In this document: positions 1 through 64,000 of the stretch, one piece after another
Numbering within the stretch: the stretch's first letter is position 1
How the letters are laid out: each line of letters starts with the position of its first letter
Origin: a virus
Lineage: Duplodnaviria > Heunggongvirae > Uroviricota > Caudoviricetes
Reading direction: 5' to 3' (one strand)
Length of the DNA stretch: 64,000 nt
Virus record (IMG/VR): IMGVR_UViG_3300033069_001798
Span: 1-64,000 of that record
The notes under the pieces: generated by a model
What the model was told of the DNA's origin: nothing
The model's database searches: none
What the model saw: only the letters and a program-made list of their open reading frames with translations
Position numbers and translations under genes: made by a program

Positions 1-1
1 T

Positions 2-235
2 GTTCTGGTCGTTCCCACGTTCAAGAGAATTTCAATGAATCCGCACGAGGCAGATCACTTCCTCAAAGTGAGGCAATCAAAGATTGCAGATGATTTCGCC
101 GTAAACTTCTGCGTTGCTGTATACGTAAACAGCTTCAAAGTTGACGGTTTGCAGTACGTGTGGATCTTGCTACCAGACGGTCGTGTTATCTCTACGTACG
201 CCGGCTCCGTTAAAGAGCTGCAGTGGGTTGAATGA
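2..235 (+). CDS. GDLV-family small protein (array member 1, 5'-partial)
   Basis: Frame is open to the window edge: ..VLVVPTFKRISMNPHEAD..YVWILLPDGRVISTYAGSV. Stop TGA 233-235 overlaps the next ATG (ATGA). Confidence 0.6.
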   Translation, partial: VLVVPTFKRISMNPHEADHFLKVRQSKIADDFAVNFCVAVYVNSFKVDGLQYVWILLPDGRVISTYAGSVKELQWVE

Positions 236-459
236 ATATCGAACCTGGAGATCTTGTCTGCTCGAAGAGCAAGTTCATATCAACCTGCAATCCGATATCT
301 GGTTATTACCTGGGTCAGTGCTTGGTTGACGATGAAGTGTTGCTGTGCGTCGGTGTCTTCATTATCGAGCCTACCCAGTTTCATCGCAATCGCATCATGG
401 TGATGCGCGAAACTGGTGAGCTGGTTGTTACGTACGTCGACAACGTGTTTTTCATCTGA
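232..459 (+). CDS. GDLV-family small protein (array member 2)
   Basis: 75 aa; MNIEPGDLVCSK..LLCVGVF..GELVVTYV; ATGA overlap upstream. Confidence 0.7.
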   Translation: MNIEPGDLVCSKSKFISTCNPISGYYLGQCLVDDEVLLCVGVFIIEPTQFHRNRIMVMRETGELVVTYVDNVFFI

Positions 460-471
460 TGAGGTGTCGCT

Positions 472-633
472 ATGAAAGTTGGTGACTTGGTTGTCCCACG
501 AAAAAATTATTTGCCAGAAGCGTGCATCATCATAGGGTTTGGTCAGCTCAAGTCAGGAGCGACTTGGGCTTGGGTCTTGCTGTTCAGCGGACGCGTCAAC
601 AGATACTACGTTGGTGCACTAGAGCTGCTATGA
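472..633 (+). CDS. GDLV-family small protein (array member 3)
   Basis: 53 aa, below the track cutoff, read by hand: MKVGDLVVPRKNYLPEACIIIGFG..WAWVLLFSGRVNRYY. GAGGTG lies 5 nt upstream of the ATG. ATGA overlap with the next gene. Confidence 0.65.
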   Translation: MKVGDLVVPRKNYLPEACIIIGFGQLKSGATWAWVLLFSGRVNRYYVGALELL

Positions 634-848
634 AGATCGGCGATCTGGTCTGCAGCGACTCGAGAGATCTGTACGTCCTCACGTTGAAAGCACCCTATGA
701 ATATGGTCTTCACGGCTTCGAAGTTCCCGGTTCTGGACCTTTCGTGTACGTTGGTATTAGCGGTCGTGGCAACGGAAGCTTGGTTCTTATCTTGCTTCCG
801 TCTGGTGTCTTGGTAGAAGTTCATCCATCAAGACTAAGGCCTTTGTAA
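630..848 (+). CDS. GDLV-family small protein (array member 4)
   Basis: In-frame ATG inside track ORF 522..848; MKIGDLVCSDS..FVYVGISG..LVLILLPSGVLVEV; ATGA coupling at 630-633. Confidence 0.7.
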   Translation: MKIGDLVCSDSRDLYVLTLKAPYEYGLHGFEVPGSGPFVYVGISGRGNGSLVLILLPSGVLVEVHPSRLRPL

Positions 849-876
849 CGCTGTGCACTGGTGCCACAAAATGGGT

Positions 877-882
877 TACAAT
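877..882 (+). promoter_or_regulatory. TACAAT (-10-like) element 6 nt upstream of ATG 889
   Basis: ggTTACAATtgttagATG lies in the 40-nt gap after member 4. The same hexamer recurs 3-9 nt before the first start codon of other + strand units (14776, 15872, 17812, 21853). Confidence 0.35.
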
Positions 883-888
883 TGTTAG

Positions 889-1137
889 ATGGCAGTGACA
901 CTTCCGGGTGACATGGTGATTCTACAATCGCATGGAAGTACGTACGTGACGACCATTTCACTGCATGAGGACGGCGCGCGGCTCGTGTATAAAGATTTCA
1001 AGCCCACAGATGAAGAATGCCGAGCAGCTGGCACTTTTCTTGGCACGGTCACGTGGGATGATTGTAACCTCGCTGTCGTATTGTTCCGCGGTGAGATCTG
1101 GGTCTCTTTCCCGCACCAGTTCAAGGTTGTCAAGTGA
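889..1137 (+). CDS. GDLV-family small protein (array member 5)
   Basis: 82 aa; MAVTLPGDMVILQ..LAVVLFRGEIWVSF; first gene after a 40-nt gap. Confidence 0.65.
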   Translation: MAVTLPGDMVILQSHGSTYVTTISLHEDGARLVYKDFKPTDEECRAAGTFLGTVTWDDCNLAVVLFRGEIWVSFPHQFKVVK

Positions 1138-1301
1138 GCGATTCATTTCGTAGCGGTGACTTGGTTAACTGGGGCGCCCAGCGCGTCGTGTACATCTACT
1201 TGTGTCGTTGTGATCCGGATTCTGCACTCGCTTACGTTATAGCACCGAATGGGCGGATTGATTGGTTCTACGTCTGTGATCTGAAGCACGCGGAGCAATG
1301 A
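1134..1301 (+). CDS. GDLV-family small protein (array member 6)
   Basis: 55 aa, hand-read, GTG start in a GTGA overlap: VSDSFRSGDLVNW..VVYIYLCR..AYVIAPNGRIDWFY. Confidence 0.6.
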   Translation: MSDSFRSGDLVNWGAQRVVYIYLCRCDPDSALAYVIAPNGRIDWFYVCDLKHAEQ

Positions 1302-1471
1302 TGAAATCCGGGGATCTGGTCTATTGGATCTACGATAACCACGTAATACCAAAGAGGTCAGTGTTGATCTACGTGGGCACGGACCATGTTCACCCTAGCA
1401 TTGCCTGCGTTGTCTGCTCGTCTGGGCAAGTTGCCTGGGCGTACGCAAGCGAGCTGAGAGAGCTGCTATGA
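1298..1471 (+). CDS. GDLV-family small protein (array member 7)
   Basis: 57 aa, hand-read: MMKSGDLVYW..VLIYVGTD..ACVVCSSGQVAWAY; ATGA overlaps at both ends. Confidence 0.65.
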   Translation: MMKSGDLVYWIYDNHVIPKRSVLIYVGTDHVHPSIACVVCSSGQVAWAYASELRELL

Positions 1472-1689
1472 TGCTGCCGGGAGATCTGCTTACCACGCGG
1501 CACACAACGATCATTGAAGCACCCATGATACCCATGGGATTTGAGAAATTTGCGTTCTTCAAAGTTAAACCCAACTTCATCTGCATGTGTGTAGGTTGCG
1601 AGACGATCGCCGGCGAGGATTACAAGTGGGTCCTGCTTCCGTCAGGGAAGTTGACACGCATCGTTGCAGCTGACTTGGTGCCCGCATGA
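1468..1689 (+). CDS. GDLV-family small protein (array member 8)
   Basis: 73 aa; MMLPGDLLTTR..FICMCVGC..KWVLLPSGKLTRIV. Confidence 0.7.
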   Translation: MMLPGDLLTTRHTTIIEAPMIPMGFEKFAFFKVKPNFICMCVGCETIAGEDYKWVLLPSGKLTRIVAADLVPA

Positions 1690-1865
1690 AAGAATCATTC
1701 AAGACTGGTGATCTGCTGCGATTTGAAAACCGATTGTCTCAGACTCGGAGCCCCATGGTGTGTATGGGAACGCTTGACAGCCTTCACGGCGACTGCCTGG
1801 TTCGCGTCATGTTTCCCAACGGACAGATTGCAGTGTACTACGCGAGCAACTTGAGGAAGCTATGA
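1686..1865 (+). CDS. GDLV-family small protein (array member 9)
   Basis: 59 aa, hand-read: MKESFKTGDLLRF..MVCMGTL..LVRVMFPNGQIAVYY; ATGA overlaps at both ends. Confidence 0.65.
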   Translation: MKESFKTGDLLRFENRLSQTRSPMVCMGTLDSLHGDCLVRVMFPNGQIAVYYASNLRKL

Positions 1866-2074
1866 AAACCGGTACTTTGGTGAAGATCAACAGAGACAAT
1901 GTCATCATATGCGAGCTTGATTCTGATCATCCAAAGATTCGCAACTTTGGCTCTAACGAGCGACTTGCTGTTTACTTGAACGACTATCGAGTGCATGGTG
2001 GTAATTACGCGTTGGTGATTCTTCCATCTGGTCACTTGATTTACGTGTACAACCACGACTTGAGTCTCCCGTGA
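1862..2074 (+). CDS. GDLV-family small protein (array member 10)
   Basis: 70 aa; MKTGTLVKIN..LAVYLND..YALVILPSGHLIYVY. Confidence 0.7.
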   Translation: MKTGTLVKINRDNVIICELDSDHPKIRNFGSNERLAVYLNDYRVHGGNYALVILPSGHLIYVYNHDLSLP

Positions 2075-2250
2075 AGAAGATTAAGATCGGCGATCTAGTT
2101 CAGGCGAAGATTGGATATCATCCTCATGACACCATCATGGTTTGCATCGGCCTTCGCGTTGGGGCTTGGGGTGATCTGATCGTTCGAGTGATGCTGCCAA
2201 ACGGCGGGGTGCTAACATACTACGCCTATGATATCATGGTGCTAGCATGA
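2071..2250 (+). CDS. GDLV-family small protein (array member 11)
   Basis: 59 aa, hand-read, GTG in a GTGA overlap: VKKIKIGDLVQAK..IMVCIGLR..IVRVMLPNGGVLTYY. Confidence 0.6.
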   Translation: MKKIKIGDLVQAKIGYHPHDTIMVCIGLRVGAWGDLIVRVMLPNGGVLTYYAYDIMVLA

Positions 2251-2414
2251 ATGATGTTTCCTTTGACGTCGGCGATCTGCTTATTTTTCTCGGCGATGCA
2301 GAGTCCTGGAAGGACCAAGCTGGTTCGCGATGGTACGGAATCGTCCTGCGGGCTAGAGACACAAAAGTGCTAGTGTTCCCTGATTACTGCTTTGAACCAT
2401 GTCACCCCAACTGA
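2247..2414 (+). CDS. GDLV-family small protein (array member 12)
   Basis: 55 aa, hand-read: MNDVSFDVGDLLIFLGD..WYGIVLRARDTKVLVF; ATGA upstream; 16-nt overlap with the next gene. Confidence 0.55.
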   Translation: MNDVSFDVGDLLIFLGDAESWKDQAGSRWYGIVLRARDTKVLVFPDYCFEPCHPN

Positions 2415-2635
2415 TACAACATCGCTGGACGCAGATCGGTTACCTCGTGGAATTTGAGCACGCTTACGAGATTCCAGCTCGCGACGTGTTCTGGCTTCCT
2501 GGTGATGTTGTCAGACCGGCGTGGGATGACTACGATCGCAAACTAAACGATTTTGCTCCGGAGCCAGCTGGCATCGTTATCAACTATGATCGAACGACAA
2601 AAGACATGCTGATCCTGTGGAGCGATGCACCGTGA
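2399..2635 (+). CDS. GDLV-family small protein (array member 13)
   Basis: 78-aa track ORF. The family motif WLPGDVVRPA is internal (res 33-41), so in-frame GTG 2486 is an alternative start. ..AGIVINYD..MLILWSD. Confidence 0.55.
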   Translation: MSPQLIQHRWTQIGYLVEFEHAYEIPARDVFWLPGDVVRPAWDDYDRKLNDFAPEPAGIVINYDRTTKDMLILWSDAP

Positions 2636-2862
2636 AGAGCGTGAAAAAGCTGAAGATAGGATCATTGTTGATCCCAACCTCTTCATTTCATTGGTTGTAC
2701 TCAACAAATCCGATTCACTCGCAGGTGATCACAGCTCACGGTCGACCACTGTACGTGTACCTCGGAAACATGGTTGACCGTGATGATGCTCCGGCTCTGT
2801 ACATTCTTACGCCAGATTGTGAAATCTACTTGACCGATGCTGAGAACGTTGAAGAGCTATGA
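2632..2862 (+). CDS. GDLV-family small protein (array member 14)
   Basis: GTG 2632 sits in a GTGA overlap; track start 2617 is also GTG in the same frame. VKSVKKLKIGSLLIPT..PLYVYLGN..ALYILTPDCEIYL. Confidence 0.6.
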   Translation: MKSVKKLKIGSLLIPTSSFHWLYSTNPIHSQVITAHGRPLYVYLGNMVDRDDAPALYILTPDCEIYLTDAENVEEL

Positions 2863-3107
2863 AATCAGGTGACCTTGTCGCATCGCGGTTCGCAGCAACA
2901 ACGTGCTTCGAAGTGCACCCTGAATTCGGTCTGCTGATCAGAACGATAGCTAGCGATGAAATTTGCACGTTCATCTGCAAGCTCTCCCGTGATGACCAAA
3001 GAAGGGTGCATCCATCGTTGGGCACGTACACCGCTGCGACGATGATGATCATGCGTGCTGATTGCAGCCTCGTGTACGTCGACAAAAGGATGCTATCAAA
3101 GCTATGA
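2859..3107 (+). CDS. GDLV-family small protein (array member 15, subtype A)
   Basis: 82 aa; MKSGDLVASR..CTFICKLS..MMIMRADCSLVYVD. Confidence 0.7.
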   Translation: MKSGDLVASRFAATTCFEVHPEFGLLIRTIASDEICTFICKLSRDDQRRVHPSLGTYTAATMMIMRADCSLVYVDKRMLSKL

Positions 3108-3352
3108 TCGATCTAGATGATCTACTTCTTGGAACGTTGCTTCGACCGAAAGCTGACGCTTCTGGATCTCGTCACTGGATTTATAAGTGGAACGTTTCTA
3201 AGACGTACGAAGCGTTTTATGAAGCACCAGGACCGGTGTATGCGTACATGGGCATGATTCCCGTTGAGGGTGAAACAACTGCTTATGCTTTGAGCTCTAA
3301 GGACGGTGCTTTGTACGAAATATGCACGAGAGAATTTGAGGTCATCCCGTGA
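3104..3352 (+). CDS. GDLV-family small protein (array member 16, subtype B)
   Basis: ATG 3104 in an ATGA overlap, inside track ORF 3062..3352; MIDLDDLLLGTLLRPK..VYAYMGMI..AYALSSKDGALYEI. Confidence 0.6.
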   Translation: MIDLDDLLLGTLLRPKADASGSRHWIYKWNVSKTYEAFYEAPGPVYAYMGMIPVEGETTAYALSSKDGALYEICTREFEVIP

Positions 3353-3594
3353 AGTCAGGCGATCTTGTGATACCAGGGCACGAAGCGATATACTGCTTCG
3401 CTGACAGAGAGCCGGCTGGTTACACGACGATCTTGTGGAAAGAAATTCTTATTTACGTCAGCGATCTTACACAAGATGACTGCGATTACGAGTACTTCTC
3501 GCGGTGGACGAAGTCACCAGAAAACATTGCACGCGTCATCAGAGAGTCTGGGAGGATTGTCTACATCGACAGAAGGGACGTTGTGACCCTATGA
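3349..3594 (+). CDS. GDLV-family small protein (array member 17, subtype A)
   Basis: 81 aa, GTG in a GTGA overlap; VKSGDLVIPG..ILIYVSDL..ARVIRESGRIVYID. Confidence 0.7.
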   Translation: MKSGDLVIPGHEAIYCFADREPAGYTTILWKEILIYVSDLTQDDCDYEYFSRWTKSPENIARVIRESGRIVYIDRRDVVTL

Positions 3595-3866
3595 AAGTGC
3601 GCGCGCCCACAGATTGCCATGGCACTAAAATCAGCTGCGGATCGATCGTAGTACCGTCTGACGCTGCAGTCAACATGCCGCCGTTGACACGGCACCTTAA
3701 GGGCTCTTGGGTCACATCATTCCGCTATGGAATACCAAACACCAAGAAAGAATTTCTTCTTTGCATTGGGCATGAAGCGTACATCGAAGGAGGCTCTGTG
3801 CTTCACCTCTTTTCACCAACGATAGGATTGATCAACTTGTACGCGCATGAGGTGGCGCTGTGTTGA
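3591..3866 (+). CDS. GDLV-family small protein (array member 18, subtype B)
   Basis: ATG 3591 in an ATGA overlap, inside track ORF 3504..3866; MKVRAPTDCHGTKISCGSIVVPS..FLLCIGHE..VLHLFSPTIGLINLY. Confidence 0.6.
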   Translation: MKVRAPTDCHGTKISCGSIVVPSDAAVNMPPLTRHLKGSWVTSFRYGIPNTKKEFLLCIGHEAYIEGGSVLHLFSPTIGLINLYAHEVALC

Positions 3867-4123
3867 CGGGCGACTTGCTGCAGCCGACAGATTACGTCAT
3901 ACCCTGCTTCTTTGGTGCTGGCGCTAATTGGAAGTTGCACCCAGAACAAGGCGTCATCCTAAACAGTCAGCTGCTAGTGTTCATCTGCAACGTTGGTGAC
4001 AAAGAAGAAGAGTTGATGCACTATTGGTTCAACAAGTCTTCGAAGTACATCCGAGTCATGAAATCGTCTGGTGAACTGTGCACCGTCGACGCAAGGAACG
4101 TAGCGAAACTTTTACACCTATGA
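3860..4123 (+). CDS. GDLV-family small protein (array member 19, subtype A)
   Basis: 87 aa, GTG start; VLTGDLLQPT..LLVFICNV..IRVMKSSGELCTVD. Confidence 0.65.
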   Translation: MLTGDLLQPTDYVIPCFFGAGANWKLHPEQGVILNSQLLVFICNVGDKEEELMHYWFNKSSKYIRVMKSSGELCTVDARNVAKLLHL

Positions 4124-4135
4124 AGTAGGCCTACT

Positions 4136-4402
4136 GTGATAAAACCTGGAACGTTGCTCAAGGCTAGCAAGAGATGCTGGACGCTGTACTACGGCGAACG
4201 AGGCACGCCGCAGTGGGCATCCTACGACCATGATATTGAGAAGGGTGAATACCTCATCTTCATCTCAGAGATTCCCATATCGCCGGAGTTGGCGCCGTTG
4301 ATCGGCCTCAAGAGCACGTACCTGCTGCTCCGGGCTCGAGGGTGCTCTCTAGTTTATTTGGGGGTATTGAGATGGAAACCATCGGATGATTTGTGCGATT
4401 AA
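4136..4402 (+). CDS. GDLV-family small protein (array member 20, subtype B)
   Basis: 88 aa, GTG start after a 12-nt gap; VIKPGTLLKAS..YLIFISEI..TYLLLRARGCSLVYL. Confidence 0.6.
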   Translation: MIKPGTLLKASKRCWTLYYGERGTPQWASYDHDIEKGEYLIFISEIPISPELAPLIGLKSTYLLLRARGCSLVYLGVLRWKPSDDLCD

Positions 4403-4409
4403 ATCGTGA

Positions 4410-4439
4410 GGCCCACGAGCGCTGTGCACAGCTCGGGCC
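4410..4439 (+). promoter_or_regulatory. Imperfect inverted repeat in the largest intra-array gap
   Basis: GGCCCacgagcGCTGTG/CACAGCtcGGGCC: a perfect 12-bp palindrome GCTGTGCACAGC (4421-4432) flanked by GGCCC/GGGCC arms. No U-tract follows. Function unknown. Confidence 0.3.
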
Positions 4440-4462
4440 CAGAGTGGTAAGATGTTAAGAGG

Positions 4463-4702
4463 ATGCGTCATCTTCCTGGCATGCTTGTTAAACCGCACAG
4501 CGAAGCTCGTGGCCTTAAATTGCTGGATGATTGTTGGTGTCGTCAGTGGAACGATTCATCTATGCTGGTGGATGAATCTGAGTTTCTAGCCGTCGTTTCC
4601 TCGTACGACATGAGTCGTCGAAACATCGTGATGTGCCTGAGGCGCGACATGTCGCTCGTCTTCCTTGACGATTGGGACGTTAACGAGGTGACTTGTGGTT
4701 AA
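4463..4702 (+). CDS. GDLV-family small protein (array member 21)
   Basis: 79 aa; MRHLPGMLVKPH..FLAVVSSY..IVMCLRRDMSLVFL; follows the 60-nt gap. Confidence 0.65.
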   Translation: MRHLPGMLVKPHSEARGLKLLDDCWCRQWNDSSMLVDESEFLAVVSSYDMSRRNIVMCLRRDMSLVFLDDWDVNEVTCG

Positions 4703-4943
4703 CGCTTCATGCATCGGCGCGCTCGTGACAATCATCAACACTGCGCATGATTATCCATTTCTTAAGCGAGCAGGATTTGGGGGACTTGATGGTCCTCGAG
4801 CACGGGTCAGAGACGTATTCATGATCATTGGATACGAACAAGTGACAATTTCTGACGGTGGAAAGCGTGGACGTTGTTGGTTGCTGAGAACCAGAGATCA
4901 GCACGTCGGTGAATTGTGGATCGATGAGGTCGTTGCGCTATGA
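4695..4943 (+). CDS. GDLV-family small protein (array member 22, degenerate N-motif)
   Basis: 82 aa, GTG start; VVNASCIGALVTII..VFMIIGYE..RCWLLRTRDQHVGELWI. Confidence 0.55.
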   Translation: MVNASCIGALVTIINTAHDYPFLKRAGFGGLDGPRARVRDVFMIIGYEQVTISDGGKRGRCWLLRTRDQHVGELWIDEVVAL

Positions 4944-5184
4944 GCAATTTCGCGCCTGGTGATATCGTCAGGTTGAAGAGGAGCATGGACGGTGCCTCGT
5001 TCCTCGTCGTTGAAAATGGCGCCGTGCTGCCTTCGTGGAGCTCACGAGTGACGTCGCTCAAAGACATCTACTTTGTCATCGGTGTGAAGGAGATGAATTT
5101 GGCACAAAGCACATCGTGTATGTCATGTGCTCTGGTGATGCGCACGTGGGCATGATGTGGGAAGGCGAGCTTCAAGGGGCATGA
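4940..5184 (+). pseudogene. GDLV-family member 23, apparently frameshifted
   Basis: The N-half MSNFAPGDIVRLK..DIYFVIGVKE is in the 4940 frame, which stops at 5155 after a non-family tail. The family-like C-half DEFGTKHIVYVMCSGDAHVGMMWEGELQGA is in the -1 frame from ~5092. Its TGA (5182-5184) makes the usual ATGA overlap with the next gene. Confidence 0.5.
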
Positions 5185-5444
5185 AAACGGGTGACCTGCT
5201 GCGACCAAAGGCTTCCATGATCGGACAAAACTACTTGACGCTGTCGGGCGACGGGCTTGAAGTGTCTAACGATCGCAAGATCCAAGGATCAGATCGATTC
5301 TTGCTGATTGGTTACGCACCAGAAACGGCGGACTACAACAGGATTATCTGCGTCATGATAGTTGACACTGGAAACCTTGGCCTCTTGTTCGACGCCGACG
5401 TCGATGCATGGGTGTTAGCATGTTCAACACTGGATCCTTGTTGA
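5181..5444 (+). CDS. GDLV-family small protein (array member 24)
   Basis: ATG 5181 inside track ORF 5157..5444; MKTGDLLRPK..RFLLIGYA..IICVMIVDTGNLGLLF. Confidence 0.65.
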   Translation: MKTGDLLRPKASMIGQNYLTLSGDGLEVSNDRKIQGSDRFLLIGYAPETADYNRIICVMIVDTGNLGLLFDADVDAWVLACSTLDPC

Positions 5445-5647
5445 AGCCAAAATCTACTGCGGGAGCTCATCACTACTTGACCCATCGCTCTGTCCGGACA
5501 ACCAGGCGCGTTAGAGCTCGAGATCGCTACGTGCTCTTGGGTTACGTAACAGTTGGGAAGTCTTCTGATCCGATCTACTTGTGCGCTCTGCTGCACGTTT
5601 CGGGAGCAGTGCTCTACATCAATGTGGAGAAAGTTGAGCTGGCATGA
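5420..5647 (+). CDS. GDLV-family small protein (array member 25)
   Basis: ATG 5420 (track start 5408 is in the same frame); MFNTGSLLKPK..RYVLLGYV..IYLCALLHVSGAVLYI. Confidence 0.6.
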   Translation: MFNTGSLLKPKSTAGAHHYLTHRSVRTTRRVRARDRYVLLGYVTVGKSSDPIYLCALLHVSGAVLYINVEKVELA

Positions 5648-5916
5648 AGATTGGATCTTACGTCCGAGCAGTCGAAGACTCTTGGGGTTACGCTTACATG
5701 AAACCTGACGAGAGATATCCCGGTGACTGGCGAGGAAATCACAAGATGGTAACAGTATCTAGCAACCATCGTTACTTGATCGTAGGAGCTCTAGAATCTG
5801 GTCTTGTTGATGACAACAAGGTGTACGTGCTGTTGATGATCCCCCAGTGCATCATCACTTACCTTACTTCAAAAGAAGTCGTAGAAGTGTTATGTTCAGG
5901 ATTGGTGATCTGGTGA
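5644..5916 (+). CDS. GDLV-family small protein (array member 26)
   Basis: 90 aa; MKIGSYVRAV..RYLIVGAL..VYVLLMIPQCIITYL; 25-nt overlap with the next gene. Confidence 0.65.
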   Translation: MKIGSYVRAVEDSWGYAYMKPDERYPGDWRGNHKMVTVSSNHRYLIVGALESGLVDDNKVYVLLMIPQCIITYLTSKEVVEVLCSGLVIW

Positions 5917-6134
5917 CGCCAAGAAGAGATGCTCTAGGCAGAGCGTTTATCAATCCCGATGGATCTACAGCAACCCCCGAAAACTGGGATTACACTAAGC
6001 GCGGAGACTTGTACGTTTACATCGGGCAGATGACGATCGTTCACGGTGGAATGTACAAGAATATTTCCACATTGTGGAGCATCGAAGATCTTAAAATTGT
6101 TCACCTGTACGAGAACGAGCTCCAGCATGTTTAA
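5892..6134 (+). CDS. GDLV-family small protein (array member 27)
   Basis: ATG 5892 inside track ORF 5847..6134; MFRIGDLVTPR..LYVYIGQM..STLWSIEDLKIVHLY. Confidence 0.65.
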   Translation: MFRIGDLVTPRRDALGRAFINPDGSTATPENWDYTKRGDLYVYIGQMTIVHGGMYKNISTLWSIEDLKIVHLYENELQHV

Positions 6135-6369
6135 CATTGGCGATCTTGTGAAGCTAGCACCGACGCTTAGCAAGCGTTACTACATCTTGGAGTCGTCATT
6201 GGGCGCCAAGCACGCGATCTACGATTCAAAGTCAAGCCCCGCTGAGCACGATGAAATGTACGTAGTAGTTGGCTTTAAGATTAGTTACGATTGGAACGCT
6301 TGCGCTCTCATGCGCGTAAACGATGGTAAAGTTGTCTGGCTGCACAAAAGCGAGGTGACGCATGTATGA
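6127..6369 (+). CDS. GDLV-family small protein (array member 28)
   Basis: ATG 6127 inside track ORF 6046..6369; MFNIGDLVKLA..MYVVVGFK..ACALMRVNDGKVVWL. Confidence 0.65.
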   Translation: MFNIGDLVKLAPTLSKRYYILESSLGAKHAIYDSKSSPAEHDEMYVVVGFKISYDWNACALMRVNDGKVVWLHKSEVTHV

Positions 6370-6592
6370 TAGTGGTGACATTTGCATACCCACCAAAACA
6401 GGGCTTGGGAATGTTAACTACTTGTCTGCTCGCAACGTAGTAACCGGTCGAAAAGCTGCCTACAGTGATATTCTTCTGTTCGTTTGTTGGCATCCTGAAG
6501 GTTCTTCCTACAGTGATCGACGCATAGCAAAGTTCATTCTCCCAGATGGATCAATCGTGATGCTTTATGATGGAGAGTTTCATAAGATATGA
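6362..6592 (+). CDS. GDLV-family small protein (array member 29, 'GEF' subfamily)
   Basis: 76 aa; MYDSGDICIPT..ILLFVCWH..AKFILPDGSIVMLYDGEFHKI. Confidence 0.7.
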   Translation: MYDSGDICIPTKTGLGNVNYLSARNVVTGRKAAYSDILLFVCWHPEGSSYSDRRIAKFILPDGSIVMLYDGEFHKI

Positions 6593-6822
6593 GCATAAAA
6601 GTTGGTGATCTATGCTCTCCGATTGGAAACGGTGCAGTAAGCTACATCGATCCGGTTGGAAATTTTCCAACTAATGTTTGGGCGCAAAAGAACGACGTGC
6701 TGTTGTTCATCGGCTGGGTTAACATTGTCACCCTCTCTACGCAAAGTACGTCGATGGCTGTATTTGTGCTGCCTGATGGAACGATAGCATCGCTGTACAA
6801 CAGAGAATTTAAGTTGCTATGA
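6589..6822 (+). CDS. GDLV-family small protein (array member 30, 'GEF' subfamily)
   Basis: 77 aa; MSIKVGDLCSPI..VLLFIGWV..AVFVLPDGTIASLYNREFKLL. Confidence 0.7.
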   Translation: MSIKVGDLCSPIGNGAVSYIDPVGNFPTNVWAQKNDVLLFIGWVNIVTLSTQSTSMAVFVLPDGTIASLYNREFKLL

Positions 6823-7115
6823 CGATCAAAGTCGGTGATCTGTGCACCCCCTCGGGAGACGTCATCCAGTTCAGGTACATGAACATCACGCCTCGCGAAA
6901 ACGGAACGAACGTTTGGACTGTCAACATGAATCTTCCGCGGGTTAACCCAAACGTCACGTTCTTGTGCATCGGATTCTTGCAGGCGGCGGCGCGCTTCCA
7001 GCAGTCGCGGAGGATTGACGTTTCAACTATGGAGATGTCCACAATTGCTATTTTGCTGCACGCACAGCTCAAAACTGTCACATTTCTCCTTGCTGAAGAG
7101 ATCGAGGCGCTGTGA
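6819..7115 (+). CDS. GDLV-family small protein (array member 31)
   Basis: 98 aa; MTIKVGDLCTPS..VTFLCIGF..IAILLHAQLKTVTFLLAEEIEAL. Confidence 0.65.
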   Translation: MTIKVGDLCTPSGDVIQFRYMNITPRENGTNVWTVNMNLPRVNPNVTFLCIGFLQAAARFQQSRRIDVSTMEMSTIAILLHAQLKTVTFLLAEEIEAL

Positions 7116-7336
7116 CGGATGGCATCCGAGCCGGTGCTCTTTGCTCACCAACACCAGAGCTTGAAGGTGAAATTTACTGCAACGCTCATTTTGCTATGCA
7201 CAAGCGCATCGCCATATTCCGTCATCACAAGCTAGTGTTCTTGTACAGCGCTGATCGAGAATACCCAAGGCTGTGCTACTTCATCTTGGGTGATCAGATC
7301 GTTGGACTGATCGAGGGTGAGTTCAAAGAACTATGA
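7112..7336 (+). CDS. GDLV-family small protein (array member 32, 'GEF' subfamily)
   Basis: 74 aa, GTG in a GTGA overlap; VTDGIRAGALCSPT..KLVFLYSA..CYFILGDQIVGLIEGEFKEL. Confidence 0.65.
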   Translation: MTDGIRAGALCSPTPELEGEIYCNAHFAMHKRIAIFRHHKLVFLYSADREYPRLCYFILGDQIVGLIEGEFKEL

Positions 7337-7587
7337 TGAACCATTCAAGCGTCAAAATTCTGTCTGGTGATCTCTGCCGCCCAACGAGAGCATGTGCCAA
7401 CAGCAATTTGCAGTACATCAACTTTGCTAGCGCAACGGCATCTGAACGTGTTGTCAAGAGAGATGACGTTCTTGTGTTCATCTGCTGGACAGCATGGCGC
7501 GTGAACGAGCCAGCAAATTACGCTCAGTTCATCACCTCCGACGGAGAAATACTGTCGCTGAGAGCTGGGGAGTTCGAGGTTGTATGA
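7333..7587 (+). CDS. GDLV-family small protein (array member 33, 'GEF' subfamily)
   Basis: 84 aa; MMNHSSVKILSGDLCRPT..VLVFICWT..AQFITSDGEILSLRAGEFEVV. Confidence 0.7.
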   Translation: MMNHSSVKILSGDLCRPTRACANSNLQYINFASATASERVVKRDDVLVFICWTAWRVNEPANYAQFITSDGEILSLRAGEFEVV

Positions 7588-21863: not shown

Positions 21864-22064
21864 ATGCTCACGATACGGCCTGGCGATCTTGTCAAGCTCA
21901 ACCAGCTGTATCGCACGTTCAAAGGTTTCGTCATACCAGATGGTGCATTGGTGACGATCTTGTGGCACACTGACGACAAGACTGGCTTGTTCTATGAGCA
22001 CCAAACGTTCGAAGTTGCTACTTGGTGGATCATTGACAAAGTTGAGATTCTCAGCGATACTTAA
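21864..22064 (+). CDS. GDLV-family small protein (dispersed cluster 2)
   Basis: 66 aa; MLTIRPGDLVKLNQ..ALVTILWH... Confidence 0.65.
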   Translation: MLTIRPGDLVKLNQLYRTFKGFVIPDGALVTILWHTDDKTGLFYEHQTFEVATWWIIDKVEILSDT

Positions 22065-22076
22065 CCTTGTCGGGCA

Positions 22077-22304
22077 ATGCTGAATATCGTTAGAATGTTC
22101 ACGGTGCTCGTCGAAGCAACATCATCAGATGAACATCCTTGGATACGCAAGCTACGCGCTGAAGCTGAAGGTTGCTGCGGTGAATGTGGCTCAAAGCACC
22201 CAGAGCGCGTTGTCAGGGGCGGTTTTTGGATCACGTTCAGCTGCCCCGAGTGTAGACACGCTTCAAAGATTCACATCAACACCAAAAACTCTGGAAGTGG
22301 GTGA
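22077..22304 (+). CDS. Small zinc-ribbon protein
   Basis: 75 aa; CCGECGSK..(18)..CPECRH four-Cys ribbon. Confidence 0.5.
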   Translation: MLNIVRMFTVLVEATSSDEHPWIRKLRAEAEGCCGECGSKHPERVVRGGFWITFSCPECRHASKIHINTKNSGSG

Positions 22305-22494
22305 TCTAGTCGCATGGTTTGGAAAAGGTGCAATCAAACCGCGGTTTGGATCGATCGTCAAGATCATGACTTCGTTCGGTGAAAATGTACGAGCGCACGA
22401 GATTGTAGTACTATGCTCTGACGGCACCTTGCAGACTGCTCTCTTTTGGGAATCTGAGCGTGGAAAATCTTGGAGAAAATTTGAATACGCCTAA
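22297..22494 (+). CDS. GDLV-family small protein (dispersed cluster 2)
   Basis: GTG 22297 inside track ORF 22129..22494 (GTGGGTGA overlap); VGDLVAWFGKG..GSIVKIM..EIVVLCSDGTLQTALF. Confidence 0.5.
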   Translation: MGDLVAWFGKGAIKPRFGSIVKIMTSFGENVRAHEIVVLCSDGTLQTALFWESERGKSWRKFEYA

Positions 22495-22714
22495 GCCTGG
22501 TGATCTAGTGATGGCAAGGAAGCTGATCTTGGGATGGGCAGCGCCGCTCATCAGAAGACCATCATCCATAGCAATCAAGAGCGGCATGATTGCTGTGATC
22601 GTAAGATCTCAAAGCAAGGGTCAAAGAACTCACGTGTCGTTGCTGATCAACGGTCGTTTGTACGATTACGGGTGCGACACAGTTAGCTGGGACAGCAATT
22701 GGCTATCGTTGTAA
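22460..22714 (+). CDS. GDLV-family small protein (dispersed cluster 2)
   Basis: 84 aa; ..NTPKPGDLVMARK..MIAVIVRS..HVSLLINGRLYDY. Confidence 0.6.
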   Translation: MENLGENLNTPKPGDLVMARKLILGWAAPLIRRPSSIAIKSGMIAVIVRSQSKGQRTHVSLLINGRLYDYGCDTVSWDSNWLSL

Positions 22715-22717
22715 AAG

Positions 22718-22957
22718 ATGAAACCGGGCGACTTGGTAGAGACGCAGAGAGCAAGGGTTGTCACGGCCCTCAATTGCTCTGACCCTAACAAGTACTACGT
22801 GTTGAGCCCAAAAGACATTGGCATCGTCGTTCAAGTAGATGTTGGAAGCAACGAAATCCCAGACTACACTCTGTACGGGACGATCGTTGTATACTTTCCA
22901 AGCCTTGGTCGACTAACAACTGCTCATGAATCGCAGATAAAGCTTCTAGAAGCCTAG
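22718..22957 (+). CDS. GDLV-family small protein (dispersed cluster 2)
   Basis: 79 aa; MKPGDLVETQR..IGIVVQVD..TIVVYFPSLGRLTTA. Confidence 0.7.
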   Translation: MKPGDLVETQRARVVTALNCSDPNKYYVLSPKDIGIVVQVDVGSNEIPDYTLYGTIVVYFPSLGRLTTAHESQIKLLEA

Positions 22958-23143
22958 AAGTTCGTGGCTGAACAAGGGACCCATCATAGAGCCCTTGTTC
23001 AGCCACACGTAGTACACGCTCTCGTACTGGTAAGACTTATTCTGGTTCGCAGCTCTTACAGAGATGATGAGACCAGAGTCTTTAGTTGAAACGTATCCGT
23101 TGTTGTTTGCAATCGTGACAAGATCACCAACTTGGAATTTCAT
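22946..23143 (-). CDS. GDLV-family small protein (minus-strand copy)
   Basis: 65 aa; MKFQVGDLVTIANN..GLIISVRA..YYVWLNKGSMMGPLF. Converges on 22718..22957 with a 12-nt overlap. Confidence 0.6.
   Translation of the reverse strand: MKFQVGDLVTIANNNGYVSTKDSGLIISVRAANQNKSYQYESVYYVWLNKGSMMGPLFSHELLGF
22964..23006. repeat. 15-bp perfect inverted repeat (hairpin) at the convergent junction
   Basis: GTGGCTGAACAAGGG (22964-22978) / CCCTTGTTCAGCCAC (22992-23006) with a 13-nt loop. It lies within the 3' end of the minus-strand gene, just past the + strand stop. Possibly a bidirectional terminator, but there are no U-tracts. Confidence 0.5.
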
Positions 23144-23161
23144 CTTCTCAATAAGTAAAAC

Positions 23162-23572
23162 TCACTTCTTGCTAGACGGGTATTTCTTCTTGAAGACGAG
23201 CAGCGTGCCACGAAGCAAGATCAACGCATCATCATGAAGCACTCGAGCCGCTCCTTCTTTGAATGCTGCTATGATCGTGCTCAAGAACATGTAGATTCCA
23301 ACGGTGCAGATGATTCCAACCATTGACATCTTCACCAGCAGGCCCACTAGAACGATGACAACAGAGATGAACATCGTTTCAAGCTTCGCGCTGTAAACTT
23401 CCTTGCTGACGGTCACTGAGTTGCCGTACATATCAGCAAGGAACTGAATCGTGCTGAATGACATCTTCTCGCCGTGCGAGACAGACTCCCAGTCAATGTC
23501 CTCGATCTTTACGTTCTCTTCTTTGTTCAACTCTTCATTGATCATCTTTTTCACTATCCTTGGTGTCTTCAA
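23162..23572 (-). CDS. Membrane protein (2 predicted TM helices)
   Basis: FISVVIVLVGLLV..MVGIICTVGIYMFLSTIIAAF hydrophobic stretches. Confidence 0.5.
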   Translation of the reverse strand: MKTPRIVKKMINEELNKEENVKIEDIDWESVSHGEKMSFSTIQFLADMYGNSVTVSKEVYSAKLETMFISVVIVLVGLLVKMSMVGIICTVGIYMFLSTIIAAFKEGAARVLHDDALILLRGTLLVFKKKYPSSKK

Positions 23573-25160
23573 CTATCACTGCGCCGATAGACAAAAATGT
23601 GATTGCTACTGAAACTGCGTTCTTCAAAGCCGTCCTGGAAACTTTCACTGGATCGATGATGCCATGAGCAAACATGTCAACTTCTCTGTCGCTTGCAGCG
23701 TCGTAACCACGAAACTGGATGTCTGACTTGATCATTCCACTTCGTAGATTGTTGATGACGACTTCATGTGACTTTCCGGCATTCGAAACGATCGTCTGCA
23801 AGGGTGCTAGGATTGATGTCATGACAAGCTTTGCACCAACATCATCTTGAGGCACGTCAACCATCCACGTGGCATTGAAGAATGCAGTTCCGCCGCCAGC
23901 TACGATGCCCTCGGCGACCGCTGCTCGCGTTGCGTTCAGAGCATCTTCGATGCGATACTTCTTCTCAATCATCTCAAGCTCAGTTGAGCCTCCGACCTTG
24001 ATGACAGCAACGCCAGAAGCAAGCCGCGCGATGCGCACCTTCAACTTTGTCACTTCATCAGTTGTTAGCGTCACGTCTTCGAGCTGCGTCCTAAGATTTG
24101 CAACGTGAGCGTCAACAGCGGGCCGAGATGCGCCAGCTCCGACCAACGTTGTCGACTTAGCATCAACGACGACCTTCTTGACAGTACCAAGATCGTTGAG
24201 CTCAAGCTTCTCGATCTTCAATCCAGCAGCTGGCGACACAACTGTCGTACCAGTAAGAACTGCGATATCGTGAAGCAGTTCATCCTTGTGTTTTCCGTAA
24301 CCCGGTGCTTTGACAGCAACGACTGCTAGGTTCGCATTGACGCGGTTGACGACCAGTCCTTGCATCGCTTCACCATCAACATCTTCGGCAATGATGAGCA
24401 GCTTTGACTGGGATCTTACGACTTTCTCAAGCAGAGGAATCAGCTCGCTCAGCGATGATAGTTTCTTGTCAGTGACAAGAACGCGAGCATCATTGTAAGT
24501 GACATTCATTCGTTCTTGGTTGGTGACGAAGTAAGGGCTCAAGTAACCACGCTCGAACTGCATACCTTCGACAGTTTCAAGCGTTGTCTCCATTCCTTTT
24601 GCATCCTCAACGGTGATGATGCCGTCAGATCCGACCTTCTCCATCGCATCAGCGATGAGGTTGCCGATGCGACCGTCGCCGTTCGCAGAGATCGTGCCGA
24701 CCTGAGCGATCTCTTCTTTGGTCGTCAGCTTCTTAGCAGATTTCACAAGGTATTCATCGACTAGCACTCGAGCTCGTTCCATCCCTTCGCACAGCTCTTT
24801 TGCTTCAAACCCTGCTTCAAGGTACTTCAACCCACCCTTGACTAGAGCGTAAGTCAACACCGTTGCTGTCGTTGTGCCATCACCAGCAACCTCGTTCGTC
24901 TGTGATGCTGCCTCCCTGATCAGATCTGCTCCCATCCTTTCAACTGGATCTTTGGGCCTGACTGACTTTGAAACCGTAACGCCGTCCTTGGTGACAACTG
25001 GCGGTCCATCTTTCTTCTGGATGACGACTGTCTTTCCTTTCGGTCCCAGCGTGCATGCAACGCTTTCAGCTGTGCACTCTATTCCTCGATAGAGTCTACG
25101 CCTCGCGTCGTTCTTGAAGAAAACTTTCGTAATGTTGTGTGTCTCGACGTCATTGATCAT
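23535..25160 (-). CDS. groEL: Chaperonin GroEL (Cpn60)
   Basis: 541 aa; AGDGTTTATVL, AAVAEGIVAGGG and an overall Cpn60 layout. Confidence 0.92.
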   Translation of the reverse strand: MINDVETHNITKVFFKNDARRRLYRGIECTAESVACTLGPKGKTVVIQKKDGPPVVTKDGVTVSKSVRPKDPVERMGADLIREAASQTNEVAGDGTTTATVLTYALVKGGLKYLEAGFEAKELCEGMERARVLVDEYLVKSAKKLTTKEEIAQVGTISANGDGRIGNLIADAMEKVGSDGIITVEDAKGMETTLETVEGMQFERGYLSPYFVTNQERMNVTYNDARVLVTDKKLSSLSELIPLLEKVVRSQSKLLIIAEDVDGEAMQGLVVNRVNANLAVVAVKAPGYGKHKDELLHDIAVLTGTTVVSPAAGLKIEKLELNDLGTVKKVVVDAKSTTLVGAGASRPAVDAHVANLRTQLEDVTLTTDEVTKLKVRIARLASGVAVIKVGGSTELEMIEKKYRIEDALNATRAAVAEGIVAGGGTAFFNATWMVDVPQDDVGAKLVMTSILAPLQTIVSNAGKSHEVVINNLRSGMIKSDIQFRGYDAASDREVDMFAHGIIDPVKVSRTALKNAVSVAITFLSIGAVIVEDTKDSEKDDQ

Positions 25161-25480
25161 GGTACCTTCATTTTACCACAATCTGACGCAGTGTTCAGAA
25201 GTAACTTTTCCTTAGTCACTGGTAGTTGAACCGGTCGGCCTTTTCGCCATGATACCGCAACTGTGCCTTTTCTGTACTTGTCAAGGAGATCTTTCAACAC
25301 TACTTTCTGCTGCACGTCATCAACCGAATCAATGCACTTCAGAAGCTTGTGTTCAGTGAAATCAATCACCTTGCTCATGATCCCGCTGAACAACATCAAT
25401 TGAGATTTGTGCAGCTGGAATTCAGTACCGTCCGTGAGTGATCCCTTAGAAGGTGTTCTAGTTGCCATCTTAATTCTCAT
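25157..25480 (-). CDS. Hypothetical protein translationally coupled to groEL
   Basis: 107 aa. Its stop overlaps the groEL ATG (ATGA). Not GroES-like by eye. Confidence 0.5.
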   Translation of the reverse strand: MRIKMATRTPSKGSLTDGTEFQLHKSQLMLFSGIMSKVIDFTEHKLLKCIDSVDDVQQKVVLKDLLDKYRKGTVAVSWRKGRPVQLPVTKEKLLLNTASDCGKMKVP

Positions 25481-25505
25481 GATAAGTAGTCACTCCGAGC
25501 CCATA

Positions 25506-26438
25506 TCATTTAGGTATGTTGAACATCGATGCCATGAGGTCAACGCTAAGATTCTTGTGCTTAGCTTCGACTTCTACGGCGATTGTATCATCCCTAAGCC
25601 CACGGAGCTGACAATCAGGAACATGATGGATGTAGTCGCTATGCTTCCTCCTGTCAATAAATGAACCGTTCAACAATGAAGGCTCAGTGTTTGATATGTG
25701 CTGAAGAGGTATCACACCTTTCGGCCATGTCAACTGTGTTACATTGAACGCTTCGTCAGCAGTTAGCTCGCCGTCGTTGAACGTATGATGGTGCGAATCC
25801 CACACGATCGGCACGCCAGTTTCCTTGTAGACGGGTAGCAAGTCGACGACAGAGTACGCTGACTCATCGTTCTCAAGCGTAAGCCTAGACCGAACAGACT
25901 GTGGCAACGAACGAATGCCATCAACGAGCCGTGAATGACGGTCACCCTTACCACCGTGAATGTTGATTGCTGCGTGCGGCGACCGCGGGAGACCCATGGC
26001 ATCAAAGATCCAGCCATGAAGTGACAACTCGTTGAAAGAATTCTCAACAACGCGGTCAGAATCGGACGATATGACGCAGAACTGACCTGGGTGCGTTGTC
26101 AACCGTATACCACGTGAGATTGCTGCTGTGCCAGCACGCTGCAACTCTGCACGAACCGCAGGATTGTCCCACGTCTTGCGAGGCACTTTATCAGCAAGCG
26201 GGAACAGAGATGACGAAATTCGAAATAGACGAATCCCCGCTGCTGACACCTTGGGTATCATCGCAGCGAGGTTCTTGATGTTGCTGATGTACGTAACACG
26301 GATCTGCTCGTCAGTGTACGCGCCGCGCTGGAACCTTCCCAGCTGCAACGTACGTTCAGACATCTCATTGACGAGAACAGTGTTACCCGTGCGTGGTTGC
26401 ACGTGAGACTTAAGCCAATGGCAGCAAACGCCTAGCAT
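25506..26438 (-). CDS. uvdE: UV damage endonuclease (UvdE family)
   Basis: 310 aa; LTTHPGQF..NIHGGKGDR..WDSHHH metal-ligand-like motifs of the UVDE TIM barrel. Confidence 0.75.
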   Translation of the reverse strand: MLGVCCHWLKSHVQPRTGNTVLVNEMSERTLQLGRFQRGAYTDEQIRVTYISNIKNLAAMIPKVSAAGIRLFRISSSLFPLADKVPRKTWDNPAVRAELQRAGTAAISRGIRLTTHPGQFCVISSDSDRVVENSFNELSLHGWIFDAMGLPRSPHAAINIHGGKGDRHSRLVDGIRSLPQSVRSRLTLENDESAYSVVDLLPVYKETGVPIVWDSHHHTFNDGELTADEAFNVTQLTWPKGVIPLQHISNTEPSLLNGSFIDRRKHSDYIHHVPDCQLRGLRDDTIAVEVEAKHKNLSVDLMASMFNIPK

Positions 26439-26471
26439 TGATTCAATCTTACATCTGTGCAGATCAAAGTT

Positions 26472-26708
26472 TCACTTCTTCTTGTTGCCAAACACTAGCT
26501 TTTTCAGCATCTTGTTGAACTCTCTAGCCTCACTGACCTTTGCAATACCAATCTTCCCAGGATACTGTAGACGCAGTTGAGCGTAAAATTTCTTCAGCTG
26601 CGCGGGCGTAACAGGCTTCAAGGGCGCGGGCTTAAATTCTCCTTTTTGTTCAGACTGAACCCATTCTAGCTTCGTAGTAAGATCACTAAGGTTTCTAGCG
26701 GTGGACAA
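26472..26708 (-). CDS. Hypothetical basic protein (78 aa)
   Basis: ORF only. Confidence 0.4.
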   Translation of the reverse strand: MSTARNLSDLTTKLEWVQSEQKGEFKPAPLKPVTPAQLKKFYAQLRLQYPGKIGIAKVSEAREFNKMLKKLVFGNKKK

Positions 26709-28558
26709 AAAGGGGCGTCGCCCTCGGGGCCGCCTCCTTCTTCGTTCTCTTCACCTTCAAGATCTTCAGTGATAGGACCGTTATCGGGCGGATCAGTCTT
26801 CATGGAGTGATCATCAAGTGTTGTCACTTCAGGCGCTGGATCATCCTCGTACTTCTCGAGGCGAGCAACACGCTTCGAGAGCTCGATCGTAGACTCAGAT
26901 GCTTCAGCGGCAGACATGAACCGACGCCTCTTCACGTACTCTTGGATGAAGGCGATGGGCCAATTCTTGACGAGCTCGTAAGCCTCATCAGCGTAAGTTC
27001 CAAGGATCGACCTGACAACATCACCGTCCATTGTCTTCACAAACAACATCTCATCGAAGCGACCAGGGCGAAGGATTGCCTCATCAAGACTGTTACGATT
27101 GTTGACAGTTGCGATGACAAGCTTCACGTGCCTCTGGAAGAACTCGAGCGTCTCGAGCAGCTGCGCCTGCGCATGCGCTCTGTCAAAGTCATCCAAGATG
27201 ATTGCATCGGGTTCAAAGATCGTGATAGCCTCAAAGAGCGTAGAGCTCTCAAGGTTAGCAACATCCTCAACGCGAATTCGGAAGCTGCGCATGCCAAGGT
27301 TCTCCACGATGGTTCGAGCCATCGTAGACTTTCCAGTCCCCGGCGGACCGTACAGCATCACTGACCGCGGCACGTCAGCGTCGATGCACCGCTTCAAGTA
27401 TGCTGCGTACGAAGTTGCTCTCTCAGATGCAAGGGGATGAAAGGCATCGTCAGATTCAAACACGATCCTAGAATCATCGTCAGACGTTCCGACGCGCTTG
27501 TTCTGCCTCATGACGAGGTTTGAATCTTTCAAAGATTCCCACAAGATCTTCTTGATGAGAGCTTGAGCCTCTTTCAACTTCGCAGTGTCAACGTAGATGT
27601 TGCCGGGAACGTTGAGACGGGTGTTCATCGTGTAACCCATCTTGATGCCATCAGCATCGATCATGCGAATGATCGTAGCATCATCGTTGGTGCGAATGTT
27701 CTCGTAAGGATATCGACTGACGACCTTGATGATCGTAGAGTTGAAGTCCCTGCTGTAAGGTGCAGACCACTCATCACCAGAGAAGAAATCATCTCCCCAC
27801 ACTTCAAACTGCTCAATGAGCACTTTGGAGATCGAGAAGCTGCTCTTCAAACCGTTCCACCAGGTGGGATCTTCCAAGAAGGGCGTTGATGCTTGAAAGA
27901 TGTCAGTTCCAACGTGGATGACTTGCTTCACCTTGCTCACGTTGAAGAAATCTCTAACTTGCGTCACTAGCGTCTTGTTCTTTTCAGTCATTTTGTCTCG
28001 TGGTGCTAAAAATTCAACGTTGTAACGAACTCGCTTGTTTGCTTTTGACGTGAAAGTCACGTCGCACTCTTCGTACTTCCCGTCTACGATCGCCGCCCCC
28101 ACGACCTTTGTAACATGCTCATAATCTGGATCGACGTACGTCATGATGAAGAATGCTCGACCCGTTGTCAGGGGTGCTAGTTTCTTGATGACTACGTTCT
28201 CAAAAGAATTCTTTGCAGTGTTTTCAACATCTGACCAATAGATCTTTGGGATGCTGATGAACTCGTAACCTGCTTGTGGGTAAGCGCACCGCTTGCAGAA
28301 ACGAGCGTCATTATCGTTCATCGCCTTGCACTGGCTGCACTCTTTTGCCTCGCCGCAATTGTCATACTCATGAACAACATCGTCGATGAACGTGCAACAC
28401 ATGTCGCCGTGCTCTTCTTGGATGTTCCTTAGATCTGACACCTTCACTTTCAAAGTGCTGTGGAACGTCGTGATGCTATCGATGACAGATTTCTTGGCTT
28501 TGGTGCTTGGTGCCATAAGTTGAAATGTACCCTGCAGATCAGCTATTTTACAAGCCAC
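26666..28558 (-). CDS. AAA+ ATPase with N-terminal zinc ribbon
   Basis: Walker A LYGPPGTGKST, Walker B AIILDDFD, and CSQC..(11)..CKRC near the N-terminus. Confidence 0.75.
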   Translation of the reverse strand: MACKIADLQGTFQLMAPSTKAKKSVIDSITTFHSTLKVKVSDLRNIQEEHGDMCCTFIDDVVHEYDNCGEAKECSQCKAMNDNDARFCKRCAYPQAGYEFISIPKIYWSDVENTAKNSFENVVIKKLAPLTTGRAFFIMTYVDPDYEHVTKVVGAAIVDGKYEECDVTFTSKANKRVRYNVEFLAPRDKMTEKNKTLVTQVRDFFNVSKVKQVIHVGTDIFQASTPFLEDPTWWNGLKSSFSISKVLIEQFEVWGDDFFSGDEWSAPYSRDFNSTIIKVVSRYPYENIRTNDDATIIRMIDADGIKMGYTMNTRLNVPGNIYVDTAKLKEAQALIKKILWESLKDSNLVMRQNKRVGTSDDDSRIVFESDDAFHPLASERATSYAAYLKRCIDADVPRSVMLYGPPGTGKSTMARTIVENLGMRSFRIRVEDVANLESSTLFEAITIFEPDAIILDDFDRAHAQAQLLETLEFFQRHVKLVIATVNNRNSLDEAILRPGRFDEMLFVKTMDGDVVRSILGTYADEAYELVKNWPIAFIQEYVKRRRFMSAAEASESTIELSKRVARLEKYEDDPAPEVTTLDDHSMKTDPPDNGPITEDLEGEENEEGGGPEGDAPFCPPLETLVILLRS

Positions 28559-28562
28559 AGCT

Positions 28563-29481
28563 TCAAGCGTACTTGCACATCAGCTGCTCACCAAGATCCT
28601 TGAGGAACTGTACACCGTAGTTACCATCACGGCTAGCTTCAAGGTCGGTTTCAAGGAAGCTCGGCAACACTTCGTCAGAGTAGCGTGCAGATGCAATGCC
28701 CCATGCGATCGCAGCGACAGAGTCTGTGTCACCACCCCCAGCTCGCAACTCGAGACATGATACCCGCTAGCGATTTTTCTTCGACAAGCAACGTATGAAC
28801 AGCCCAAGCCGTGTTCCAACCGAGGCCACGATCCCCCGGCTGCTTCGGTCGAGCCTTCACAGGGCCCTCCCAGGGCTTCGAGAAATAATCAAAAGAATCT
28901 AGGTAACGGCTACACCATCCTAGCATGTGATTAAAATCTCGACGATCGTAGAGGGCATAATGCGACATCAATGCAACAGCGATCGAGGAGTTGATGCCAC
29001 CCCACGTGGCATGCGTCGTAGCTGCTTGCAACCCAGCGTAGCGAACGACGGCATCTGGATCTTTGATGACGCCTATGGGAACCGAGCGCATCGCTGCACC
29101 GTTCTTGTCGGAATTTGGTTGAAGCTTCAGCTTCAGCTCATCACCGTTCTTCGAAGACTCTAGTAGCTCTTGCATCGCTCTGCTGTAACCATCGCGTGGA
29201 TCTCTTGCATGAACTTCCCAAAATTTGCCAACAAAATCAACGGCGCTGGGTGATTCGCTGGTGCACAGCAACTCTGCGATCGCAATGCTCTGCTGGGTAT
29301 CATCTGAGTACCAGCCCGGTTTCATCAGCTCGTACGTTGGGTGCTGAACGTAACGATTCATAGAGCCAACAGCTTCAAAAAGCTCGCCATGCTTCTCTTT
29401 ATCGATGAATTCGATGCCCAACGCCAATGCATCTGCTTGCGCAATGCGCAGCAGCATGTTGCTGTTCTTACGTCTCATCAT
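28563..29481 (-). pseudogene. ADP-ribosylglycohydrolase (ARH/DraG family), split by a 1-nt frameshift in a G5/C5 run
   Basis: ORF 28729..29481 has ADALALGIEF and WYSDDTQQS. The family C-terminal motif GGDTDSVAAIAWG lies in ORF 28563..28748 in another frame. The frames meet at CCCCC 28735-28739, and removing one G restores ..ASWGGDTDS... Confidence 0.7.
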
Positions 29482-29726
29482 AGGTGCCTTATGAAGGTTC
29501 GAAGCACGAAGAAAGAATCACCCAACGAAGGAACGATGACTTTTGCGTAATCTGGTCCCAAGTGCGTGAGGATGCACATCGTGTTCTTTTTCAGAATTAC
29601 ACCACGTGTGCCGCTGTCGTTCTGAACAAACGTATCCCAAGAAACGTAACACAATTCTGTTTCTATCAATTGCGTCACCTTCAACGTAAAACGTGCAACG
29701 AATTCGCTTACTGGGCTTAGCCCCAT
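29478..29726 (-). CDS. Hypothetical protein (82 aa)
   Basis: ORF with ATGA-type coupling. Possibly beta-rich (..RGVILKKNTMCILTH..AKVIVPSLGDSFFV). Confidence 0.4.
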   Translation of the reverse strand: MGLSPVSEFVARFTLKVTQLIETELCYVSWDTFVQNDSGTRGVILKKNTMCILTHLGPDYAKVIVPSLGDSFFVLRTFIRHL

Positions 29727-30049
29727 CGTCGATGAGGTCTCCTGTTCCTGTCAACGTTGCCATCCAGCGCATCGTTCAAAATTTGGGACGCAATTGACCA
29801 CAAATCTTCTTCTGAACGAACCCTTCTGTTGAACTGCGCGTTCTGAACTTTGGCTCCAGCATCGTCTAGGCCAATGCGCTGGAGCTCTTCACCGAGCCAG
29901 TTAGCAGTCGTTATCACTTCTTTAGTTCTGACATCGCATGACCAGTTCGCCGGTCTTCCAGCGCTGTGCCCAGCGAATAGTCTTTCAATGTTGCGCTGAA
30001 CGTTCTCTCTGACCATGTCAGGAGAATAGCGCGGTGCTACTTTTTCCAT
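29717..30049 (-). CDS. Hypothetical protein (110 aa)
   Basis: ORF only. Confidence 0.45.
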   Translation of the reverse strand: MEKVAPRYSPDMVRENVQRNIERLFAGHSAGRPANWSCDVRTKEVITTANWLGEELQRIGLDDAGAKVQNAQFNRRVRSEEDLWSIASQILNDALDGNVDRNRRPHRRWG

Positions 30050-30052
30050 CTT

Positions 30053-30868
30053 CTACTTCTGTCTTTTTGGACACCAGTAAGTTGTTCGACCGTCAGCGGT
30101 CGCTTTTTTTTCTACTGGGAATCCATGAGGATCAGTGACTTGATTGTACACTGAAAATCTGTCTGATATCCATGATGTGCCATCCGGACCCACAGAATAA
30201 GCCCCACCGAGCTCGTACGACAGGTTCATCATCATTATGATAGCTGATCGTAGGTCAGCAAAGTCTTCGTGGGTTAGCGACGAAACTGGACGATGCGGTG
30301 ATATCTTCGCAGCATACAAAGATTCACACTTCAAGTAATTACCGACGCCAGAGACGCAGCTTTGGTCCATCAGAGCCTCAGCGATCGTTCGATTGCTCTT
30401 GAACATCATGCGCTCGATGAATTCTTCATCATCCGGTGGTGCGTTAAGCATGTCAGGACCTATTGACTTCAGCTTTGAAGCTAGCGCTTCGGCAGAAGAC
30501 GTGAAGCTCAACGTCCCGAATCGACGCTGGTCAATGAACGTCGTTGTCAACTCATCAGACATGATTGACATGACAGCGTGCCCAGCCGTGGGCCGCGTCG
30601 TCCACTTTCCCGTCATCCCGTAGGTGCACATCATGTACCAATCGGGCTCAAGATCTTTCTTGAACGTCCACCATGAGAACTTTCCCTTTACGCGAGCTGC
30701 TTCCATCATGTAGCCATCACGAACAGCAGAGGCGAAATTTTGGTAACCAGCGGGCTCTTTCGAAGAGTAACGACCAGTGTTGTGCAGCTGAACGGCACGA
30801 ATGATCTCACCGCTGAACAGGTTGTTGATCTCTTCGACGCTCAACGTGACTTCAACACCCTCGGGCAT
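30053..30868 (-). CDS. Fpg/Nei-family DNA glycosylase/AP lyase (degenerate zinc finger)
   Basis: Catalytic N-terminus MPEGVEV (Pro2/Glu3) and an H2TH-like middle. The C-terminus ..VTDPHG..TTYWCPKRQK lacks three of the four usual Cys residues. Confidence 0.75.
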   Translation of the reverse strand: MPEGVEVTLSVEEINNLFSGEIIRAVQLHNTGRYSSKEPAGYQNFASAVRDGYMMEAARVKGKFSWWTFKKDLEPDWYMMCTYGMTGKWTTRPTAGHAVMSIMSDELTTTFIDQRRFGTLSFTSSAEALASKLKSIGPDMLNAPPDDEEFIERMMFKSNRTIAEALMDQSCVSGVGNYLKCESLYAAKISPHRPVSSLTHEDFADLRSAIIMMMNLSYELGGAYSVGPDGTSWISDRFSVYNQVTDPHGFPVEKKATADGRTTYWCPKRQK

Positions 30869-31198
30869 TCATCCCTCCAGCGCAGCAGCACCGGCCGCCG
30901 CGGCATTGTAGAACCTGACATCGACATTGTCTGATGCCTTGAAAAGAAACCACTGGTTGAGCGTCTCGTCCCAAGCGTGGATCGTTCCATCTTCATCGAT
31001 CTTGTGAATCTCGCAAGATGAAGTGTGAGGACGAGCATGGCGCAACCGAGTCACCAAGATCTTGCTACCAACTGGTGCTAGCAGCACGCCGTCCGCGATC
31101 GCAGGCACTGTCTTTGGATCGATCTTCACTCTCTTCTTTCGTGGAGCCTTCGGCGCTTTCTCTTTAACGCGTTCAGCGATCTTCTTTGCGTTGCTCAT
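30869..31198 (-). CDS. Hypothetical protein (109 aa, basic N-terminus)
   Basis: ORF only. Confidence 0.45.
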   Translation of the reverse strand: MSNAKKIAERVKEKAPKAPRKKRVKIDPKTVPAIADGVLLAPVGSKILVTRLRHARPHTSSCEIHKIDEDGTIHAWDETLNQWFLFKASDNVDVRFYNAAAAGAAALEG

Positions 31199-31619
31199 GT
31201 TTCTTTATCCAGTCGTAGTATATGCCCAACGCACCGTCTGACGGGCGGTCGCTACCCACATCGCATTGGAAGAACATCTTCCATGATCTCCAACCGTACT
31301 CACCGATACCGGGCAGCTCCCGGGCATCTGACCAAGATTTGCTCACGTAAGCCTTTGTCATTGACCTGATCGTGGCTTCGCGACGATTCTTGAATCCAAG
31401 CGACCGGATCAAGTCAGCGACTTCAGCTGGGGAGCTCTCCAAGTACTTCTCAGGCGTTGACCAACGAGACATGAATTCAGGTAGGATCTTTTCTACCTGC
31501 GTTCTCTTCGTCCGGTTCAGCATGATGCAGCTGACGAGGACGAGCCATTCATTGGGCCATAGAGATTCTTGTATGAGACTGTGAGGACTTGCTAGCGGTA
31601 TCATACCACTTGCCAACAT
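31173..31619 (-). CDS. HhH-GPD DNA glycosylase, MBD4-glycosylase-domain-like
   Basis: NEWLVLVSCIMLNRTKRTQV..LGFKNRREATI..ELPGIGEYGWRSWKMF..YYDW parallels the MBD4 catalytic domain (..LIATIFLNRTSG..LGLYDLRAKTI..LHGIGKYGNDSYRIF..YHDW). Confidence 0.7.
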   Translation of the reverse strand: MLASGMIPLASPHSLIQESLWPNEWLVLVSCIMLNRTKRTQVEKILPEFMSRWSTPEKYLESSPAEVADLIRSLGFKNRREATIRSMTKAYVSKSWSDARELPGIGEYGWRSWKMFFQCDVGSDRPSDGALGIYYDWIKKHEQRKEDR

Positions 31620-31643
31620 TGTAATTCGTCTAGCTGAGCAAGT

Positions 31644-32318
31644 TCATCTGCCGTACTTCTTGTCAAAGTACGTGTTACCAAGTTGGTACAGAACATTTTC
31701 TAGCGATGATTGCTTCACGTCGTGCTTTGCCAGCTGCTGAGCAACTTCACCATGCCTTTGGATCAAGCTTGATTTTGCCGCGCTTTGTCCTGGCCCGTCG
31801 TAAGAGTAGTTCAATACCTTGTTTGGATCTTTCACAAGCTCGCAGTCATCGCATTCTTCTGGTGTCTTTGGATCATCACGATCATCAAACGGTTTCTTGT
31901 CAACGTCGCTGCGCTTCGAAGAGTAATATTGCCACAACTTCTCGGCAGAAGAATTTGTCGATACCCTGTCTGGCATCAAGCCACCGTCGCCGTCGCTCAT
32001 GACAATATCGTACATGAGCGGACCGTAACCTTTAGACGCTGCAGATCGATGAACTTCGATAGCGTCATTGCACTCGTCAGAGTGTGGGATGGCTTCGATG
32101 AAACCGTAGATAAATTCATCGAGAGGTTTGGAGAATCGCATGCTCCAGAAACCCGGTTCTTGCATGACAGACGCTAGAGTCTTGGGCTCGTAAAGAACGT
32201 AGTAAATCTTACCTTCTCGCTGTCCCCTATAAAGAGCTAGCCCAGCATCTATAGCTTGATCTCCGCCCACTGCTGCTTCAATGAGGTGTGATATGTACGA
32301 CTTCAAGTGTTGCTTCAT
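31644..32318 (-). CDS. Hypothetical protein (224 aa) with weak leader-type N-terminus
   Basis: MKQHLKSYISHLIEAAVGG... Confidence 0.5.
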   Translation of the reverse strand: MKQHLKSYISHLIEAAVGGDQAIDAGLALYRGQREGKIYYVLYEPKTLASVMQEPGFWSMRFSKPLDEFIYGFIEAIPHSDECNDAIEVHRSAASKGYGPLMYDIVMSDGDGGLMPDRVSTNSSAEKLWQYYSSKRSDVDKKPFDDRDDPKTPEECDDCELVKDPNKVLNYSYDGPGQSAAKSSLIQRHGEVAQQLAKHDVKQSSLENVLYQLGNTYFDKKYGR

Positions 32319-32824
32319 AGGATTCCCACCCTCTTGAACAGCTTTCGATTGTAGTCGCTGAAAGATCCTTGCAGGAGAACAGCGGGTTCAACCCACTTCA
32401 CCACACCAGATTCATCAGTGTCAACGTTACCCATGACTGAGCAAGAGTAAGTCGTCACGAAGTAACCAGCATCATCTTTCTGCGAGAACACTTTTGTTAG
32501 ATTTACAGCAGTGTAACCAGTCTCTTCTTCAAGCTCTCTTGCAGCGGCTTCAACCTCAACCTCACCAGGATCCACTTTCCCACCCGGCAATCCAAAATCG
32601 TTTGGATCATCTTTCCTAGAGACTGCCAAGATCTTTCCGTTTGGGTTCCTAACAAGAACGCATGCAGCTCGCGGGGCATTCAAAGCTGCGAGCGTCTCGT
32701 CTTCTTCGTCATTTGCCAACGAACCACCCACTTCGACGTTTGTTATCGGCGGTCGAGGATCTGTCAACATCTCACGGATGAGCTGCTTCAGAAGCTTAAC
32801 TTCTTTGGTTCTGGAAGTGGACAT
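32315..32824 (-). CDS. Nudix hydrolase with leader-type N-terminal extension
   Basis: Nudix box GLPGGKVDPGEVEVEAAARELEEETG. N-terminus from ATG 32824 is MSTSRTKEVKLLKQLIREMLTD. Confidence 0.8.
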   Translation of the reverse strand: MSTSRTKEVKLLKQLIREMLTDPRPPITNVEVGGSLANDEEDETLAALNAPRAACVLVRNPNGKILAVSRKDDPNDFGLPGGKVDPGEVEVEAAARELEEETGYTAVNLTKVFSQKDDAGYFVTTYSCSVMGNVDTDESGVVKWVEPAVLLQGSFSDYNRKLFKRVGIL

Positions 32825-33162
32825 GATTCGATCTGATCGCAGCTCGTTATGTTCTTGACGCAAGACGGAGCGAGCCAAACGCCTGCTGCTTGCGTATCAC
32901 GGCAGAACACGCTGCACGTTGCCACGCAGTGGTTCGCTACGCAACCATGACCCAAGTCACAATCACCAGTGTCAGCGCACAACCTCTTCATGTCGATATC
33001 ACGGCCCTCTTCGCAACCCAAGCTGTTGAGACGATCACATGCAGCCTGGCAGTCACCCGTATCGGTCACAACTGGCGGTTGAGGTGTTACGTTGGACCCA
33101 CGAGGGCACCCAGAAATAATCAACGTAATGAGAAGGATAGATACTGCGCCCAATTTTTTCAT
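32788..33162 (-). CDS. Cys-rich lipoprotein
   Basis: Signal peptide plus lipobox MKKLGAVSILLITLIISGC. More than 12 Cys in the mature part. Confidence 0.6.
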   Translation of the reverse strand: MKKLGAVSILLITLIISGCPRGSNVTPQPPVVTDTGDCQAACDRLNSLGCEEGRDIDMKRLCADTGDCDLGHGCVANHCVATCSVFCRDTQAAGVWLAPSCVKNITSCDQIESCPLPEPKKLSF

Positions 33163-33169
33163 TATTCTC

Positions 33170-33493
33170 TCAAATTTCTCTCAAGTACCCAAACTTAGCA
33201 TTGATGAGCCCAACAAGCGCTGAATCTGTTTCCTTGAAATCATTGTTGTGCTTGCGGAATAGCTTCGCGTACTTTGAAGATGCATAATCGATGATCTCAC
33301 GTCTGATATTATCAGGCAGAGGTTCATCATTGATCTCTTCTGTCTTTCTGATCCAGAAAACGGCAGCAGTGCGACCATTTGATGCTAGCGACGGCGCCAT
33401 GTGCCTCTTTAGCCGGGCGATGAACTTTGTGTCAAGCTTGAGCTCAGCAATGATAGTTGAGACGTACTCTTTCAGCAGCTGTTGATCGCTCAT
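33170..33493 (-). CDS. Hypothetical protein with leader-type N-terminus
   Basis: ATG 33493 in an ATGA overlap; MSDQQLLKEYVSTIIAELKLD... Confidence 0.5.
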   Translation of the reverse strand: MSDQQLLKEYVSTIIAELKLDTKFIARLKRHMAPSLASNGRTAAVFWIRKTEEINDEPLPDNIRREIIDYASSKYAKLFRKHNNDFKETDSALVGLINAKFGYLREI

Positions 33494-34296
33494 GTACCCT
33501 CCAAAAACGGTACCCAAAAGCTGTTTGCAGAGCTTTCGTCTAGGTACTTAAACGGCACCCAAGCGTAACCATCATCTCCCCACCAAGTTCCCCAAGAGTT
33601 GCGAACCAACCACAGCTCTCTTCCAAGATCGTAGCCTACGATCACTTGGCAGTGACCTCCAGCGCCGGCCCTAACGGACTTTGGCATCGCAACGGGTGGA
33701 CCGCCGCGGTACGCCATGTAATCTTTATCGACAGTCATGCCAAAGACGATCGGATGGCTTGCTTGCAGCGCAGAGATGATGTAGTTTTTCTGCGCTTGAC
33801 CAGATCCACCGATAGAATAGTAGCTGTCAATTTTGTTGACGTAAGCGTCCCTGTAAGAACCCCAAGACGGTCGAATGAAGACCTTGCTGGTGTCATAAGG
33901 CCACTTTTCTTCTGCACAAGTTCCCAACGATGACAGCGTTCCGAACGCCATGTGAATGTAAGCACCCTCATCGCGATCTTGCATTCGTGACATCAAACGA
34001 GCATTGTAGTAGACGAACATCCTAGACAGGTCTACGAAAGGTTTGCCGTTGCGGATCTGAAGAAACTCGAGAGCCCCAACGACACCGTTGCCCGTACAAC
34101 TTCCTATAGCTCCCTGATCCTCGACCGGTGAGCACCACTGGCGCAGATCTAGGACGCCGTCGACCTCTTGCGGAGCGCTAGCTGGTGATGCAGCTGCGAA
34201 CTTAGAGATATTATCCGCAAAGACGTAGTTCTTGCTTGCGTCATGATCTGGATCTTCGTGGTCGGCTTTCCAGCCGCCTAGCTTTGGTACGTACAT
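33490..34296 (-). CDS. Papain-like (C1 family) cysteine peptidase
   Basis: QGAIGSCTGNG (Gln/Cys), GGHCQVIVGYD (His), LVRNSWGTWWGDDGY (Asn-Ser-Trp). Confidence 0.85.
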   Translation of the reverse strand: MYVPKLGGWKADHEDPDHDASKNYVFADNISKFAAASPASAPQEVDGVLDLRQWCSPVEDQGAIGSCTGNGVVGALEFLQIRNGKPFVDLSRMFVYYNARLMSRMQDRDEGAYIHMAFGTLSSLGTCAEEKWPYDTSKVFIRPSWGSYRDAYVNKIDSYYSIGGSGQAQKNYIISALQASHPIVFGMTVDKDYMAYRGGPPVAMPKSVRAGAGGHCQVIVGYDLGRELWLVRNSWGTWWGDDGYAWVPFKYLDESSANSFWVPFLEGT

Positions 34297-35108
34297 AATA
34301 GCTTCTTCCCTGTTAGCATTGAGATCAAGAACTTGACAGCGTTGAACAAGATCGCCAAGAAACCTTTTGCATCTGGTGTTGGGAGAGGTGCAGGAGGCGG
34401 CTCAGGCACAATTATATCAACTGACGGTTGAGTTTTTACTTCAGGCTCTGGCTCTTCGATGACAACTGGGATCAGAGGATGATCTGGAAGTTTGTCAGGC
34501 CAGTGAAGCGTCATAGCGGGGTACGTGTCTGGTTCTTCAAGAACTCGAGCAGCGTTGGTGAACAAGATTACATTTGCCTCGTTGCGAGGCTTCAAGCCGG
34601 GATTTCCTGCTTCATTCATCTTGCACGTTGCCGCTGCAGTCAAGAAGTCTTTCTTCTTCACAGCGGCTTCGAAGCGTGGAAAGTTGAAGCCAGATCCCAT
34701 AGCCCAAGACATGCTCATGATCCCAAGCTGAGCATCTGCGGGCCATGAATCAAACTCAGGGAAGCGCTTCTTGACGTGAGCTTCCATCTCTAGGAGCCTG
34801 CGCCTGACCAGGTCGTCGCAAGATTTCTGAGACAGCTTTAGAGCCGTGATAGCCCTGAACGAAGGAGCACCCTTCAGCGCGAGATCTGTCCTAGCTTTAA
34901 CGTTGTGCCACTCTGTAGCAATTTCACCCGGCGGTGCCAGCCCGCCAGACTTCCTTTCAAATGGCAACGAAGTAGCCATAGAGATCGGATCGATCAGGTT
35001 TCCCCGAGCGATCGTCACCAGGCCTTTGACGTCTAGGTACATGTGCTCAACGACGCCTTCGAAGCGGCCCGTGAAGCTGCTGAAAGCATCTATGACTGAT
35101 TGATGCAT
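34278..35108 (-). CDS. GH24-type lysozyme/muramidase with Pro-rich linker and C-terminal TM segment
   Basis: FEGVVEHMYLDVKGLVTIARGN (Glu/Asp/Thr triad spacing as in T4 lysozyme). C-terminus GFLAILFNAVKFLISMLTG. Confidence 0.7.
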   Translation of the reverse strand: MHQSVIDAFSSFTGRFEGVVEHMYLDVKGLVTIARGNLIDPISMATSLPFERKSGGLAPPGEIATEWHNVKARTDLALKGAPSFRAITALKLSQKSCDDLVRRRLLEMEAHVKKRFPEFDSWPADAQLGIMSMSWAMGSGFNFPRFEAAVKKKDFLTAAATCKMNEAGNPGLKPRNEANVILFTNAARVLEEPDTYPAMTLHWPDKLPDHPLIPVVIEEPEPEVKTQPSVDIIVPEPPPAPLPTPDAKGFLAILFNAVKFLISMLTGKKLLCTYQS

Positions 35109-35124
35109 GTACTCTAAGTATTGA

Positions 35125-35589
35125 TCAGCTCTTCCCAGTTTCTTTCAACTTCTTGAGCAAACCTTCTACGTCAACAAGCTGTCCAGCATGGCGCCTTGCA
35201 TCTACCTCAAAAGGTGATGACCAGTAGGGATCTGATCCAGGACAACCTACTCTGATTGCTACGTAGCACAGTGCGTACATGATCGGCTGGAAGATTCCGA
35301 GCCGCATGACTTGATCTACGTGCTTCTGCTCGTGGATGAGAACCATCGGACGATCAACGGGTGAAACTTTAAGCACCACCACGTTGCCGATCGCTTGCCC
35401 GCCCCACTTCTTCCACAACGCCATCAACCAACTTGGTGATGTGGGTTTGACAGTCCAAACAAGAGCGTCTCCTTCGACGCCGTGCCATTTGTAAAACCCC
35501 GCAGCGGTCATCAGGGCAACGTACAACAACCCAAACAACGTCACTGGCGCGGCCCAGGCGTAACCCAAAAACTTCAGAAACTTGGACAT
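35125..35589 (-). CDS. Membrane protein with HExxH motif (putative Zn-metallopeptidase)
   Basis: N-terminal TM helices and LIHEQKHVDQ. Confidence 0.4.
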   Translation of the reverse strand: MSKFLKFLGYAWAAPVTLFGLLYVALMTAAGFYKWHGVEGDALVWTVKPTSPSWLMALWKKWGGQAIGNVVVLKVSPVDRPMVLIHEQKHVDQVMRLGIFQPIMYALCYVAIRVGCPGSDPYWSSPFEVDARRHAGQLVDVEGLLKKLKETGKS

Positions 35590-35647
35590 GTCAATCTCTC
35601 CTTGATCAGCTACATGCTGATAGGTAAGAGATGACGCCGAAGTTACG

Positions 35648-36841
35648 TCAGAATTCGCCGCGAGTTCCGTGCTTCGCGTAGTAATCAGCTTCGTGCCGAG
35701 CAGAAGACTTCTTGTGCTTCGACCAAGACTTGATCTCTTCTGGCGTTGGCTTCACTGCGTCTGCAAACATGTAGTCAGCGCGTTGAGCTCGGCCGTCAGT
35801 TGTCCGGCACGTGACGTAGCTACCACCAGTCGACGGCGTATCTTCAAACGAAGCGATCTGAACGACAGCACCGCCTGGCAACTTCACCCAGTCACCGACG
35901 TTCCAGCCATCAAATGATGTCATTCCCTCGGTGAGAATCGTTCTGATCATCGACTTAAGCTCGCGAAGCTTGATCTTCATAACGAGTAAGTATTCACCCC
36001 AAAGGTGATCAAACGTCGCAGTGAACTTTCCCCAAGCTTCATCTTTCAGAAGCGACTTAAAGCCGTACTTCTCGAACGTAGAGCGGACTGGCGCCCAATC
36101 TTTGGTCGGTTGCGAAGACGTCATGCCATGCGCCTCTTCGTCAGACCACGTGGTGAACTTGATGAGCGAATAGTTCTTTCGAAAGGCTTCTTTATTAGCA
36201 GGATCATTGAAGAACTCCTTCAACGCATCCGGGTCGTCCATCAGCGCCGTAGCAGCACCATCCGTAATGATCTTTGGGATGTTGTCTGTTGGATCTCCAC
36301 GAAGAGCCTTCCATGTAACGTAATCAGCGGGAGCTTGCTCAACGTAAGCCTTCTTCATGGGGTTGTAGATGCTGACGCCCTCAAATTCATCTAGGAGCTG
36401 CGTGAAGTCAGAATCGTTCGATACAACTGTCCACTTCACGGCTCGTGTGCCACGCTTGATGAGGTTGTAGATTGTGTCATCGCACTCGTGGTGAGGATGA
36501 CGCACGACAGAGAACGGAAAAGAACCAGCCAGCAACCCGACTATCTCGTCGACCTGGCTGAAGAACTTCACCATCTCATCGTGCTCTTTGGTGCCGGCTT
36601 CTACGATGCGGTTCGCTTTGTATTGCGGCAAGATATCGTGACGAGCTTGCGGATGGCCTTCAAGCACGAAATACAAGCGACTGATATCAAGTTTTTCTAC
36701 TAGTGCTCGTATGTTACGAAAAAAATTAAAAACTACAGGAGCTGGACCAGCTGTCCAGCCAGTTCTAGACCGGTGCAAAAAATTCATCCCATCTACTAGA
36801 CAAATATGAGGACGCATAATTCTATTGTTACGTGCTTCCAT
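35648..36841 (-). CDS. 5'-3' exonuclease / flap endonuclease (RNase H-like) with a 110-aa C-terminal extension
   Basis: The N-terminal PIN-like region has CLVDGMNFLHR and HECDD. Residues 288-397 (35648..35980) begin MKIKLRELKSMIRTILTEG (leader motif), followed by a GDLV-type module NVGDWVKLPGGAVVQIASF..YVTCRTTDGRAQR. The first ~51 codons are AT-rich (cassette-derived). Confidence 0.8.
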   Translation of the reverse strand: MEARNNRIMRPHICLVDGMNFLHRSRTGWTAGPAPVVFNFFRNIRALVEKLDISRLYFVLEGHPQARHDILPQYKANRIVEAGTKEHDEMVKFFSQVDEIVGLLAGSFPFSVVRHPHHECDDTIYNLIKRGTRAVKWTVVSNDSDFTQLLDEFEGVSIYNPMKKAYVEQAPADYVTWKALRGDPTDNIPKIITDGAATALMDDPDALKEFFNDPANKEAFRKNYSLIKFTTWSDEEAHGMTSSQPTKDWAPVRSTFEKYGFKSLLKDEAWGKFTATFDHLWGEYLLVMKIKLRELKSMIRTILTEGMTSFDGWNVGDWVKLPGGAVVQIASFEDTPSTGGSYVTCRTTDGRAQRADYMFADAVKPTPEEIKSWSKHKKSSARHEADYYAKHGTRGEF

Positions 36842-37479
36842 TGCTTGTTAAGCTTAATCCGATTTACTTGAGAACGACTAATATTGAACAGTTTCACAAT
36901 GTCACAAACTCTAGTTCCAATTGACAATTGATACTTGATTCCCTTAACATCATCTTCAGTCAATGAACAATTTGGATTTTTCACTCCAATCCGTAGTTTA
37001 GCATGCTCACTAATTTTTTTACGTGCTTGATCAGTAAGATGTGTTCCGAAATTTGGATTTCTAGCGCCACGCAAACCTTCCCAACCAAGTCTTGCACGAG
37101 AAATTGCCTGGCGATGTTCTAGTGACTTAGGTTTTCCGCGGTGTTTATCACTCATTTTCTGACGAGTTTCTATCGAAACAACGCAACCCGTAGATCCTTC
37201 TCCTCCACGCGTCAGATTATAACCTCTATCGATGTTAAACGAATCATAATGTGATATCCAATAAATTTCACGATCATCACACTCATGATCATCACACTCT
37301 TCTAGAATTCGAAACTCGAAATTTTCATGACCATATTTTCGGATGGAACAGTAAAGAGGTCGAAGATCACCTTTCTTGGCAGAATACAAATGTCCTGCTT
37401 TTCTATTGGAAAAATTTTTCGTTTGCCCAACATATACTTTCCCGTTGATTAGATTCTGAATCAGATAAACATATCTCAT
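36689..37479 (-). mobile_element. AT-rich homing-endonuclease cassette 2 (GIY-YIG ORF plus recoded FEN codons 1-51)
   Basis: ~35% GC by hand count at 37261-37320, against GC-normal flanks. It is bounded upstream by a native-composition duplicate of the FEN 5' end (37480..37668). Confidence 0.65.
36796..37479 (-). CDS. GIY-YIG homing endonuclease (I-TevI/Seg-like) with NUMOD3 repeats and C-terminal HTH
   Basis: MRYVYLIQNLINGKVYVGQT..R..H..E..YNLTRGGEGS; SIETRQKMS / SLEHRQAIS / TDQARKKIS; ..VCDIVKLFNISRSQVNRIK. Confidence 0.85.
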   Translation of the reverse strand: MRYVYLIQNLINGKVYVGQTKNFSNRKAGHLYSAKKGDLRPLYCSIRKYGHENFEFRILEECDDHECDDREIYWISHYDSFNIDRGYNLTRGGEGSTGCVVSIETRQKMSDKHRGKPKSLEHRQAISRARLGWEGLRGARNPNFGTHLTDQARKKISEHAKLRIGVKNPNCSLTEDDVKGIKYQLSIGTRVCDIVKLFNISRSQVNRIKLNKQWKHVTIELCVLIFV

Positions 37480-37668
37480 TCAATTAAGTATATCGAACCG
37501 TGTTGGAGGGGCAAAGAATAGCGTCTCCACGAGAGACCTGATGTTCCTCATGAAGTTGAAGACGACGGGCGCAGGACCGCCTGTCCATCCACTTCGGGCT
37601 CGATGCAGAAAATTCATGCCGTCGCACAGAACCACGTGAGGTTGTAGCATCTTCTTAGATTGTACCAT
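37480..37668 (-). pseudogene. Orphaned native 5' fragment of the FEN gene
   Basis: MLQPHVVLCDGMNFLHRARSGWTGGPAPVVFNFMRNIRSLVETL matches IMRPHICLVDGMNFLHRSRTGWTAGPAPVVFNFFRNIRALVEKL of the full gene. It then diverges and stops (TGA) immediately before the HEG ATG. Confidence 0.75.
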
Positions 37669-38677
37669 GACGTAACGTTTCGTTGCACTTCTTCAAGTAC
37701 CATGCACGCGCAGCAGCTTGCAGCTGACCACGAACGTCGTGCCACTCCAACCCGCTGGCTTCAAGCTCAGCTTGAGCTTCCTTGAAGACGTCCTTGCACA
37801 CCCAAGCCAAGAACGGTCCCGTGAGTCGCGGATGATATTCACCACCGAGCGTGGCGACACCTTGCACGAGGCGAGCTTCAGACAGAACGAGAGCGACAAA
37901 CTCAGCTGCAGATGCGGCAACTTCCGGATCAACTTGCGCTGGTTTTCCGTGCGTCAAGATCTTGTGAGCTTCACCCTTTGCCTTGAAAGCCAAGTTCGTG
38001 AACGTCTTCACCGTCGTTGGCAGTGGGTAGTAAACGAGACCTTCACCGACGCCCTCAACTTGGAACGTGGACTTTACCCAGGGATCGCATCTCTCAACTT
38101 CAGCAACGTCGCTGTTTATCTTGTCAACGATGGGTTGCAGATCTTTTGCATGGTGCAACATGTTAACGTTGAACGACTTCGAGTGCCAAGGAAGCACGTA
38201 CGCATCATGGACGCCCGCGACCAGCATCTCGAGTTCGTCAGGTTCAACGATCAGCTTCGACTCTTCGTTGTCAAATGCGTCTAGGGTCGCAGCGGCAAAG
38301 ACAGCAAAGAACTTCTTGCTGACTTGCGTCAATGCTGTTCCCTTGTTGATGCCAGGTCCGCACCATTCACCGAAGATCACTTTATCGACTGCTGCACCGG
38401 TGTCTACAAACGATTGCGATTCTCTGTGAGCCCATGCTGCCAACCCAGCAAAATCGTTGCCAGGAGCGATGAACTGCTCGCGGGTCTGGACTGTGATGCC
38501 CTTTCGCCTGACTTGGATCCCTGCATTGGCACCATGAAGCTTCACCTTGGGCCTGAAGGTGACGTTACCGTCTCCCACGATGTGGGGGTAGTTCCTGATG
38601 TTCTTCCGAAGCGTGTGGAAGTTGACTATCTCTGGCCATCTGATGAACGACATCTGCTTTGAATCCTTCCTGTGCAT
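37655..38677 (-). CDS. ATP-dependent RNA ligase (Rnl2-like nucleotidyltransferase)
   Basis: Motif I KVKLHGANAG (KxHG as in T4 Rnl2) and FGEWCGPGI. The start could be ATG 38653. Confidence 0.6.
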   Translation of the reverse strand: MHRKDSKQMSFIRWPEIVNFHTLRKNIRNYPHIVGDGNVTFRPKVKLHGANAGIQVRRKGITVQTREQFIAPGNDFAGLAAWAHRESQSFVDTGAAVDKVIFGEWCGPGINKGTALTQVSKKFFAVFAAATLDAFDNEESKLIVEPDELEMLVAGVHDAYVLPWHSKSFNVNMLHHAKDLQPIVDKINSDVAEVERCDPWVKSTFQVEGVGEGLVYYPLPTTVKTFTNLAFKAKGEAHKILTHGKPAQVDPEVAASAAEFVALVLSEARLVQGVATLGGEYHPRLTGPFLAWVCKDVFKEAQAELEASGLEWHDVRGQLQAAARAWYLKKCNETLRHGTI

Positions 38678-46829: not shown

Positions 46830-47905
46830 AGTTGCTTGATCTTCTGAATCACTTCTGCGTAATCTGACACGAAGGGTGAATCTTTCGGGATTCCAGCTTC
46901 AATAGCAACTTTGACTTGAGCTTGCAAGTTCTTCACGTAGAAGAGCATCATAGACTTCTTCACGTTTGACAGCAGCTGGGCCTCGAGCTGCTGGCGCTCT
47001 TCGGGTTTCAAGTTATTGAGCTTCTCAGATCCCTTCACCTTCTTGCCCAACTTTGTCTCGAGCTCCTGGATGCTCTTTGCAGTCAGGACGGCTTCGGCTT
47101 GCTGAAGAACGCTGCTCAACGTCTTCTTGATGATCTCTCTAGAAACAGCTTGCAGCTTGCGAGCTCGATCAGATTCTAGAGCTTTCGCTACTAGCTTCTT
47201 GTTCGTCACAACTTGGCCGATCGGCGGGAGCTTCTTCTTTTTCTTCCCTTTGCCGTCTTCATGAAGAGCCCCTTCGCCAAAGAAGCCACCGGGCATCGGA
47301 TCAGCAACGTAACCACCAGAAGGAGACATCGGTCCGTGCGGGGCAGAGTACCCACCGCCACTCTTCTTGTAAGCGTTTTTGATTCCCTTCACAGTCGTAG
47401 CCAAAGAACCACCAGACAGAACGTTCATCAAGTGAAGAGCTGATCCTGGCGACTTTGCAGCCGCCAAGCCTGTCATCACGTAACCCGGGTACGCAAAGAA
47501 AGCGCAAAGAGCAATGTCATTGTTGCGAAATGCATCCCAAGTCGCTTCGTACACATCGTTATACTCTGACTTGATCTTCGCAAGAGCATCTTTCTCTTCA
47601 TCAAAGATCTCTTTGAACTCGGTTGTCAACCACGGGATGATCGACACCATGAAAGCTTCAAATGAGACCTTGAACAGAGTTTGAGCTCGCTTGCTGACTT
47701 CTTTCGTCTTGCCAGCAGCAACTTGCACAACGTCAACGAACGGCTTAACAAACGTTGAATAAAGAGCATCTTGTGAAGCAAAATGTGCTCCGAAAGGCAT
47801 CATGTCGTACGCAGCACCCATCATGCCACCGTACCCATCATCCTCTTTCAGGATCTCTCTTATGTACTCACGTAGGATCCTTTTGCTGCGTTGGCTTTTC
47901 ATCAC
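46826..47905 (-). CDS. Hypothetical protein (359 aa) with strong leader motif
   Basis: MMKSQRSKRILREYIREILKEDDGYGG... Confidence 0.6.
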   Translation of the reverse strand: MMKSQRSKRILREYIREILKEDDGYGGMMGAAYDMMPFGAHFASQDALYSTFVKPFVDVVQVAAGKTKEVSKRAQTLFKVSFEAFMVSIIPWLTTEFKEIFDEEKDALAKIKSEYNDVYEATWDAFRNNDIALCAFFAYPGYVMTGLAAAKSPGSALHLMNVLSGGSLATTVKGIKNAYKKSGGGYSAPHGPMSPSGGYVADPMPGGFFGEGALHEDGKGKKKKKLPPIGQVVTNKKLVAKALESDRARKLQAVSREIIKKTLSSVLQQAEAVLTAKSIQELETKLGKKVKGSEKLNNLKPEERQQLEAQLLSNVKKSMMLFYVKNLQAQVKVAIEAGIPKDSPFVSDYAEVIQKIKQL

Positions 47906-48155
47906 CCTTAAATATGACCTTGCGGCCAGACAATTCCGACCAACGTGCAGCCAATGCTCTATCTACCTTTGTGATGACGCGCTTCTTAAGCACAGGATCG
48001 TAAGAATTCAACGCAGGCCTCATCTCAACGCGCATGTTGAGCAGCAACTGCTTCTTTATTGCCGACCATTCGTCAAGAAAACCAGCGTAACGGAAGACAT
48101 CAATGACAACTTGATCGTACTCAGGATCAAGCTCATCGCTGTCTTCATCATCCAT
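47868..48155 (-). CDS. Hypothetical acidic protein
   Basis: ATG 48155 (MDDEDSDELD..). The track start 48197 would overlap the Nudix gene by 50 nt. Confidence 0.45.
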   Translation of the reverse strand: MDDEDSDELDPEYDQVVIDVFRYAGFLDEWSAIKKQLLLNMRVEMRPALNSYDPVLKKRVITKVDRALAARWSELSGRKVIFKGDEKPTQQKDPT

Positions 48156-48603
48156 GCTGAGAGCTCCAGATTGCCTTGATCGCCTCGATACCTTCATGGA
48201 TGACTGACTCCTGGTACCGAACGAGACCCGGCAGCTCTGAAACCTTGAACCACCGAACGTCTGCTACTTCCGAATCTGGATCGCTGGCGTCTGGGTGGTT
48301 GTCGCACGTCTGCACGGCCAAGTAAGTCACAACTGTCTTCTCTTCCTTCTTGTAAGAAGCCAGCGTGTCAGTCAATCGCATCCCGAGCTCAACGTCGATG
48401 CCAGTTTCCTCTTTGGTCTCGCGGATCGCGCACTTCTCGATTGTTTCGCCAGGATTGATGTGACCCTTGGGTACGCCCCAATTTCCCTTCTTGGAAAATT
48501 GCTTCACCAAGAGGATCTCGGTATCAATCCACTGCGGCGCCAACCGGTACGTCAACGTTCCGCAGGACGTCGTCTTAACAATAGACTTCTTCTTGCCGCT
48601 CAT
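48148..48603 (-). CDS. Nudix hydrolase
   Basis: Nudix box GVPKGHINPGETIEKCAIRETKEETG. ATG 48603 (MSGKKKSIV) is preceded by TATCAT. Confidence 0.8.
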   Translation of the reverse strand: MSGKKKSIVKTTSCGTLTYRLAPQWIDTEILLVKQFSKKGNWGVPKGHINPGETIEKCAIRETKEETGIDVELGMRLTDTLASYKKEEKTVVTYLAVQTCDNHPDASDPDSEVADVRWFKVSELPGLVRYQESVIHEGIEAIKAIWSSQHG

Positions 48604-48672
48604 GCTCCTATGATACACCAAGCATGGGTAATTGAACACTGCATGCTCCGCGAGCTACGATACTTAAGAAGC

Positions 48673-49305
48673 ATGCAAATTGGTCTCATCGCCGCCGCAG
48701 GGAAACCTCTGCACGCAGGTCACTATGGTCTGATACAGATCGCCGCTAGTGAAAACGACATCGTGAAGCTTTTCGTTTCAACCAGCGACCGGAAGCGACC
48801 AGGCGAGCTTCCCATACTTGGCAGCGACATGCTGCGCATCTGGAAAGAGCACCTCGAAGCAATCATGCCAGAGAACGTTGAGATAACGTACGGCGGATCA
48901 CCCATCGCAAACATCTGGAAAGTCTTGGGCGAAGCTAACGAGTCTGGTAACATGGACGACACTTTCACAGTGTATGCAGACCCTGACGACCTTGCCACGA
49001 ACTTCCCAGAAAAATCACTTAATAAGTACGCTGGAAACCTTTGGAACAATAAGAAGATTATTCTAAAGCCCATCCAGAGGACACAGACGGTGGATGTAAG
49101 CGGTACCAAGATGCGTAGCTACTTGGCCGCAGGCGACAAGGCTTCTTTCGTCAAGAACTTGCCTCCTGGCGTCGATGGTGAAGCCATCTGGAACATCCTC
49201 AGCAAGCAGACCACCGAAGCGCTGCTGAAGAGCTGGATAAGCTTGCTTATCGGCTTACGTAAGGGTCCCCAAGGCAGCGCAAGCGAGAAGCGTGGCAAGC
49301 CTTGA
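48673..49305 (+). CDS. HxGH nucleotidyltransferase, NMN/NaMN adenylyltransferase-like
   Basis: ATG 48673 inside track ORF 48295..49305. GKPLHAGHYGLI (the (T/H)xGH motif) and VSGTKMRSYL (ISSTxxR-like). The 3' end overlaps convergent ORF 49119..50642 by 187 nt, so one of the two ends is uncertain. Confidence 0.6.
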   Translation: MQIGLIAAAGKPLHAGHYGLIQIAASENDIVKLFVSTSDRKRPGELPILGSDMLRIWKEHLEAIMPENVEITYGGSPIANIWKVLGEANESGNMDDTFTVYADPDDLATNFPEKSLNKYAGNLWNNKKIILKPIQRTQTVDVSGTKMRSYLAAGDKASFVKNLPPGVDGEAIWNILSKQTTEALLKSWISLLIGLRKGPQGSASEKRGKP

Positions 49306-50642
49306 GACACGATCTCAAACTTGAACGCTTTCCTGAACATGGACCGCGGTACCATGAGGAACCCGTTTCGGTTCACGATGAAGACGCCGTCAACGTGCTC
49401 GAAGACGTTGTCAATGTTGATGGAGTTGAACCACTCGTTGAAGAACTCGCTTGGATCATCGAACGCAGCATCTTTCAACGTTGAGAACAGAAGCTCAAAC
49501 TTCTCGAAGCCAGTGAGGACGCTCTTGTCCCCCGTAGCGCGCTCAACGCGCTTTGCAACGTCGATGAACGTTGGCTTGTCAACCTTGACTTCTTTGTCGT
49601 TCAAGGATATCCTTGTGTCGACTGGCGCTGTGCCATGATCGTGATCGATACCACTGTGATCGTGCTTGAACTTTTGTATCGACTTCAGGATTCCTCTGAA
49701 CGCAATGAACCTATCGCGGCCGATCTCGCCTTTCTCAACGATCATCTCGTAATCGTCTTCAACGAAGACTTTCACGAAAGAGATCATGTTAGCTTCTGAT
49801 TCTGACAAGTCGCCTTTCTCAAAGAAGCCTGGCCTGCGAGCAAGAGCAACAAAGTTCTTGATCTGCGTCATGATCGAGATGAGGCGCTTTCGTGGTTTGG
49901 CAAAAGCAGCTCTTCCCTCTGTACCTGGACGAATCATTGAACCAGCACCGTCCAAAGCTTTCACTTCCCACGAGCGTCCGTCAACAGTGACGATATCGTA
50001 AGGAACTTTTCCACCTTGCATCTGACCGCCGAGGATGAACTCGAGCCATTCTTCGCCCGGACCCATCGTGCGACCAACCTCGTCACCAGAGGATCCAGCT
50101 CCGGCTTTCGCTGAACCAAACGACTTACCAGACTTCTTCACTTCTTTCGGCCACGTGTACCACTTCAATGGCATCACGTCGTCGATCGACATGTAAACCT
50201 TCTTCTTCGGCGGTGGGAGCTGCTTGTCGAAAGATTTCTCTGCCTTTGGTGCTTTTGAACGAACGTAACCACGAAGCTCAGCGTTGTACTCTGAGTACTC
50301 TTGCTCGGCTTTCTTAAGAGCATCTTCAAGCGTCTTTCGTTGCTTCGCAGCTAGCTTTGGATCGTAGGTGTACTGTGGGTTGTCCTTCAACCTCTTCTTC
50401 GCCGTGTCTGGCGTTACGCCCATCTCTTTAGCTTTGGCGAACAGAGCTTCTTTCTTCTTTTGGTTATCATCCCACGCAACAAGATCAGCTTGTGCAGCCT
50501 CGTAACGTTCTTTTGCTGCGACTTCCTGAGCATCGTACTCAGAACCAACTTTAAACTCAGATTCATTGATGAACTTTTTGATCAATGATCGTAGTTGCTG
50601 TTCAACAACTACTGCATTCAGTCTCGCTCTTAGGTTCATCAT
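49119..50642 (-). CDS. Hypothetical protein (507 aa) with leader-type N-terminus and a possible PD-(D/E)xK motif
   Basis: MMNLRARLNAVVVEQQLRSLIKKFINESE... VPYDIVTVDGRSWEVKALDG resembles the D..(E/D)xK nuclease core. Confidence 0.5.
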   Translation of the reverse strand: MMNLRARLNAVVVEQQLRSLIKKFINESEFKVGSEYDAQEVAAKERYEAAQADLVAWDDNQKKKEALFAKAKEMGVTPDTAKKRLKDNPQYTYDPKLAAKQRKTLEDALKKAEQEYSEYNAELRGYVRSKAPKAEKSFDKQLPPPKKKVYMSIDDVMPLKWYTWPKEVKKSGKSFGSAKAGAGSSGDEVGRTMGPGEEWLEFILGGQMQGGKVPYDIVTVDGRSWEVKALDGAGSMIRPGTEGRAAFAKPRKRLISIMTQIKNFVALARRPGFFEKGDLSESEANMISFVKVFVEDDYEMIVEKGEIGRDRFIAFRGILKSIQKFKHDHSGIDHDHGTAPVDTRISLNDKEVKVDKPTFIDVAKRVERATGDKSVLTGFEKFELLFSTLKDAAFDDPSEFFNEWFNSINIDNVFEHVDGVFIVNRNGFLMVPRSMFRKAFKFEIVSQGLPRFSLALPWGPLRKPISKLIQLFSSASVVCLLRMFQMASPSTPGGKFLTKEALSPAAK

Positions 50643-50656
50643 GTTTTCTTAAATAT

Positions 50657-52774
50657 TTAGAGACCCACAACAGATTTCACGTAATTGAGCATAACATTTA
50701 CGTTATCACCAAACATCTCAGGACGTTGAGCAGCTTGTTCTTTTACTTCAACTACAAATGCAGACAAGATCTTGTCTGCAATCGCTCGAAGCTTCGATCT
50801 TCTCAGAACTTCGACCAAGTCTTCAAATTTTGCAATGTCTGATGACTTGAAACCCTTGCCAAACATCATAGTAGTTATAGTATCCGGATCGTCAGACACA
50901 AATTCTCTTGAAAGTGTTTTCCAATCCTTGAGTGGTTTCTTGGGATCTTTTCCCCTCTTGGTCTGGACGACTTTGTACAAACCCTTGTCGAAGTCAACAA
51001 CGTAACGTGTACGATCTAGATCATCTTGCGTTGCATCTCTAAACTCTAGCGTTGAAGCAAACCTGTTGATAACGTTCAAAAGGATGTTTCTCACCACGCC
51101 CTTGACGCCAGAATAATCTTTGTGTCCTTTCGTTGGCGATGTTCCAAATCTCGACCATGTAAGATAACTAACGTTGCCAATCATCACGTCAACTTGAACG
51201 TTGACGCCCGAAGACGTGCCGGACAACGGATAGCTGATAGAAACAATGTTTGATCCAACCTTATCAACAGACTCAGCACCAAACATGTCAGATGCATAGC
51301 TGAACAGCTCTTCTCTAGTGCCGTCAAACTCTACAGCAACATCAATATCACCCATGATTGGTTTCTTTCCAGTTGAACCAACGGGTGCTACGTTCTTGCA
51401 ACCCATATCCTGAAGATCTTGGACGAGAGTTGGCCATAGGGCTTTGAAATCTTCGACGGAGATCGGGCGAACGCTATCGAAAGCGTGACCTCCTTCAACT
51501 ATGAATCGTGATTCGCCCAAGTCCATCTTGGGTATACCTTTGCGCCCGTACTTAAAGAGAGATAGGATCTGATGAACGGGAGCAAATGCACCAGTGAACT
51601 TATATGCATTTCCTTTGTAAAAGAAGACAATGCCTTCCATTGCAGCGTTGATGTTATCAACTGAACCAAGGCGGCTCATCTCTTTCTGCAATATCTCCAT
51701 CGCAGCGACGTTACCAGAAGCCTTGATCGCAGAAATTGCTTTGTTAACTTGTGCTTTGATCCTGCTAACTTCTTCATCAGACTTTGCTATCAACGTAGAT
51801 GAAACGCCGTTTAGAACACCGATCGCAAACTCATTGATCGCTGACTCGATGGGAAGCATCATGTTCTTCACCATCACTTCAGATGCTTTCACAAATTCAA
51901 CAGCGGCTGCAGCATCACTTGGCGTCTTTGACATCTTCTTCAGCTGAGGAATTCCAGGAGCGCCTGGTGCTTCAATAGCTCGCTCGATGCATGCTGCTTT
52001 CAGTTCTGGCGACATCTTGTAGTTTGAAATTTCATCGCGCAAGAGCGACCTAAGGTAGTCATAGATTGTTGCGTTATCATCAACACCTGCTGCGGCTTGA
52101 GCAGCTTCGATCTTTTCAATAGCAGACCTTGCGATAGTACCATCTGACAGCTGCTTCAAGTTAAGCAACGAAGGACCACGAATTCGCCAATCTTTCATGC
52201 TCAGAGCTCGTTGCATCTGCTCAATCTTTGACGTAAGCAACGTTATGCCAGAATCATCATCATCTTGCGAAATACTACCATCACTATCAACTTTAAAGAT
52301 TGGCCAACCATGAAAAACTATGTTGTTTGTATCGTAGTTGATCGTATTTGGATCCGGTGCGTATATGATCTCAATAGAGTACCATCGATTACCGCGAGGC
52401 CCAAAAATTTTCTTTCGTGCCGGGGGTGGTAGAGCGGACAGTGAATCATTTAGAACTTTGAATGCTGAGTTGAACGCAAGCTCAACATTTCCTCTACCGA
52501 AGAATTTCTTAGCAAGAGCGCTTGCATCCATACCACCAGTCTTGATGTCAGAGCCGTTCCTGGCCGTCTTCAACTGTTCAGAGTTTACATCGTAAGTAAA
52601 GACAAGGTTCATGCCGTCAAGCTTTTCAGACACCTTTTCAAGCTTTCCTTCAGCCGCGCTTGTGATAACGTCTTTGATTTCACCAAACGTAAGCTCAAGA
52701 TTTTCAGCGAGATGTTGCAGATGCCCGACGGCACCACCTTCATTGACGTAATTCTTTTTCGACGCTCTTAGCAT
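50657..52774 (-). CDS. Ligase-like (KxDG) nucleotidyltransferase fused to a Pol-beta-type NTase domain
   Basis: N-terminal region GGAVGHLQHL..SEKLDGMNLVF (motif I-like). C-terminal half VAPVGSTGKKPIMGDIDVAV (GS..DxD NTase signature). Confidence 0.45.
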   Translation of the reverse strand: MLRASKKNYVNEGGAVGHLQHLAENLELTFGEIKDVITSAAEGKLEKVSEKLDGMNLVFTYDVNSEQLKTARNGSDIKTGGMDASALAKKFFGRGNVELAFNSAFKVLNDSLSALPPPARKKIFGPRGNRWYSIEIIYAPDPNTINYDTNNIVFHGWPIFKVDSDGSISQDDDDSGITLLTSKIEQMQRALSMKDWRIRGPSLLNLKQLSDGTIARSAIEKIEAAQAAAGVDDNATIYDYLRSLLRDEISNYKMSPELKAACIERAIEAPGAPGIPQLKKMSKTPSDAAAAVEFVKASEVMVKNMMLPIESAINEFAIGVLNGVSSTLIAKSDEEVSRIKAQVNKAISAIKASGNVAAMEILQKEMSRLGSVDNINAAMEGIVFFYKGNAYKFTGAFAPVHQILSLFKYGRKGIPKMDLGESRFIVEGGHAFDSVRPISVEDFKALWPTLVQDLQDMGCKNVAPVGSTGKKPIMGDIDVAVEFDGTREELFSYASDMFGAESVDKVGSNIVSISYPLSGTSSGVNVQVDVMIGNVSYLTWSRFGTSPTKGHKDYSGVKGVVRNILLNVINRFASTLEFRDATQDDLDRTRYVVDFDKGLYKVVQTKRGKDPKKPLKDWKTLSREFVSDDPDTITTMMFGKGFKSSDIAKFEDLVEVLRRSKLRAIADKILSAFVVEVKEQAAQRPEMFGDNVNVMLNYVKSVVGL

Positions 52775-53030
52775 TTTGAAGCTTCTCAGCCTTTCTCTTT
52801 GCAGACGCTAGCTCTCCACGAAGACGTTGCACAAGTCGAGCGTAGTTGGCTCGAGCTTCTGAACCTTTCTTCTGACGATCGCGCCACTTGATGAGGTCTT
52901 CGATCCTGGCTTCAAGATCTCTGATGTGCTTCTTTGACCCGTGCGGCACTCTTGAGCCGTCAGAAACATCAGCCTCTCTAACCTTGCTCTCAACAACGAG
53001 CTTGATGTATTCTTTAAGATCGTCATCCAT
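52740..53030 (-). CDS. Small coiled-coil protein with leader-type N-terminus
   Basis: MDDDLKEYIKLVVESKVRE... Confidence 0.5.
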   Translation of the reverse strand: MDDDLKEYIKLVVESKVREADVSDGSRVPHGSKKHIRDLEARIEDLIKWRDRQKKGSEARANYARLVQRLRGELASAKRKAEKLQNAKSVEKELRQ

Positions 53031-53241
53031 CCTTCATCTCTTTCTCGGCTTTGTCAAGCGCTGTCGATACCGCGCCCCAGATGAACATCCTCATGTGATC
53101 GTCAGTGACAGTTTCTGACTTGTCGATCTGAAACTGGTAACGAATTCTGTCAAGTAGCTCTTGGGTGATCTTGATCTCGAGCGTGCCGCCCTTGGGAAGC
53201 GTGATCGATCGCGTTTCGATAAAGTTTTCGTTGTTTTCCAT
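53023..53241 (-). CDS. Hypothetical protein (72 aa)
   Basis: ORF only. Confidence 0.45.
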   Translation of the reverse strand: MENNENFIETRSITLPKGGTLEIKITQELLDRIRYQFQIDKSETVTDDHMRMFIWGAVSTALDKAEKEMKDG

Positions 53242-53274
53242 GACACCCTCATACTACAACGCGATCGCAGTAAT

Positions 53275-53877
53275 TTATAACTTCTTCTTCGGCGTGATGG
53301 GTGTAGGACCTGACGTATTTTCAGCACCAGAGTCTTTGTTGACCTTGGGTGTCTGGGATACGATGACGTTGGGCTTGATGTGCTTCGTCTTCGGACCCTT
53401 CTCCATCTTCACGTCTGACGGCTTGTCGCCTGGATCTGCTGCATCTTGTGCTGCGACCTCGCCAGTTACGATCTGCGCGATTCCTTTCAAGAACGCTAGA
53501 AGTGCTGTTTTCTCCGCAGATGACAACGAGTTGATGTACTGCTCCATCGCAGACGCAACTTTCTCATCTCTAAATGAGTGACCCGATCTTATGGTGTTGA
53601 GCTTCTCAATGACGTCGGTGTGATCGATGTCACCACTCTCCATCTCGCTCTTCTCGTCTTCAGCCGTCTTTGAACCGTGACTCTTTTCATCTTGTGAATC
53701 TGCTGGCGGAGATGGTGCCGGATCTGGAGCGTTTGAAGCCATAGCGTCTTGCTTCTCTTTCTCCTGAAGTGACTTCTGGTACAGCCCCGCCTTGACGCTC
53801 TCGCTGATGACAGCGTCCAAGAGTTTACCAAGGCTACGTCCCGTAGTTATCTTGACGTTATTTTTCATGTAAACCAC
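53275..53877 (-). CDS. Hypothetical acidic/Pro-rich protein with leader-type N-terminus
   Basis: ..MKNNVKITTGRSLGKLLDAVISESVKAG... Confidence 0.5.
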   Translation of the reverse strand: MVYMKNNVKITTGRSLGKLLDAVISESVKAGLYQKSLQEKEKQDAMASNAPDPAPSPPADSQDEKSHGSKTAEDEKSEMESGDIDHTDVIEKLNTIRSGHSFRDEKVASAMEQYINSLSSAEKTALLAFLKGIAQIVTGEVAAQDAADPGDKPSDVKMEKGPKTKHIKPNVIVSQTPKVNKDSGAENTSGPTPITPKKKL

Positions 53878-54118
53878 CGAACCTGGTTCTGTTCAACGGA
53901 CGCTCTTGGTGACGACGAGCTCTTTCTCTCTGAGGGGAATCGACGACTTTTTTCCTTGGACTAACTCGCGATTCTTTCAGAACGATAGAGTCCATGAACT
54001 TGTCAAACGTGTAACCTTCGTTGACATCATCGTGCAGGAGCTTTCCAGTTCCATCGCACTTCTCGCAGTCGCCGCCAGCACCATCGCAATCAGTGCAATC
54101 TTCTTCGATCTTCTCCAT
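53858..54118 (-). CDS. Small DnaJ-type zinc-finger protein
   Basis: CTDCDGAGGDCEKCDGTGK (two CxxCxGxG repeats). Confidence 0.5.
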   Translation of the reverse strand: MEKIEEDCTDCDGAGGDCEKCDGTGKLLHDDVNEGYTFDKFMDSIVLKESRVSPRKKVVDSPQRERARRHQERPLNRTRFGGLHEK

Positions 54119-54121
54119 AGC

Positions 54122-54541
54122 TCATCCTCGCATGTAAATAGGTAACTCTCCTTGCAACTTAACGAGCAAGGTGCACATTCGGCGCGTGTAATCTATCGCT
54201 TCTATCCTGACAGCCGATATCGTCAGCGGACCTTCGATGCTCATCCCGCCGTTCTCATCACCGGAGATCTCTAGGCTTGCGATCTTGTACAACGTGAAGT
54301 TCTTTAGCGTTGTGAAACCGTCTTCTAGCAAAGTTGAAACTTCAACTTCAATGTGTTCATCCAGAAGGATGCTGCTCAACGTTCCAACGATAGATTTCTC
54401 TTCGTCATCTTTCACGTTGATGCGACATATGATGTACGCTGGAGGGTCTACTGTGACACCTTCAATGACTGCATCATTGAGCACGTCAGACATCAGAACA
54501 CGCGACGTGTCTGCTCGAATTGTCATCTCTTTGTCTCTCAT
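54122..54541 (-). CDS. Hypothetical protein (139 aa)
   Basis: ORF only. Confidence 0.5.
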   Translation of the reverse strand: MRDKEMTIRADTSRVLMSDVLNDAVIEGVTVDPPAYIICRINVKDDEEKSIVGTLSSILLDEHIEVEVSTLLEDGFTTLKNFTLYKIASLEISGDENGGMSIEGPLTISAVRIEAIDYTRRMCTLLVKLQGELPIYMRG

Positions 54542-54556
54542 GGAGACAAATTTACA

Positions 54557-54931
54557 TCACGAGATGGGCGTAGTAACGATATCTTTGTACGCAGTATCGG
54601 CGTAGGATGCGTACTCTTTGTCAAGCTCTGTCACTTGATCTATGTCGTGCGTTATGAGACGAACATTGACAGAATCACCTACTACGGTGATGTTAGCATT
54701 GTGACCCACTTCTTCTTCGTACTCAAGCAACGCGTAGAGGAACGGGTTGCGATCTTCTTTCCTCTTGAACGTGTATGTCTTCGTGATCGATCCATCATCG
54801 CACTTCTCCCAGCGATTCATCGCAACGAGAGGTGCATCAGGTTCACGAGCAGAGATAGGAAGCTTGCCGAACGTCATGGGACGATCAGCCATTTTCATGA
54901 ACTGCTCGTGAAGCTTTTGTAGCTGTTTCAT
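54557..54931 (-). CDS. Pterin-4a-carbinolamine dehydratase (PCD/DCoH)-like protein
   Basis: ..EEEVGHNANITVVGDSVNVRLITHDIDQVTELDKEYA.. follows the PCD H-H-P..V.V.L.TH pattern. Confidence 0.45.
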   Translation of the reverse strand: MKQLQKLHEQFMKMADRPMTFGKLPISAREPDAPLVAMNRWEKCDDGSITKTYTFKRKEDRNPFLYALLEYEEEVGHNANITVVGDSVNVRLITHDIDQVTELDKEYASYADTAYKDIVTTPIS

Positions 54932-55683
54932 ATGATGATCATCCCACCGACGATCGCTGCTTCTGTGAAGCTCGATCCGTGGGTGTATATGCGACGTTCG
55001 CGATCAATGATCGCAGATCCACCTTTGTACTTCAGATCGCGCTCGGTGCCAACTCTGTTTGACACAATGACATTTGCCCTTGTGTCTTCAACAAGCTCAA
55101 CCCAGGCTGAATCTGGGTACCCATAGGCGCCGCCCCAGTTCGTCAGAAGAGCAATCATGTCAACAGAGCCTTTGCTGTAAAATTTCTGCCCAGGCTTGTA
55201 AAAAGCGTACGATTCTCTGTAGTGATTCATTGCATCCCTGCAAACTAGCGCTCCCAGCCGACCGACTGGCGTCACGACTAGTGCATGAAGGGCTTCTGAG
55301 GGCTGCGCCCAAATGTTGTCATTACCCCATAGGTTGCTTTTCTGCGAATTCCCTGCGAGGCCCGAGGGACCCACGATGGCCGCTGAGTTGTACAGCTTAC
55401 CTTCATAGAGCTCCGGGTAGCCAAAGACAATGTAGCAGTTGTAACGATTGGCAATTGGGATGAACGCTTCTGTCTGATACCCATCACGTTCCTGAGCACA
55501 CTCCATTGCTTCACGAGGAGATCGCAACGCAAACCCAGAAGTGCAAAGCTCAGGCAGAACGATGACACGGGCACCTTTCGCCGCGGCTTCGAAAGCTAGT
55601 TCAGTAGCAACAGCCAGATTCTTCTGGACGTTGAGCAGCTCTGGGTTGAACTGCGCCGCGGCAACTATTGCTACGTCGTTCAT
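54928..55683 (-). CDS. Carbon-nitrogen hydrolase (nitrilase superfamily)
   Basis: VIVLPELCTSGF (Glu), ..K.., GALVCRDAMN (Cys) catalytic-triad context. Confidence 0.75.
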   Translation of the reverse strand: MNDVAIVAAAQFNPELLNVQKNLAVATELAFEAAAKGARVIVLPELCTSGFALRSPREAMECAQERDGYQTEAFIPIANRYNCYIVFGYPELYEGKLYNSAAIVGPSGLAGNSQKSNLWGNDNIWAQPSEALHALVVTPVGRLGALVCRDAMNHYRESYAFYKPGQKFYSKGSVDMIALLTNWGGAYGYPDSAWVELVEDTRANVIVSNRVGTERDLKYKGGSAIIDRERRIYTHGSSFTEAAIVGGMIII

Positions 55684-57352
55684 TGATTCTCTTTCTTGCA
55701 GTTAACACTAGCGGAAACGTAGAGTCGCAATCTGCGCAGTAAATTTCGTCAGCTTCTGCTTGGTGGGTGTTCGCGCCGCCGCAAGTTGGGCAAGGTGCAT
55801 CACCCGTGTGATGATACTCTTGCTCTTCTGCAGATGGCTCAAGACCCTCAAGGCTCTGCATGATGTCAGGGAAAACATCGTACATGTACTCTAGGGCTTC
55901 TGGGCTGAATTCACGATCACCAAAAGCATCGTTAAGCGCAGACTCCAACGAAACTGGGTCTGTGATAGATGATGCACCAGAAGAAACGAGCTGTTCAACT
56001 TCGCTCCTAGAGACTAGATCTTCATCAACGGGTGAGCCCATCGTCTCAAGAACGATCGTCAGCGGACCCTTCTTGATTGTGCGAGTCCGGGAGCGAGATT
56101 CACCAACTGGTTCCCAAACTTGGGTGTGATCGCCAGTTGGCTTCTTAACCTTCAGCTTGCCATCTTCAGGCGAGACAATGCCAGACTCTCCTGGCTTGAA
56201 CTCTGATGCACCCATCTTGCCAAAGACTTTGCCCTTGTAGCGAGTGACAACAGAAGCACCGTTGTACTTCTGGCCGCCCTTGTAAACCTTGTACGAATCC
56301 TTGCTGGCTTTTGGCTCTCTTGGTGCCTTTGGAGCTGCTGGCTCACTTGTTGACTCTGCGCCCGACTCTTCTGGTGCAGCACTCGTTGGTGCAGTTGGAT
56401 TGTACAGCTTCTCACCACCACGTGCACGCCTGATCGATTTGTCAAGAAATTCGCGGAAACCATCTAGATCTCTGACGATGTCTGGATGTGCTTTCATGAG
56501 AGCAACATCAGAAGCCGATAGCTCACCCGAACGGCTCAGCATCTTGATGTAGTCGTTCATGCTCGACAAGACGATGATCTCAAGATCCTCTGGCGACTTA
56601 TCTTGCATGTCAGCAACCCACTGTGCCTTCAGCATTGCCTTATCGACAGCTTGCTTCGCGCCAGCGACTGAAAAACCAAGATCCTTGGCGATATCTTGGA
56701 ACGATGCTCCGGAGACGTCTGACACAGTGTTGAACTTTGCCCTCTCTGGCACGTCTGATTGTACGTCGTCAAGGGGGTCTTCAACTGGGTTCTTCATGAC
56801 CTTCTTCAGGTCTCTCTTCGACTTGTCAAACTTTGCCATGTACTCACCGCCATGAACACCGGCTGGGATCTTTGTGACAGGCGGAAGCGGTCCAACGACT
56901 GGTCCGAAATTCTTTGGCTTCTTGTCAAATGGCGCTTCAGAAACAACGTTAAGTTCTTGCAGCTGCTTGCGAACAGCTAGCCTGATGAGTGATTCAGCTG
57001 CCGTGTCTTTTTTAGCGCTCTTTGTGCCCGTCGTCTTCTTGTTTTTCATCGTATCTTCCTTTTCGTCGGGCACGTCAAGGGCCCCCACTAGCTTTTCATA
57101 CACGTCAGAAACTTTTTCGTCTGGCAGATCGTCGCTTAGGGCCTTCACAGCAACTTGAAATTCAGCTTTGTTGTTTGGCTTGTAGTTCGGATTGCTAGGA
57201 TCAGTAAGTATTGCTGACTGATCAACAACTGGGTTGACATCAACCGGATCATCCGCCTCTTCAAGGCAAACTTGCCCGAACTTCTTGTTATCAAGAAGCT
57301 CTGATACAAGCTCACGCAACGCTGTCCTGGTTACAGTGATCTTTTGTGCCAT
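55601..57352 (-). CDS. Hypothetical protein (583 aa) with leader-type N-terminus and C-terminal zinc ribbon
   Basis: MAQKITVTRTALRELVSELLDNKK..; CPTCGG..(13)..CADC. Confidence 0.55.
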   Translation of the reverse strand: MAQKITVTRTALRELVSELLDNKKFGQVCLEEADDPVDVNPVVDQSAILTDPSNPNYKPNNKAEFQVAVKALSDDLPDEKVSDVYEKLVGALDVPDEKEDTMKNKKTTGTKSAKKDTAAESLIRLAVRKQLQELNVVSEAPFDKKPKNFGPVVGPLPPVTKIPAGVHGGEYMAKFDKSKRDLKKVMKNPVEDPLDDVQSDVPERAKFNTVSDVSGASFQDIAKDLGFSVAGAKQAVDKAMLKAQWVADMQDKSPEDLEIIVLSSMNDYIKMLSRSGELSASDVALMKAHPDIVRDLDGFREFLDKSIRRARGGEKLYNPTAPTSAAPEESGAESTSEPAAPKAPREPKASKDSYKVYKGGQKYNGASVVTRYKGKVFGKMGASEFKPGESGIVSPEDGKLKVKKPTGDHTQVWEPVGESRSRTRTIKKGPLTIVLETMGSPVDEDLVSRSEVEQLVSSGASSITDPVSLESALNDAFGDREFSPEALEYMYDVFPDIMQSLEGLEPSAEEQEYHHTGDAPCPTCGGANTHQAEADEIYCADCDSTFPLVLTARKRINERRSNSCRGAVQPRAAQRPEESGCCY

Positions 57353-57657
57353 AATTCGCCCTTGGGAGCTTCTGCTTGCGGGATGTTAGGATTGCCAAGC
57401 TTCGCATCAGTATAGCGTCGTCCAAAATACAACGCAAGGATAGGAGCAAAATAGCTGGCACATGCAGCAACATCGAATGGACGGACATGAATAGGACCAA
57501 GCGTCTCAAACATGGAGAGCACGTAAGCCAACGTTGTAACCCAAAATGATACGAAGACAAGAGTGACTGTGACGCTTCCATGTCCAGCTGCGTCTTTCAC
57601 CCAATACCACTTAGACTGAACCTCAGTTGGATCAGCGGCTTTCTTCTCTTCTTCCAT
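57331..57657 (-). CDS. Membrane protein (2-3 TM)
   Basis: ATG 57657 (MEEEKKAADP..); VTVTLVFVSFWVTTLAYVL; ASYFAPILALYF. Confidence 0.5.
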   Translation of the reverse strand: MEEEKKAADPTEVQSKWYWVKDAAGHGSVTVTLVFVSFWVTTLAYVLSMFETLGPIHVRPFDVAACASYFAPILALYFGRRYTDAKLGNPNIPQAEAPKGELWHKRSL

Positions 57658-57692
57658 GTCGACAACCTCTGGTCCTAAATAGGCCGTACAGA

Positions 57693-58187
57693 TCATTTGG
57701 TCGCATGCGATAGAGCAAAAACGGTGAGCACGGTGAAAACAGCGCCGCCAGCAAAACCACCAGCAACCCACAGCATGGGATTGCTAGAGCTAGATGATTG
57801 CTTTCGAATCTCTTCGTTTAGCGCAGCAATCTCTTTTTCTTTTGCAACGATTGATGCACTTAGGATCTTCTTCTCAGCGTCAGTCGTTGCTTGAAGTTCT
57901 GCGAGCTTGAACTGCGACTGTGCGGCAGCTTCAGCTTTCGCCTTGTCAACTTCGATCTTCACTTGATCTTTGGAAGAATTTAGCTGCACGATGATGCTTG
58001 CAACAGCTTTTGGCGATAGCAAAACACCAGTGTAAGGTGCTGGCTCACCCTTTTTCATAGGAGTCGTCACAGCACCAGGATCTGGTTCAGCAGCTGGAAC
58101 TGCTGGCACAGTCAACCCTTCGCATCGACCAGGGATTGCTGAAAAGAAGAACGTCAGAAACGTTACTAGCGTGATGAACTTTTTCAC
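57693..58187 (-). CDS. Secreted/membrane-anchored coiled-coil protein
   Basis: Signal-like MKKFITLVTFLTFFFSAIPG, a central coiled coil and a C-terminal TM WVAGGFAGGAVFTVLTVFAL. Confidence 0.5.
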   Translation of the reverse strand: MKKFITLVTFLTFFFSAIPGRCEGLTVPAVPAAEPDPGAVTTPMKKGEPAPYTGVLLSPKAVASIIVQLNSSKDQVKIEVDKAKAEAAAQSQFKLAELQATTDAEKKILSASIVAKEKEIAALNEEIRKQSSSSSNPMLWVAGGFAGGAVFTVLTVFALSHATK

Positions 58188-58576
58188 TTACCACCCGTGG
58201 GGATGACAACTGTGAAACCTGCCGCTTCCGACAGTTGCTTTGAAAGCTCGGTCGGATCATCGCTCCACTTTTTCACGATGTTCTCAATCTCCTTACGCTT
58301 CTTCTCGTCAAGGTCTCTCTTAGCAGCTTCGTACTGCTGCTGGATTGACATCAACGTTTCATTGAGCTTACGCTCGTTCTCGATGTGAGCTTTTCGCTCT
58401 TCTTCACGTGCCTCATTGATCTTCTTAATCTCTTCCTCGTGCGCCTTCTTGATATCTGACAGCTGGTCAGAAAAAGAAGATTTTTGCCTCGTAAAGATGA
58501 AGAAACCAGCGACAGCAATGAGAAATCCAACGGCAAGTTGCCAGTAAGCTTTGACGAATGCCCAAAATTTTGCCAT
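58184..58576 (-). CDS. N-terminally anchored coiled-coil membrane protein
   Basis: WQLAVGFLIAVAGFFIF, then a charged coiled coil. Confidence 0.5.
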   Translation of the reverse strand: MAKFWAFVKAYWQLAVGFLIAVAGFFIFTRQKSSFSDQLSDIKKAHEEEIKKINEAREEERKAHIENERKLNETLMSIQQQYEAAKRDLDEKKRKEIENIVKKWSDDPTELSKQLSEAAGFTVVIPTGGK

Positions 58577-58890
58577 CGTAAGTTCGGCTTGTTCGGGACT
58601 TCTTTTGTCTTTGTTGCGGGAGCATATTCAGCTGGTTTTCCCTTCAACAGTTCGATGATCTTCTTCTGCGTTGCTTCAATCTCAGCAATGCGCTCATTGT
58701 GAACCTTGTAGGCTTTAGCAAGAGAGACAATCGACTTAGCGACTGAACTAACGTTGATAGACAGAGCTAGGATGTCAGACTTGGTCTCAGTCAACATCCC
58801 AGACGCTGACATCAAGTACTCAAATGCATCAATCGCTTTCGCCAGCAGCTTCTCTTCGAGCGATTTCTTCAAGTTTTTCACGTCTTTCAT
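58351..58890 (-). CDS. Hypothetical protein (179 aa)
   Basis: MKDVKNLKKSLEEKLL... The last ~75 codons overlap gene 58184..58576 in another frame. Confidence 0.4.
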   Translation of the reverse strand: MKDVKNLKKSLEEKLLAKAIDAFEYLMSASGMLTETKSDILALSINVSSVAKSIVSLAKAYKVHNERIAEIEATQKKIIELLKGKPAEYAPATKTKEVPNKPNLRWQNFGHSSKLTGNLPLDFSLLSLVSSSLRGKNLLFLTSCQISRRRTRKRLRRSMRHVKKSEKLTSRTSVSSMKR

Positions 58891-59182
58891 TTTCCTCTAT
58901 TAGAGTATACATCGCTTCAGCGTCAAGTTCATGCAATTTTTTGCCGTAATCTCTCTTTGGCTTTGGAGCATCATCGAGAGCTGCACGTATTTTCTTCGTC
59001 ACTAGGCCTTTCAAGACGTTGTAACCCGGCCCAGCGTCATCAATAACTTGCCTAGCGAACTCATCAAATAGTTCTTGAAGAGAAACACCATGATGGAAAG
59101 ATTTAACGCGTAGTTCAGCATGCACCTCTTTGTCAAGGTTGATGTGCAAGCTTTTCTTTGTGACAAGCGCGTCAGATTTCAT
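58829..59182 (-). CDS. Ribbon-helix-helix (CopG/Arc-like) DNA-binding protein
   Basis: KKSLHINLDKEVHAELRVKSFHHGVSLQELFDEFARQVI fits a beta-alpha-alpha RHH pattern. Confidence 0.45.
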   Translation of the reverse strand: MKSDALVTKKSLHINLDKEVHAELRVKSFHHGVSLQELFDEFARQVIDDAGPGYNVLKGLVTKKIRAALDDAPKPKRDYGKKLHELDAEAMYTLIEENERREKLEEIARREAAGESD

Positions 59183-59741
59183 GAACTAAGACTGCTCCTC
59201 CTCCGCCGACGCCTCCATCACCTGCTCGATCAGCTGGAGGTGCAGTGAATTCATCTTCCATTTCATCCCTTGACTTACCGATCTCCATGCCATGCTCGTT
59301 GCGAAGCTGCTCTTTGAATGAATCAGCAACTGACTCATCGTAATTCTTCGACAAGAAGTTTGACGCCCTACGCAAGATCGTATTTCTAACTTCTAGCAAG
59401 GAGTCGTAGTTGTCTATCAACCTGACAACGCCGTTGACAAAAGAGCCCACGTCAATGTCTTCAACAGTAAGCTTCTTTGGTTCATCGCTAGAATCATCAC
59501 CCTTGTCGTCATCTTCACCAGCTTCAACGATTCGACGCACAGTCATTCGCCAATCGCGACCCTCGGTCTTTGCGGACTTTGCTTCTTTTTCATAGTCATT
59601 CAAGTAACGATCGACCTGAGAGTCTAGTGAATCTTCTCCCGGCTCTTCTGTTGGTGGCGTTGGCGCTTCGCCTTCTTCTCTGAGAATCTCTTCTCTTAGA
59701 ACACGCCGAAGATCACCCAAGCGAACCTTAAAAGTCTTCAT
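59172..59741 (-). CDS. Acidic protein (189 aa) with strong leader motif
   Basis: MKTFKVRLGDLRRVLREEILREEGEAPTPP... Confidence 0.6.
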   Translation of the reverse strand: MKTFKVRLGDLRRVLREEILREEGEAPTPPTEEPGEDSLDSQVDRYLNDYEKEAKSAKTEGRDWRMTVRRIVEAGEDDDKGDDSSDEPKKLTVEDIDVGSFVNGVVRLIDNYDSLLEVRNTILRRASNFLSKNYDESVADSFKEQLRNEHGMEIGKSRDEMEDEFTAPPADRAGDGGVGGGGAVLVHEI

Positions 59742-60454
59742 GACTTCACCGCCACGCCGATTGCTTCAGCTCTCTTAAAACGATCTTCGCAAACTTCCCA
59801 ATTGATCTCTCTCATCTGAGCGATCAAGTAGCTCTTCTTATCGGTCAAGTAGTCTCTAGCGTATGCATGCTCCCACATGTCGACAACGATCACTGGGTAG
59901 AAGCCTAGTGGGATATCTCCACTGTGGTGGCTGATTGGAACGTTGATGTACTTCTTCAAGAAAGTGTGGTACCCGCAAACAGCCCATCCATTTCCAGCAG
60001 CCATGGCACATGCGATGAAGTCACGTTGCCAATCTTCGAACGTTCCGAAGTCTCTCTGCAGCTTGATGTAAGCGATTGAATCCATCACGATCTCAGAATG
60101 AGGATCGTAGCAGTTCGCAAAGTACAGCTCATGAAGCCACACAGCATTGAGGTTGTACGCTTCATCAAGCTTCAATGACCTGAAGTCACTGTGCTTTGAA
60201 TTTGAAGCGCCCCTGTCAGCAGTGTCAAGCTGCGCAGAAACATTGTTCAACGTGTCAACGTACTCACGGTAAAGAGTTGTGTGCGCTTCTTTGGTCTTCT
60301 GCGAAACCATCTCAGAGACTTGCTTGAACGGCTTCGGTTCTGCAACGTAGGACTCGTTGATCTTTCCAACTTCTTTCACTGCAGCGGAACGCGATAGCGC
60401 ATCTCTGATCGTCTTATCAAGGTCTAGACCTTCCAGTATGTTCTTTTTGCTCAT
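59738..60454 (-). CDS. Fe/Mn superoxide dismutase
   Basis: Ligand contexts KEAH.., NAVWLHELYF and DMWEHAYARDY, with a ~45-aa N-terminal extension. Confidence 0.8.
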   Translation of the reverse strand: MSKKNILEGLDLDKTIRDALSRSAAVKEVGKINESYVAEPKPFKQVSEMVSQKTKEAHTTLYREYVDTLNNVSAQLDTADRGASNSKHSDFRSLKLDEAYNLNAVWLHELYFANCYDPHSEIVMDSIAYIKLQRDFGTFEDWQRDFIACAMAAGNGWAVCGYHTFLKKYINVPISHHSGDIPLGFYPVIVVDMWEHAYARDYLTDKKSYLIAQMREINWEVCEDRFKRAEAIGVAVKS

Positions 60455-60752
60455 GATCTTTTCCTTGTAAGCTCAGCTCGTAATTCTTTTCAAGTTCTTC
60501 TGCATCAATCAGGAATTTTTCACCCTCTGGCGTCCTGAGTATGCAATCGTTAGGACCGACTGAATCCACTGTGTAGCGAATTCCACTGTTCTTGTGAAGA
60601 ACTTTCAGCTCTGGAGCGATGATCATCTTCTCTTCTCCTTTGCCGATCTTTGCAGTCATCGCAACGTCGACGGTCTCCGTTAGAGACGCAACACGTGAGT
60701 CCCACTCTTCACGGAAGACTTCTATGATGTCCTTATCAGTAAGTGCTCTCAT
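60417..60752 (-). CDS. Hypothetical protein (111 aa)
   Basis: ORF. Its ATG overlaps the stop of the native deaminase remnant (ATGA). Confidence 0.5.
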   Translation of the reverse strand: MRALTDKDIIEVFREEWDSRVASLTETVDVAMTAKIGKGEEKMIIAPELKVLHKNSGIRYTVDSVGPNDCILRTPEGEKFLIDAEELEKNYELSLQGKDHEQKEHTGRSRP

Positions 60753-60889
60753 GTTCTCGATGTAAGTATTGCGTCCGATGTTCTCATGACTTCAATACCA
60801 ACTGATTGCAGCAAGACAAGACCTGACGAATCCCTGTACTGGATGTCATACACGACCCTAGAGATTCCAGCGTTGATGATCATCTTGAT
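60749..60889 (-). pseudogene. Orphaned native 3' fragment of the dCMP deaminase gene
   Basis: Hand-translated from 'intergenic' DNA: IKMIINAGISRVVYDIQYRDSSGLVLLQSVGIEVMRTSDAILTSRT*. It aligns with AKSLINSRVGRIVYLQKYRNSTGVKLLREAGIQV of the upstream AT-rich copy. GC-normal composition. Its TGA makes an ATGA overlap with gene 60417..60752. Confidence 0.7.
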
Positions 60890-62166
60890 TCATTTGAGAA
60901 ATCTACTAGATCCTGATAAGAATCAACTTGAATTCCAGCTTCACGAAGCAATTTTACACCAGTTGAATTTCTGTACTTTTGCAAGTACACGATTCTTCCA
61001 ACTCGACTGTTAATTAGACTTTTTGCACACATTATGCATGGAGATGTAGTTACGTAAACTGTGGAATTTTCAAGAGATTCAGATGCGTGAGAAATGGCAT
61101 TAATTTCTGCATGAATGCAACCACAAGAACCTGGTGTTAGGGAATCACAGCCATTAAGCCCTCCAGAATTTGATCCATTGTAGCCCAGGCATAGAACGCG
61201 TTCATTATGTTGATCAACAAAAACTGCGCCAACTCGCAATCTGCAACATGTTGATCTTTTTGCAAATGCAACTGCAACATGCATCCAAATAGAATCATAT
61301 GACGATCTACTGAATGTGCCTATGTCATTTTCATAGTATTCATGAATTTTTTCAATAGGTTCAAGATCGCGTTCATAAATCACGCGAAATTCAATGTTCT
61401 TGTTGGAATAAAAAGATCTAGCGGCTTCGATCTTTTTATTCGTATGTTCATTAACGTAGCCCTTAATCTCTTCAACGACCACGATATTAGAGTCATAATT
61501 GATGAAGAGATCAGGATTGTAATAGTGTGCATTACCTTCTTCATCAGACCAAAGAATTTTATCTTTACATCTACCCCATGCTAGAACTGTATTGTCAAAA
61601 TCCAGTTCTTTGAATCTTCGTAGCTCATAGCTAGAATCGTAATGAACTGTTCCAGCCTTTGTTGACTTGTATCTTCCTTTAAGAAAGTTCTTGTTAAAAT
61701 TTTCTGGTTCGTAAGATCTTTTGTAACAATCACGAGAACAATAACGATCATAATGATGTTTCAGATTGCTTTTCACAAAGTTTGAACAATCTTTTCCACT
61801 GCATTGCACTACAATTTTATTTTGTGAATGAAATGCTAGATAACATTCTCTATCACAAAAACAATTTGCATGCGCAACAATTGTTGAACGATAACGAAAA
61901 TTTGTTTTGTTACACCAAGAGCAATTTACTTGAACATGCGTTATAGATTTTTGTTCAGCTTTGTTGTGCAAAGCGCTACATTTTCTTGAACAAAACTTTC
62001 TTCCATTGTCAGCATAACACTTCAAAACATTGAATGCAGAATTACATTGAACGCATTTAATGGTGACTCGTTTGCTTTTCTGGAAGCATGTTTTTGAACA
62101 GTAATCATTTTTTGACTTTTTTTTGCCATGACAAATAGGACACAAATCTATTTCAGATTGAATCAT
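60880..62166 (-). CDS. Fusion ORF: Zn-ribbon repeats plus PD-(D/E)xK nuclease-like (homing-endonuclease-like) N-part and dCMP deaminase C-part
   Basis: ATG 62166 in an ATGA overlap with the tdk stop. Four CxxC..(F/Y)CSxxC ribbons. YDSSYELRRFKELD..YYNPDLFINY..VVVEEIKG (TnsA-like PD-ExK). C-terminus AKRSTC..GYNG..CIHAEINAI..SPCIMCAK (the CDA zinc motif). The whole ORF is AT-rich (~33% GC by hand count at 61341-61400). Confidence 0.75.
   Translation of the reverse strand: MIQSEIDLCPICHGKKKSKNDYCSKTCFQKSKRVTIKCVQCNSAFNVLKCYADNGRKFCSRKCSALHNKAEQKSITHVQVNCSWCNKTNFRYRSTIVAHANCFCDRECYLAFHSQNKIVVQCSGKDCSNFVKSNLKHHYDRYCSRDCYKRSYEPENFNKNFLKGRYKSTKAGTVHYDSSYELRRFKELDFDNTVLAWGRCKDKILWSDEEGNAHYYNPDLFINYDSNIVVVEEIKGYVNEHTNKKIEAARSFYSNKNIEFRVIYERDLEPIEKIHEYYENDIGTFSRSSYDSIWMHVAVAFAKRSTCCRLRVGAVFVDQHNERVLCLGYNGSNSGGLNGCDSLTPGSCGCIHAEINAISHASESLENSTVYVTTSPCIMCAKSLINSRVGRIVYLQKYRNSTGVKLLREAGIQVDSYQDLVDFSNESR
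60880..62166 (-). mobile_element. AT-rich cassette 3 (nuclease-like module plus replacement dCMP deaminase)
   Basis: The composition break falls exactly at both ORF ends. A native deaminase 3' remnant lies directly downstream. Confidence 0.6.
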
Positions 62167-62732
62167 GTTAGCACTATGAAAGGATGACATCGCAAGCAAC
62201 GCGGCTCGTATAGCTCGTGCCCGCCAACTTCAAGCAACGTTTCATCTTCGCTCTTCTTGTACGTAAAATGAGCATCTTGCGAGCAGATCGTGCACACTGC
62301 TGAGCACTTCTCTATTGACGTTGCCCAAGGCAGCATCTTTGTCACTTCATCGAACGGCTTACCATTGAATGCAGTGTCAAGCGTTGACACTATGATGTTG
62401 TAGCCGTTCCTGTACAAGAACGTCAAAGCATCAGCAACGCCGTTAATCATGAAAGCTTCATCTACTGCGATGATGCTAATGTCGTTGTTCTGCTCTTCAA
62501 GAACTTTCGCAAGAATACCTTCTGCGTTATTGACAGTGACTGCATCGTGACGCCAACCACCGTGCGTCACGATCTGAGACGTAGAGTAGCGATCATCTAT
62601 CGCAGGCTTGAAAACTAGAGCGTTTCTCTTCTGGTACTTGCAACGCTCAAGCTCCATCAACAATCGAGATGATTTTGATGACCACATGGGTCCGACGTAC
62701 ATCACGAATGTTGGATTAGCTTGCTTGCTCAT
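62163..62732 (-). CDS. tdk: Thymidine kinase
   Basis: P-loop GPMWSSKSS and a C-terminal Cys cluster (CSAVCTIC..CLRC). Confidence 0.85.
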   Translation of the reverse strand: MSKQANPTFVMYVGPMWSSKSSRLLMELERCKYQKRNALVFKPAIDDRYSTSQIVTHGGWRHDAVTVNNAEGILAKVLEEQNNDISIIAVDEAFMINGVADALTFLYRNGYNIIVSTLDTAFNGKPFDEVTKMLPWATSIEKCSAVCTICSQDAHFTYKKSEDETLLEVGGHELYEPRCLRCHPFIVLT

Positions 62733-62751
62733 GATCGCTACTCTAACCGGT

Positions 62752-63309
62752 CTAGAGCACTAGTAATCCGACAACGACAAGCGTGTCGAACGGAGGAGCG
62801 CACCCGGCATTCTCTTCTGCGGCAGCCTTGAGAGAATCCAGAACTCTCTTCTTCGCCGGCCCCACGCCCTTCGAAGCCTTCAATGCACCCAACGCTGCAG
62901 GGGATCCAGAGCCAACAGAAGCGTAACCACGAGCACTCTCAACGAGCTGGAAGTTTCCCTCGAGCTCGTGCAGCTCACCCCTGTATGCAATGAGTAGCGC
63001 ACCGTGGAAGTAGTGCTGACCACGATGCTCCTCAGTGCAATCAAACTTCTTCAAACCTTCGCGGATCGCAGGTACCCACTTGCTGACAAGATAGTCCTTC
63101 GCAGAACCGCTCTCGTGCGGCGGGAATTCGATGCCATGCTTGATAGCATCCATGACCTTTGGCAACCCGCAAACACCAACGCCGATGCCGTTCTTCAAGA
63201 AGATCTTCGGATGCTTCAAGAGAACCCTGTCTAGACCGCCACCAGTTGCTGCACGATCACCACCGAGCCAAACGTTCTTTCCCTCAACGACGCCAACAAT
63301 AACAGTCAT
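62752..63309 (-). CDS. Ntn-hydrolase, proteasome beta/HslV-like peptidase
   Basis: MT-VIVGVVEGKNVWLGGD (Thr after the initiator Met) and ..SVGSGSPAALGAL... Confidence 0.6.
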   Translation of the reverse strand: MTVIVGVVEGKNVWLGGDRAATGGGLDRVLLKHPKIFLKNGIGVGVCGLPKVMDAIKHGIEFPPHESGSAKDYLVSKWVPAIREGLKKFDCTEEHRGQHYFHGALLIAYRGELHELEGNFQLVESARGYASVGSGSPAALGALKASKGVGPAKKRVLDSLKAAAEENAGCAPPFDTLVVVGLLVL

Positions 63310-63485
63310 TTTCCATTCTCCTTTTCTTCTTTGTAGTTCACTTCAGTCTGCCAGGCTACTTTTATGAGCTCAACCACTTGATCAATGCTCAACCCGAGCA
63401 TCTCACCGAGCTCAACGACGCTTCTTACTGCTACCTCGAACATCTTCTCAATCGATGGTAGCTGATCTCCTTTTTGCTTTGCCAT
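63306..63485 (-). CDS. Hypothetical protein (59 aa from ATG 63485)
   Basis: MAKQKGDQLPSIEKMF... The track start lies further upstream. Confidence 0.4.
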   Translation of the reverse strand: MAKQKGDQLPSIEKMFEVAVRSVVELGEMLGLSIDQVVELIKVAWQTEVNYKEEKENGK

Positions 63486-63486
63486 G

Positions 63487-64000: not shown

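What the first reader, a model, noticed from the sequence alone, without database searches (positions are those of the whole stretch)
30053..31619. Adjacent Nei/Fpg (zinc-finger-degenerate) and MBD4-type glycosylases in a genome that probably hydroxymethylates pyrimidines
The Nei/Fpg homolog keeps the catalytic MPEG-VEV N-terminus. Its C-terminal zinc finger is reduced: DPHG replaces the first CxxC, and the tail is CPKRQK. This recalls the 'zincless finger' of NEIL1/mimivirus Nei. Two genes away is a 148-aa HhH glycosylase that matches the catalytic domain of mammalian MBD4 motif for motif (LNRT, LG-x5-R-x-x-T-I, GIG-x-YG, Y-x-DW). Established knowledge: MBD4 removes T, U and 5-hydroxymethyl-U opposite G. 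The window also encodes a gp42-like hydroxymethylase and dCMP deaminase. Inference: these glycosylases may police deamination products of modified cytosine in phage DNA, or attack unmodified host DNA.
Basis: partly seen in the sequence, partly recalled or inferred. Interest (0 to 1): 0.5.

Follow-up and report, generated by a model that had tools for sequence, protein, structure and literature searches.

The report
Jumbo-phage MBD4-like plus Nei repair gene pair
A giant bacteriophage that carries the enzyme for making 5-hydroxymethylcytosine DNA also carries a co-transcribed pair of DNA-repair glycosylases, one a stand-alone copy of the mammalian MBD4 mismatch enzyme and one like mimivirus Nei1; the pair recurs in many uncultured viruses and probably repairs deaminated and oxidised pyrimidines in the viral genome.

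Summary
ORF 30053-30868(-) is a Nei/Fpg glycosylase. Its closest solved relative is mimivirus Nei1, and its zinc finger is degenerate. ORF 31173-31619(-) is a 148-aa stand-alone MBD4-type glycosylase with all catalytic and thymine/uracil-reading residues. The window-end ORF 63487-63993(-) is a true T4 gp42-type dCMP hydroxymethylase.

New findings:
- The two glycosylases form a conserved viral gene pair. Nei lies downstream on the same strand in 30 of 80 viral loci (15 of 35 lineages), against 0 of 240 control loci.
- A small basic protein, orf109, is often wedged between them.
- FEN, NUDIX and a mini Pol X-like gene recur nearby.
- MBD4-like genes sit inside the dCMP-modification operon of the 5mC phage Xp12 group.
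- Every readable TS-family gene next to one carries Asp at the base-specifying position, the cytosine-specific type.
- 791 named-phage records with a gp42-like gene, mostly T-even-type, lack the glycosylase. The link to modified cytosine is therefore lineage-specific, not obligatory.

Best reading: a phage base-excision-repair initiation module. In this phage its MBD4-like arm would see 5hmU:G.

No biochemistry exists. This is a new viral variant of known enzyme kinds, of moderate interest.

The parts
31173..31619 (-). Stand-alone MBD4-type HhH-GPD DNA glycosylase (148 aa, no Fe-S cluster, no MBD domain)
   Evidence: Pfam HhH-GPD. PDB MBD4 glycosylase domain, E 3e-19, gapless. AlphaFold pLDDT 90.4, Foldseek TM up to 0.93 to MBD4. 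Q17, N35, Y108, D128 and L74-G75 are invariant in 44 homologs.
30869..31198 (-). orf109: a small conserved protein with a Lys-rich N-terminal tail and a ~60-aa domain carrying a WDETxxxW(F/Y)xF motif. It overlaps the MBD4-like gene by 26 nt and its stop codon abuts the Nei start codon. Function unknown; a possible DNA-binding accessory.
   Evidence: No Pfam, PHROG or NCBIfam hit. Homologs lie immediately downstream of the MBD4-like gene in 11 of 80 viral loci, 8 of 35 lineages. Junctions.
30053..30868 (-). Nei/Fpg-family bifunctional glycosylase/AP lyase, MvNei1/NEIL1-like, with a degenerate (zincless-type) finger
   Evidence: Pfam. PDB MvNei1, E 1.5e-34. Model pLDDT 93.6, top five folds MvNei1. 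P2, E3, K63, N177 and R261 invariant; Cys ligands lost.
32315..32878 (-). NUDIX hydrolase, a recurrent upstream neighbour of the MBD4-like gene. The start may be internal: a 169-aa version is called on related contigs.
   Evidence: Pfam NUDIX, E 3e-20. Homolog 1-4 kb upstream in 19 of 80 loci. Weak NCBIfam matches to MutT and pyrimidine dNTP diphosphatase, all far below cut-off.
31644..32318 (-). orf224, an unknown gene between NUDIX and the MBD4-like gene. It is conserved only in close relatives.
   Evidence: No family hit. Found only in L015 among the 80 loci.
35648..36841 (-). 5'-3' exonuclease / flap endonuclease (FEN-type), a candidate long-patch BER or replication nuclease
   Evidence: Pfam 5_3_exonuc_N, E 1e-16. 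PHROG exonuclease. Within 10 kb of the MBD4-like gene in 30 of 80 loci.
43588..44145 (-). 185-aa Pol X-like minimal nucleotidyltransferase (palm plus thumb only), a candidate gap-filling polymerase
   Evidence: Pfam DNA_pol_B_thumb, E 1.6e-5, at cut-off. Aligns to the T. thermophilus PolX palm, E 3e-6, with GS...DxE...D. NCBIfam PolX, E 2e-5. Within 10 kb of the MBD4-like gene in 13 of 80 loci.
25506..26438 (-). UvdE UV-damage endonuclease, another repair gene in the same co-directional block
   Evidence: Pfam UvdE, E 8e-53. Near the MBD4-like gene in 7 of 80 loci.
63487..64000 (-). C-terminal ~170 codons of a gp42-type dCMP hydroxymethylase. The gene runs off the window end; it is 219 aa on related contigs.
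   Evidence: Pfam Thymidylat_synt. Full-length copy at L008:8587-9246, E 3e-71 to T4 dCMP hydroxymethylase, with C148, D179 and E60 equivalents conserved. About 55% identical to T-even dCMP hydroxymethylases.
60880..62199 (-). dCMP deaminase (C-terminal ~145 aa) with a ~295-aa N-terminal extension that has a weak TnsA-like endonuclease match
   Evidence: Pfam dCMP_cyt_deam_1, E 5e-23. NCBIfam ComEB. Relatives carry a 145-aa version.

Best explanation
The interval is a co-transcribed, translationally coupled three-gene module of an uncultured jumbo phage of at least 314 kb: MBD4-like glycosylase, orf109, Nei. It initiates base-excision repair of the phage's own DNA.

Shown:
- The fold and all catalytic residues of both enzymes.
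- The tight gene junctions.
- Conservation of the directional gene pair across many viral lineages.
- A genuine gp42-type dCMP hydroxymethylase in the same genome.

Inferred mechanism:
1. The MBD4-like enzyme is monofunctional: a catalytic Asp, and Tyr in place of the Lys nucleophile. It flips out and removes a uracil-type pyrimidine mispaired with G.
2. If this phage's cytosines are 5hmC, as the gp42-type enzyme implies, its physiological substrate would be 5hmU:G. That is the deamination product of 5hmC, and a uracil-specific UDG would not be expected to remove it.
3. Nei then has two roles. It cuts the resulting abasic site by beta,delta-elimination. This may also release the glycosylase, because MBD4 is strongly product-stalled. 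Independently, Nei removes oxidised pyrimidines.
4. Gap filling and end processing would fall to neighbouring or distant phage genes (the mini Pol X-like protein, FEN) and to a ligase not identified here.

orf109, with its basic tail, may help DNA binding or hand-over between the two enzymes.
For: Enzyme identity.

Active-site map against the MBD4-DNA structures (PMC3458566, with alignments):
- Q423, Y514 and D534 correspond to Q17, Y108 and D128, all invariant.
- L421 and L440 (stacking) correspond to L15 and L34.
- N441 corresponds to N35.
- The L480-G backbone that reads the orphan G corresponds to L74-G75.
- The Arg finger R442 corresponds to R36 in the window protein.

MBD4 excises U, T and 5hmU opposite G and is product-stalled (PMC3458566, PMC3479182; PDB 4ew0 and 4e9h).

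Operon: orf109 overlaps the MBD4-like gene by 26 nt. Its TGA abuts the Nei ATG, with a GGAGG just upstream. No above-chance terminator or promoter lies inside the block.

Gene pair:
- Nei lies within 10 kb in 30 of 80 viral loci, always downstream on the same strand.
- It directly abuts the MBD4-like gene in 7 loci.
- That is 15 of 35 lineages, against 0 of 240 control loci (p about 1e-15).

The same trio occurs on three further contigs.

Modified-cytosine context:
- gp42-type hydroxymethylase.
- The Xp12-group operon.
- D-type TS genes near MBD4-like genes.

Repair neighbourhood: FEN, Pol X-like, NUDIX and UvdE.
Against: - No enzymology exists for any viral member.
- T-even and other named phages with gp42-like genes (791 records) lack an MBD4-like gene. 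None was found beside 120 sampled gp42-type loci. 5hmC DNA therefore does not by itself call for this enzyme.
- 72 of 80 MBD4-like loci show no TS homolog within 10 kb. Whole-contig co-occurrence could not be measured.
- Two pocket residues on the C5 side differ from MBD4 and are near-invariant in the viral family: G445 is Arg39 and K536 is Ala130. The wedge is Phe instead of Leu. Most family members replace the Arg finger with Cys, Gln or Leu. Substrate range may therefore differ from MBD4.
- If the 5hmC is further glycosylated, the deaminated base might not fit the pocket. A sugar-nucleotide epimerase gene lies beside the hydroxymethylase on L008.
- No AP endonuclease, 3'-phosphatase or DNA ligase was identified in the window. 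The ligase-like gene is T4 Rnl2-like.
Confidence: 0.6

Rival explanations
1. This is a general-purpose repair island with no connection to base modification. The pair simply gives a very large, slowly replicating or light- and oxidant-exposed phage its own BER for ordinary U:G or T:G deamination and oxidised bases, alongside UvdE, SOD and NUDIX. The hydroxymethylase in the same genome is coincidental.
For: - The block also holds UvdE, FEN, a Pol X-like gene and two NUDIX genes, with Fe/Mn SOD farther along.
- Most MBD4-like loci have no TS homolog within 10 kb.
- gp42-carrying named phages lack the glycosylase.
- gp42-type loci sampled from viral contigs have none nearby.
- The closest gp42-like relatives of this phage (74-79% identity, including a 309-kb contig) are not among the top 80 MBD4-like contigs.
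Against: - In the Xp12 group the glycosylase sits inside the dCMP-modification operon.
- Every readable TS-family gene near a viral MBD4-like gene is Asp-type and none is Asn-type.
- 5 of 7 informative loci of one D-type TS subfamily carry the glycosylase about 5 kb away.
- In a fully 5hmC genome every cytosine deamination yields 5hmU. The two readings then converge in this phage.
Confidence: 0.27
2. The pair is an offensive or discriminating nuclease system. The MBD4-like enzyme has been retuned to remove unmodified C, or U, from host DNA while sparing 5hmC. Nei's lyase turns the abasic sites into strand breaks, which helps degrade host DNA.
For: - Pocket residues on the C5 side differ from MBD4: G445 is Arg and K536 is Ala, both near-invariant.
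- A glycosylase followed by a beta,delta-lyase amounts to a base-specific nuclease.
- 5hmC phages such as T4 are known to destroy cytosine-containing host DNA (general knowledge).
Against: - The residues that read the thymine/uracil Watson-Crick edge are invariant: the Gln17 side chain, Tyr108 and the main chain at position 16. PMC3458566 explains that this hydrogen-bond pattern is opposite to the one cytosine offers.
- The same family occurs in the Xp12 group without Nei.
- It also occurs in lineages with no detected modification gene.
- MBD4-type enzymes turn over very slowly, which suits repair rather than bulk degradation.
Confidence: 0.05
3. The module is a counter-defence. It reverses damage that host anti-phage cytosine deaminases, or other DNA-damaging defences, inflict on incoming or replicating phage DNA, rather than repairing spontaneous decay.
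For: Anti-phage deaminase systems exist: NCBIfam has a model named 'anti-phage dCTP deaminase'. The repair chemistry would be identical to the best explanation. An ADP-ribosylglycohydrolase, a typical counter-defence type of enzyme, lies three genes downstream.
Against: The known anti-phage deaminases of that model act on dCTP, not on DNA. No specific evidence ties this module to a defence system. This is a variant of the best explanation, not a distinct mechanism.
Confidence: 0.08

Closest known systems
Mammalian MBD4 (MED1) C-terminal glycosylase domain (PDB 1NGN, 4DK9, 4EW0, 6VJW)
   Same: - Same small, cluster-less HhH-GPD fold (TM up to 0.93, rmsd 1.4 A).
- About 30% identity without gaps over 136 residues.
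- Same N-terminal P-x-R-S-P-x-x-L-[IV]-Q-E motif.
- Same catalytic Asp.
- Tyr in place of a Lys nucleophile, so the enzyme is monofunctional.
- Same Gln that reads N3/O2, same L-N-x-T loop and same L-G backbone that reads the orphan guanine.
- The viral profile hits many long proteins with the domain at the C-terminus at E about 1e-40.
   Different: - It stands alone: there is no methyl-CpG-binding domain and no linker.
- It is encoded by phages, with none found in 185,579 prokaryotic genomes by pattern scans.
- G445, which lies next to the C5 substituent, is Arg39. K536, which touches the 5hmU hydroxyl, is Ala130.
- The wedge Leu is Phe.
- The Arg finger is kept in the window protein but is Cys, Gln or Leu in most relatives.
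- Activity is untested.
Mimivirus Nei1 (MvNei1, L315; PDB 3A42/3A46/3VK8) and human NEIL1
   Same: - Full-length homology, E 1.5e-34, 31% identity.
- Top structural match.
- Catalytic P2/E3/K, the H2TH motif and the finger Arg are conserved.
- The zinc ligands are lost, as in the 'zincless finger'.
- It is encoded by a large DNA virus.
   Different: - It comes from a phage, not a eukaryotic giant virus.
- The family is mixed: some members keep a C-H-C-C finger.
- It is genetically coupled to an MBD4-type glycosylase. I am not aware that this has been described for mimivirus (own knowledge, not tested here).
Xp12-group (Bradleyvirinae) 'ENDO3c' protein (AXL1 gp65, Xp12 QNN97216)
   Same: It is a distant member of the same MBD4-like family, 27-28% identical over 86% of the query. 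It keeps the catalytic Asp, the GxGKY motif and the L-G motif. It is encoded by phages with fully C5-modified cytosine (5mC) and lies next to an Asp-type TS homolog.
   Different: There is no Nei partner. The finger motif is LNLT. The protein has an N-terminal extension. The AXL1 authors judged its active site absent or uncertain and did not link it to 5mC (PMC9206674).
Vertebrate TDG/MBD4 followed by NEIL1/NEIL2 hand-over in active demethylation (general knowledge)
   Same: A product-inhibited monofunctional mismatch glycosylase is followed by a Nei-family AP lyase that processes the abasic site. The gene order here would fit such a relay.
   Different: In the phage the partnership is inferred only from gene linkage. 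No interaction or stimulation has been shown.
T4 gp42 dCMP hydroxymethylase pathway
   Same: The window-end gene is 55-58% identical to T-even gp42, with C148, D179 and E60 conserved. A dCMP deaminase and a thymidine kinase lie adjacent, as in T-even nucleotide-metabolism clusters.
   Different: The phage is not T4-like: it has a DnaE-type polymerase, GroEL and a genome of at least 314 kb. T-even phages have no MBD4-like or Nei genes.

Membership tests
MBD4-type HhH-GPD glycosylase | HhH-GPD fold without an Fe-S cluster, about 140 aa | tested here: met
   Pfam HhH-GPD. AlphaFold pLDDT 90.4. The top 16 PDB hits are all MBD4, TM 0.81-0.93. The protein has only two Cys and no cluster motif (sequence).
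MBD4-type HhH-GPD glycosylase | Catalytic Asp after the HhH motif (mouse D534, human D560) | tested here: met
   D128 aligns with it and is invariant in 44 homologs.
MBD4-type HhH-GPD glycosylase | Tyr in place of the Lys nucleophile (Y514), and the Gln that reads the pyrimidine N3/O2 (Q423) | tested here: met
   Y108 and Q17 are invariant. Their roles are taken from PMC3458566.
MBD4-type HhH-GPD glycosylase | Arg finger (R442) and Leu wedge (L482) | tested here: inconclusive
   The window protein has R36, but most relatives have Cys, Gln or Leu at that position. The wedge is Phe76, near-invariant.
MBD4-type HhH-GPD glycosylase | Excision of T, U and 5hmU opposite G | not testable with these tools
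   This needs a glycosylase assay. The pocket residues G445->R39 and K536->A130 differ from MBD4.
MBD4 protein (full architecture) | N-terminal methyl-CpG-binding domain | tested here: not met
   The protein is 148 aa and consists of the glycosylase domain only. It is therefore a homolog of the MBD4 catalytic domain, not an MBD4 ortholog.
Fpg/Nei superfamily, NEIL1/MvNei1 type | N-terminal Pro2 nucleophile, Glu3 and a conserved Lys | tested here: met
   The N-terminus is MPEG. P2, E3 and K63 are invariant in the 26-sequence alignment.
Fpg/Nei superfamily, NEIL1/MvNei1 type | H2TH DNA-binding motif | tested here: met
   Pfam H2TH, E 6e-16, above cut-off. The G-x-G-N-Y motif is invariant.
Fpg/Nei superfamily, NEIL1/MvNei1 type | Zincless finger: a beta-hairpin with a conserved Arg but without four zinc ligands | tested here: met
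   The sequence is DPHGF...GRTTYWCPKRQK, with one His and one Cys left. R261 is invariant. The model shows a hairpin at 253-256/262-265 with pLDDT above 90. The best sequence and fold matches are MvNei1. Absence of metal binding was not tested directly.
Fpg/Nei superfamily, NEIL1/MvNei1 type | Glycosylase and beta,delta-lyase activity on oxidised pyrimidines and AP sites | not testable with these tools
   This needs enzymology, such as borohydride trapping and cleavage assays.
T4 gp42-type dCMP hydroxymethylase (context gene) | TS fold with the Cys148 nucleophile, Asp179 at the base-specifying position (Asn in TS) and Glu60 | tested here: met
   E 3e-71 to PDB 1B5D/1B49, against ~1e-10 to ThyA. 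FICT, RND and EIEWY align with C148, D179 and E60.
T4 gp42-type dCMP hydroxymethylase (context gene) | 5hmC actually present in virion DNA | not testable with these tools
   The phage is uncultured. This needs LC-MS or modification-aware sequencing.

The most novel reading that the evidence does not exclude
MBD4-like, (orf109), Nei is a dedicated, previously unrecognised viral repair system for deaminated C5-modified cytosines (T:G in 5mC phages, 5hmU:G or sugar-5hmU:G in 5hmC phages). Its glycosylase pocket has been remodelled on the C5 side (Arg39 and Ala130 replace Gly and Lys) to accept bulkier substituents. The stand-alone viral family is the nearest non-eukaryotic relative, and possibly the source or an early acquisition, of the eukaryotic MBD4 catalytic domain.
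Probability: 0.2. Interest if true: 0.7.

Novelty: new variant of a known kind. Interest (0 to 1): 0.55.

Why it matters
Phages that replace cytosine with 5mC or 5hmC face a chemical cost. Deamination of these bases yields T:G or 5hmU:G, which is not a UDG substrate. If phages carry their own MBD4-type mismatch glycosylase coupled to a Nei lyase, that would be the first described viral counterpart of the eukaryotic 5mC-deamination repair pathway.

It would also explain an unannotated gene in the classic 5mC phage Xp12. It could supply compact (~140 aa) T:G and 5hmU:G glycosylases, possibly with altered C5 tolerance, for epigenetic sequencing chemistry.

The conserved gene pair gives a genetic hint that hand-over from a mismatch glycosylase to a Nei lyase is an old arrangement. 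The viral family also bears on where the eukaryotic MBD4 catalytic domain came from.

Tried and rejected
1. Megablast of 20 kb of the window against 50,697 phage records found no match. The phage has no close cultured relative.
2. Two scans of genome contigs, one with the single protein and one with the family alignment, found no cellular homolog. The peptide patterns used were narrow, so absence is suggestive only.
3. Contig-name intersection between the MBD4-like and gp42-like scans of IMG/VR found only the window's own phage in both lists. The single-protein scan reaches close relatives only, and lists are capped at 80, so genome-level co-occurrence could not be measured.
4. Reverse test: 120 gp42-motif loci and 120 ThyA-motif loci had no MBD4-like or Nei gene in their flanks. 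This rejects the idea that the pair generally accompanies gp42-type genes.
5. I tested whether orf109 belongs to the 46-copy small-ORF family at 1-12 kb. It does not.
6. orf109 homolog search found only near-identical copies. No structure prediction was possible for it with a useful alignment.
7. The RNA_ligase-family gene at 37655-38677 was considered as the BER ligase. It is T4 Rnl2-like, so I do not claim it.
8. The MetaGPA papers on cytosine-modification-associated domains make no mention of glycosylases as associated genes.
9. Promoter and terminator scans gave nothing above chance.
It was rerun with alignment A2.
Full report
**Observation**

The minus strand of 30053-31619 carries three tightly packed ORFs: a 148-aa ORF (31173-31619), a 109-aa ORF (30869-31198) and a 271-aa ORF (30053-30868).

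The 271-aa protein is a Nei/Fpg glycosylase:
- It matches Pfam Fapy_DNA_glyco (N-terminal domain) and H2TH above their cut-offs. The C-terminal finger domain scores below its cut-off.
- Its best solved relative, over the full length, is mimivirus Nei1 (3A42/3A45/3VK7, E 1.5e-34). Bacterial Fpg follows at ~1e-18 and NEIL1 at ~1e-5.
- An AlphaFold model built on 26 homologs has pLDDT 93.6, and its five best PDB matches are all MvNei1.
- In the family alignment P2, E3, K63, N177 and the finger Arg261 are invariant.
- Some relatives have a C-x3-H...C-x2-C finger (CPEGH...WWCKQCQK). The window protein reads DPHGF...YWCPKRQK, and others have no cysteine at all.

The 148-aa protein is an MBD4-type glycosylase:
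- It matches Pfam HhH-GPD.
- It aligns without a gap (residues 8-143) to the human and mouse MBD4 glycosylase domain, E 3e-19.
- Its model (pLDDT 90.4) superposes on MBD4 structures with TM up to 0.93 and rmsd 1.4 A. The next fold class (Mig, EndoIII) scores TM about 0.58.

**Active site of the MBD4-like protein**

I mapped residues using the mouse MBD4-DNA structures described in PMC3458566 and the alignments.

| Mouse MBD4 | Phage protein | Role or status |
|---|---|---|
| L421 / V422 / Q423 | L15 / I16 / Q17 | base stacking; main-chain NH to O4; Gln to N3/O2 |
| L440 / N441 / R442 | L34 / N35 / R36 | stacking; minor groove; Arg finger |
| L480-G | L74-G75 | backbone reads the orphan G |
| L482 (wedge) | F76 | wedge changed from Leu to Phe |
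| Y514 | Y108 | conserved |
| D534 | D128 | catalytic Asp |

- Q17, N35, L74, G75, Y108 and D128 are invariant in 44 viral homologs.
- G445, whose C-alpha lies 4 A from the thymine methyl, is Arg39.
- K536, which touches the 5hmU hydroxyl, is Ala130.
- Both of these replacements are near-invariant in the viral family.
- The Arg finger is kept in the window protein but is Cys, Gln or Leu in most relatives.

The catalytic machinery and the thymine/uracil-reading hydrogen-bond network are therefore intact. The C5-facing side of the pocket is remodelled.

**What kind of genome this is**

- The window is densely coded with overlapping ORFs. It has T4-Seg-like GIY-YIG endonucleases, GroEL, UvdE, FEN, an Rnl2-like ligase, two NUDIX genes, SOD, thymidine kinase and a dCMP deaminase.
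- Related contigs add a DnaE-type polymerase.
- The identical Nei protein occurs on a 313,755-bp contig.
- No named phage is similar at the DNA level.

This is an uncultured jumbo phage.

**The hydroxymethylase claim**

- The ORF cut by the window end (63487-63993) belongs to the TS family.
- Its full 219-aa form (L008:8587-9246) matches T4 dCMP hydroxymethylase at E 3e-71, against ~1e-10 for thymidylate synthases.
- The equivalents of C148, D179 (the residue that makes the enzyme cytosine-specific) and E60 are conserved.
- Its nearest named relatives are T-even dCMP hydroxymethylases at about 55% identity.

The claim stands. Whether 5hmC is in the virion DNA cannot be tested here.

**The pair is a conserved viral module**

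- The same three-gene order occurs on three other metagenome contigs.
- A profile scan of IMG/VR found 314 viral relatives of the MBD4-like gene.
- In the 80 loci fetched (plus or minus 10 kb), a Nei homolog is present in 30. It is always downstream on the same strand, and it directly abuts the MBD4-like gene in 7 loci.
- After dereplication at 70% identity this is 15 of 35 lineages. None of 240 control viral loci (2.2 Mb) has a Nei or MBD4-like gene. Fisher p is about 1e-15.
- An orf109 homolog lies immediately after the MBD4-like gene in 11 loci (8 lineages).
- FEN occurs in 30 loci, NUDIX upstream in 19, and a 185-aa Pol X-like protein in 13.
- In the window, orf109 starts 26 nt inside the MBD4-like gene. 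Its TGA abuts the Nei ATG behind a GGAGG. No above-chance promoter or terminator interrupts the block.
- orf109 has a Lys-rich tail and a ~60-aa domain with a WDETxxxW motif. It has no database family.

**Link to modified cytosine: evidence for**

1. This phage has the gp42-type enzyme.
2. Among 50,697 named phage records, only 17 have an MBD4-like hit. Thirteen of them are Xp12-group siphoviruses.
   - Xp12 DNA has 5mC in place of C, and AXL1 shows the same restriction resistance (PMC9206674, PMC7653180).
   - In Xp12 and Donnerlittchen the glycosylase gene lies in the operon glycosylase, NTP pyrophosphohydrolase/HAD, TS homolog, dCMP deaminase, DHFR.
   - Their TS homolog carries Asp (GLPYD) where true TS has Asn.
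   - The AXL1 authors noted the 'ENDO3c' gene but drew no connection to 5mC.
3. Of the 80 viral loci, 8 have a TS-family gene within 10 kb. The six with a readable motif are all Asp-type (MRSNDxxxGFCND). None is Asn-type.
4. Locus L081 reads RNR, ClpP, ThyX, MBD4-like, Nei, DnaE, D-type TS, dUTPase/DCD. ThyX already supplies dTMP synthesis, so the extra Asp-type TS homolog is best read as a cytosine modifier.
5. For that TS subfamily, 5 of 7 informative loci carry the MBD4-like gene about 5 kb upstream.

**Link to modified cytosine: evidence against an obligatory link**

- 791 named-phage records with a gp42-like gene, with T-even types as the best matches, have no MBD4-like gene.
- 120 sampled gp42-motif viral loci have none in their flanks.
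- 72 of 80 MBD4-like loci show no TS homolog within 10 kb.
- The closest gp42-like relatives of this phage are not among the top MBD4-like contigs.
- Whole-genome co-occurrence could not be computed with the available tools.

**Mechanism proposed**

Shown: the enzyme families, their catalytic residues, the operon structure, the conservation of the pair, and the hydroxymethylase.

Inferred:
1. The MBD4-like enzyme, being monofunctional, removes a uracil-type base opposite G. In a 5hmC genome that base is 5hmU. MBD4 itself excises U, T and 5hmU opposite G (PMC3458566, PMC3479182).
2. MBD4 is strongly product-stalled. A downstream Nei with AP-lyase activity could clear the abasic site and release the glycosylase. 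Nei would also handle oxidised pyrimidines, as MvNei1 is crystallised with 5-hydroxyuracil DNA (3VK7).
3. The mini Pol X-like protein shows a GS...DxE...D palm aligned to T. thermophilus PolX. It and FEN are candidates for the later steps.
4. No AP endonuclease, 3'-phosphatase or DNA ligase was identified in the window. The ligase-like gene is Rnl2-type.

**Rivals**

- A general repair island unrelated to modification is the main rival (about 0.27). In this particular phage it converges with the best explanation if all C is 5hmC.
- An attack on host DNA is unlikely, because the pocket keeps the thymine/uracil-specific hydrogen-bond pattern.
- A counter-defence role is a variant of the repair reading.

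**Comparison and novelty**

- The viral proteins are homologs of the MBD4 catalytic domain, not MBD4 orthologs, because they have no MBD.
- A profile search of 1.84 billion representatives finds 418 at E<=1e-30. The top hits are short stand-alone proteins. They are followed by many long proteins with a C-terminal domain, which is the eukaryotic architecture.
- No relative was found in 185,579 prokaryotic genomes, although the pattern scans were narrow.
- I found no paper that describes viral MBD4-like glycosylases, their pairing with Nei, or a link to 5mC or 5hmC genomes.
- I rate this a new viral variant of known enzyme kinds. The testable idea it offers is of moderate interest.

Noticed in passing
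window 35-12018 (+ strand): A head-to-tail array of 46 paralogous small ORFs of about 70-95 aa each. The consensus is MIKPGDLVKP...GDLLVVIGY...ALLLLPDGEIVWLYAREVELL. There is no ORF of 150 aa or more in these 12 kb, and no Pfam match. Three or four loosely similar ORFs lie at 42215-43213 (-) but did not reach E 1e-3. This is a very large tandem gene family for a phage genome.
   Followed up: partly
window 12034-14775 (+): A 913-aa ORF matches the Major Vault Protein shoulder domain (E 2e-30), Vault repeats and SPFH/Band 7. An MVP-like protein encoded by a phage is unusual. A long antisense ORF (11986-14511) overlaps it, and local GC is raised to 0.55-0.56.
   Followed up: no
window 43588-44145 (-): A 185-aa Pol X-like protein consists of palm and thumb only, with a GS...DxE...D motif. 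It is about the size of the ASFV Pol X minimal polymerase. It is conserved at 50-56% identity near MBD4-like genes in 13 of 80 viral loci.
   Followed up: partly
window 60880-62199 (-): The dCMP deaminase is 439 aa here, and 428 aa on L009, but only 145 aa in close relatives (L008, L010, L011). The extra ~295 N-terminal residues carry a weak TnsA-like endonuclease match. This suggests a mobile endonuclease inserted and fused in frame between the thymidine kinase and deaminase genes.
   Followed up: partly
L008 6064-9246 (just beyond the window's right end): Immediately upstream of the gp42-type hydroxymethylase lie an NDP-sugar epimerase/dehydratase (322 aa) and an unknown 452-aa protein. This may be a sugar hypermodification pathway for 5hmC.
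   Followed up: no
window 28729-29481 (-), 26666-28558 (-), 33490-34296 (-): An ADP-ribosylglycohydrolase, a 630-aa AAA ATPase with a long N-terminal region, and a papain-family (C1) cysteine protease lie in the same co-directional block as the repair genes. The ADP-ribosylglycohydrolase recurs near MBD4-like genes in 5 of 80 loci.
   Followed up: no
window 54557-55683 (-), 59738-60454 (-): Auxiliary metabolic genes: pterin-4a-carbinolamine dehydratase, a carbon-nitrogen hydrolase and an Fe/Mn superoxide dismutase.
   Followed up: no
L012 26974-27456 (Xp12 record 46973-47455): Xp12's unannotated 'hypothetical protein' QNN97216 is a distant MBD4-like glycosylase. It lies next to an Asp-type TS homolog (RSSDLFVGLPYD) that is annotated as thymidylate synthase. 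That gene is probably the phage's dCMP methyltransferase, so both annotations look improvable.
   Followed up: partly
L091/L092 3358-4068: A divergent TS-family protein lies near an MBD4-like gene. Its motif is HMRSQNIGQVLKLD, which lacks the usual D and G of the RSxDxxxG motif. Its specificity is unclear.
   Followed up: no

Follow-up and report, generated by a model that had tools for sequence, protein, structure and literature searches.

A FEN-type 5'-3' exonuclease gene of an uncultivated phage of ~313 kb has been joined, with no stop codon between them, to a small gene that elsewhere stands on its own. The joint open frame of 397 amino acids lies at 35648..36841 on the minus strand of the window, by which is meant the whole 64,000-nucleotide stretch analysed here (positions 1 to 64,000 of IMG/VR record IMGVR_UViG_3300033069_001798). 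Its origin by gene fusion is strongly supported, and the probable course of events, held with some reserve, is that a complete small gene was inserted at the FEN stop codon, and replaced it, in one recent clade, as an incidental capture. What was captured would have been a whole gene, running from its -10-like start-proximal motif and ATG through an 18-residue amphipathic leader and a Tudor/SH3-like barrel to a C-terminal helix. The fusion is a new domain architecture on a known enzyme, and it is a gene-capture event, not a new type of repair enzyme. It offers a clean, datable example of domain gain in jumbo-phage genes, in which a stop codon is the landing site of a small gene that brings its start signal with it, and the upstream motif turns into a peptide linker.

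The FEN proper occupies 35993..36841 (minus strand; residues 1-283). Residues 13-164 match Pfam 5_3_exonuc_N (PF02739; 1.1e-16, 61.4 bits against a cut-off of 34.3), residues 8-268 match the PHROG 107 exonuclease at 1.2e-22, and the acidic columns E61, E119, D121, D122, D143, D145, D183 and D186 are invariant in the alignment of homologs (alignment A1). The match to H3TH (PF01367) is weak (E 0.0065, 17.4 bits against a cut-off of 40), and the GIPGIG loop is shortened by a two-residue deletion to KI--ITDG, as it also is in the homolog P0006. A search over 5.8 billion proteins returned 436 homologs; those listed are five that carry the extension (P0001 to P0005, 86-100% identical to the query) and 115 from outside the clade. 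Among the matches listed, the outside-clade homologs do not exceed 65% identity or 70% coverage of the query and are 254-328 amino acids long, the sole exception being P0081 (679 aa), in which an AAA ATPase is fused at the N-terminus. The FEN-only homologs in alignment A1 stop at ..LWG, ..LWGE or ..LWGEG, that is at query residue 282/283, and the corresponding ..FDHLWGE of the window protein is conserved in the family, so that the window FEN is complete at residue 283. A linker, YLLV (residues 284-287), follows, and then Met 288, which is ATG 35980. A preliminary description of this DNA had seen about 287 residues of exonuclease continuing into an add-on without a stop, in good agreement with this layout. 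No near-identical or related isolated phage was found by megablast, and tblastn of the FEN against isolated phages gave 30% identity at most.

The last 110 residues are without a match in Pfam and PHROG searches. Sequence comparison has nevertheless shown them to be homologous end to end with a family of standalone proteins of ~110 amino acids, and on this comparison residues 288-397 are not an elaboration of FEN. With the 110 residues as query, phmmer picked out from 1.84 billion representatives a single real relative beyond the clade, P0121, a protein of 109 amino acids that aligns from its residue 1 (E 2.9e-9); P0122 (1962 aa), a eukaryotic Ig-repeat protein with nine weak repeat matches, was rejected as spurious. 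Profile searches added P0123 to P0130, giving a family of nine standalone members whose first residue is the leader Met and whose lengths run from 107 to 120 amino acids, apart from P0128 (166 aa as called). MKI opens nine of the ten rows of the family alignment (alignment A5), in which the leader MKIKLxxLRxxIREALxE, a short variable linker, f-K-V-GDW-V, a beta region, ATPEE and a helix follow one another, and the C-terminus, ..MAKNIDTSREGT, is near-invariant. A family HMM trained on the nine standalone members, with the window sequence left out, matches FEN residues 290-392 (HMM positions 1-101) at E 2.7e-19 and has no second match anywhere in the 64-kb window.

It is at its end that the window copy departs from the family. 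The IDTSREGT terminus is identical in eight of the nine standalone members (P0130 has NTSREGT), and the window copy ends ..AKHGTRGEF, with GTRGEF in place of IDTSREGT. A simple frameshift as the cause of the loss is not supported by comparison of the 3'-end DNA, and the IDTSREGT motif, sought on the other window proteins, was found on none. With this terminal octapeptide lost, the fused copy is, by its sequence, moving away from the rest of the family.

The direction of the event is given by L001, a relative of 309 kb in which the FEN ends ..LWGEG at a stop codon and the add-on gene is absent, with the flanking genes in the same order as in the window (FEN, a homolog of the 154-aa gene, lysozyme, C1 peptidase and, later, the NUDIX gene). 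Since this locus is syntenic without the add-on, the add-on is an insertion in the window's clade and not a loss elsewhere. The proposal of the preliminary description that a small gene with its leader had been fused in frame is thus borne out on two counts, by homologs that begin at the leader Met and by a related FEN that stops with no add-on. Among the matches listed, the fusion is restricted to one clade of near-identical variants, of which P0002 is located on a JGI contig of 313,755 bp; a scan of IMG/VR yielded a single near-identical locus (L012), and nothing was confirmed in a scan of JGI metagenomes. The standalone members occupy quite different neighborhoods: the end of an array of GDLV mini-genes in L009, the midst of Fe-S / NifU genes in L013, and a block of GroEL, IF-1 and small genes in L015 and L016. 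At the loci examined, FEN is never next to a standalone family member.

The junction itself (35981..35993, minus strand) consists of ATACTTA at 35987..35993 followed by CTCGTT, and is read in frame as (E)-Y-L-L-V; the DNA runs GGT GAA TAC TTA CTC GTT ATG. The codons of the YLLV linker and the base just before them, the third of the E283 codon, make up a start-proximal motif, nATAyTTAA, present here as ATACTTAC and positioned 13 nt 5' of ATG 35980. No signal 5' of gene starts in the window is stronger than this motif. Its 5-mers ACTTA and ATACT head the enrichment there (about 6-fold), and of 12 further ATA[CT]TTA sites, counted over both strands, 7 are followed by a real start at a distance of 12-17 nt (35108, 37479, 44840, 47902, 50642, 60752 and, on the plus strand, 48673; binomial P about 5e-13). 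The motif also precedes standalone homologs of the add-on, as GATACTTAAGATCA-ATG in L008, AATACTTAAAAT-ATG in L009 and GATAGTTAAAAGA-ATG in L013; the standalone homologs of L015 and L016 have translational coupling in its place. Across the family the motif was scored as ATA[CG]TTAA 11-13 nt before the ATG, and the window copy was counted as carrying it. Base 8 is C in the window copy and A in the three motif-carrying standalone loci; elsewhere in the window this base varies, with G before 35108 and C before 60752. The YLLV linker, with that preceding base, is therefore the small gene's upstream signal, read in the FEN frame.

A consensus scan at the start of a homing-endonuclease gene read the motif as a -10-like hexamer, TATACT, and its nATAyT portion does resemble a -10 hexamer. 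Its spacing would place the transcription start at or adjoining the ATG, which suggests leaderless mRNAs in this phage group. GGTGA is found 13 nt 5' of ATG 35980, but a Shine-Dalgarno sequence is missing in 70 of 114 window genes, so that a Shine-Dalgarno test of this ATG carries no information. With the motif kept at its canonical spacing, ATG 35980 still resembles a gene start, and separate expression from it, which the preliminary description had raised as a possibility, stands as plausible on the strength of that spacing. The motif could be an undecayed relic, because very little difference separates the fused variants at this place (pS at most 0.06).

Two products are likely on these grounds, a fusion of 45.3 kDa and a product from ATG 35980 of 12.3 kDa (predicted masses). 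Under the capture favored here, ribosomes that start at the FEN ATG would all have to yield the 45.3 kDa FEN-miniprotein fusion, and the retained motif and ATG 35980 would very probably still drive the separate 12.3 kDa product. The fused and free forms would then differ only in the placement of the tag, internal in one and N-terminal in the other. The module probably functions mainly as the free protein, with the FEN C-terminus simply tolerating a tail; if the leader is a docking helix, the fusion might, speculatively, pull some FEN incidentally into the same assembly. Tolerance of a tail has precedent among the homologs, since P0008 and P0081 carry short random read-through tails beyond LWG, from which it appears that a tail as such is not harmful.

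It is possible, though we consider it doubtful, that the fusion is itself a selected, functional one, in which the barrel, the leader or both would recruit FEN to the replisome, to RNA polymerase or to a leader-dependent assembly, and the 45 kDa protein would be the relevant product. FEN-type nucleases commonly have partner-binding C-terminal tails, which speaks in favor of such a role, as does the pattern of variation among the fused copies. Synonymous change exceeds non-synonymous change in the add-on (pS 0.03-0.06, pN 0.004-0.011), a pattern compatible with purifying selection, although it amounts to a handful of changes and is weak evidence. In the adjoining FEN sequence the variants are mosaics, pS reaching 0.7-0.8 (in L004, about 0.7 for residues 161-283), and yet the frame is open in all five variants, recombinant FEN alleles included, so that the junction survives recombination. 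Set against this are the confinement of the add-on to one near-identical clade, when it is missing from the 115 FEN homologs listed from elsewhere; a family that elsewhere is free-standing and never adjoins FEN; the disappearance of the conserved C-terminal family motif from the fused copy; and the retention at the junction of a Met and a start motif that would be superfluous for a pure fusion. In view of the first three of these points, the link to a DNA-repair enzyme that the preliminary description had drawn from the fusion is, in a functional sense, no more than a candidate one.

Within the add-on, the leader is joined by a linker, GMTSFDGWN (35900..35926, minus strand), whose length and sequence vary in alignment A5, to a putative Tudor/SH3-like beta-barrel (35765..35899; add-on residues 28-72) with VGDWVKL and a TTDG turn. 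The remainder (35648..35764), ..KPTPEEIKSW..YAKHGTRGEF, holds the C-terminal helix, the tail and the stop codon; TPEE is conserved here and IDTSREGT is not kept. In the AlphaFold2 model, built from a three-sequence alignment of the add-on, residues 5-18 of the add-on are helical, five strands form a barrel that is predicted with confidence (pLDDT about 85 across residues 21-80), and residues 80-104 form a second helix at lower confidence. VGDWVKL is the first strand of the predicted barrel, as befits the G-D-x-V layout noted in the preliminary description. A BFVD fold search gave no match at E below 0.005.

From that layout the preliminary description had gone on to assign the barrel to the GDLV mini-gene family. 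That it is a true, very divergent member of this family that gained a leader is unlikely. The first-strand motif f-K-V-GD-W/L-V-k is indeed common to both, and in L009 it is the standalone homolog that closes a mini-gene array. An HMM built from 33 window members, which gives 10-20 bits to mini-genes outside its training set, gives the add-on -0.6 bits, and hhalign of two add-on alignments against the mini-genes aligns 14-16 columns around the GD motif at probabilities of 11% and 5.6%; membership was rejected at the sequence level on these figures. TPEE and IDTSREGT, typical of the add-on family, are missing from the mini-genes, and SH3-like barrels rank among the commonest of small folds. The predicted structure of residues 288-397, which the preliminary description had asked for, places the add-on in the same SH3/Tudor-like fold class as the mini-genes but comes with no profile-level similarity, and fold class and first-strand motif are, as far as the model goes, all that the two share.

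The leader, MKIKLRELKSMIRTILTE (35927..35980, minus strand; residues 288-305), is an amphipathic helix that begins at ATG 35980, and its hydrophobic moment of 0.66 is in the top 1.7% of window 19-mers. The preliminary description had recognized in it a motif found at the N-termini of other window proteins. When an HMM trained on 11 other N-terminal leaders of the window was scanned over all six-frame segments, FEN residues 290-307 were the top non-training match, and the leader 19-mer alone scored 15.7 bits, a value reached by none of 3000 shuffles, so that this recognition is fully upheld. The standalone homologs in L008, L009 and L013 are also recognized by this HMM, at their N-termini. The FEN-borne leader is the only internal one in the window, all others being N-terminal. 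One known domain, a NUDIX hydrolase, was found among the leader-bearing proteins scanned, and the leader-bearing genes are located in a DNA-repair and metabolism region of the window. This region also encodes UvdE, Fpg/Nei, an ADP-ribosylglycohydrolase, a dCMP deaminase and SOD. What the leader does is a matter for speculation, the most likely role being that of a portable self-association or docking helix, which at least 11 further proteins of the genome also carry. A literature search on leader peptide strings and on vault proteins in phages found nothing, and the 'moraphage' paper is silent on vault proteins and on chaperonins.

One precedent for a short tag carried by unrelated phage proteins is the T4 capsid-targeting sequence, an N-terminal tag ending in (L/I)-x-E (PMC3012670), for which the sequence MKTYQEFIAE has been reported (10.1101/2021.01.19.427310 = PMC8442874). 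The leader could on this model be a T4-type capsid-targeting sequence or propeptide, processed by a prohead protease on the C-terminal side of (L/I)-x-E (here between ILTE and G, which would trim the free 12.3 kDa product to 10.1 kDa), with the free miniprotein packaged in heads and the internal leader of the fusion serving as a cleavage or targeting site. The model draws on the N-terminal position of the leaders, which begin with MK and finish in [LIV]-x-E, on the documented T4 case, and on a Gp23-family product (PF07068) encoded by related contigs that carry standalone family members (L015 and L016). We nonetheless regard it as quite unlikely. MKTYQEFIAE scores 0.7 bits against the leader HMM, a value equaled by 189 of 2000 and 230 of 3000 shuffles (about 8-9%), and the similarity was rejected as not significant. 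Chance alone predicts [LIV]-x-E in acidic amphipathic helices, E18 varies within the family, and the leader genes lie in the DNA-repair/metabolism region, one of them encoding a NUDIX hydrolase. A gp21-type prohead protease is not present in the 64-kb window.

The encapsulation peptides of bacterial microcompartments offer a second precedent, and by its sequence the leader resembles these more closely than it does the T4 tag. They are defined as amphipathic helices of 15-20 residues that a linker of low conservation connects to unrelated cargo (PMC4594438). The Salmonella tags are MEINEKLLRQIIEDVLRDMK for PduD and MNTSELETLIRTILSEQL for PduP (PMC5405515), and peptides of this kind can self-associate into bundles and condensates (PMC12339742). 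The PduD tag aligns with the leader HMM over its full length and scores 9.3 bits, as do 15 of 3000 shuffles or better; the PduP tag scores 5.3 bits (79 of 3000). Short amphipathic helices converge easily, and the likeness, which concerns short peptide strings, is a resemblance and not membership; it may be convergence. BMC shell proteins (PF00936 / PF03319) were found in none of the ~30 window ORFs, of ~120, that were scanned against Pfam. A major-vault-protein homolog is encoded in the same genome, at 12043..14775. That the leader is a phage counterpart of encapsulation peptides, gathering a dozen or more unrelated proteins into one phage-built assembly, we hold to be improbable; such an assembly might be a condensate or a shell, and its cargo would include the NUDIX hydrolase, several unknowns, the Tudor-like miniprotein and, through the fusion, FEN. 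Were it true, the FEN fusion would be a natural experiment, an enzyme tagged for a compartment.

An artefact, that is a FEN stop hidden by a sequencing or assembly error, is scarcely credible, no point having been found in its support and the same open junction, ..LWGEYLL[VA]MKIKL.., being present in independent Logan (P0001, P0003, P0004), JGI (P0002, P0005) and IMG/VR (L012) assemblies from different samples.

The capture of a small gene by FEN bears on more than one locus. It has led to the definition of a free-standing family with a leader, a Tudor-like barrel, a TPEE helix and a terminal IDTSREGT, and the start-proximal motif nATAyTTAA is a handle that reaches past this locus. The amphipathic leader is carried by many unrelated proteins, with the microcompartment encapsulation peptide as its closest formal analogue. 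The wider questions are genome-wide, and concern the leader system, the start motif and the vault-protein homolog.

Compared with phage FENs of the T4 RNase H and T5 FEN type (PF02739 / PF01367), the window protein has the same N-terminal PIN-like nuclease domain with its conserved acidic residues, and the same core of ~280 amino acids ending in ..LWG that is seen in the 115 listed homologs outside the clade. It differs from them in its weak H3TH segment, in a GIPGIG loop that is two residues shorter and in 114 additional C-terminal residues that constitute an independent module of leader, barrel and helix. The GDLV mini-genes (window 35..12018 and elsewhere) have in common with that module an SH3/Tudor/KOW-like barrel, a GD-hydrophobic first-strand motif and a glycine turn before the last long strand. 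They are genes of 55-100 amino acids in tandem arrays, without leader, TPEE or C-terminal helix and without profile-level similarity to the add-on, whereas the add-on has both a leader and a C-terminal helix and lies outside an array.

Like the T4 capsid-targeting sequence, the leader is a short N-terminal tag of unrelated proteins that ends in (L/I)-x-E, but it is about twice as long and has no significant sequence match to it. The leader answers the formal definition of the encapsulation peptides of the PduD, PduP and EutC type, as an N-terminal amphipathic helix of ~18 residues followed by a variable linker, and LETLIRTILSE of PduP and LKSMIRTILTE of the add-on are similar strings; unlike in those systems, the helix is internal in the FEN fusion. 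With the free-standing family (P0121 and P0123 to P0130) the add-on has in common the leader, the GDW first strand, the barrel, the TPEE helix and the upstream ATAyTTAA. What sets the window copy apart is its fusion to FEN at a different genomic locus, where the Met that opens each free-standing member of 107-120 amino acids has become codon 288 within an ORF of 397.

The 5' end of the window's FEN gene (35648..36841, minus strand), which encodes a 5'-3' exonuclease with a C-terminal add-on (397 aa in all), is occupied by a homing-endonuclease cassette of the GIY-YIG + NUMOD3 type. The cassette is 839 bp (37519..36681, within 36681..37668 on the minus strand) and replaces 9 bp of L006, a related phage locus that is free of the homing endonuclease gene. 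Codons 1-54 of FEN are a divergent copy carried in by the cassette, with a synonymous divergence (pS) of 0.83 relative to L006, and the resident FEN 5' end has become a 62-aa stub left beside it (37480..37668, minus strand). In L006 and in L004, a second related locus, FEN comes immediately after the RNA ligase and the endonuclease is absent; the L004 FEN 5' region is a chimera of the cassette-borne and resident 5' types. Among FEN homologs of other relatives, P0081 (679 aa, on a 277 kb contig) has an AAA ATPase fused to the FEN N-terminus, and both P0081 and P0008 carry short, apparently random read-through tails past ..LWG. The limits of the FEN gene seem to be fluid within this phage group.

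The C-terminal add-on of FEN has free-standing homologs of about 110 residues, found on related contigs at L008 294-623, L009 2422-2769, L013 6001-6333 and L015 6001-6348. In their alignment with the add-on, these proteins end in a near-invariant C-terminal octapeptide (..NIDTSREGT, then stop) that is conserved above the remainder of the proteins, themselves 30-47% identical. The octapeptide IDTSREGT was looked for on other window proteins and was not found.

The motif nATAyTTAA(g) is the top enriched signal upstream of starts in the window, lying 11-17 nt 5' of the ATG. Its window sites are at 35121, 35993, 37491, 44854, 47915, 50656 and 60769 on the minus strand and at 48660 on the plus strand; in the relatives it occurs at L008 277-285, at L009 2411-2419 and upstream of L013 6001. 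A Shine-Dalgarno sequence is missing from 70 of the 114 window genes, and the spacing of the motif would fit a -10-like element yielding leaderless mRNAs.

A 910-aa homolog of the major vault protein (12043..14775, plus strand) directly follows the mini-gene array, and contains MVP_shoulder (2e-30), Vault repeat and SPFH domains. Its only relatives in the phage collection are LR756500 to LR756503, "huge phage" records of 462-735 kb, and a literature search for vault proteins in phages found no paper that mentions them. The papain-like C1 peptidase gene of L006 (6543..8525; 660 aa) bears an intein (PF14890), whereas the window copy (33490..34296, minus strand; 268 aa) has none. The minus-strand region 60749..62190 holds a dCMP deaminase ORF of 436 aa, whose deaminase domain is preceded by a Cys-rich N-terminus and by a TnsA-like endonuclease domain. 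Immediately 3' of this ORF, a second one of 44 aa (60749..60883) resembles a deaminase C-terminal piece, and the arrangement may represent another mobile-element insertion. An IF-1-like ORF (20788..21297, minus strand; 169 aa, eIF-1a domain at residues 24-87) overlaps by about 220 nt a convergent, leader-bearing ORF (20198..21013, plus strand); the true gene is probably shorter than the ORF in one of these cases.

That leader, an N-terminal amphipathic helix (..L[KR]xLIRE.L.E), is common to at least 11 unrelated window proteins, with starts at 20198 on the plus strand and at 32318, 32824, 33493, 44840, 46826, 47902, 50642, 53030, 57352 and 59741 on the minus strand. Among the leader-bearing proteins scanned, the NUDIX hydrolase at 32315..32824 is the only one with a known domain. 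When compared with known targeting peptides, the leader scores higher against the encapsulation peptides of bacterial microcompartments than against the T4 capsid-targeting sequence.

What the first reader, a model, noticed from the sequence alone, without database searches (positions are those of the whole stretch)
36689..37668. GIY-YIG cassette inside the FEN gene brings its own recoded 5' exon and strands the native 5' end
Reading the minus strand, four segments follow in order.
1. A 62-codon ORF of normal G+C encodes MVQSKKMLQPHVVLCDGMNFLHRARSGWTGGPAPVVFNFMRNIRSLVETL.., then diverges and stops (37480..37668).
2. An AT-rich GIY-YIG/NUMOD3/HTH endonuclease gene follows immediately (37479..36796).
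3. AT-rich codons 1-51 of the functional FEN encode almost the same peptide: ..IMRPHICLVDGMNFLHRSRTGWTAGPAPVVFNFFRNIRALVEKL.
4. From ~36689 the FEN returns to normal composition.

The mobile unit is therefore 'HEG plus a synonymous/diverged replacement of the first ~50 codons'. It was inserted so that the target gene stays functional while the resident 5' end is orphaned. The recoding would also destroy the endonuclease's recognition site, giving self-immunity. The HEG stop overlaps the new FEN start by 46 nt. This is a clear fossil of homing with partial gene replacement. It differs from both intron/intein-borne and simple intergenic Seg-type endonucleases.
Basis: partly seen in the sequence, partly recalled or inferred. 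Interest (0 to 1): 0.72.

Follow-up and report, generated by a model that had tools for sequence, protein, structure and literature searches.

The report
Homing endonuclease cassette carrying replacement gene start
A selfish endonuclease gene has inserted into a phage's flap-endonuclease gene and brought a foreign copy of that gene's first ~50 codons, so the gene still works and the original start is left as a dead stub; this was known in fungal mitochondria, and I found no earlier phage example.

Summary
On the minus strand lie, in order:
- the native FEN 5' end (37668..37520), now an orphan;
- a 40-nt promoter-like leader;
- a GIY-YIG/NUMOD3 endonuclease gene (37479..36796);
- an AT-rich replacement of FEN codons 1-53 (to about 36677);
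- the native remainder of FEN.

Relatives without the endonuclease gene (HEG) show the orphan is the true FEN start. In L002 the RNA ligase gene runs straight into FEN, and the first 149 nt are identical to the orphan.

The 843-nt cassette (37519..36677) has only 2 variable sites across 11 genomes. Their flanks differ by up to 11%, which points to recent homing.

A second phage lineage (L016, with HEG-less relative L182) carries a 61%-identical HEG. It has its own orphan, broken 6 nt from the same FEN position, so this was an independent insertion.

Three or four more lineages have the HEG directly upstream of FEN with no orphan. In the three with a complete FEN, codons 1-~48 share the HEG's composition.

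A third allele (L004/L005) has no HEG but keeps the recoded tract. It joins the native sequence at the longest shared run, ATGAATTTT.

However, the element derives from a Seg-type intergenic HEG, looks recently active rather than fossil, and mirrors fungal mitochondrial mORFs. I rate it a new variant of a known kind.

The parts
37655..38677 (-). RNA ligase gene. This is the upstream neighbour, and its 3' end overlaps the native FEN start by 14 nt.
   Evidence: Pfam RNA_ligase at 1.5e-12. The same ligase-FEN overlap occurs in the HEG-less L002 and L004.
37520..37668 (-). Orphaned native FEN 5' end: codons 1-49 plus 2 nt. It still has its start codon, but it is cut off from the rest of the gene.
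   Evidence: Nucleotide-identical to the first 149 nt of FEN in HEG-less L002 (coordinates). FEN HMM E = 4.9e-20. All five polymorphisms in the divergent L009 background are synonymous third positions.
36677..37519 (-). The inserted mobile cassette as a whole (843 nt): leader, HEG and replacement FEN codons 1-53.
   Evidence: Absent from L002/L003. Window 36677..37563 has only 2 variable sites among 11 genomes. In L009, background polymorphisms resume at 37564 and at 36676/36674.
37480..37519 (-). Conserved promoter-like leader of the HEG: TTGCCC (37514-37509), a 16-nt spacer, TATACT (37492-37487), then 7 nt to the ATG. It also supplies the orphan ORF's non-native tail and its TGA stop, which directly abuts the HEG ATG in the same frame.
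   Evidence: Found by the promoter scan at 9 of 12 matches. The same TTG(A/C)CC-N16-TATAC-N7/8-ATG leader sits upstream of the related HEGs in L099/L181, L180, L016 and L178; L017 has a variant. It occurs only once in the 64-kb window. Its -35/spacer part resembles the reverse complement of the FVLEGH-coding DNA of FEN: 16 of 20 positions, family-wise shuffle p about 0.011.
36796..37479 (-). Free-standing GIY-YIG homing endonuclease gene (227 aa): GIY-YIG domain, NUMOD3, and a probable C-terminal HTH.
   Evidence: Pfam, PHROGs and PDB matches. In the alignment with I-TevI, Arg, Glu and Asn of the query line up with I-TevI's known catalytic positions; these, the GIY/YIG Tyr and Gly, and a His are invariant among the 10 homologues. 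The identical protein is present on at least 24 contigs.
36677..36817 (-). Donor-derived replacement of the FEN start. The new start codon is at 36817 (alternatively 36841), followed by codons encoding MRPHICLVDGMNFLHRSRTGWTAGPAPVVFNFFRNIRALVEKLDISR. It overlaps the HEG's 3' end by 22 nt (or 46 nt).
   Evidence: GC3 is 0.25 here, against 0.60 in the rest of FEN and 0.276 in the HEG. Identity to the native N-terminus is 71%, while the FEN core is 98.8% identical to P0003. Pfam 5_3_exonuc_N starts inside this segment.
35648..36676 (-). Native remainder of FEN. It includes a lineage-specific C-terminal extension of about 110 aa, from about 35980.
   Evidence: Nearly identical to L002 from 36676 downwards. 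Pfam 5_3_exonuc_N covers residues 13-164. Other homologues are about 275 aa.
37609..37617 (-). ATGAATTTT in the orphan. This is the longest exact run shared with the replacement copy (the partner run is at 36787..36779). It is the junction of the HEG-less chimeric allele.
   Evidence: Longest shared run is 9 nt. L004/L005 switch from native to recoded sequence exactly within this run.

Best explanation
This is a free-standing, I-TevI/Seg-like GIY-YIG homing endonuclease cassette specialised on the phage flap-endonuclease (FEN, 5'-3' exonuclease) gene. The mobile unit is about 843 nt and has three parts:
- a conserved promoter-like leader;
- the endonuclease gene;
- a donor-derived, nuclease-resistant copy of FEN codons 1-53, whose start codon overlaps the HEG's end.

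Shown by sequence comparison:
- The cassette sits inside FEN after native codon 49/50.
- The native 5' end upstream is intact but orphaned.
- FEN reads on from the cassette's own start.
- Naive alleles, invaded alleles and HEG-less alleles that keep the recoded tract all coexist in nature.
- A second phage lineage was invaded independently at the same FEN position.

Inferred mechanism:
1. In a mixed infection the enzyme cuts naive FEN near codons 48-50. It probably binds the invariant FVLEGH-coding DNA about 20-35 nt downstream, by analogy with I-TevI.
2. Within a lineage, the break is repaired from an invaded genome. The orphan serves as the left homology arm and FEN downstream of codon 54 as the right arm, so the whole cassette is copied in.
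3. The invaded genome is immune. The orphan lacks the right half of the site, and the working copy differs at 36% of positions across the site.
4. The architecture first arose when a donor with the ordinary 'gene X - HEG - FEN' layout repaired a cut FEN in a phage that had no homology upstream of the HEG. That is one-sided, illegitimate double-strand-break repair: a short-homology crossover at RLYFVLEGH on the right and an end-join on the left. This duplicated the 5' end instead of replacing it.
5. The chimeric allele arose in one of two ways. Either the two diverged repeats recombined at ATGAATTTT, or a break was repaired from the recoded copy without copying the HEG.
For: - HEG-less naive allele: in L002/L003 the ligase runs straight into FEN, and the first 149 nt equal the orphan.
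- Enzyme identity and intact catalytic residues.
- Horizontal spread: 2 variable sites in window 36677..37563 among 11 genomes whose flanks are 88.8-99.96% identical. In L009, background polymorphisms resume within a few nt of the right end and 44 nt from the left end.
- The orphan's polymorphisms in L009 are all synonymous. This is expected if each orphan is the recipient's own former gene start.
- Target specificity: the six nearest HEG lineages (54-62% identity: window, L016, L017, L099/L181, L178/L179, L180) all abut or overlap a FEN start. The next-nearest HEGs (45% identity) and 158 other surveyed GIY-YIG loci (160 surveyed; the other two, L098 and L099, belong to the clade) do not.
- Independent insertion at the same site: the L016 orphan equals nt 1-119 of the naive relative L182. 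In codon register the two left junctions are 6 nt apart. The distance from junction to leader differs (about 6 nt against about 32 nt), and the right crossovers differ as well.
- The FEN 5' module travels with the HEG: GC3 of codons 1-~48 matches the HEG and is at or below every equal-sized window in the rest of FEN in all five lineages with a complete FEN (below all such windows in four; 2% of windows as low in L178). N-terminal identity is 71% against 99% for the core, in both the window and L016.
- Chimeric allele L004/L005: it carries the recoded tract base for base and joins at the 9-nt microhomology.
- Leader: conserved across lineages, unique in the window, and sigma-70-like.
- Precedent for one-sided illegitimate homing at microhomologies in T4, and for distal cleavage with co-conversion by Seg enzymes: PMC2988022.
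Against: - No biochemistry. Cleavage, the exact cut site, immunity and promoter activity are all inferred.
- The donor lineage of the window's cassette was not found. The nearest other HEG is only 61% identical.
- The three or four lineages without an orphan lack close HEG-less relatives in my data. For them, co-travel of the FEN 5' end rests on composition alone, and in L178 the contrast is modest (0.63 against 0.77).
- Only two naive target sequences are available, so the recognition determinants are guesses.
- The leader-target similarity is only suggestive (family-wise p about 0.01). It was found after looking in both orientations.
- All relatives are metagenomic contigs, so host and co-infection ecology are unknown.
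Confidence: 0.78

Rival explanations
1. In-situ tandem duplication. The FEN 5' end was duplicated locally when a HEG landed, and the downstream copy then drifted to AT-richness within this lineage. No foreign 5' module was imported.
For: The two copies are direct repeats flanking the HEG, and they encode 78% identical peptides.
Against: - The orphan is 100% identical to the naive allele, yet the other copy differs at 36% of sites, including 24 synonymous codon changes. The two copies cannot have the same age.
- The diverged copy has the HEG's GC3, 0.20-0.25 against 0.276.
- The whole cassette is almost invariant across backgrounds that differ by up to 11%.
- HEG-linked FEN 5' ends are compositionally foreign in four other lineages as well.
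Confidence: 0.04
2. Defunct relic. The cassette entered once, the enzyme is now inactive, and the near-identity among genomes reflects a recent common ancestor or ordinary recombination, not ongoing homing.
For: No activity data exist. The HEG+ allele is already the common one: at least 24 contigs, against 2 naive and 2 chimeric. An element near fixation has few targets left.
Against: - The ORF is intact in every copy, and the catalytic residues are invariant across the clade.
- Diversity drops from 5-20 variable sites per 100 nt to 2 sites in 887 nt exactly over the cassette, in backgrounds as far apart as 88.8%. This is the footprint of localised gene conversion, not shared ancestry of whole genomes.
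Confidence: 0.12
3. Ordinary intergenic Seg-like HEG whose real target lies elsewhere. On this view the adjacency to FEN and the orphan are incidental products of non-specific illegitimate recombination.
For: Free-standing HEGs often cleave at a distance from their own gene (PMC2988022).
Against: - Six HEG lineages in different phages all abut FEN, while more distant HEGs do not.
- Two independent insertions break FEN within 6 nt of each other.
- The conversion tract is centred on FEN codons 1-53.
Confidence: 0.04
4. Self-splicing element. The interruption is a group I intron or an intein carrying the HEG, and the FEN message or protein is restored by splicing.
For: Many GIY-YIG enzymes are intron-encoded, and sources label the protein 'group I intron endonuclease'.
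Against: - No Rfam family matches 36400-37900 at E <= 1.
- The orphan ORF ends in a stop, and the HEG has its own start.
- Removing the insert would delete 13 native nt and shift the frame.
- No Hint or intein domain is present.
- A complete second 5' end makes splicing unnecessary.
Confidence: 0.01

Closest known systems
Fungal mitochondrial mobile endonuclease ORFs (mORFs) that carry a foreign gene terminus. Examples are Allomyces macrogynus atp6 and Glomus sp. atp6/atp9/cox2/nad3 (PMC3630166, which cites Paquin et al. 1994).
   Same: - An endonuclease ORF travels with a diverged copy of the end of the gene it interrupts.
- The imported copy is read in frame with the gene core.
- The native end survives next to it as an orphan that is almost identical to relatives lacking the element.
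- The two copies differ mostly at synonymous sites. In Glomus atp6 the figures are 63.5% nt and 91% aa identity; here they are 64% nt and 78% aa.
   Different: - It is a mirror image. Here the 5' end, start codon and a promoter-like leader are replaced, not the 3' end.
- Here the HEG is a separate cistron, whereas in some mORF cases (atp6, nad3) the ORF is fused in frame to the gene.
- The host is a phage genome, not an organelle.
- The enzyme is GIY-YIG, whereas most mORFs are LAGLIDADG.
- Here the naive, invaded and HEG-less recoded alleles are all sampled.
T4 Seg-type free-standing GIY-YIG endonucleases and intronless homing (SegF/gene 56, SegG/gene 32, SegE, SegB; review PMC2988022).
   Same: - A free-standing GIY-YIG gene lies between genes.
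- It cuts inside a neighbouring essential gene some distance from its own insertion point.
- It spreads by double-strand-break repair with co-conversion of a resistant flank.
- Expression signals are interleaved with the neighbouring gene.
- The orphan-less lineages (L017, L099, L178, probably L180) fit this pattern fully.
   Different: - In the window and in L016 the flank was added rather than exchanged. This left a partial duplication inside the target gene.
- The target (FEN) and the HEG clade did not appear among described cases in my searches.
- No sequence identity to T4 Seg proteins beyond the shared domains (SegE_GIY-YIG is sub-threshold).
I-TevI, the td intron endonuclease of T4.
   Same: - GIY-YIG catalytic domain, E = 1.8e-6 to 1MK0/1LN0, with aligned catalytic residues.
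- Modular tail with NUMOD3 and a probable HTH.
- The inferred cut lies about 20-35 nt from a conserved candidate binding segment.
- A sequence overlapping its own promoter resembles the target (here 16 of 20; for I-TevI 15 of 20). This suggests autorepression.
   Different: - Not intron-encoded.
- No zinc-finger linker was detected.
- Binding, cut site and autorepression are untested here.
- The operator-like similarity is in inverted orientation and only marginally significant.
Genes split by HEG insertion (Aeh1 nrdA/mobE, T4 gene 39/60 mobA, phage 25 gene 43; PMC2988022).
   Same: A free-standing HEG lies inside what is a single coding region in relatives, and the host gene stays functional.
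   Different: In those cases both halves are needed and reassemble as subunits, with no duplication. Here the upstream piece is redundant, and a complete gene is rebuilt by the cassette.

Membership tests
GIY-YIG homing endonuclease (I-TevI/Seg-like) | GIY-YIG catalytic domain with the conserved Tyr, Tyr, Arg, Glu and Asn | tested here: met
   Pfam PF01541 at 5.6e-11. I-TevI 1MK0/1LN0 at 1.8e-6; Arg, Glu and Asn of the query line up with I-TevI's known catalytic positions. Y16, G18, R26, H30, E71 and N88 are invariant in 10 homologues.
GIY-YIG homing endonuclease (I-TevI/Seg-like) | Modular C-terminal DNA-binding region (NUMOD repeats, HTH) | tested here: inconclusive
   NUMOD3 passes at 7.3e-8 and 32.7 bits. 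The HTH_7 hit is below the cut-off, at 17.7 against 23.8 bits.
GIY-YIG homing endonuclease (I-TevI/Seg-like) | Present or absent at the same locus among close relatives | tested here: met
   L002/L003 and L004/L005 lack it. The window and at least 24 other contigs have it.
GIY-YIG homing endonuclease (I-TevI/Seg-like) | Footprint of gene conversion: the element plus short flanks is uniform across diverged backgrounds | tested here: met
   2 variable sites in 36677..37563, against 5-20 per 100 nt outside.
GIY-YIG homing endonuclease (I-TevI/Seg-like) | Site-specific cleavage of the element-free allele and resistance of the element-bearing allele | not testable with these tools
   Only inferred, from two independent junctions 6 nt apart and from 36% sequence difference across the site.
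mORF-type 'endonuclease plus replacement gene terminus' element | An imported, diverged copy of a gene terminus is read with the gene core, and the native terminus is left as an orphan matching element-free relatives | tested here: met
   The orphan is 100% identical to L002. The imported copy has 64% nt identity and HEG-like GC3, and it is continuous with the FEN core.
mORF-type 'endonuclease plus replacement gene terminus' element | Affects the 3' (C-terminal) end of an organellar gene | tested here: not met
   Here the 5' end of a phage gene is replaced. So it works like a mORF but does not belong to the described set.
Group I intron-encoded endonuclease | HEG embedded in a self-splicing ribozyme that restores the host reading frame | tested here: not met
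   No Rfam hit at E <= 1 in 36400-37900. Removing the insert would not restore the native sequence.
Intein | In-frame Hint domain with no stop codons between host segments | tested here: not met
   A stop at 37482..37480 ends the orphan. There is no Hint or intein domain.
FEN / 5'-3' exonuclease (the target gene) | N-terminal resolvase-like nuclease domain, including the DG.N metal-site segment | tested here: met
   PF02739 at 1.1e-16 over residues 13-164, starting inside the replacement segment. DGMNFLHR is kept in both copies.

The most novel reading that the evidence does not exclude
Phages may harbour a distinct class of portable gene-invasion cassette: own promoter/operator, a GIY-YIG endonuclease, and a resistant replacement 5' module of the target gene. 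Because it brings the disrupted part of the essential gene with it, such a cassette could enter phages that share no homology upstream of the target. It would then use the orphaned native 5' end as its homology arm for efficient homing within the new lineage. The leader would double as an I-TevI-style autorepressor operator that mimics, in inverted orientation, the FVLEGH-coding binding site. On this reading, partial 5' duplications next to HEGs would be a general signature of cross-lineage jumps and a source of mosaic essential genes.
Probability: 0.4. Interest if true: 0.68.

Novelty: new variant of a known kind. Interest (0 to 1): 0.56.

Why it matters
- It shows how a free-standing homing endonuclease can cross into a phage that lacks one homology arm without killing an essential gene. 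It carries the piece of the gene it displaces.
- The data give a natural snapshot of the states expected in a homing cycle in one uncultured jumbo-phage population: naive, invaded, and HEG-less alleles that keep the recoded tract. A second, independent invasion in another lineage is also captured.
- The analysis predicts a cut site and a binding site in a conserved nuclease gene. Both can be tested directly.
- For annotation: short 'hypothetical' ORFs upstream of HEGs may be orphaned gene starts, and AT-rich gene 5' ends may be imported modules.
- For phylogenetics: the first ~50 codons of FEN in these phages have a different history from the rest of the gene.

Tried and rejected
- blastn of 35000-39000 against 50,697 phage records found no match. 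FEN and HEG tblastn hits in isolates are at most 38% identical, so there are no cultured relatives.
- I surveyed 160 GIY-YIG loci from metagenome and IMG/VR scans. Only L098 (the same contig as L001/L010) and L099 have a FEN next to the HEG. The rest are other lineages and uninformative for this question.
- The next-nearest HEGs, P0127 and P0134 (45% identity), lie in unrelated contexts.
- I looked for orphans upstream of the HEGs in L017, L099, L178 and L180 using hmmsearch --max. None was found.
- Group I intron and intein readings were rejected.
- I first thought the orphan's tail (..PPTRF) was a scarred copy of native ..EPTRL. This was rejected: the codons differ, and the tail is the conserved HEG leader.
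- Forward-orientation similarity between the leader and the target is not significant (p 0.16-0.94). Only the inverted orientation stands out.
- By eye, there is no I-TevI-type CNNNG motif at the inferred break on either strand. I draw no conclusion from this.
- The terminator-like hairpin at 37537..37523 is within chance expectation: 3 found against 1.4 expected.
- Six literature searches found no described phage case of a HEG with an orphaned or duplicated target-gene 5' end, and none targeting FEN. The library is incomplete, so this is not proof of absence.
Full report
**1. What is in the sequence**

Reading the minus strand, the order is as follows.
- An RNA ligase gene at 38677..37655 (Pfam 1.5e-12).
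- A 62-codon ORF at 37668..37480 whose start overlaps the ligase stop.
- A 227-aa ORF at 37479..36796.
- A 397-aa ORF at 36841..35648.

The 227-aa protein is a GIY-YIG endonuclease.
- Pfam gives GIY-YIG at 5.6e-11 and NUMOD3 at 7.3e-8.
- PHROGs gives 'homing endonuclease' at 1.5e-43.
- It matches the I-TevI catalytic domain 1MK0/1LN0 at 1.8e-6. In that alignment Arg, Glu and Asn of the query line up with I-TevI's known catalytic positions.
- These residues, the GIY/YIG Tyr and Gly, and a His are invariant among homologues.
- The C-terminal helix-turn-helix is only a sub-threshold HTH_7 hit.

The 397-aa protein is a FEN-type 5'-3' exonuclease (PF02739 at 1.1e-16, residues 13-164).

The 62-codon ORF matches a FEN-family HMM at 4.9e-20.

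Over 41 codons the short ORF and the start of FEN compare as follows.
- They encode 32 identical residues.
- They share only 64% of nucleotides.
- 8 codons are identical, 24 differ synonymously and 9 non-synonymously.
- GC3 is 0.659 in the upstream copy and 0.195 in the downstream copy.

GC3 of FEN codons 1-48 is 0.25. This is close to the HEG's 0.276 and below every 48-codon window in the rest of FEN, where the minimum is 0.479.

**2. The upstream fragment is the native gene start**

The FEN protein has many metagenomic relatives. Two kinds of close relative lack the endonuclease gene.

*Naive allele (L002/L003; protein P0003, 94% identical).* The ligase runs directly into a 396-aa FEN. Its first 149 nt are identical to window 37668..37520. 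After that the native sequence continues CGAACCGACTCGCTTGTATTTC, whereas the window continues ATTCTTTGCCCC.... The fragment is the orphaned native 5' end.

*Chimeric allele (L004/L005; P0004).* This allele also lacks the endonuclease gene, but its FEN is a chimera. It is native up to GGCATGAATTTT, and from there it matches the window's AT-rich tract base for base, down to DISR. The switch falls in ATGAATTTT, the longest exact run shared by the two copies (9 nt).

**3. The insert behaves as one mobile unit**

The identical endonuclease protein occurs on at least 24 contigs from many samples, always in the same context. I aligned the window with ten of these loci. Their flanks are 88.8-99.96% identical to the window.
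- Window 36677..37563 has 2 variable sites.
- The flanks have 5-20 variable sites per 100 nt.
- In the most divergent background (L009), background polymorphisms resume at 36676/36674 on one side and at 37564 on the other.
- The five L009 differences within the orphan are all synonymous third-position changes. This is expected if each orphan is the recipient's own former gene start.

A first pairwise comparison with L001 had already shown 178 mismatches in 7.7 kb but almost none between about 36620 and 37750.

I read this pattern as recent, localised gene conversion of an 843-nt cassette (37519..36677) into diverged genomes. That is homing.

**4. The enzyme clade is tied to FEN, and the event has happened twice**

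The nearest other endonucleases (54-62% identical) come from five further lineages: L016, L017, L099/L181, L178/L179 and L180. In every one the endonuclease gene ends within a few nucleotides of, or overlaps, the start of a FEN gene.

The next tier does not share this context. Two HEGs at 45% identity are not next to a FEN, and neither are 158 other surveyed GIY-YIG loci (160 surveyed; the other two, L098 and L099, belong to the clade).

L016 also has an orphan. Its sequence MASILCIDGMYLLHRGRSGFKLGPAPVIFNFMRTFRALVE equals the first 119 nt of FEN in the HEG-less relative L182 (93% nt identity overall). Comparing the two events:
- In codon register the L016 break (after GTTGA) and the window break (after GAGACGCT) are 6 nt apart.
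- The cassette-side junctions differ: about 32 nt against about 6 nt of extra DNA before the leader.
- The right-hand crossovers differ: after RLYFAL against after DISR.

These are therefore two independent insertions at essentially one position in FENs that are only about 60% identical. This is the strongest indirect evidence for a site-specific break near codons 48-50.

In both lineages the FEN core is about 99% identical to the naive relative, while the N-terminal module is only 71% identical.

L017, L099 and L178 have no orphan; L180 has none either, but its contig ends 70 nt into FEN. Even so, in L017, L099 and L178 FEN codons 1-~48 have HEG-like GC3, at or below every equal-sized window in the rest of the gene (below all in L017 and L099; 2% of windows as low in L178). 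The FEN 5' module therefore seems to travel with the endonuclease gene generally, as a resistant co-converted flank.

**5. The leader**

The 40 nt between the native orphan and the HEG's ATG are not FEN sequence. They are conserved upstream of the HEG across lineages as TTG(A/C)CC - 16 nt - TATAC(T/G/A) - 7/8 nt - ATG.
- The promoter scan picks this up at 37514..37487 with 9 of 12 matches.
- The motif occurs nowhere else in the 64-kb window.
- It is therefore part of the cassette and not a house promoter of this phage.

In the window the leader also supplies the orphan ORF's tail and its TGA stop. That stop directly abuts the HEG's ATG in the same frame. L016 lacks this arrangement, so I give it no weight.

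The -35 and spacer part of the leader resembles the reverse complement of the DNA encoding the invariant FVLEGH motif. That motif lies 19-36 nt downstream of the inferred break.
- The L016 leader matches its own lineage's naive target at 16 of 20 positions.
- Other pairs match at 12-14 of 20.
- A family-wise shuffle gives p of about 0.011.

I-TevI has an analogous arrangement: a 15-of-20 mimic of its homing site overlaps its own promoter and mediates autorepression (PMC2988022). I treat this parallel as a lead and not as a result.

**6. How it most likely works**

*Shown.* The architecture, the three allelic states, the uniform cassette, the two independent insertions and the clade-wide link to FEN.

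*Inferred.*
- (a) The enzyme cuts naive FEN near codons 48-50.
- (b) Within a lineage, repair copies the cassette from an invaded genome. The orphan acts as the left arm and the unchanged FEN from codon 54 onwards as the right arm.
- (c) The invaded genome is resistant. The orphan lacks the right half of the site, and the working copy differs at 44 of 123 positions. These include the motifs shared by both naive alleles but absent from all five HEG-linked alleles: ATGAGG, the second AGG, and CCGAC. With only two naive sequences, this has low power.
- (d) The architecture arose by one-sided, illegitimate break repair from a donor with the ordinary 'gene X - HEG - FEN' layout. Such events, with microhomology junctions, are documented for the T4 td intron (PMC2988022, refs 4 and 5).
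- (e) The chimeric allele arose in one of two ways: deletion between the diverged repeats at ATGAATTTT, or repair of a cut from the recoded copy without copying the HEG. The data cannot separate these. The reverse order, with the chimera as ancestor, is unlikely. In invaded genomes the recoded tract extends further 5' and is interlocked with the HEG's end, as it is in the other lineages.

**7. Comparison with what is known**

The closest functional analogue is the fungal mitochondrial mORF.
- There, an endonuclease ORF carries a foreign C-terminal gene segment.
- That segment is read with the gene core, and the native C-terminus is orphaned downstream.
- The native terminus matches element-free relatives.
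- The imported copy differs mostly synonymously, for example 63.5% nt and 91% aa identity in Glomus atp6. The case was first described for Allomyces atp6 (PMC3630166).

The present case is the mirror image: a 5' end plus start codon plus promoter-like leader, in a phage, with a separate GIY-YIG cistron.

By descent and enzyme type, it belongs with the Seg-like free-standing endonucleases and their intronless homing with distal cleavage and co-conversion (PMC2988022).

It differs from HEG-split genes such as Aeh1 nrdA, because here the upstream piece is redundant.

It is not an intron or an intein.

Six literature searches found no phage example of this architecture and no FEN-targeting HEG. 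That is an absence in an incomplete library and nothing more.

**8. Verdict**

- Novelty: a new variant of a known kind.
- Interest is moderate to good. It is a clean, multi-allele natural example with direct experimental predictions, but every step follows from established homing biology.

Noticed in passing
window ~34092-34112 (minus-strand gene downstream of 34278..35108); L001 7731-8925; L002 8543-10525: An intein of about 398 aa (CFSGDTL...VFVHNC, AT-rich) interrupts a peptidase_C1-like gene in L001, L002, L008 and L010. There the product is 660 aa, with Pfam Intein_splicing. The window, L005, L006, L007 and L011-L013 lack it, and the product is 268 aa. This is a second mobile-element polymorphism 2.5 kb from the HEG, and it is not linked to HEG presence.
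   Followed up: partly
window 16611-17480 (-): A second AT-rich island (G+C about 0.37) encodes another GIY-YIG endonuclease of 289 aa (Pfam 2.8e-14; SegE_GIY-YIG 25.2 bits against a cut-off of 25). Its C-terminal region is different and cysteine-rich. It lies antisense between plus-strand genes and overlaps the ORF at 16472..16720. Its target is unknown.
   Followed up: partly
window 60880-62199 (-): A third AT-rich island (G+C 0.33-0.39) holds a 439-aa ORF. Its C-terminal 180 aa are a dCMP deaminase (Pfam 5.1e-23). The AT-rich N-terminal 260 aa hold Cys-rich repeats and a sub-threshold TnsA-like endonuclease domain (24.5 against 26.5 bits). This may be another nuclease element, fused in frame to the 5' end of a nucleotide-metabolism gene. 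I did not search for relatives lacking it.
   Followed up: partly
window 35648-35980 (-): In this lineage FEN is 396-398 aa because about 110 extra residues (MKIKLRELKS...) follow the usual end (..FDHLWGE). Relatives at about 60% identity are about 275 aa. The extension has no Pfam hit. It looks like a downstream ORF fused on by loss of a stop codon.
   Followed up: partly
window 36000-36400 vs L004 / L005: The chimeric HEG-less genomes L004/L005 carry a second mosaic patch inside FEN: 120 mismatches in 400 nt, against about 2-4% elsewhere. This accounts for P0004's 86% identity. The cause is unknown; it may be another exchange tract.
   Followed up: no
window 37523-37537 (-): The native FEN sequence GTCTC-TCGTG-GAGAC forms a 5-6 bp hairpin. 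In the invaded allele a T-rich run (GCTATTCTTT) follows it, giving a weak terminator-like site exactly at the cassette junction, just before the HEG leader. The count of such sites in the region is within chance (3 found against 1.4 expected).
   Followed up: no
whole window; L012: The window appears to belong to an uncultured jumbo phage. The identical HEG/FEN locus lies on a 313,755-bp JGI contig (Ga0119868_1000001), and FEN relatives sit on contigs of 270-350 kb. There is no nucleotide match in 50,697 phage records, and FEN protein identity to isolates is at most 30%.
   Followed up: partly

What the first reader, a model, noticed from the sequence alone, without database searches (positions are those of the whole stretch)
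60749..62166. AT-rich nuclease-deaminase fusion has overwritten the native dCMP deaminase, leaving its last 46 codons as 'intergenic' DNA
The 127-nt gap 60753-60879, unusually long for this genome, translates on the minus strand to IKMIINAGISRVVYDIQYRDSSGLVLLQSVGIEVMRTSDAILTSRT*. This is the C-terminus of a dCMP deaminase starting right after the PCxxC-AK zinc motif. It has normal G+C, and its TGA forms the genome-typical ATGA overlap with the next gene (ATG 60752). Immediately upstream lies a 428-aa AT-rich ORF (~33% GC in a hand-counted 60-mer, against ~57% in the adjacent tdk), itself ATGA-coupled to tdk. It consists of three parts:
- four CxxC..(F/Y)CSxxC zinc ribbons;
- a TnsA-like PD-(D/E)xK core (YDSSYELRRF..PDLFINY..VVVEEIKG);
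- a complete dCMP deaminase whose own C-terminus (AKSLINSRVGRIVYLQKYRNSTGVKLLREAGIQV) duplicates the remnant at ~50% identity.

As with the FEN cassette, a nuclease-bearing element appears to have invaded a conserved catalytic-site sequence while delivering a functional, diverged replacement of the gene. Here the replacement is fused in frame to the nuclease.
Basis: partly seen in the sequence, partly recalled or inferred. Interest (0 to 1): 0.75.

Follow-up and report, generated by a model that had tools for sequence, protein, structure and literature searches.

The report
Nuclease-fused deaminase gene overwrote native one
In an uncultured giant phage, a foreign AT-rich gene encoding a DNA-cutting domain fused to a dCMP deaminase has recently replaced most of the phage's own deaminase gene, and a near-identical relative with the original gene intact shows exactly what was lost; it looks like a selfish gene that carries its own working copy of the gene it destroys.

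Summary
A 98.9%-identical relative (L009, IMG/VR) has an intact 145-aa cd between tdk and the downstream gene.

In the window, 295 nt of that gene (codons 2-100) are replaced by 1275 nt of foreign DNA (60888-62162). This is the lowest-GC stretch of the window (GC 0.35, GC3 0.25). Native codons 101-145 remain as the 127-nt "gap".

The inserted ORF (428 aa) has three parts:
- four Zn ribbons;

At least 33 distinct proteins share this architecture. Every one whose context I read sits at the same locus of the same clade of ~300-kb phages. Their deaminase domains form one clade (NJ bootstrap 100/100), but their carriers are scattered among plain-cd phages. The three copies with decayed nuclease motifs are the three whose GC matches their genome.

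Best reading: a homing-type nuclease gene fused in frame to a diverged replacement of its target gene. The replacement and the horizontal spread are shown. Cleavage of plain cd by the nuclease is inferred. I rate it a new variant of a known kind.

The parts
60880..62166 (-). Fusion ORF, 428 aa plus stop. It uses the same ATG as the native cd, in an ATGA overlap with the tdk stop.
60888..62162 (-). Foreign (cassette-specific) DNA, 1275 nt, GC 0.349. It replaces 295 nt of native cd (L009 5273-5567).
61672..62166 (-). N-terminal region (aa 1-165) with four CxxC...(F/Y)C(S/D)xxC zinc-ribbon modules, the presumed DNA-binding part. GC3 is 0.22.
   Evidence: Sequence; four repeated hairpin+helix units in the AF2 model; variable number of modules among relatives.
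61312..61671 (-). TnsA-like PD-(D/E)xK nuclease core (aa 166-285). Motifs: YDSSYE(181)LRR, NPD(219)LF, VE-E(233)-I-K(235)-G.
60883..61311 (-). Complete dCMP deaminase domain (aa 286-428) with GYNG, C-x7-C-x-C-I-HAE and PCxxCAK motifs. GC3 is 0.22, so it is foreign too.
60749..60887 (-). Remnant of the native cd: last base of codon A100, codons K101-T145 and the stop. There is one substitution relative to L009. Native Met102 (ATG 60881-60883) overlaps the fusion's TGA as ATGA, and the remnant's TGA overlaps the next gene's ATG.
60880..60887 (-). Right junction, CAAGATGA. This sequence is identical to native cd but is read in the fusion's frame as ..(S)R*. It is a possible microhomology with the donor's ORF end, and it lies on a 10-bp palindrome, GATGATCATC (60875-60884).
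   Evidence: The fusion's C-terminal tail is the same length as in its closest homologue P0002.
62163..62732 (-). Thymidine kinase gene, the left flank. It is 100% identical in protein to L009, and identity runs up to the ATGA.
60417..60752 (-). Conserved 111-aa gene downstream, the right flank. It is 99% identical to L009 and follows cd in nearly all relatives.

Best explanation
The window carries a recent, nearly gene-precise allelic replacement at the dCMP deaminase (cd) locus of an uncultured ~310-kb phage.

**What replaced what**
- The incoming gene encodes one polypeptide with three parts: Zn-ribbon DNA-binding modules, a TnsA-like PD-(D/E)xK nuclease, and a ComEB/T4-type dCMP deaminase.
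- It belongs to a locus-specific mobile gene family.

**Proposed mechanism**
- The family spreads among related phages as free-standing homing endonuclease genes do ('intronless homing').
- During co-infection the nuclease cuts the plain cd allele of a phage that lacks it.
- The break is repaired from the nuclease-bearing genome, and the nuclease gene is copied in.
- The copy comes with its own deaminase sequence. That sequence is too diverged to be cut, and it keeps the recipient cd+.
- The nuclease and the 'rescue' copy of the target are a single ORF expressed from the native cd start codon.

**This particular event**
- The donor was a lower-GC relative that has not been sampled.
- The left join is at the tdk/cd ATGA.
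- The right join is illegitimate: the end of the donor ORF is joined to CAAGATGA inside the recipient's cd, just after the PCxxCA codons.
- As a result 45 native codons were stranded.

**Shown**
- The replacement, its boundaries and its recency.
- The foreign composition.
- The domain identities.
- The family, its single locus and its horizontal distribution.
- The decay of the nuclease in some copies.

**Inferred**
- That the nuclease is active.
- That it cuts plain cd. The candidate site is the KKKHMYVTHSPC codons just upstream of the junction.
- That this cutting drives the spread.
For: **1. Empty-site allele**
- L009 has an intact 145-aa cd.
- The flanks are 98.97% (1838 nt) and 98.93% (3284 nt) identical to the window.
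- The breakpoints fall at ATGA and CAAGATGA.

**2. Independent assemblies**
- The filled allele is identical in three assemblies from different samples, L052-L054.

**3. Composition**
- The cassette has GC 0.349 and GC3 0.25. It is the lowest-GC stretch of the window, z = -4.4.
- The other two AT-rich islands of the window are GIY-YIG homing-endonuclease genes.

**4. Family**
- 33 distinct proteins have nuclease core plus deaminase.
- All 11 loci read sit just upstream of the small gene and the SOD-like gene.

**5. Phylogeny**
- The deaminase domains of the fusions are monophyletic against 31 plain cds (NJ bootstrap 100/100).
- On the SOD-like tree the carriers are interspersed with plain-cd phages:
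  - window sister to plain L009;
  - L006 sister to plain L017;
  - L043 next to plain L046.
- L006 against L017 (78-85% nt identity) shows a second, whole-gene replacement with ORF-precise boundaries.

**6. Nuclease**
- E181, P218 and D219 are at least 90% conserved in 150 relatives.
- 117 of the 150 best relatives are free-standing, with the nuclease at the extreme C-terminus and variable HTH or Zn N-termini. This is the modular build typical of homing endonucleases.

**7. Homing-cycle signature**
- 8 of 11 loci have intact catalytic motifs. All 8 have GC below their genome (-0.036 to -0.127).
- The 3 with broken motifs are L042 (D to T), L044 (D to N, ExK lost) and L055 (E181 to I).
- These 3 are exactly the 3 whose GC matches the genome (+0.005, -0.016, +0.010).
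- The chance of that ranking is 1/165.
- The deaminase motifs are intact in all copies.

**8. Candidate target**
- The plain cds are most conserved at nucleotide level at KKHMYVTHSP, immediately upstream of the junction (0.79).
- That is exactly where the fusion cds differ most (0.25-0.38).
Against: - There is no biochemical evidence that the nuclease cuts anything, and none for its target.
- The Pfam TnsA hit of this protein is just below the curated cut-off (24.6 against 26.5 bits).
- No co-conversion tract of donor flank is visible. The nearest flank mismatches lie 170 nt and 115 nt from the junctions, at background density.
- The donor is unsampled. The closest homologue is 52% identical.
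- The right junction is non-homologous, which classical double-strand-break repair from a homologous donor does not predict.
- The trees are NJ on single short markers. The SOD-like tree was not bootstrapped.
- The GC/decay correlation rests on 11 loci that are not phylogenetically independent.
- Locus fidelity could also result from ordinary homologous exchange of alleles.
Confidence: 0.65

Rival explanations
1. Bifunctional salvage enzyme spread by selection, not drive. The nuclease domain degrades host or competitor DNA to nucleotides, and the fused deaminase converts the released dCMP to dUMP for dTTP synthesis. The gene sits among tdk, thyA and cd. The allele replaces plain cd through ordinary recombination because it is advantageous.
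For: - The locus is a nucleotide-metabolism cluster, with thyA, tdk, cd and other genes.
- The fusion junction (YENDYGxFxRP) is well conserved.
- The nuclease catalytic residues are kept in most members.
Against: - The nuclease is dispensable. It has decayed in L042, L044, L055, P0010, P0011 and others while the deaminase stays intact.
- The four Zn ribbons, and the HTH arrays in free-standing relatives, point to sequence-specific binding rather than bulk degradation.
- The composition is AT-rich like the other homing genes of this genome.
- The phyletic pattern is patchy.
Confidence: 0.12
2. Weapon for interference competition or superinfection exclusion. The nuclease cuts the cd region of co-infecting relatives mainly to cripple them. 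Copying of the gene is a by-product.
For: - A phage intron-encoded homing endonuclease has been reported to contribute to competition between co-infecting jumbo phages (abstract of PMC11620839, listed).
- This reading has the same anatomy as the best explanation.
Against: - It is not exclusive of homing.
- The observed outcome here is conversion of the recipient locus, not merely its loss.
- cd is dispensable in some phages (my own knowledge, for T4). Cutting it would damage the genome as a double-strand break rather than through loss of cd function.
Confidence: 0.15
3. Plain recombinational allele swap in which the nuclease domain played no part. It would be an inert passenger or a domesticated DNA-binding or regulatory domain. 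Illegitimate recombination at ATGA-type microhomologies introduced a xenologous cd from a co-infecting relative.
For: - Both junctions lie on ATGA-containing sequence. The right one is non-homologous.
- No co-conversion tract is visible.
Against: - It does not explain why the only cd lineage that hops between phages is the one fused to a nuclease.
- It does not explain why catalytic residues are conserved in compositionally foreign copies and lost in ameliorated ones.
Confidence: 0.06
4. The fusion is ancestral to the group and plain cds arose by loss of the nuclease; or the structure is an assembly chimera.
For: The fusion occurs at the same locus in many relatives.
Against: - Plain and fusion deaminases are separate clades (100/100).
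- The remnant in the window is the 3' end of the plain type, 97.8% identical to L009.
- Three independent assemblies give the same filled allele.
Confidence: 0.02

Closest known systems
Free-standing homing endonuclease genes of T4-like phages (seg/mob genes; 'intronless homing')
   Same: - A nuclease gene sits next to a conserved phage gene.
- It shows presence/absence polymorphism between close relatives.
- It is AT-rich.
- It is inherited by repair of a cut made in the genome that lacks it, and the carrier is protected by sequence differences in the target gene. The mechanism is as reviewed in PMC2988022.
   Different: - Here the nuclease is translationally fused to the diverged copy of the target gene, so the unit that moves is one ORF that substitutes for the resident gene.
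- The catalytic domain is TnsA-like PD-(D/E)xK with Zn ribbons, not GIY-YIG or HNH.
- Cleavage is untested.
TnsA, the endonuclease subunit of the Tn7 transposase (PDB 1t0f)
   Same: - The E...D...(E/Q)xK motif.
- Relatives score above the Pfam PF08722 cut-off.
   Different: - There is no TnsA C-terminal domain.
- No TnsB/TnsC partners or transposon ends are present.
- A deaminase follows the nuclease instead.
- It is not part of a Tn7-like transposon.
PD-(D/E)xK-type homing endonucleases. This is one of the six recognised homing endonuclease families listed in the abstract of PMC6083498. I-Ssp6803I is the example I know (own knowledge).
   Same: A restriction-enzyme-like catalytic core is used by a selfish, site-specific nuclease gene.
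   Different: - Those are intron-encoded and small.
- This one is free of any intron (no Rfam hit).
- It carries Zn-ribbon arrays.
- It is fused to an enzyme.
Inteins and in-frame intron ORFs
   Same: A homing nuclease is encoded in frame with a host protein.
   Different: - There is no Hint/splicing domain.
- The nuclease is N-terminal, not inserted.
- The product is expected to remain a fusion.
- The host gene is replaced, not interrupted and restored.
Synthetic 'cleave-and-rescue' gene drives: a nuclease plus a recoded, cleavage-resistant copy of its target (own knowledge, not checked in the library)
   Same: The same logic: destroy the resident allele and supply a resistant functional copy linked to the nuclease.
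   Different: - This one is natural and phage-borne.
- It is a single ORF.
- It spreads by copying into the cut locus rather than by killing non-carriers.
Phage and bacterial dCMP deaminases (T4 Cd, cyanophage S-TIM5 Cd, ComEB type)
   Same: - The deaminase domain has the HAE and PCxxC zinc motifs, GYNG, and extra Cys residues upstream of HAE.
- It occupies the cd locus.
   Different: - It carries a 285-aa N-terminal nuclease module.
- It is only 36-42% identical to the plain cds of most of its own phage group.

Membership tests
dCMP deaminase (cytidine/deoxycytidylate deaminase zinc-binding fold, PF00383) | Score above the curated Pfam cut-off | tested here: met
   81.4 bits against 25, aa 291-395; phrog_174 'dCMP deaminase', E 3.7e-47.
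dCMP deaminase (cytidine/deoxycytidylate deaminase zinc-binding fold, PF00383) | Catalytic H-A-E and P-C-x-x-C zinc ligands | tested here: met
   H352-A353-E354 and P376-C377-x2-C380 are invariant in 11 family members.
dCMP deaminase (cytidine/deoxycytidylate deaminase zinc-binding fold, PF00383) | Fold closest to solved dCMP deaminases rather than other deaminases | tested here: met
   [not shown]
dCMP deaminase (cytidine/deoxycytidylate deaminase zinc-binding fold, PF00383) | Deaminates dCMP | not testable with these tools
   Inferred only, from its position in place of the native cd and from homology.
TnsA-like PD-(D/E)xK endonuclease (PF08722) | Score above the curated Pfam cut-off | tested here: inconclusive
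   This protein scores 24.6 bits against 26.5. Homologues P0005, P0007 and P0009 carry precomputed PF08722 hits. Free-standing relatives score 37-43 bits.
TnsA-like PD-(D/E)xK endonuclease (PF08722) | Catalytic acidic residues and Lys (E ... D ... E/Q-x-K) | tested here: met
   E181, D219 and E233-x-K235. E181, P218 and D219 are at least 90% conserved in 150 relatives.
TnsA-like PD-(D/E)xK endonuclease (PF08722) | Restriction-endonuclease-like fold | tested here: met
   [not shown]
Tn7-like transposon | TnsA C-terminal domain, a TnsB/TnsC partner and transposon ends | tested here: not met
   A deaminase follows the nuclease. The neighbours are tdk and phage genes. No terminal repeats of the insert were found.
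Homing endonuclease gene (free-standing type) | Presence/absence polymorphism at a precise site between near-identical genomes | tested here: met
   Window against L009, 98.9% identical flanks.
Homing endonuclease gene (free-standing type) | Sporadic distribution, with the phylogeny of the element discordant with that of its carriers | tested here: met
   (single-marker NJ trees).
Homing endonuclease gene (free-standing type) | Site-specific cleavage of the allele that lacks the gene, with the carrier allele immune | not testable with these tools
   Only a candidate site is available: the KKHMYVTHSP codons, conserved in plain cds and diverged in fusions.
Homing endonuclease gene (free-standing type) | Co-conversion of flanking donor markers | tested here: not met
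   No donor-type tract. The nearest mismatches lie 170 and 115 nt from the junctions, at background density.
Homing endonuclease gene (free-standing type) | Degenerate copies after fixation (homing cycle) | tested here: met
   L042, L044, L055, P0010 and P0011 have broken motifs but intact deaminases. The three such loci with context have GC equal to their genome.
Intein or group I intron with an endonuclease ORF | Hint splicing domain, or a group I/II intron RNA | tested here: not met
   No Hint or LAGLIDADG Pfam hit. No Rfam intron hit at E <= 1 in 60300-62900.

The most novel reading that the evidence does not exclude
This is a natural single-ORF 'cleave-and-replace' element. It would be a previously undescribed family of homing nucleases (Zn-ribbon or HTH arrays plus a TnsA-like core) that has become translationally fused to a cleavage-immune xenologue of its own target gene. 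It would spread through a clade of jumbo phages by overwriting the resident dCMP deaminase gene while keeping the recipient cd+. The same nuclease module also appears embedded in frame in giant polyvalent proteins (P0121, P0133). In-frame capture of host genes may therefore be a general habit of this nuclease family.
Probability: 0.5. Interest if true: 0.8.

Novelty: new variant of a known kind. Interest (0 to 1): 0.7.

Why it matters
**A caught-in-the-act replacement.** The pair of near-identical genomes shows the before and after of a phage metabolic gene being replaced, with base-pair boundaries.

**A new way for a homing nuclease to avoid harming its host.** Known solutions are to hide in a self-splicing intron or intein, or to sit beside the target. 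Here, if the nuclease is shown to cut plain cd, the element instead brings a working, resistant copy of the target in the same reading frame.

**It would explain xenologous replacement.** This mechanism could account for replacement of core nucleotide-metabolism genes in phages.

**A new nuclease family.** It would add a TnsA-like catalytic family to the homing endonucleases. Modular Zn-ribbon recognition may be of interest for engineering.

**A parallel to synthetic drives.** It is a natural counterpart of synthetic cleave-and-rescue gene drives.

Tried and rejected
- **Near-identical DNA in cultured phages.** Megablast of 59700-63400 against 50,697 phage records found no match. Cultured phages match only the deaminase part of the fusion. 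The SOD-like neighbour finds only PA5oct-like jumbo phages, at 24% identity.
- **Remnant alone against Pfam.** No hit.
- **Sequence search of the nuclease core against PDB.** Only chance-level hits. The fold search was needed.
- **Word-indexed homologue search with the nuclease core alone.** Nothing found. The full HMMER scan found 718.
- **Counting filled and empty alleles by exact DNA patterns.** The native-specific 36-mer occurs only in the L009 contig. It has no match in JGI metagenome contigs. The filled-junction 37-mer is absent from IMG/VR. The shared remnant 37-mer is absent from metagenome contigs. Allele frequencies could not be estimated.
- **Remnants of a native cd behind the other fusion genes.** None found.
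- **Donor co-conversion tracts in the flanks.** None found.
- **Group I intron or intein.** Rejected.
- **Own promoter or terminator in the cassette.** Consensus matches do not exceed shuffles.
- **Terminal direct or inverted repeats of a transposon.** None. There is only a 10-bp palindrome at the right junction. It also occurs in the downstream gene and persists in the carrier, so it cannot be the whole target.
- **Internal start for a separate deaminase.** The candidate Met is the conserved 'WM' of all cds. No Shine-Dalgarno-like sequence was seen by eye upstream. I rejected this as unsupported.
- **Literature.** Nothing on DUF7487, on TnsA-like homing endonucleases, or on nuclease-deaminase fusions.
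Full report
**What is in the window**

On the minus strand the gene order is as follows:
- a thymidine kinase gene (62163-62732);
- a 428-aa ORF (ATG 62166, stop 60880-60882) whose ATG overlaps the tdk stop as ATGA;
- a 127-nt stretch with no called gene (60753-60879);
- a conserved 111-aa gene (ATG 60752);
- a SOD-like gene.

The ORF has GC 0.349 and GC3 0.249. For comparison:
- tdk: 0.470 and 0.537;
- the 111-aa gene: 0.452 and 0.438;
- the SOD-like gene: 0.478 and 0.573.

It is the lowest-GC 1287-nt stretch of the whole 64-kb window (mean 0.490, sd 0.032, z = -4.4). The contrast itself is real.

The two other AT-rich islands of the window (16611-17480 and 36796-37479) encode GIY-YIG homing-endonuclease-like proteins. 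In this genome, low GC marks mobile nuclease genes.

**Domains of the ORF**

Deaminase:
- Pfam gives dCMP_cyt_deam_1 at aa 291-395, 81.4 bits against a cut-off of 25.

Nuclease:
- Pfam gives Tn7_TnsA-like_N at aa 204-265, E 3.9e-5 and 24.6 bits, just under the 26.5 cut-off.

The nuclease motifs are YDSSYE(181)LRR, NPD(219)LF and VE-E(233)-I-K(235)-G. E181, P218 and D219 are conserved in at least 90% of 150 relatives.

Residues 1-150 hold four CxxC...(F/Y)C(S/D)xxC units. The model shows them as four repeated hairpin-plus-helix modules.

There is no Hint domain and no intron RNA.

**The decisive comparison**

I searched IMG/VR with the SOD-like neighbour and obtained 43 related loci from contigs of up to 369 kb. 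One of them, L009 (IMGVR_UViG_3300033121_002167), is the same phage at about 99% identity:
- tdk 100% identical in protein;
- the 111-aa gene 99%;
- the SOD-like gene 100%.

Between tdk and the 111-aa gene L009 carries an intact 145-aa cd with the HAE and PCRMC motifs.

Base-by-base comparison gives the junctions:
- Identity runs through the shared ATGA (window 62163 / L009 5272), then stops.
- It resumes at CAAGATGATC (window 60887 / L009 5568).
- The flanks are 98.97% identical over 1838 nt and 98.93% over 3284 nt.

So 1275 nt of foreign DNA (60888-62162) stand in place of 295 nt of native cd. The lost part is codons 2-99 and two bases of Ala100, which covers everything up to P-C-R-M-C-A. 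Lys101 to Thr145 and the stop remain, with a single substitution.

The filled allele is identical in three independent assemblies from different samples, one of them a 313,755-bp contig. This excludes a chimera.

The direction of the event is clear. A stranded 3' end of the plain type can only be left over from a plain gene.

**Details of the junctions**

- The fusion ORF uses the native start codon, and therefore the native translational coupling to tdk.
- Its last codons (..S-R-stop) are read from sequence identical to native cd, taken out of frame (CA AGA TGA).
- The C-terminal tail after the conserved DL(V/I)DF is the same length as in the closest homologue P0002. The donor ORF probably ended at this same TGA.
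- I infer that the right join occurred in a short microhomology (up to CAAGATGA) between the end of the donor ORF and an internal site of the recipient cd. This makes it an illegitimate join.
- The fusion's TGA overlaps native Met102 as ATGA, and the remnant's TGA overlaps the next ATG. A 44-aa remnant ORF therefore bridges the two genes in the genome's usual ATGA style. Whether it is translated is unknown.
- No donor-type co-conversion tract is present in either flank.

**The cassette belongs to a family**

- A protein search found ten other proteins with the same full-length architecture at 35-52% identity.
- An exhaustive HMMER scan with the nuclease part found 718 cluster representatives at E <= 1e-3.
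- Among the 164 sequences in hand, 33 have the nuclease core followed directly by the deaminase.
- 117 are nuclease-only. They typically have the core at the very C-terminus (median tail 5 aa) and a variable N-terminus of HTH or Zn modules. Such free-standing relatives score 37-43 bits on PF08722.

Every fusion gene whose context I read sits at the same place: upstream of the small gene and the SOD-like gene, in the thyA/tdk neighbourhood, in what is plainly one broad group of uncultured ~300-kb phages. This covers 11 distinct loci:
- L001, L002 and L006;
- L042, L043, L044 and L051;
- the window's own phage (L052);
- L055, L056 and L057.

About 30 other members of the group have a plain cd of 141-222 aa at that place.

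**Vertical or horizontal?**

- The deaminase domains of all fusions form one clade, separate from the 31 plain cds (NJ, bootstrap 100/100).
- On the SOD-like tree, carriers are interspersed with plain-cd phages:
  - the window is sister to plain L009;
  - L006 is sister to plain L017;
  - L043 sits next to plain L046.
- L006 and L017 are 78-85% identical in DNA on both sides. They differ by a whole-gene replacement whose boundaries again coincide with the ORF start and end.
That is not what the data say.
  - Some relatives do lack a GC break.
  - The element's tree still disagrees with the carriers' tree.
  - The window's own lineage still has the empty site.

**A homing-cycle signature**

I compared the GC of each fusion gene with the rest of its locus:

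| Locus | GC of gene minus rest of locus |
|---|---|
| window | -0.127 |
| L043 | -0.118 |
| L051 | -0.082 |
| L056 | -0.071 |
| L001 | -0.055 |
| L006 | -0.050 |
| L057 | -0.039 |
| L002 | -0.036 |
| L044 | -0.016 |
| L042 | +0.005 |
| L055 | +0.010 |

Plain cds average -0.012 +/- 0.025.

The last three loci are exactly those whose nuclease motifs are broken:
- L044 has lost the N-terminal half, has PD changed to PN, and has lost ExK.
- L042 has PD changed to PT.
- L055 has E181 changed to I.

The deaminase motifs are intact everywhere. The chance of this exact ranking is 1/165. The sample is small and the loci are not independent.

The pattern fits invasion by an active, compositionally foreign nuclease gene. 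Amelioration and decay of the nuclease would follow, with the deaminase kept by selection. It also shows that the deaminase does not need the nuclease.

**Where might it cut?**

In a codon alignment, the plain cds are most conserved at nucleotide level (0.79 identity to L009) over the codons KKHMYVT(HSP), just upstream of PCxxC. The fusion cds are most different there (0.25-0.38). That stretch ends about 20 nt before the right junction. It is a candidate target and nothing more.

The 10-bp palindrome GATGATCATC at the junction recurs in the downstream gene and persists in the carrier genome. It cannot be the complete target.

**Interpretation**

Shown:
- a recent, gene-precise replacement of the native cd by a foreign nuclease-deaminase ORF;
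- the family, its locus specificity and its horizontal distribution;
- the decay of the nuclease in some lineages.

Inferred:
- The nuclease cleaves plain cd alleles during co-infection. Repair then copies in the fusion gene, as free-standing homing endonucleases do in T4-like phages ('intronless homing'; PMC2988022).
- The fused, diverged deaminase serves both as the immune allele and as the functional replacement.

The likely origin is a free-standing gene of the 'DNA-binding modules plus C-terminal nuclease' type that lay upstream of a cd and lost its stop codon. The C-terminal position of the nuclease in free-standing relatives fits this.

Rivals:
- a bifunctional salvage enzyme;
- a competition weapon (compare PMC11620839);
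- passive recombination.

All are less well supported, but only biochemistry and crosses can exclude them.

**Comparison with what is known**

The closest known thing is intronless homing by free-standing endonucleases. The differences are:
- the in-frame fusion of the nuclease to a replacement copy of the target;
- a TnsA-like catalytic domain with Zn-ribbon arrays.

I found no description of either in the held literature. It is not a Tn7-type transposon, an intein or an intron. I rate it a new variant of a known kind, with interest 0.7.

Noticed in passing
L009 8684-9589, against window 57579-57604: The empty-site relative L009 carries an extra insert of about 830 nt that the window lacks. 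It holds a 301-aa ORF with a GIY-YIG-like 'FYVGKG' N-terminus and NUMOD3-like repeats. The two ~99% identical phages therefore each have a nuclease gene the other lacks.
   Followed up: partly
window 16611-17480 (-) and 36796-37479 (-): The two other AT-rich islands of the window encode GIY-YIG (SegE-like) proteins, the second with a NUMOD3 motif. The second overlaps the start of a FEN-like 5'-3' exonuclease gene (35648-36841).
   Followed up: partly
window 60875-60884 and 60618-60627: A perfect 10-bp palindrome, GATGATCATC, lies exactly at the right junction. It recurs as part of a 12-mer repeat (AAGATGATCATC on the minus strand) inside the downstream 111-aa gene.
   Followed up: partly
window 60749-60883 (-): The remnant forms a 44-aa ORF. 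Its ATG overlaps the fusion's stop (ATGA) and its stop overlaps the next gene's ATG (ATGA). This could relay translational coupling to the downstream gene.
   Followed up: no
P0121 (2526 aa), P0096 (1519 aa), P0133 (1319 aa), P0153 (3540 aa): The same TnsA-like core is embedded in the middle of giant proteins. In the three that were scanned it is preceded by HTH modules. Two of them carry 'large polyvalent protein' domains (LPD1, LPD39) and one also InPase. P0153 was not scanned. This suggests in-frame insertion of the nuclease module into other genes.
   Followed up: partly
L040 4575-5669 (+): A 364-aa ORF overlaps the 3' end of that phage's plain cd. It has a '...VVDMLV...EYYGSYWHFD' motif reminiscent of Vsr/DUF559-type nucleases but no Pfam hit. 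It may be a different nuclease gene inserted at the same locus.
   Followed up: no
L002 2-949 (-) and 3231-4082 (-); L001 1802-2599 (-); L052 4545-5462 (-): Free-standing DUF7487 genes, one of which also scores on TnsA-like_N, lie on the opposite strand among the thyA/tdk genes of these phages. One is in the window's own phage, just outside the window.
   Followed up: partly
L011 3466-3918 and 4115-4990: The CCA-adding enzyme (PolyA_pol family) gene that lies between tdk and cd in many relatives appears split into 150-aa and 291-aa ORFs with a ~200-nt gap in L011.
   Followed up: no
L017 4151-4819, L038 5063-5623, L036 3870-4433, L023 5135-5656: Some plain cds carry N-terminal extensions of about 30-80 aa. 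L017 and L038 share an 'FEEAWAE...GYQYG.DALEQVR.GWEL' extension. L036 and L023 have Cys/His-rich ones. Their function is unknown.
   Followed up: no
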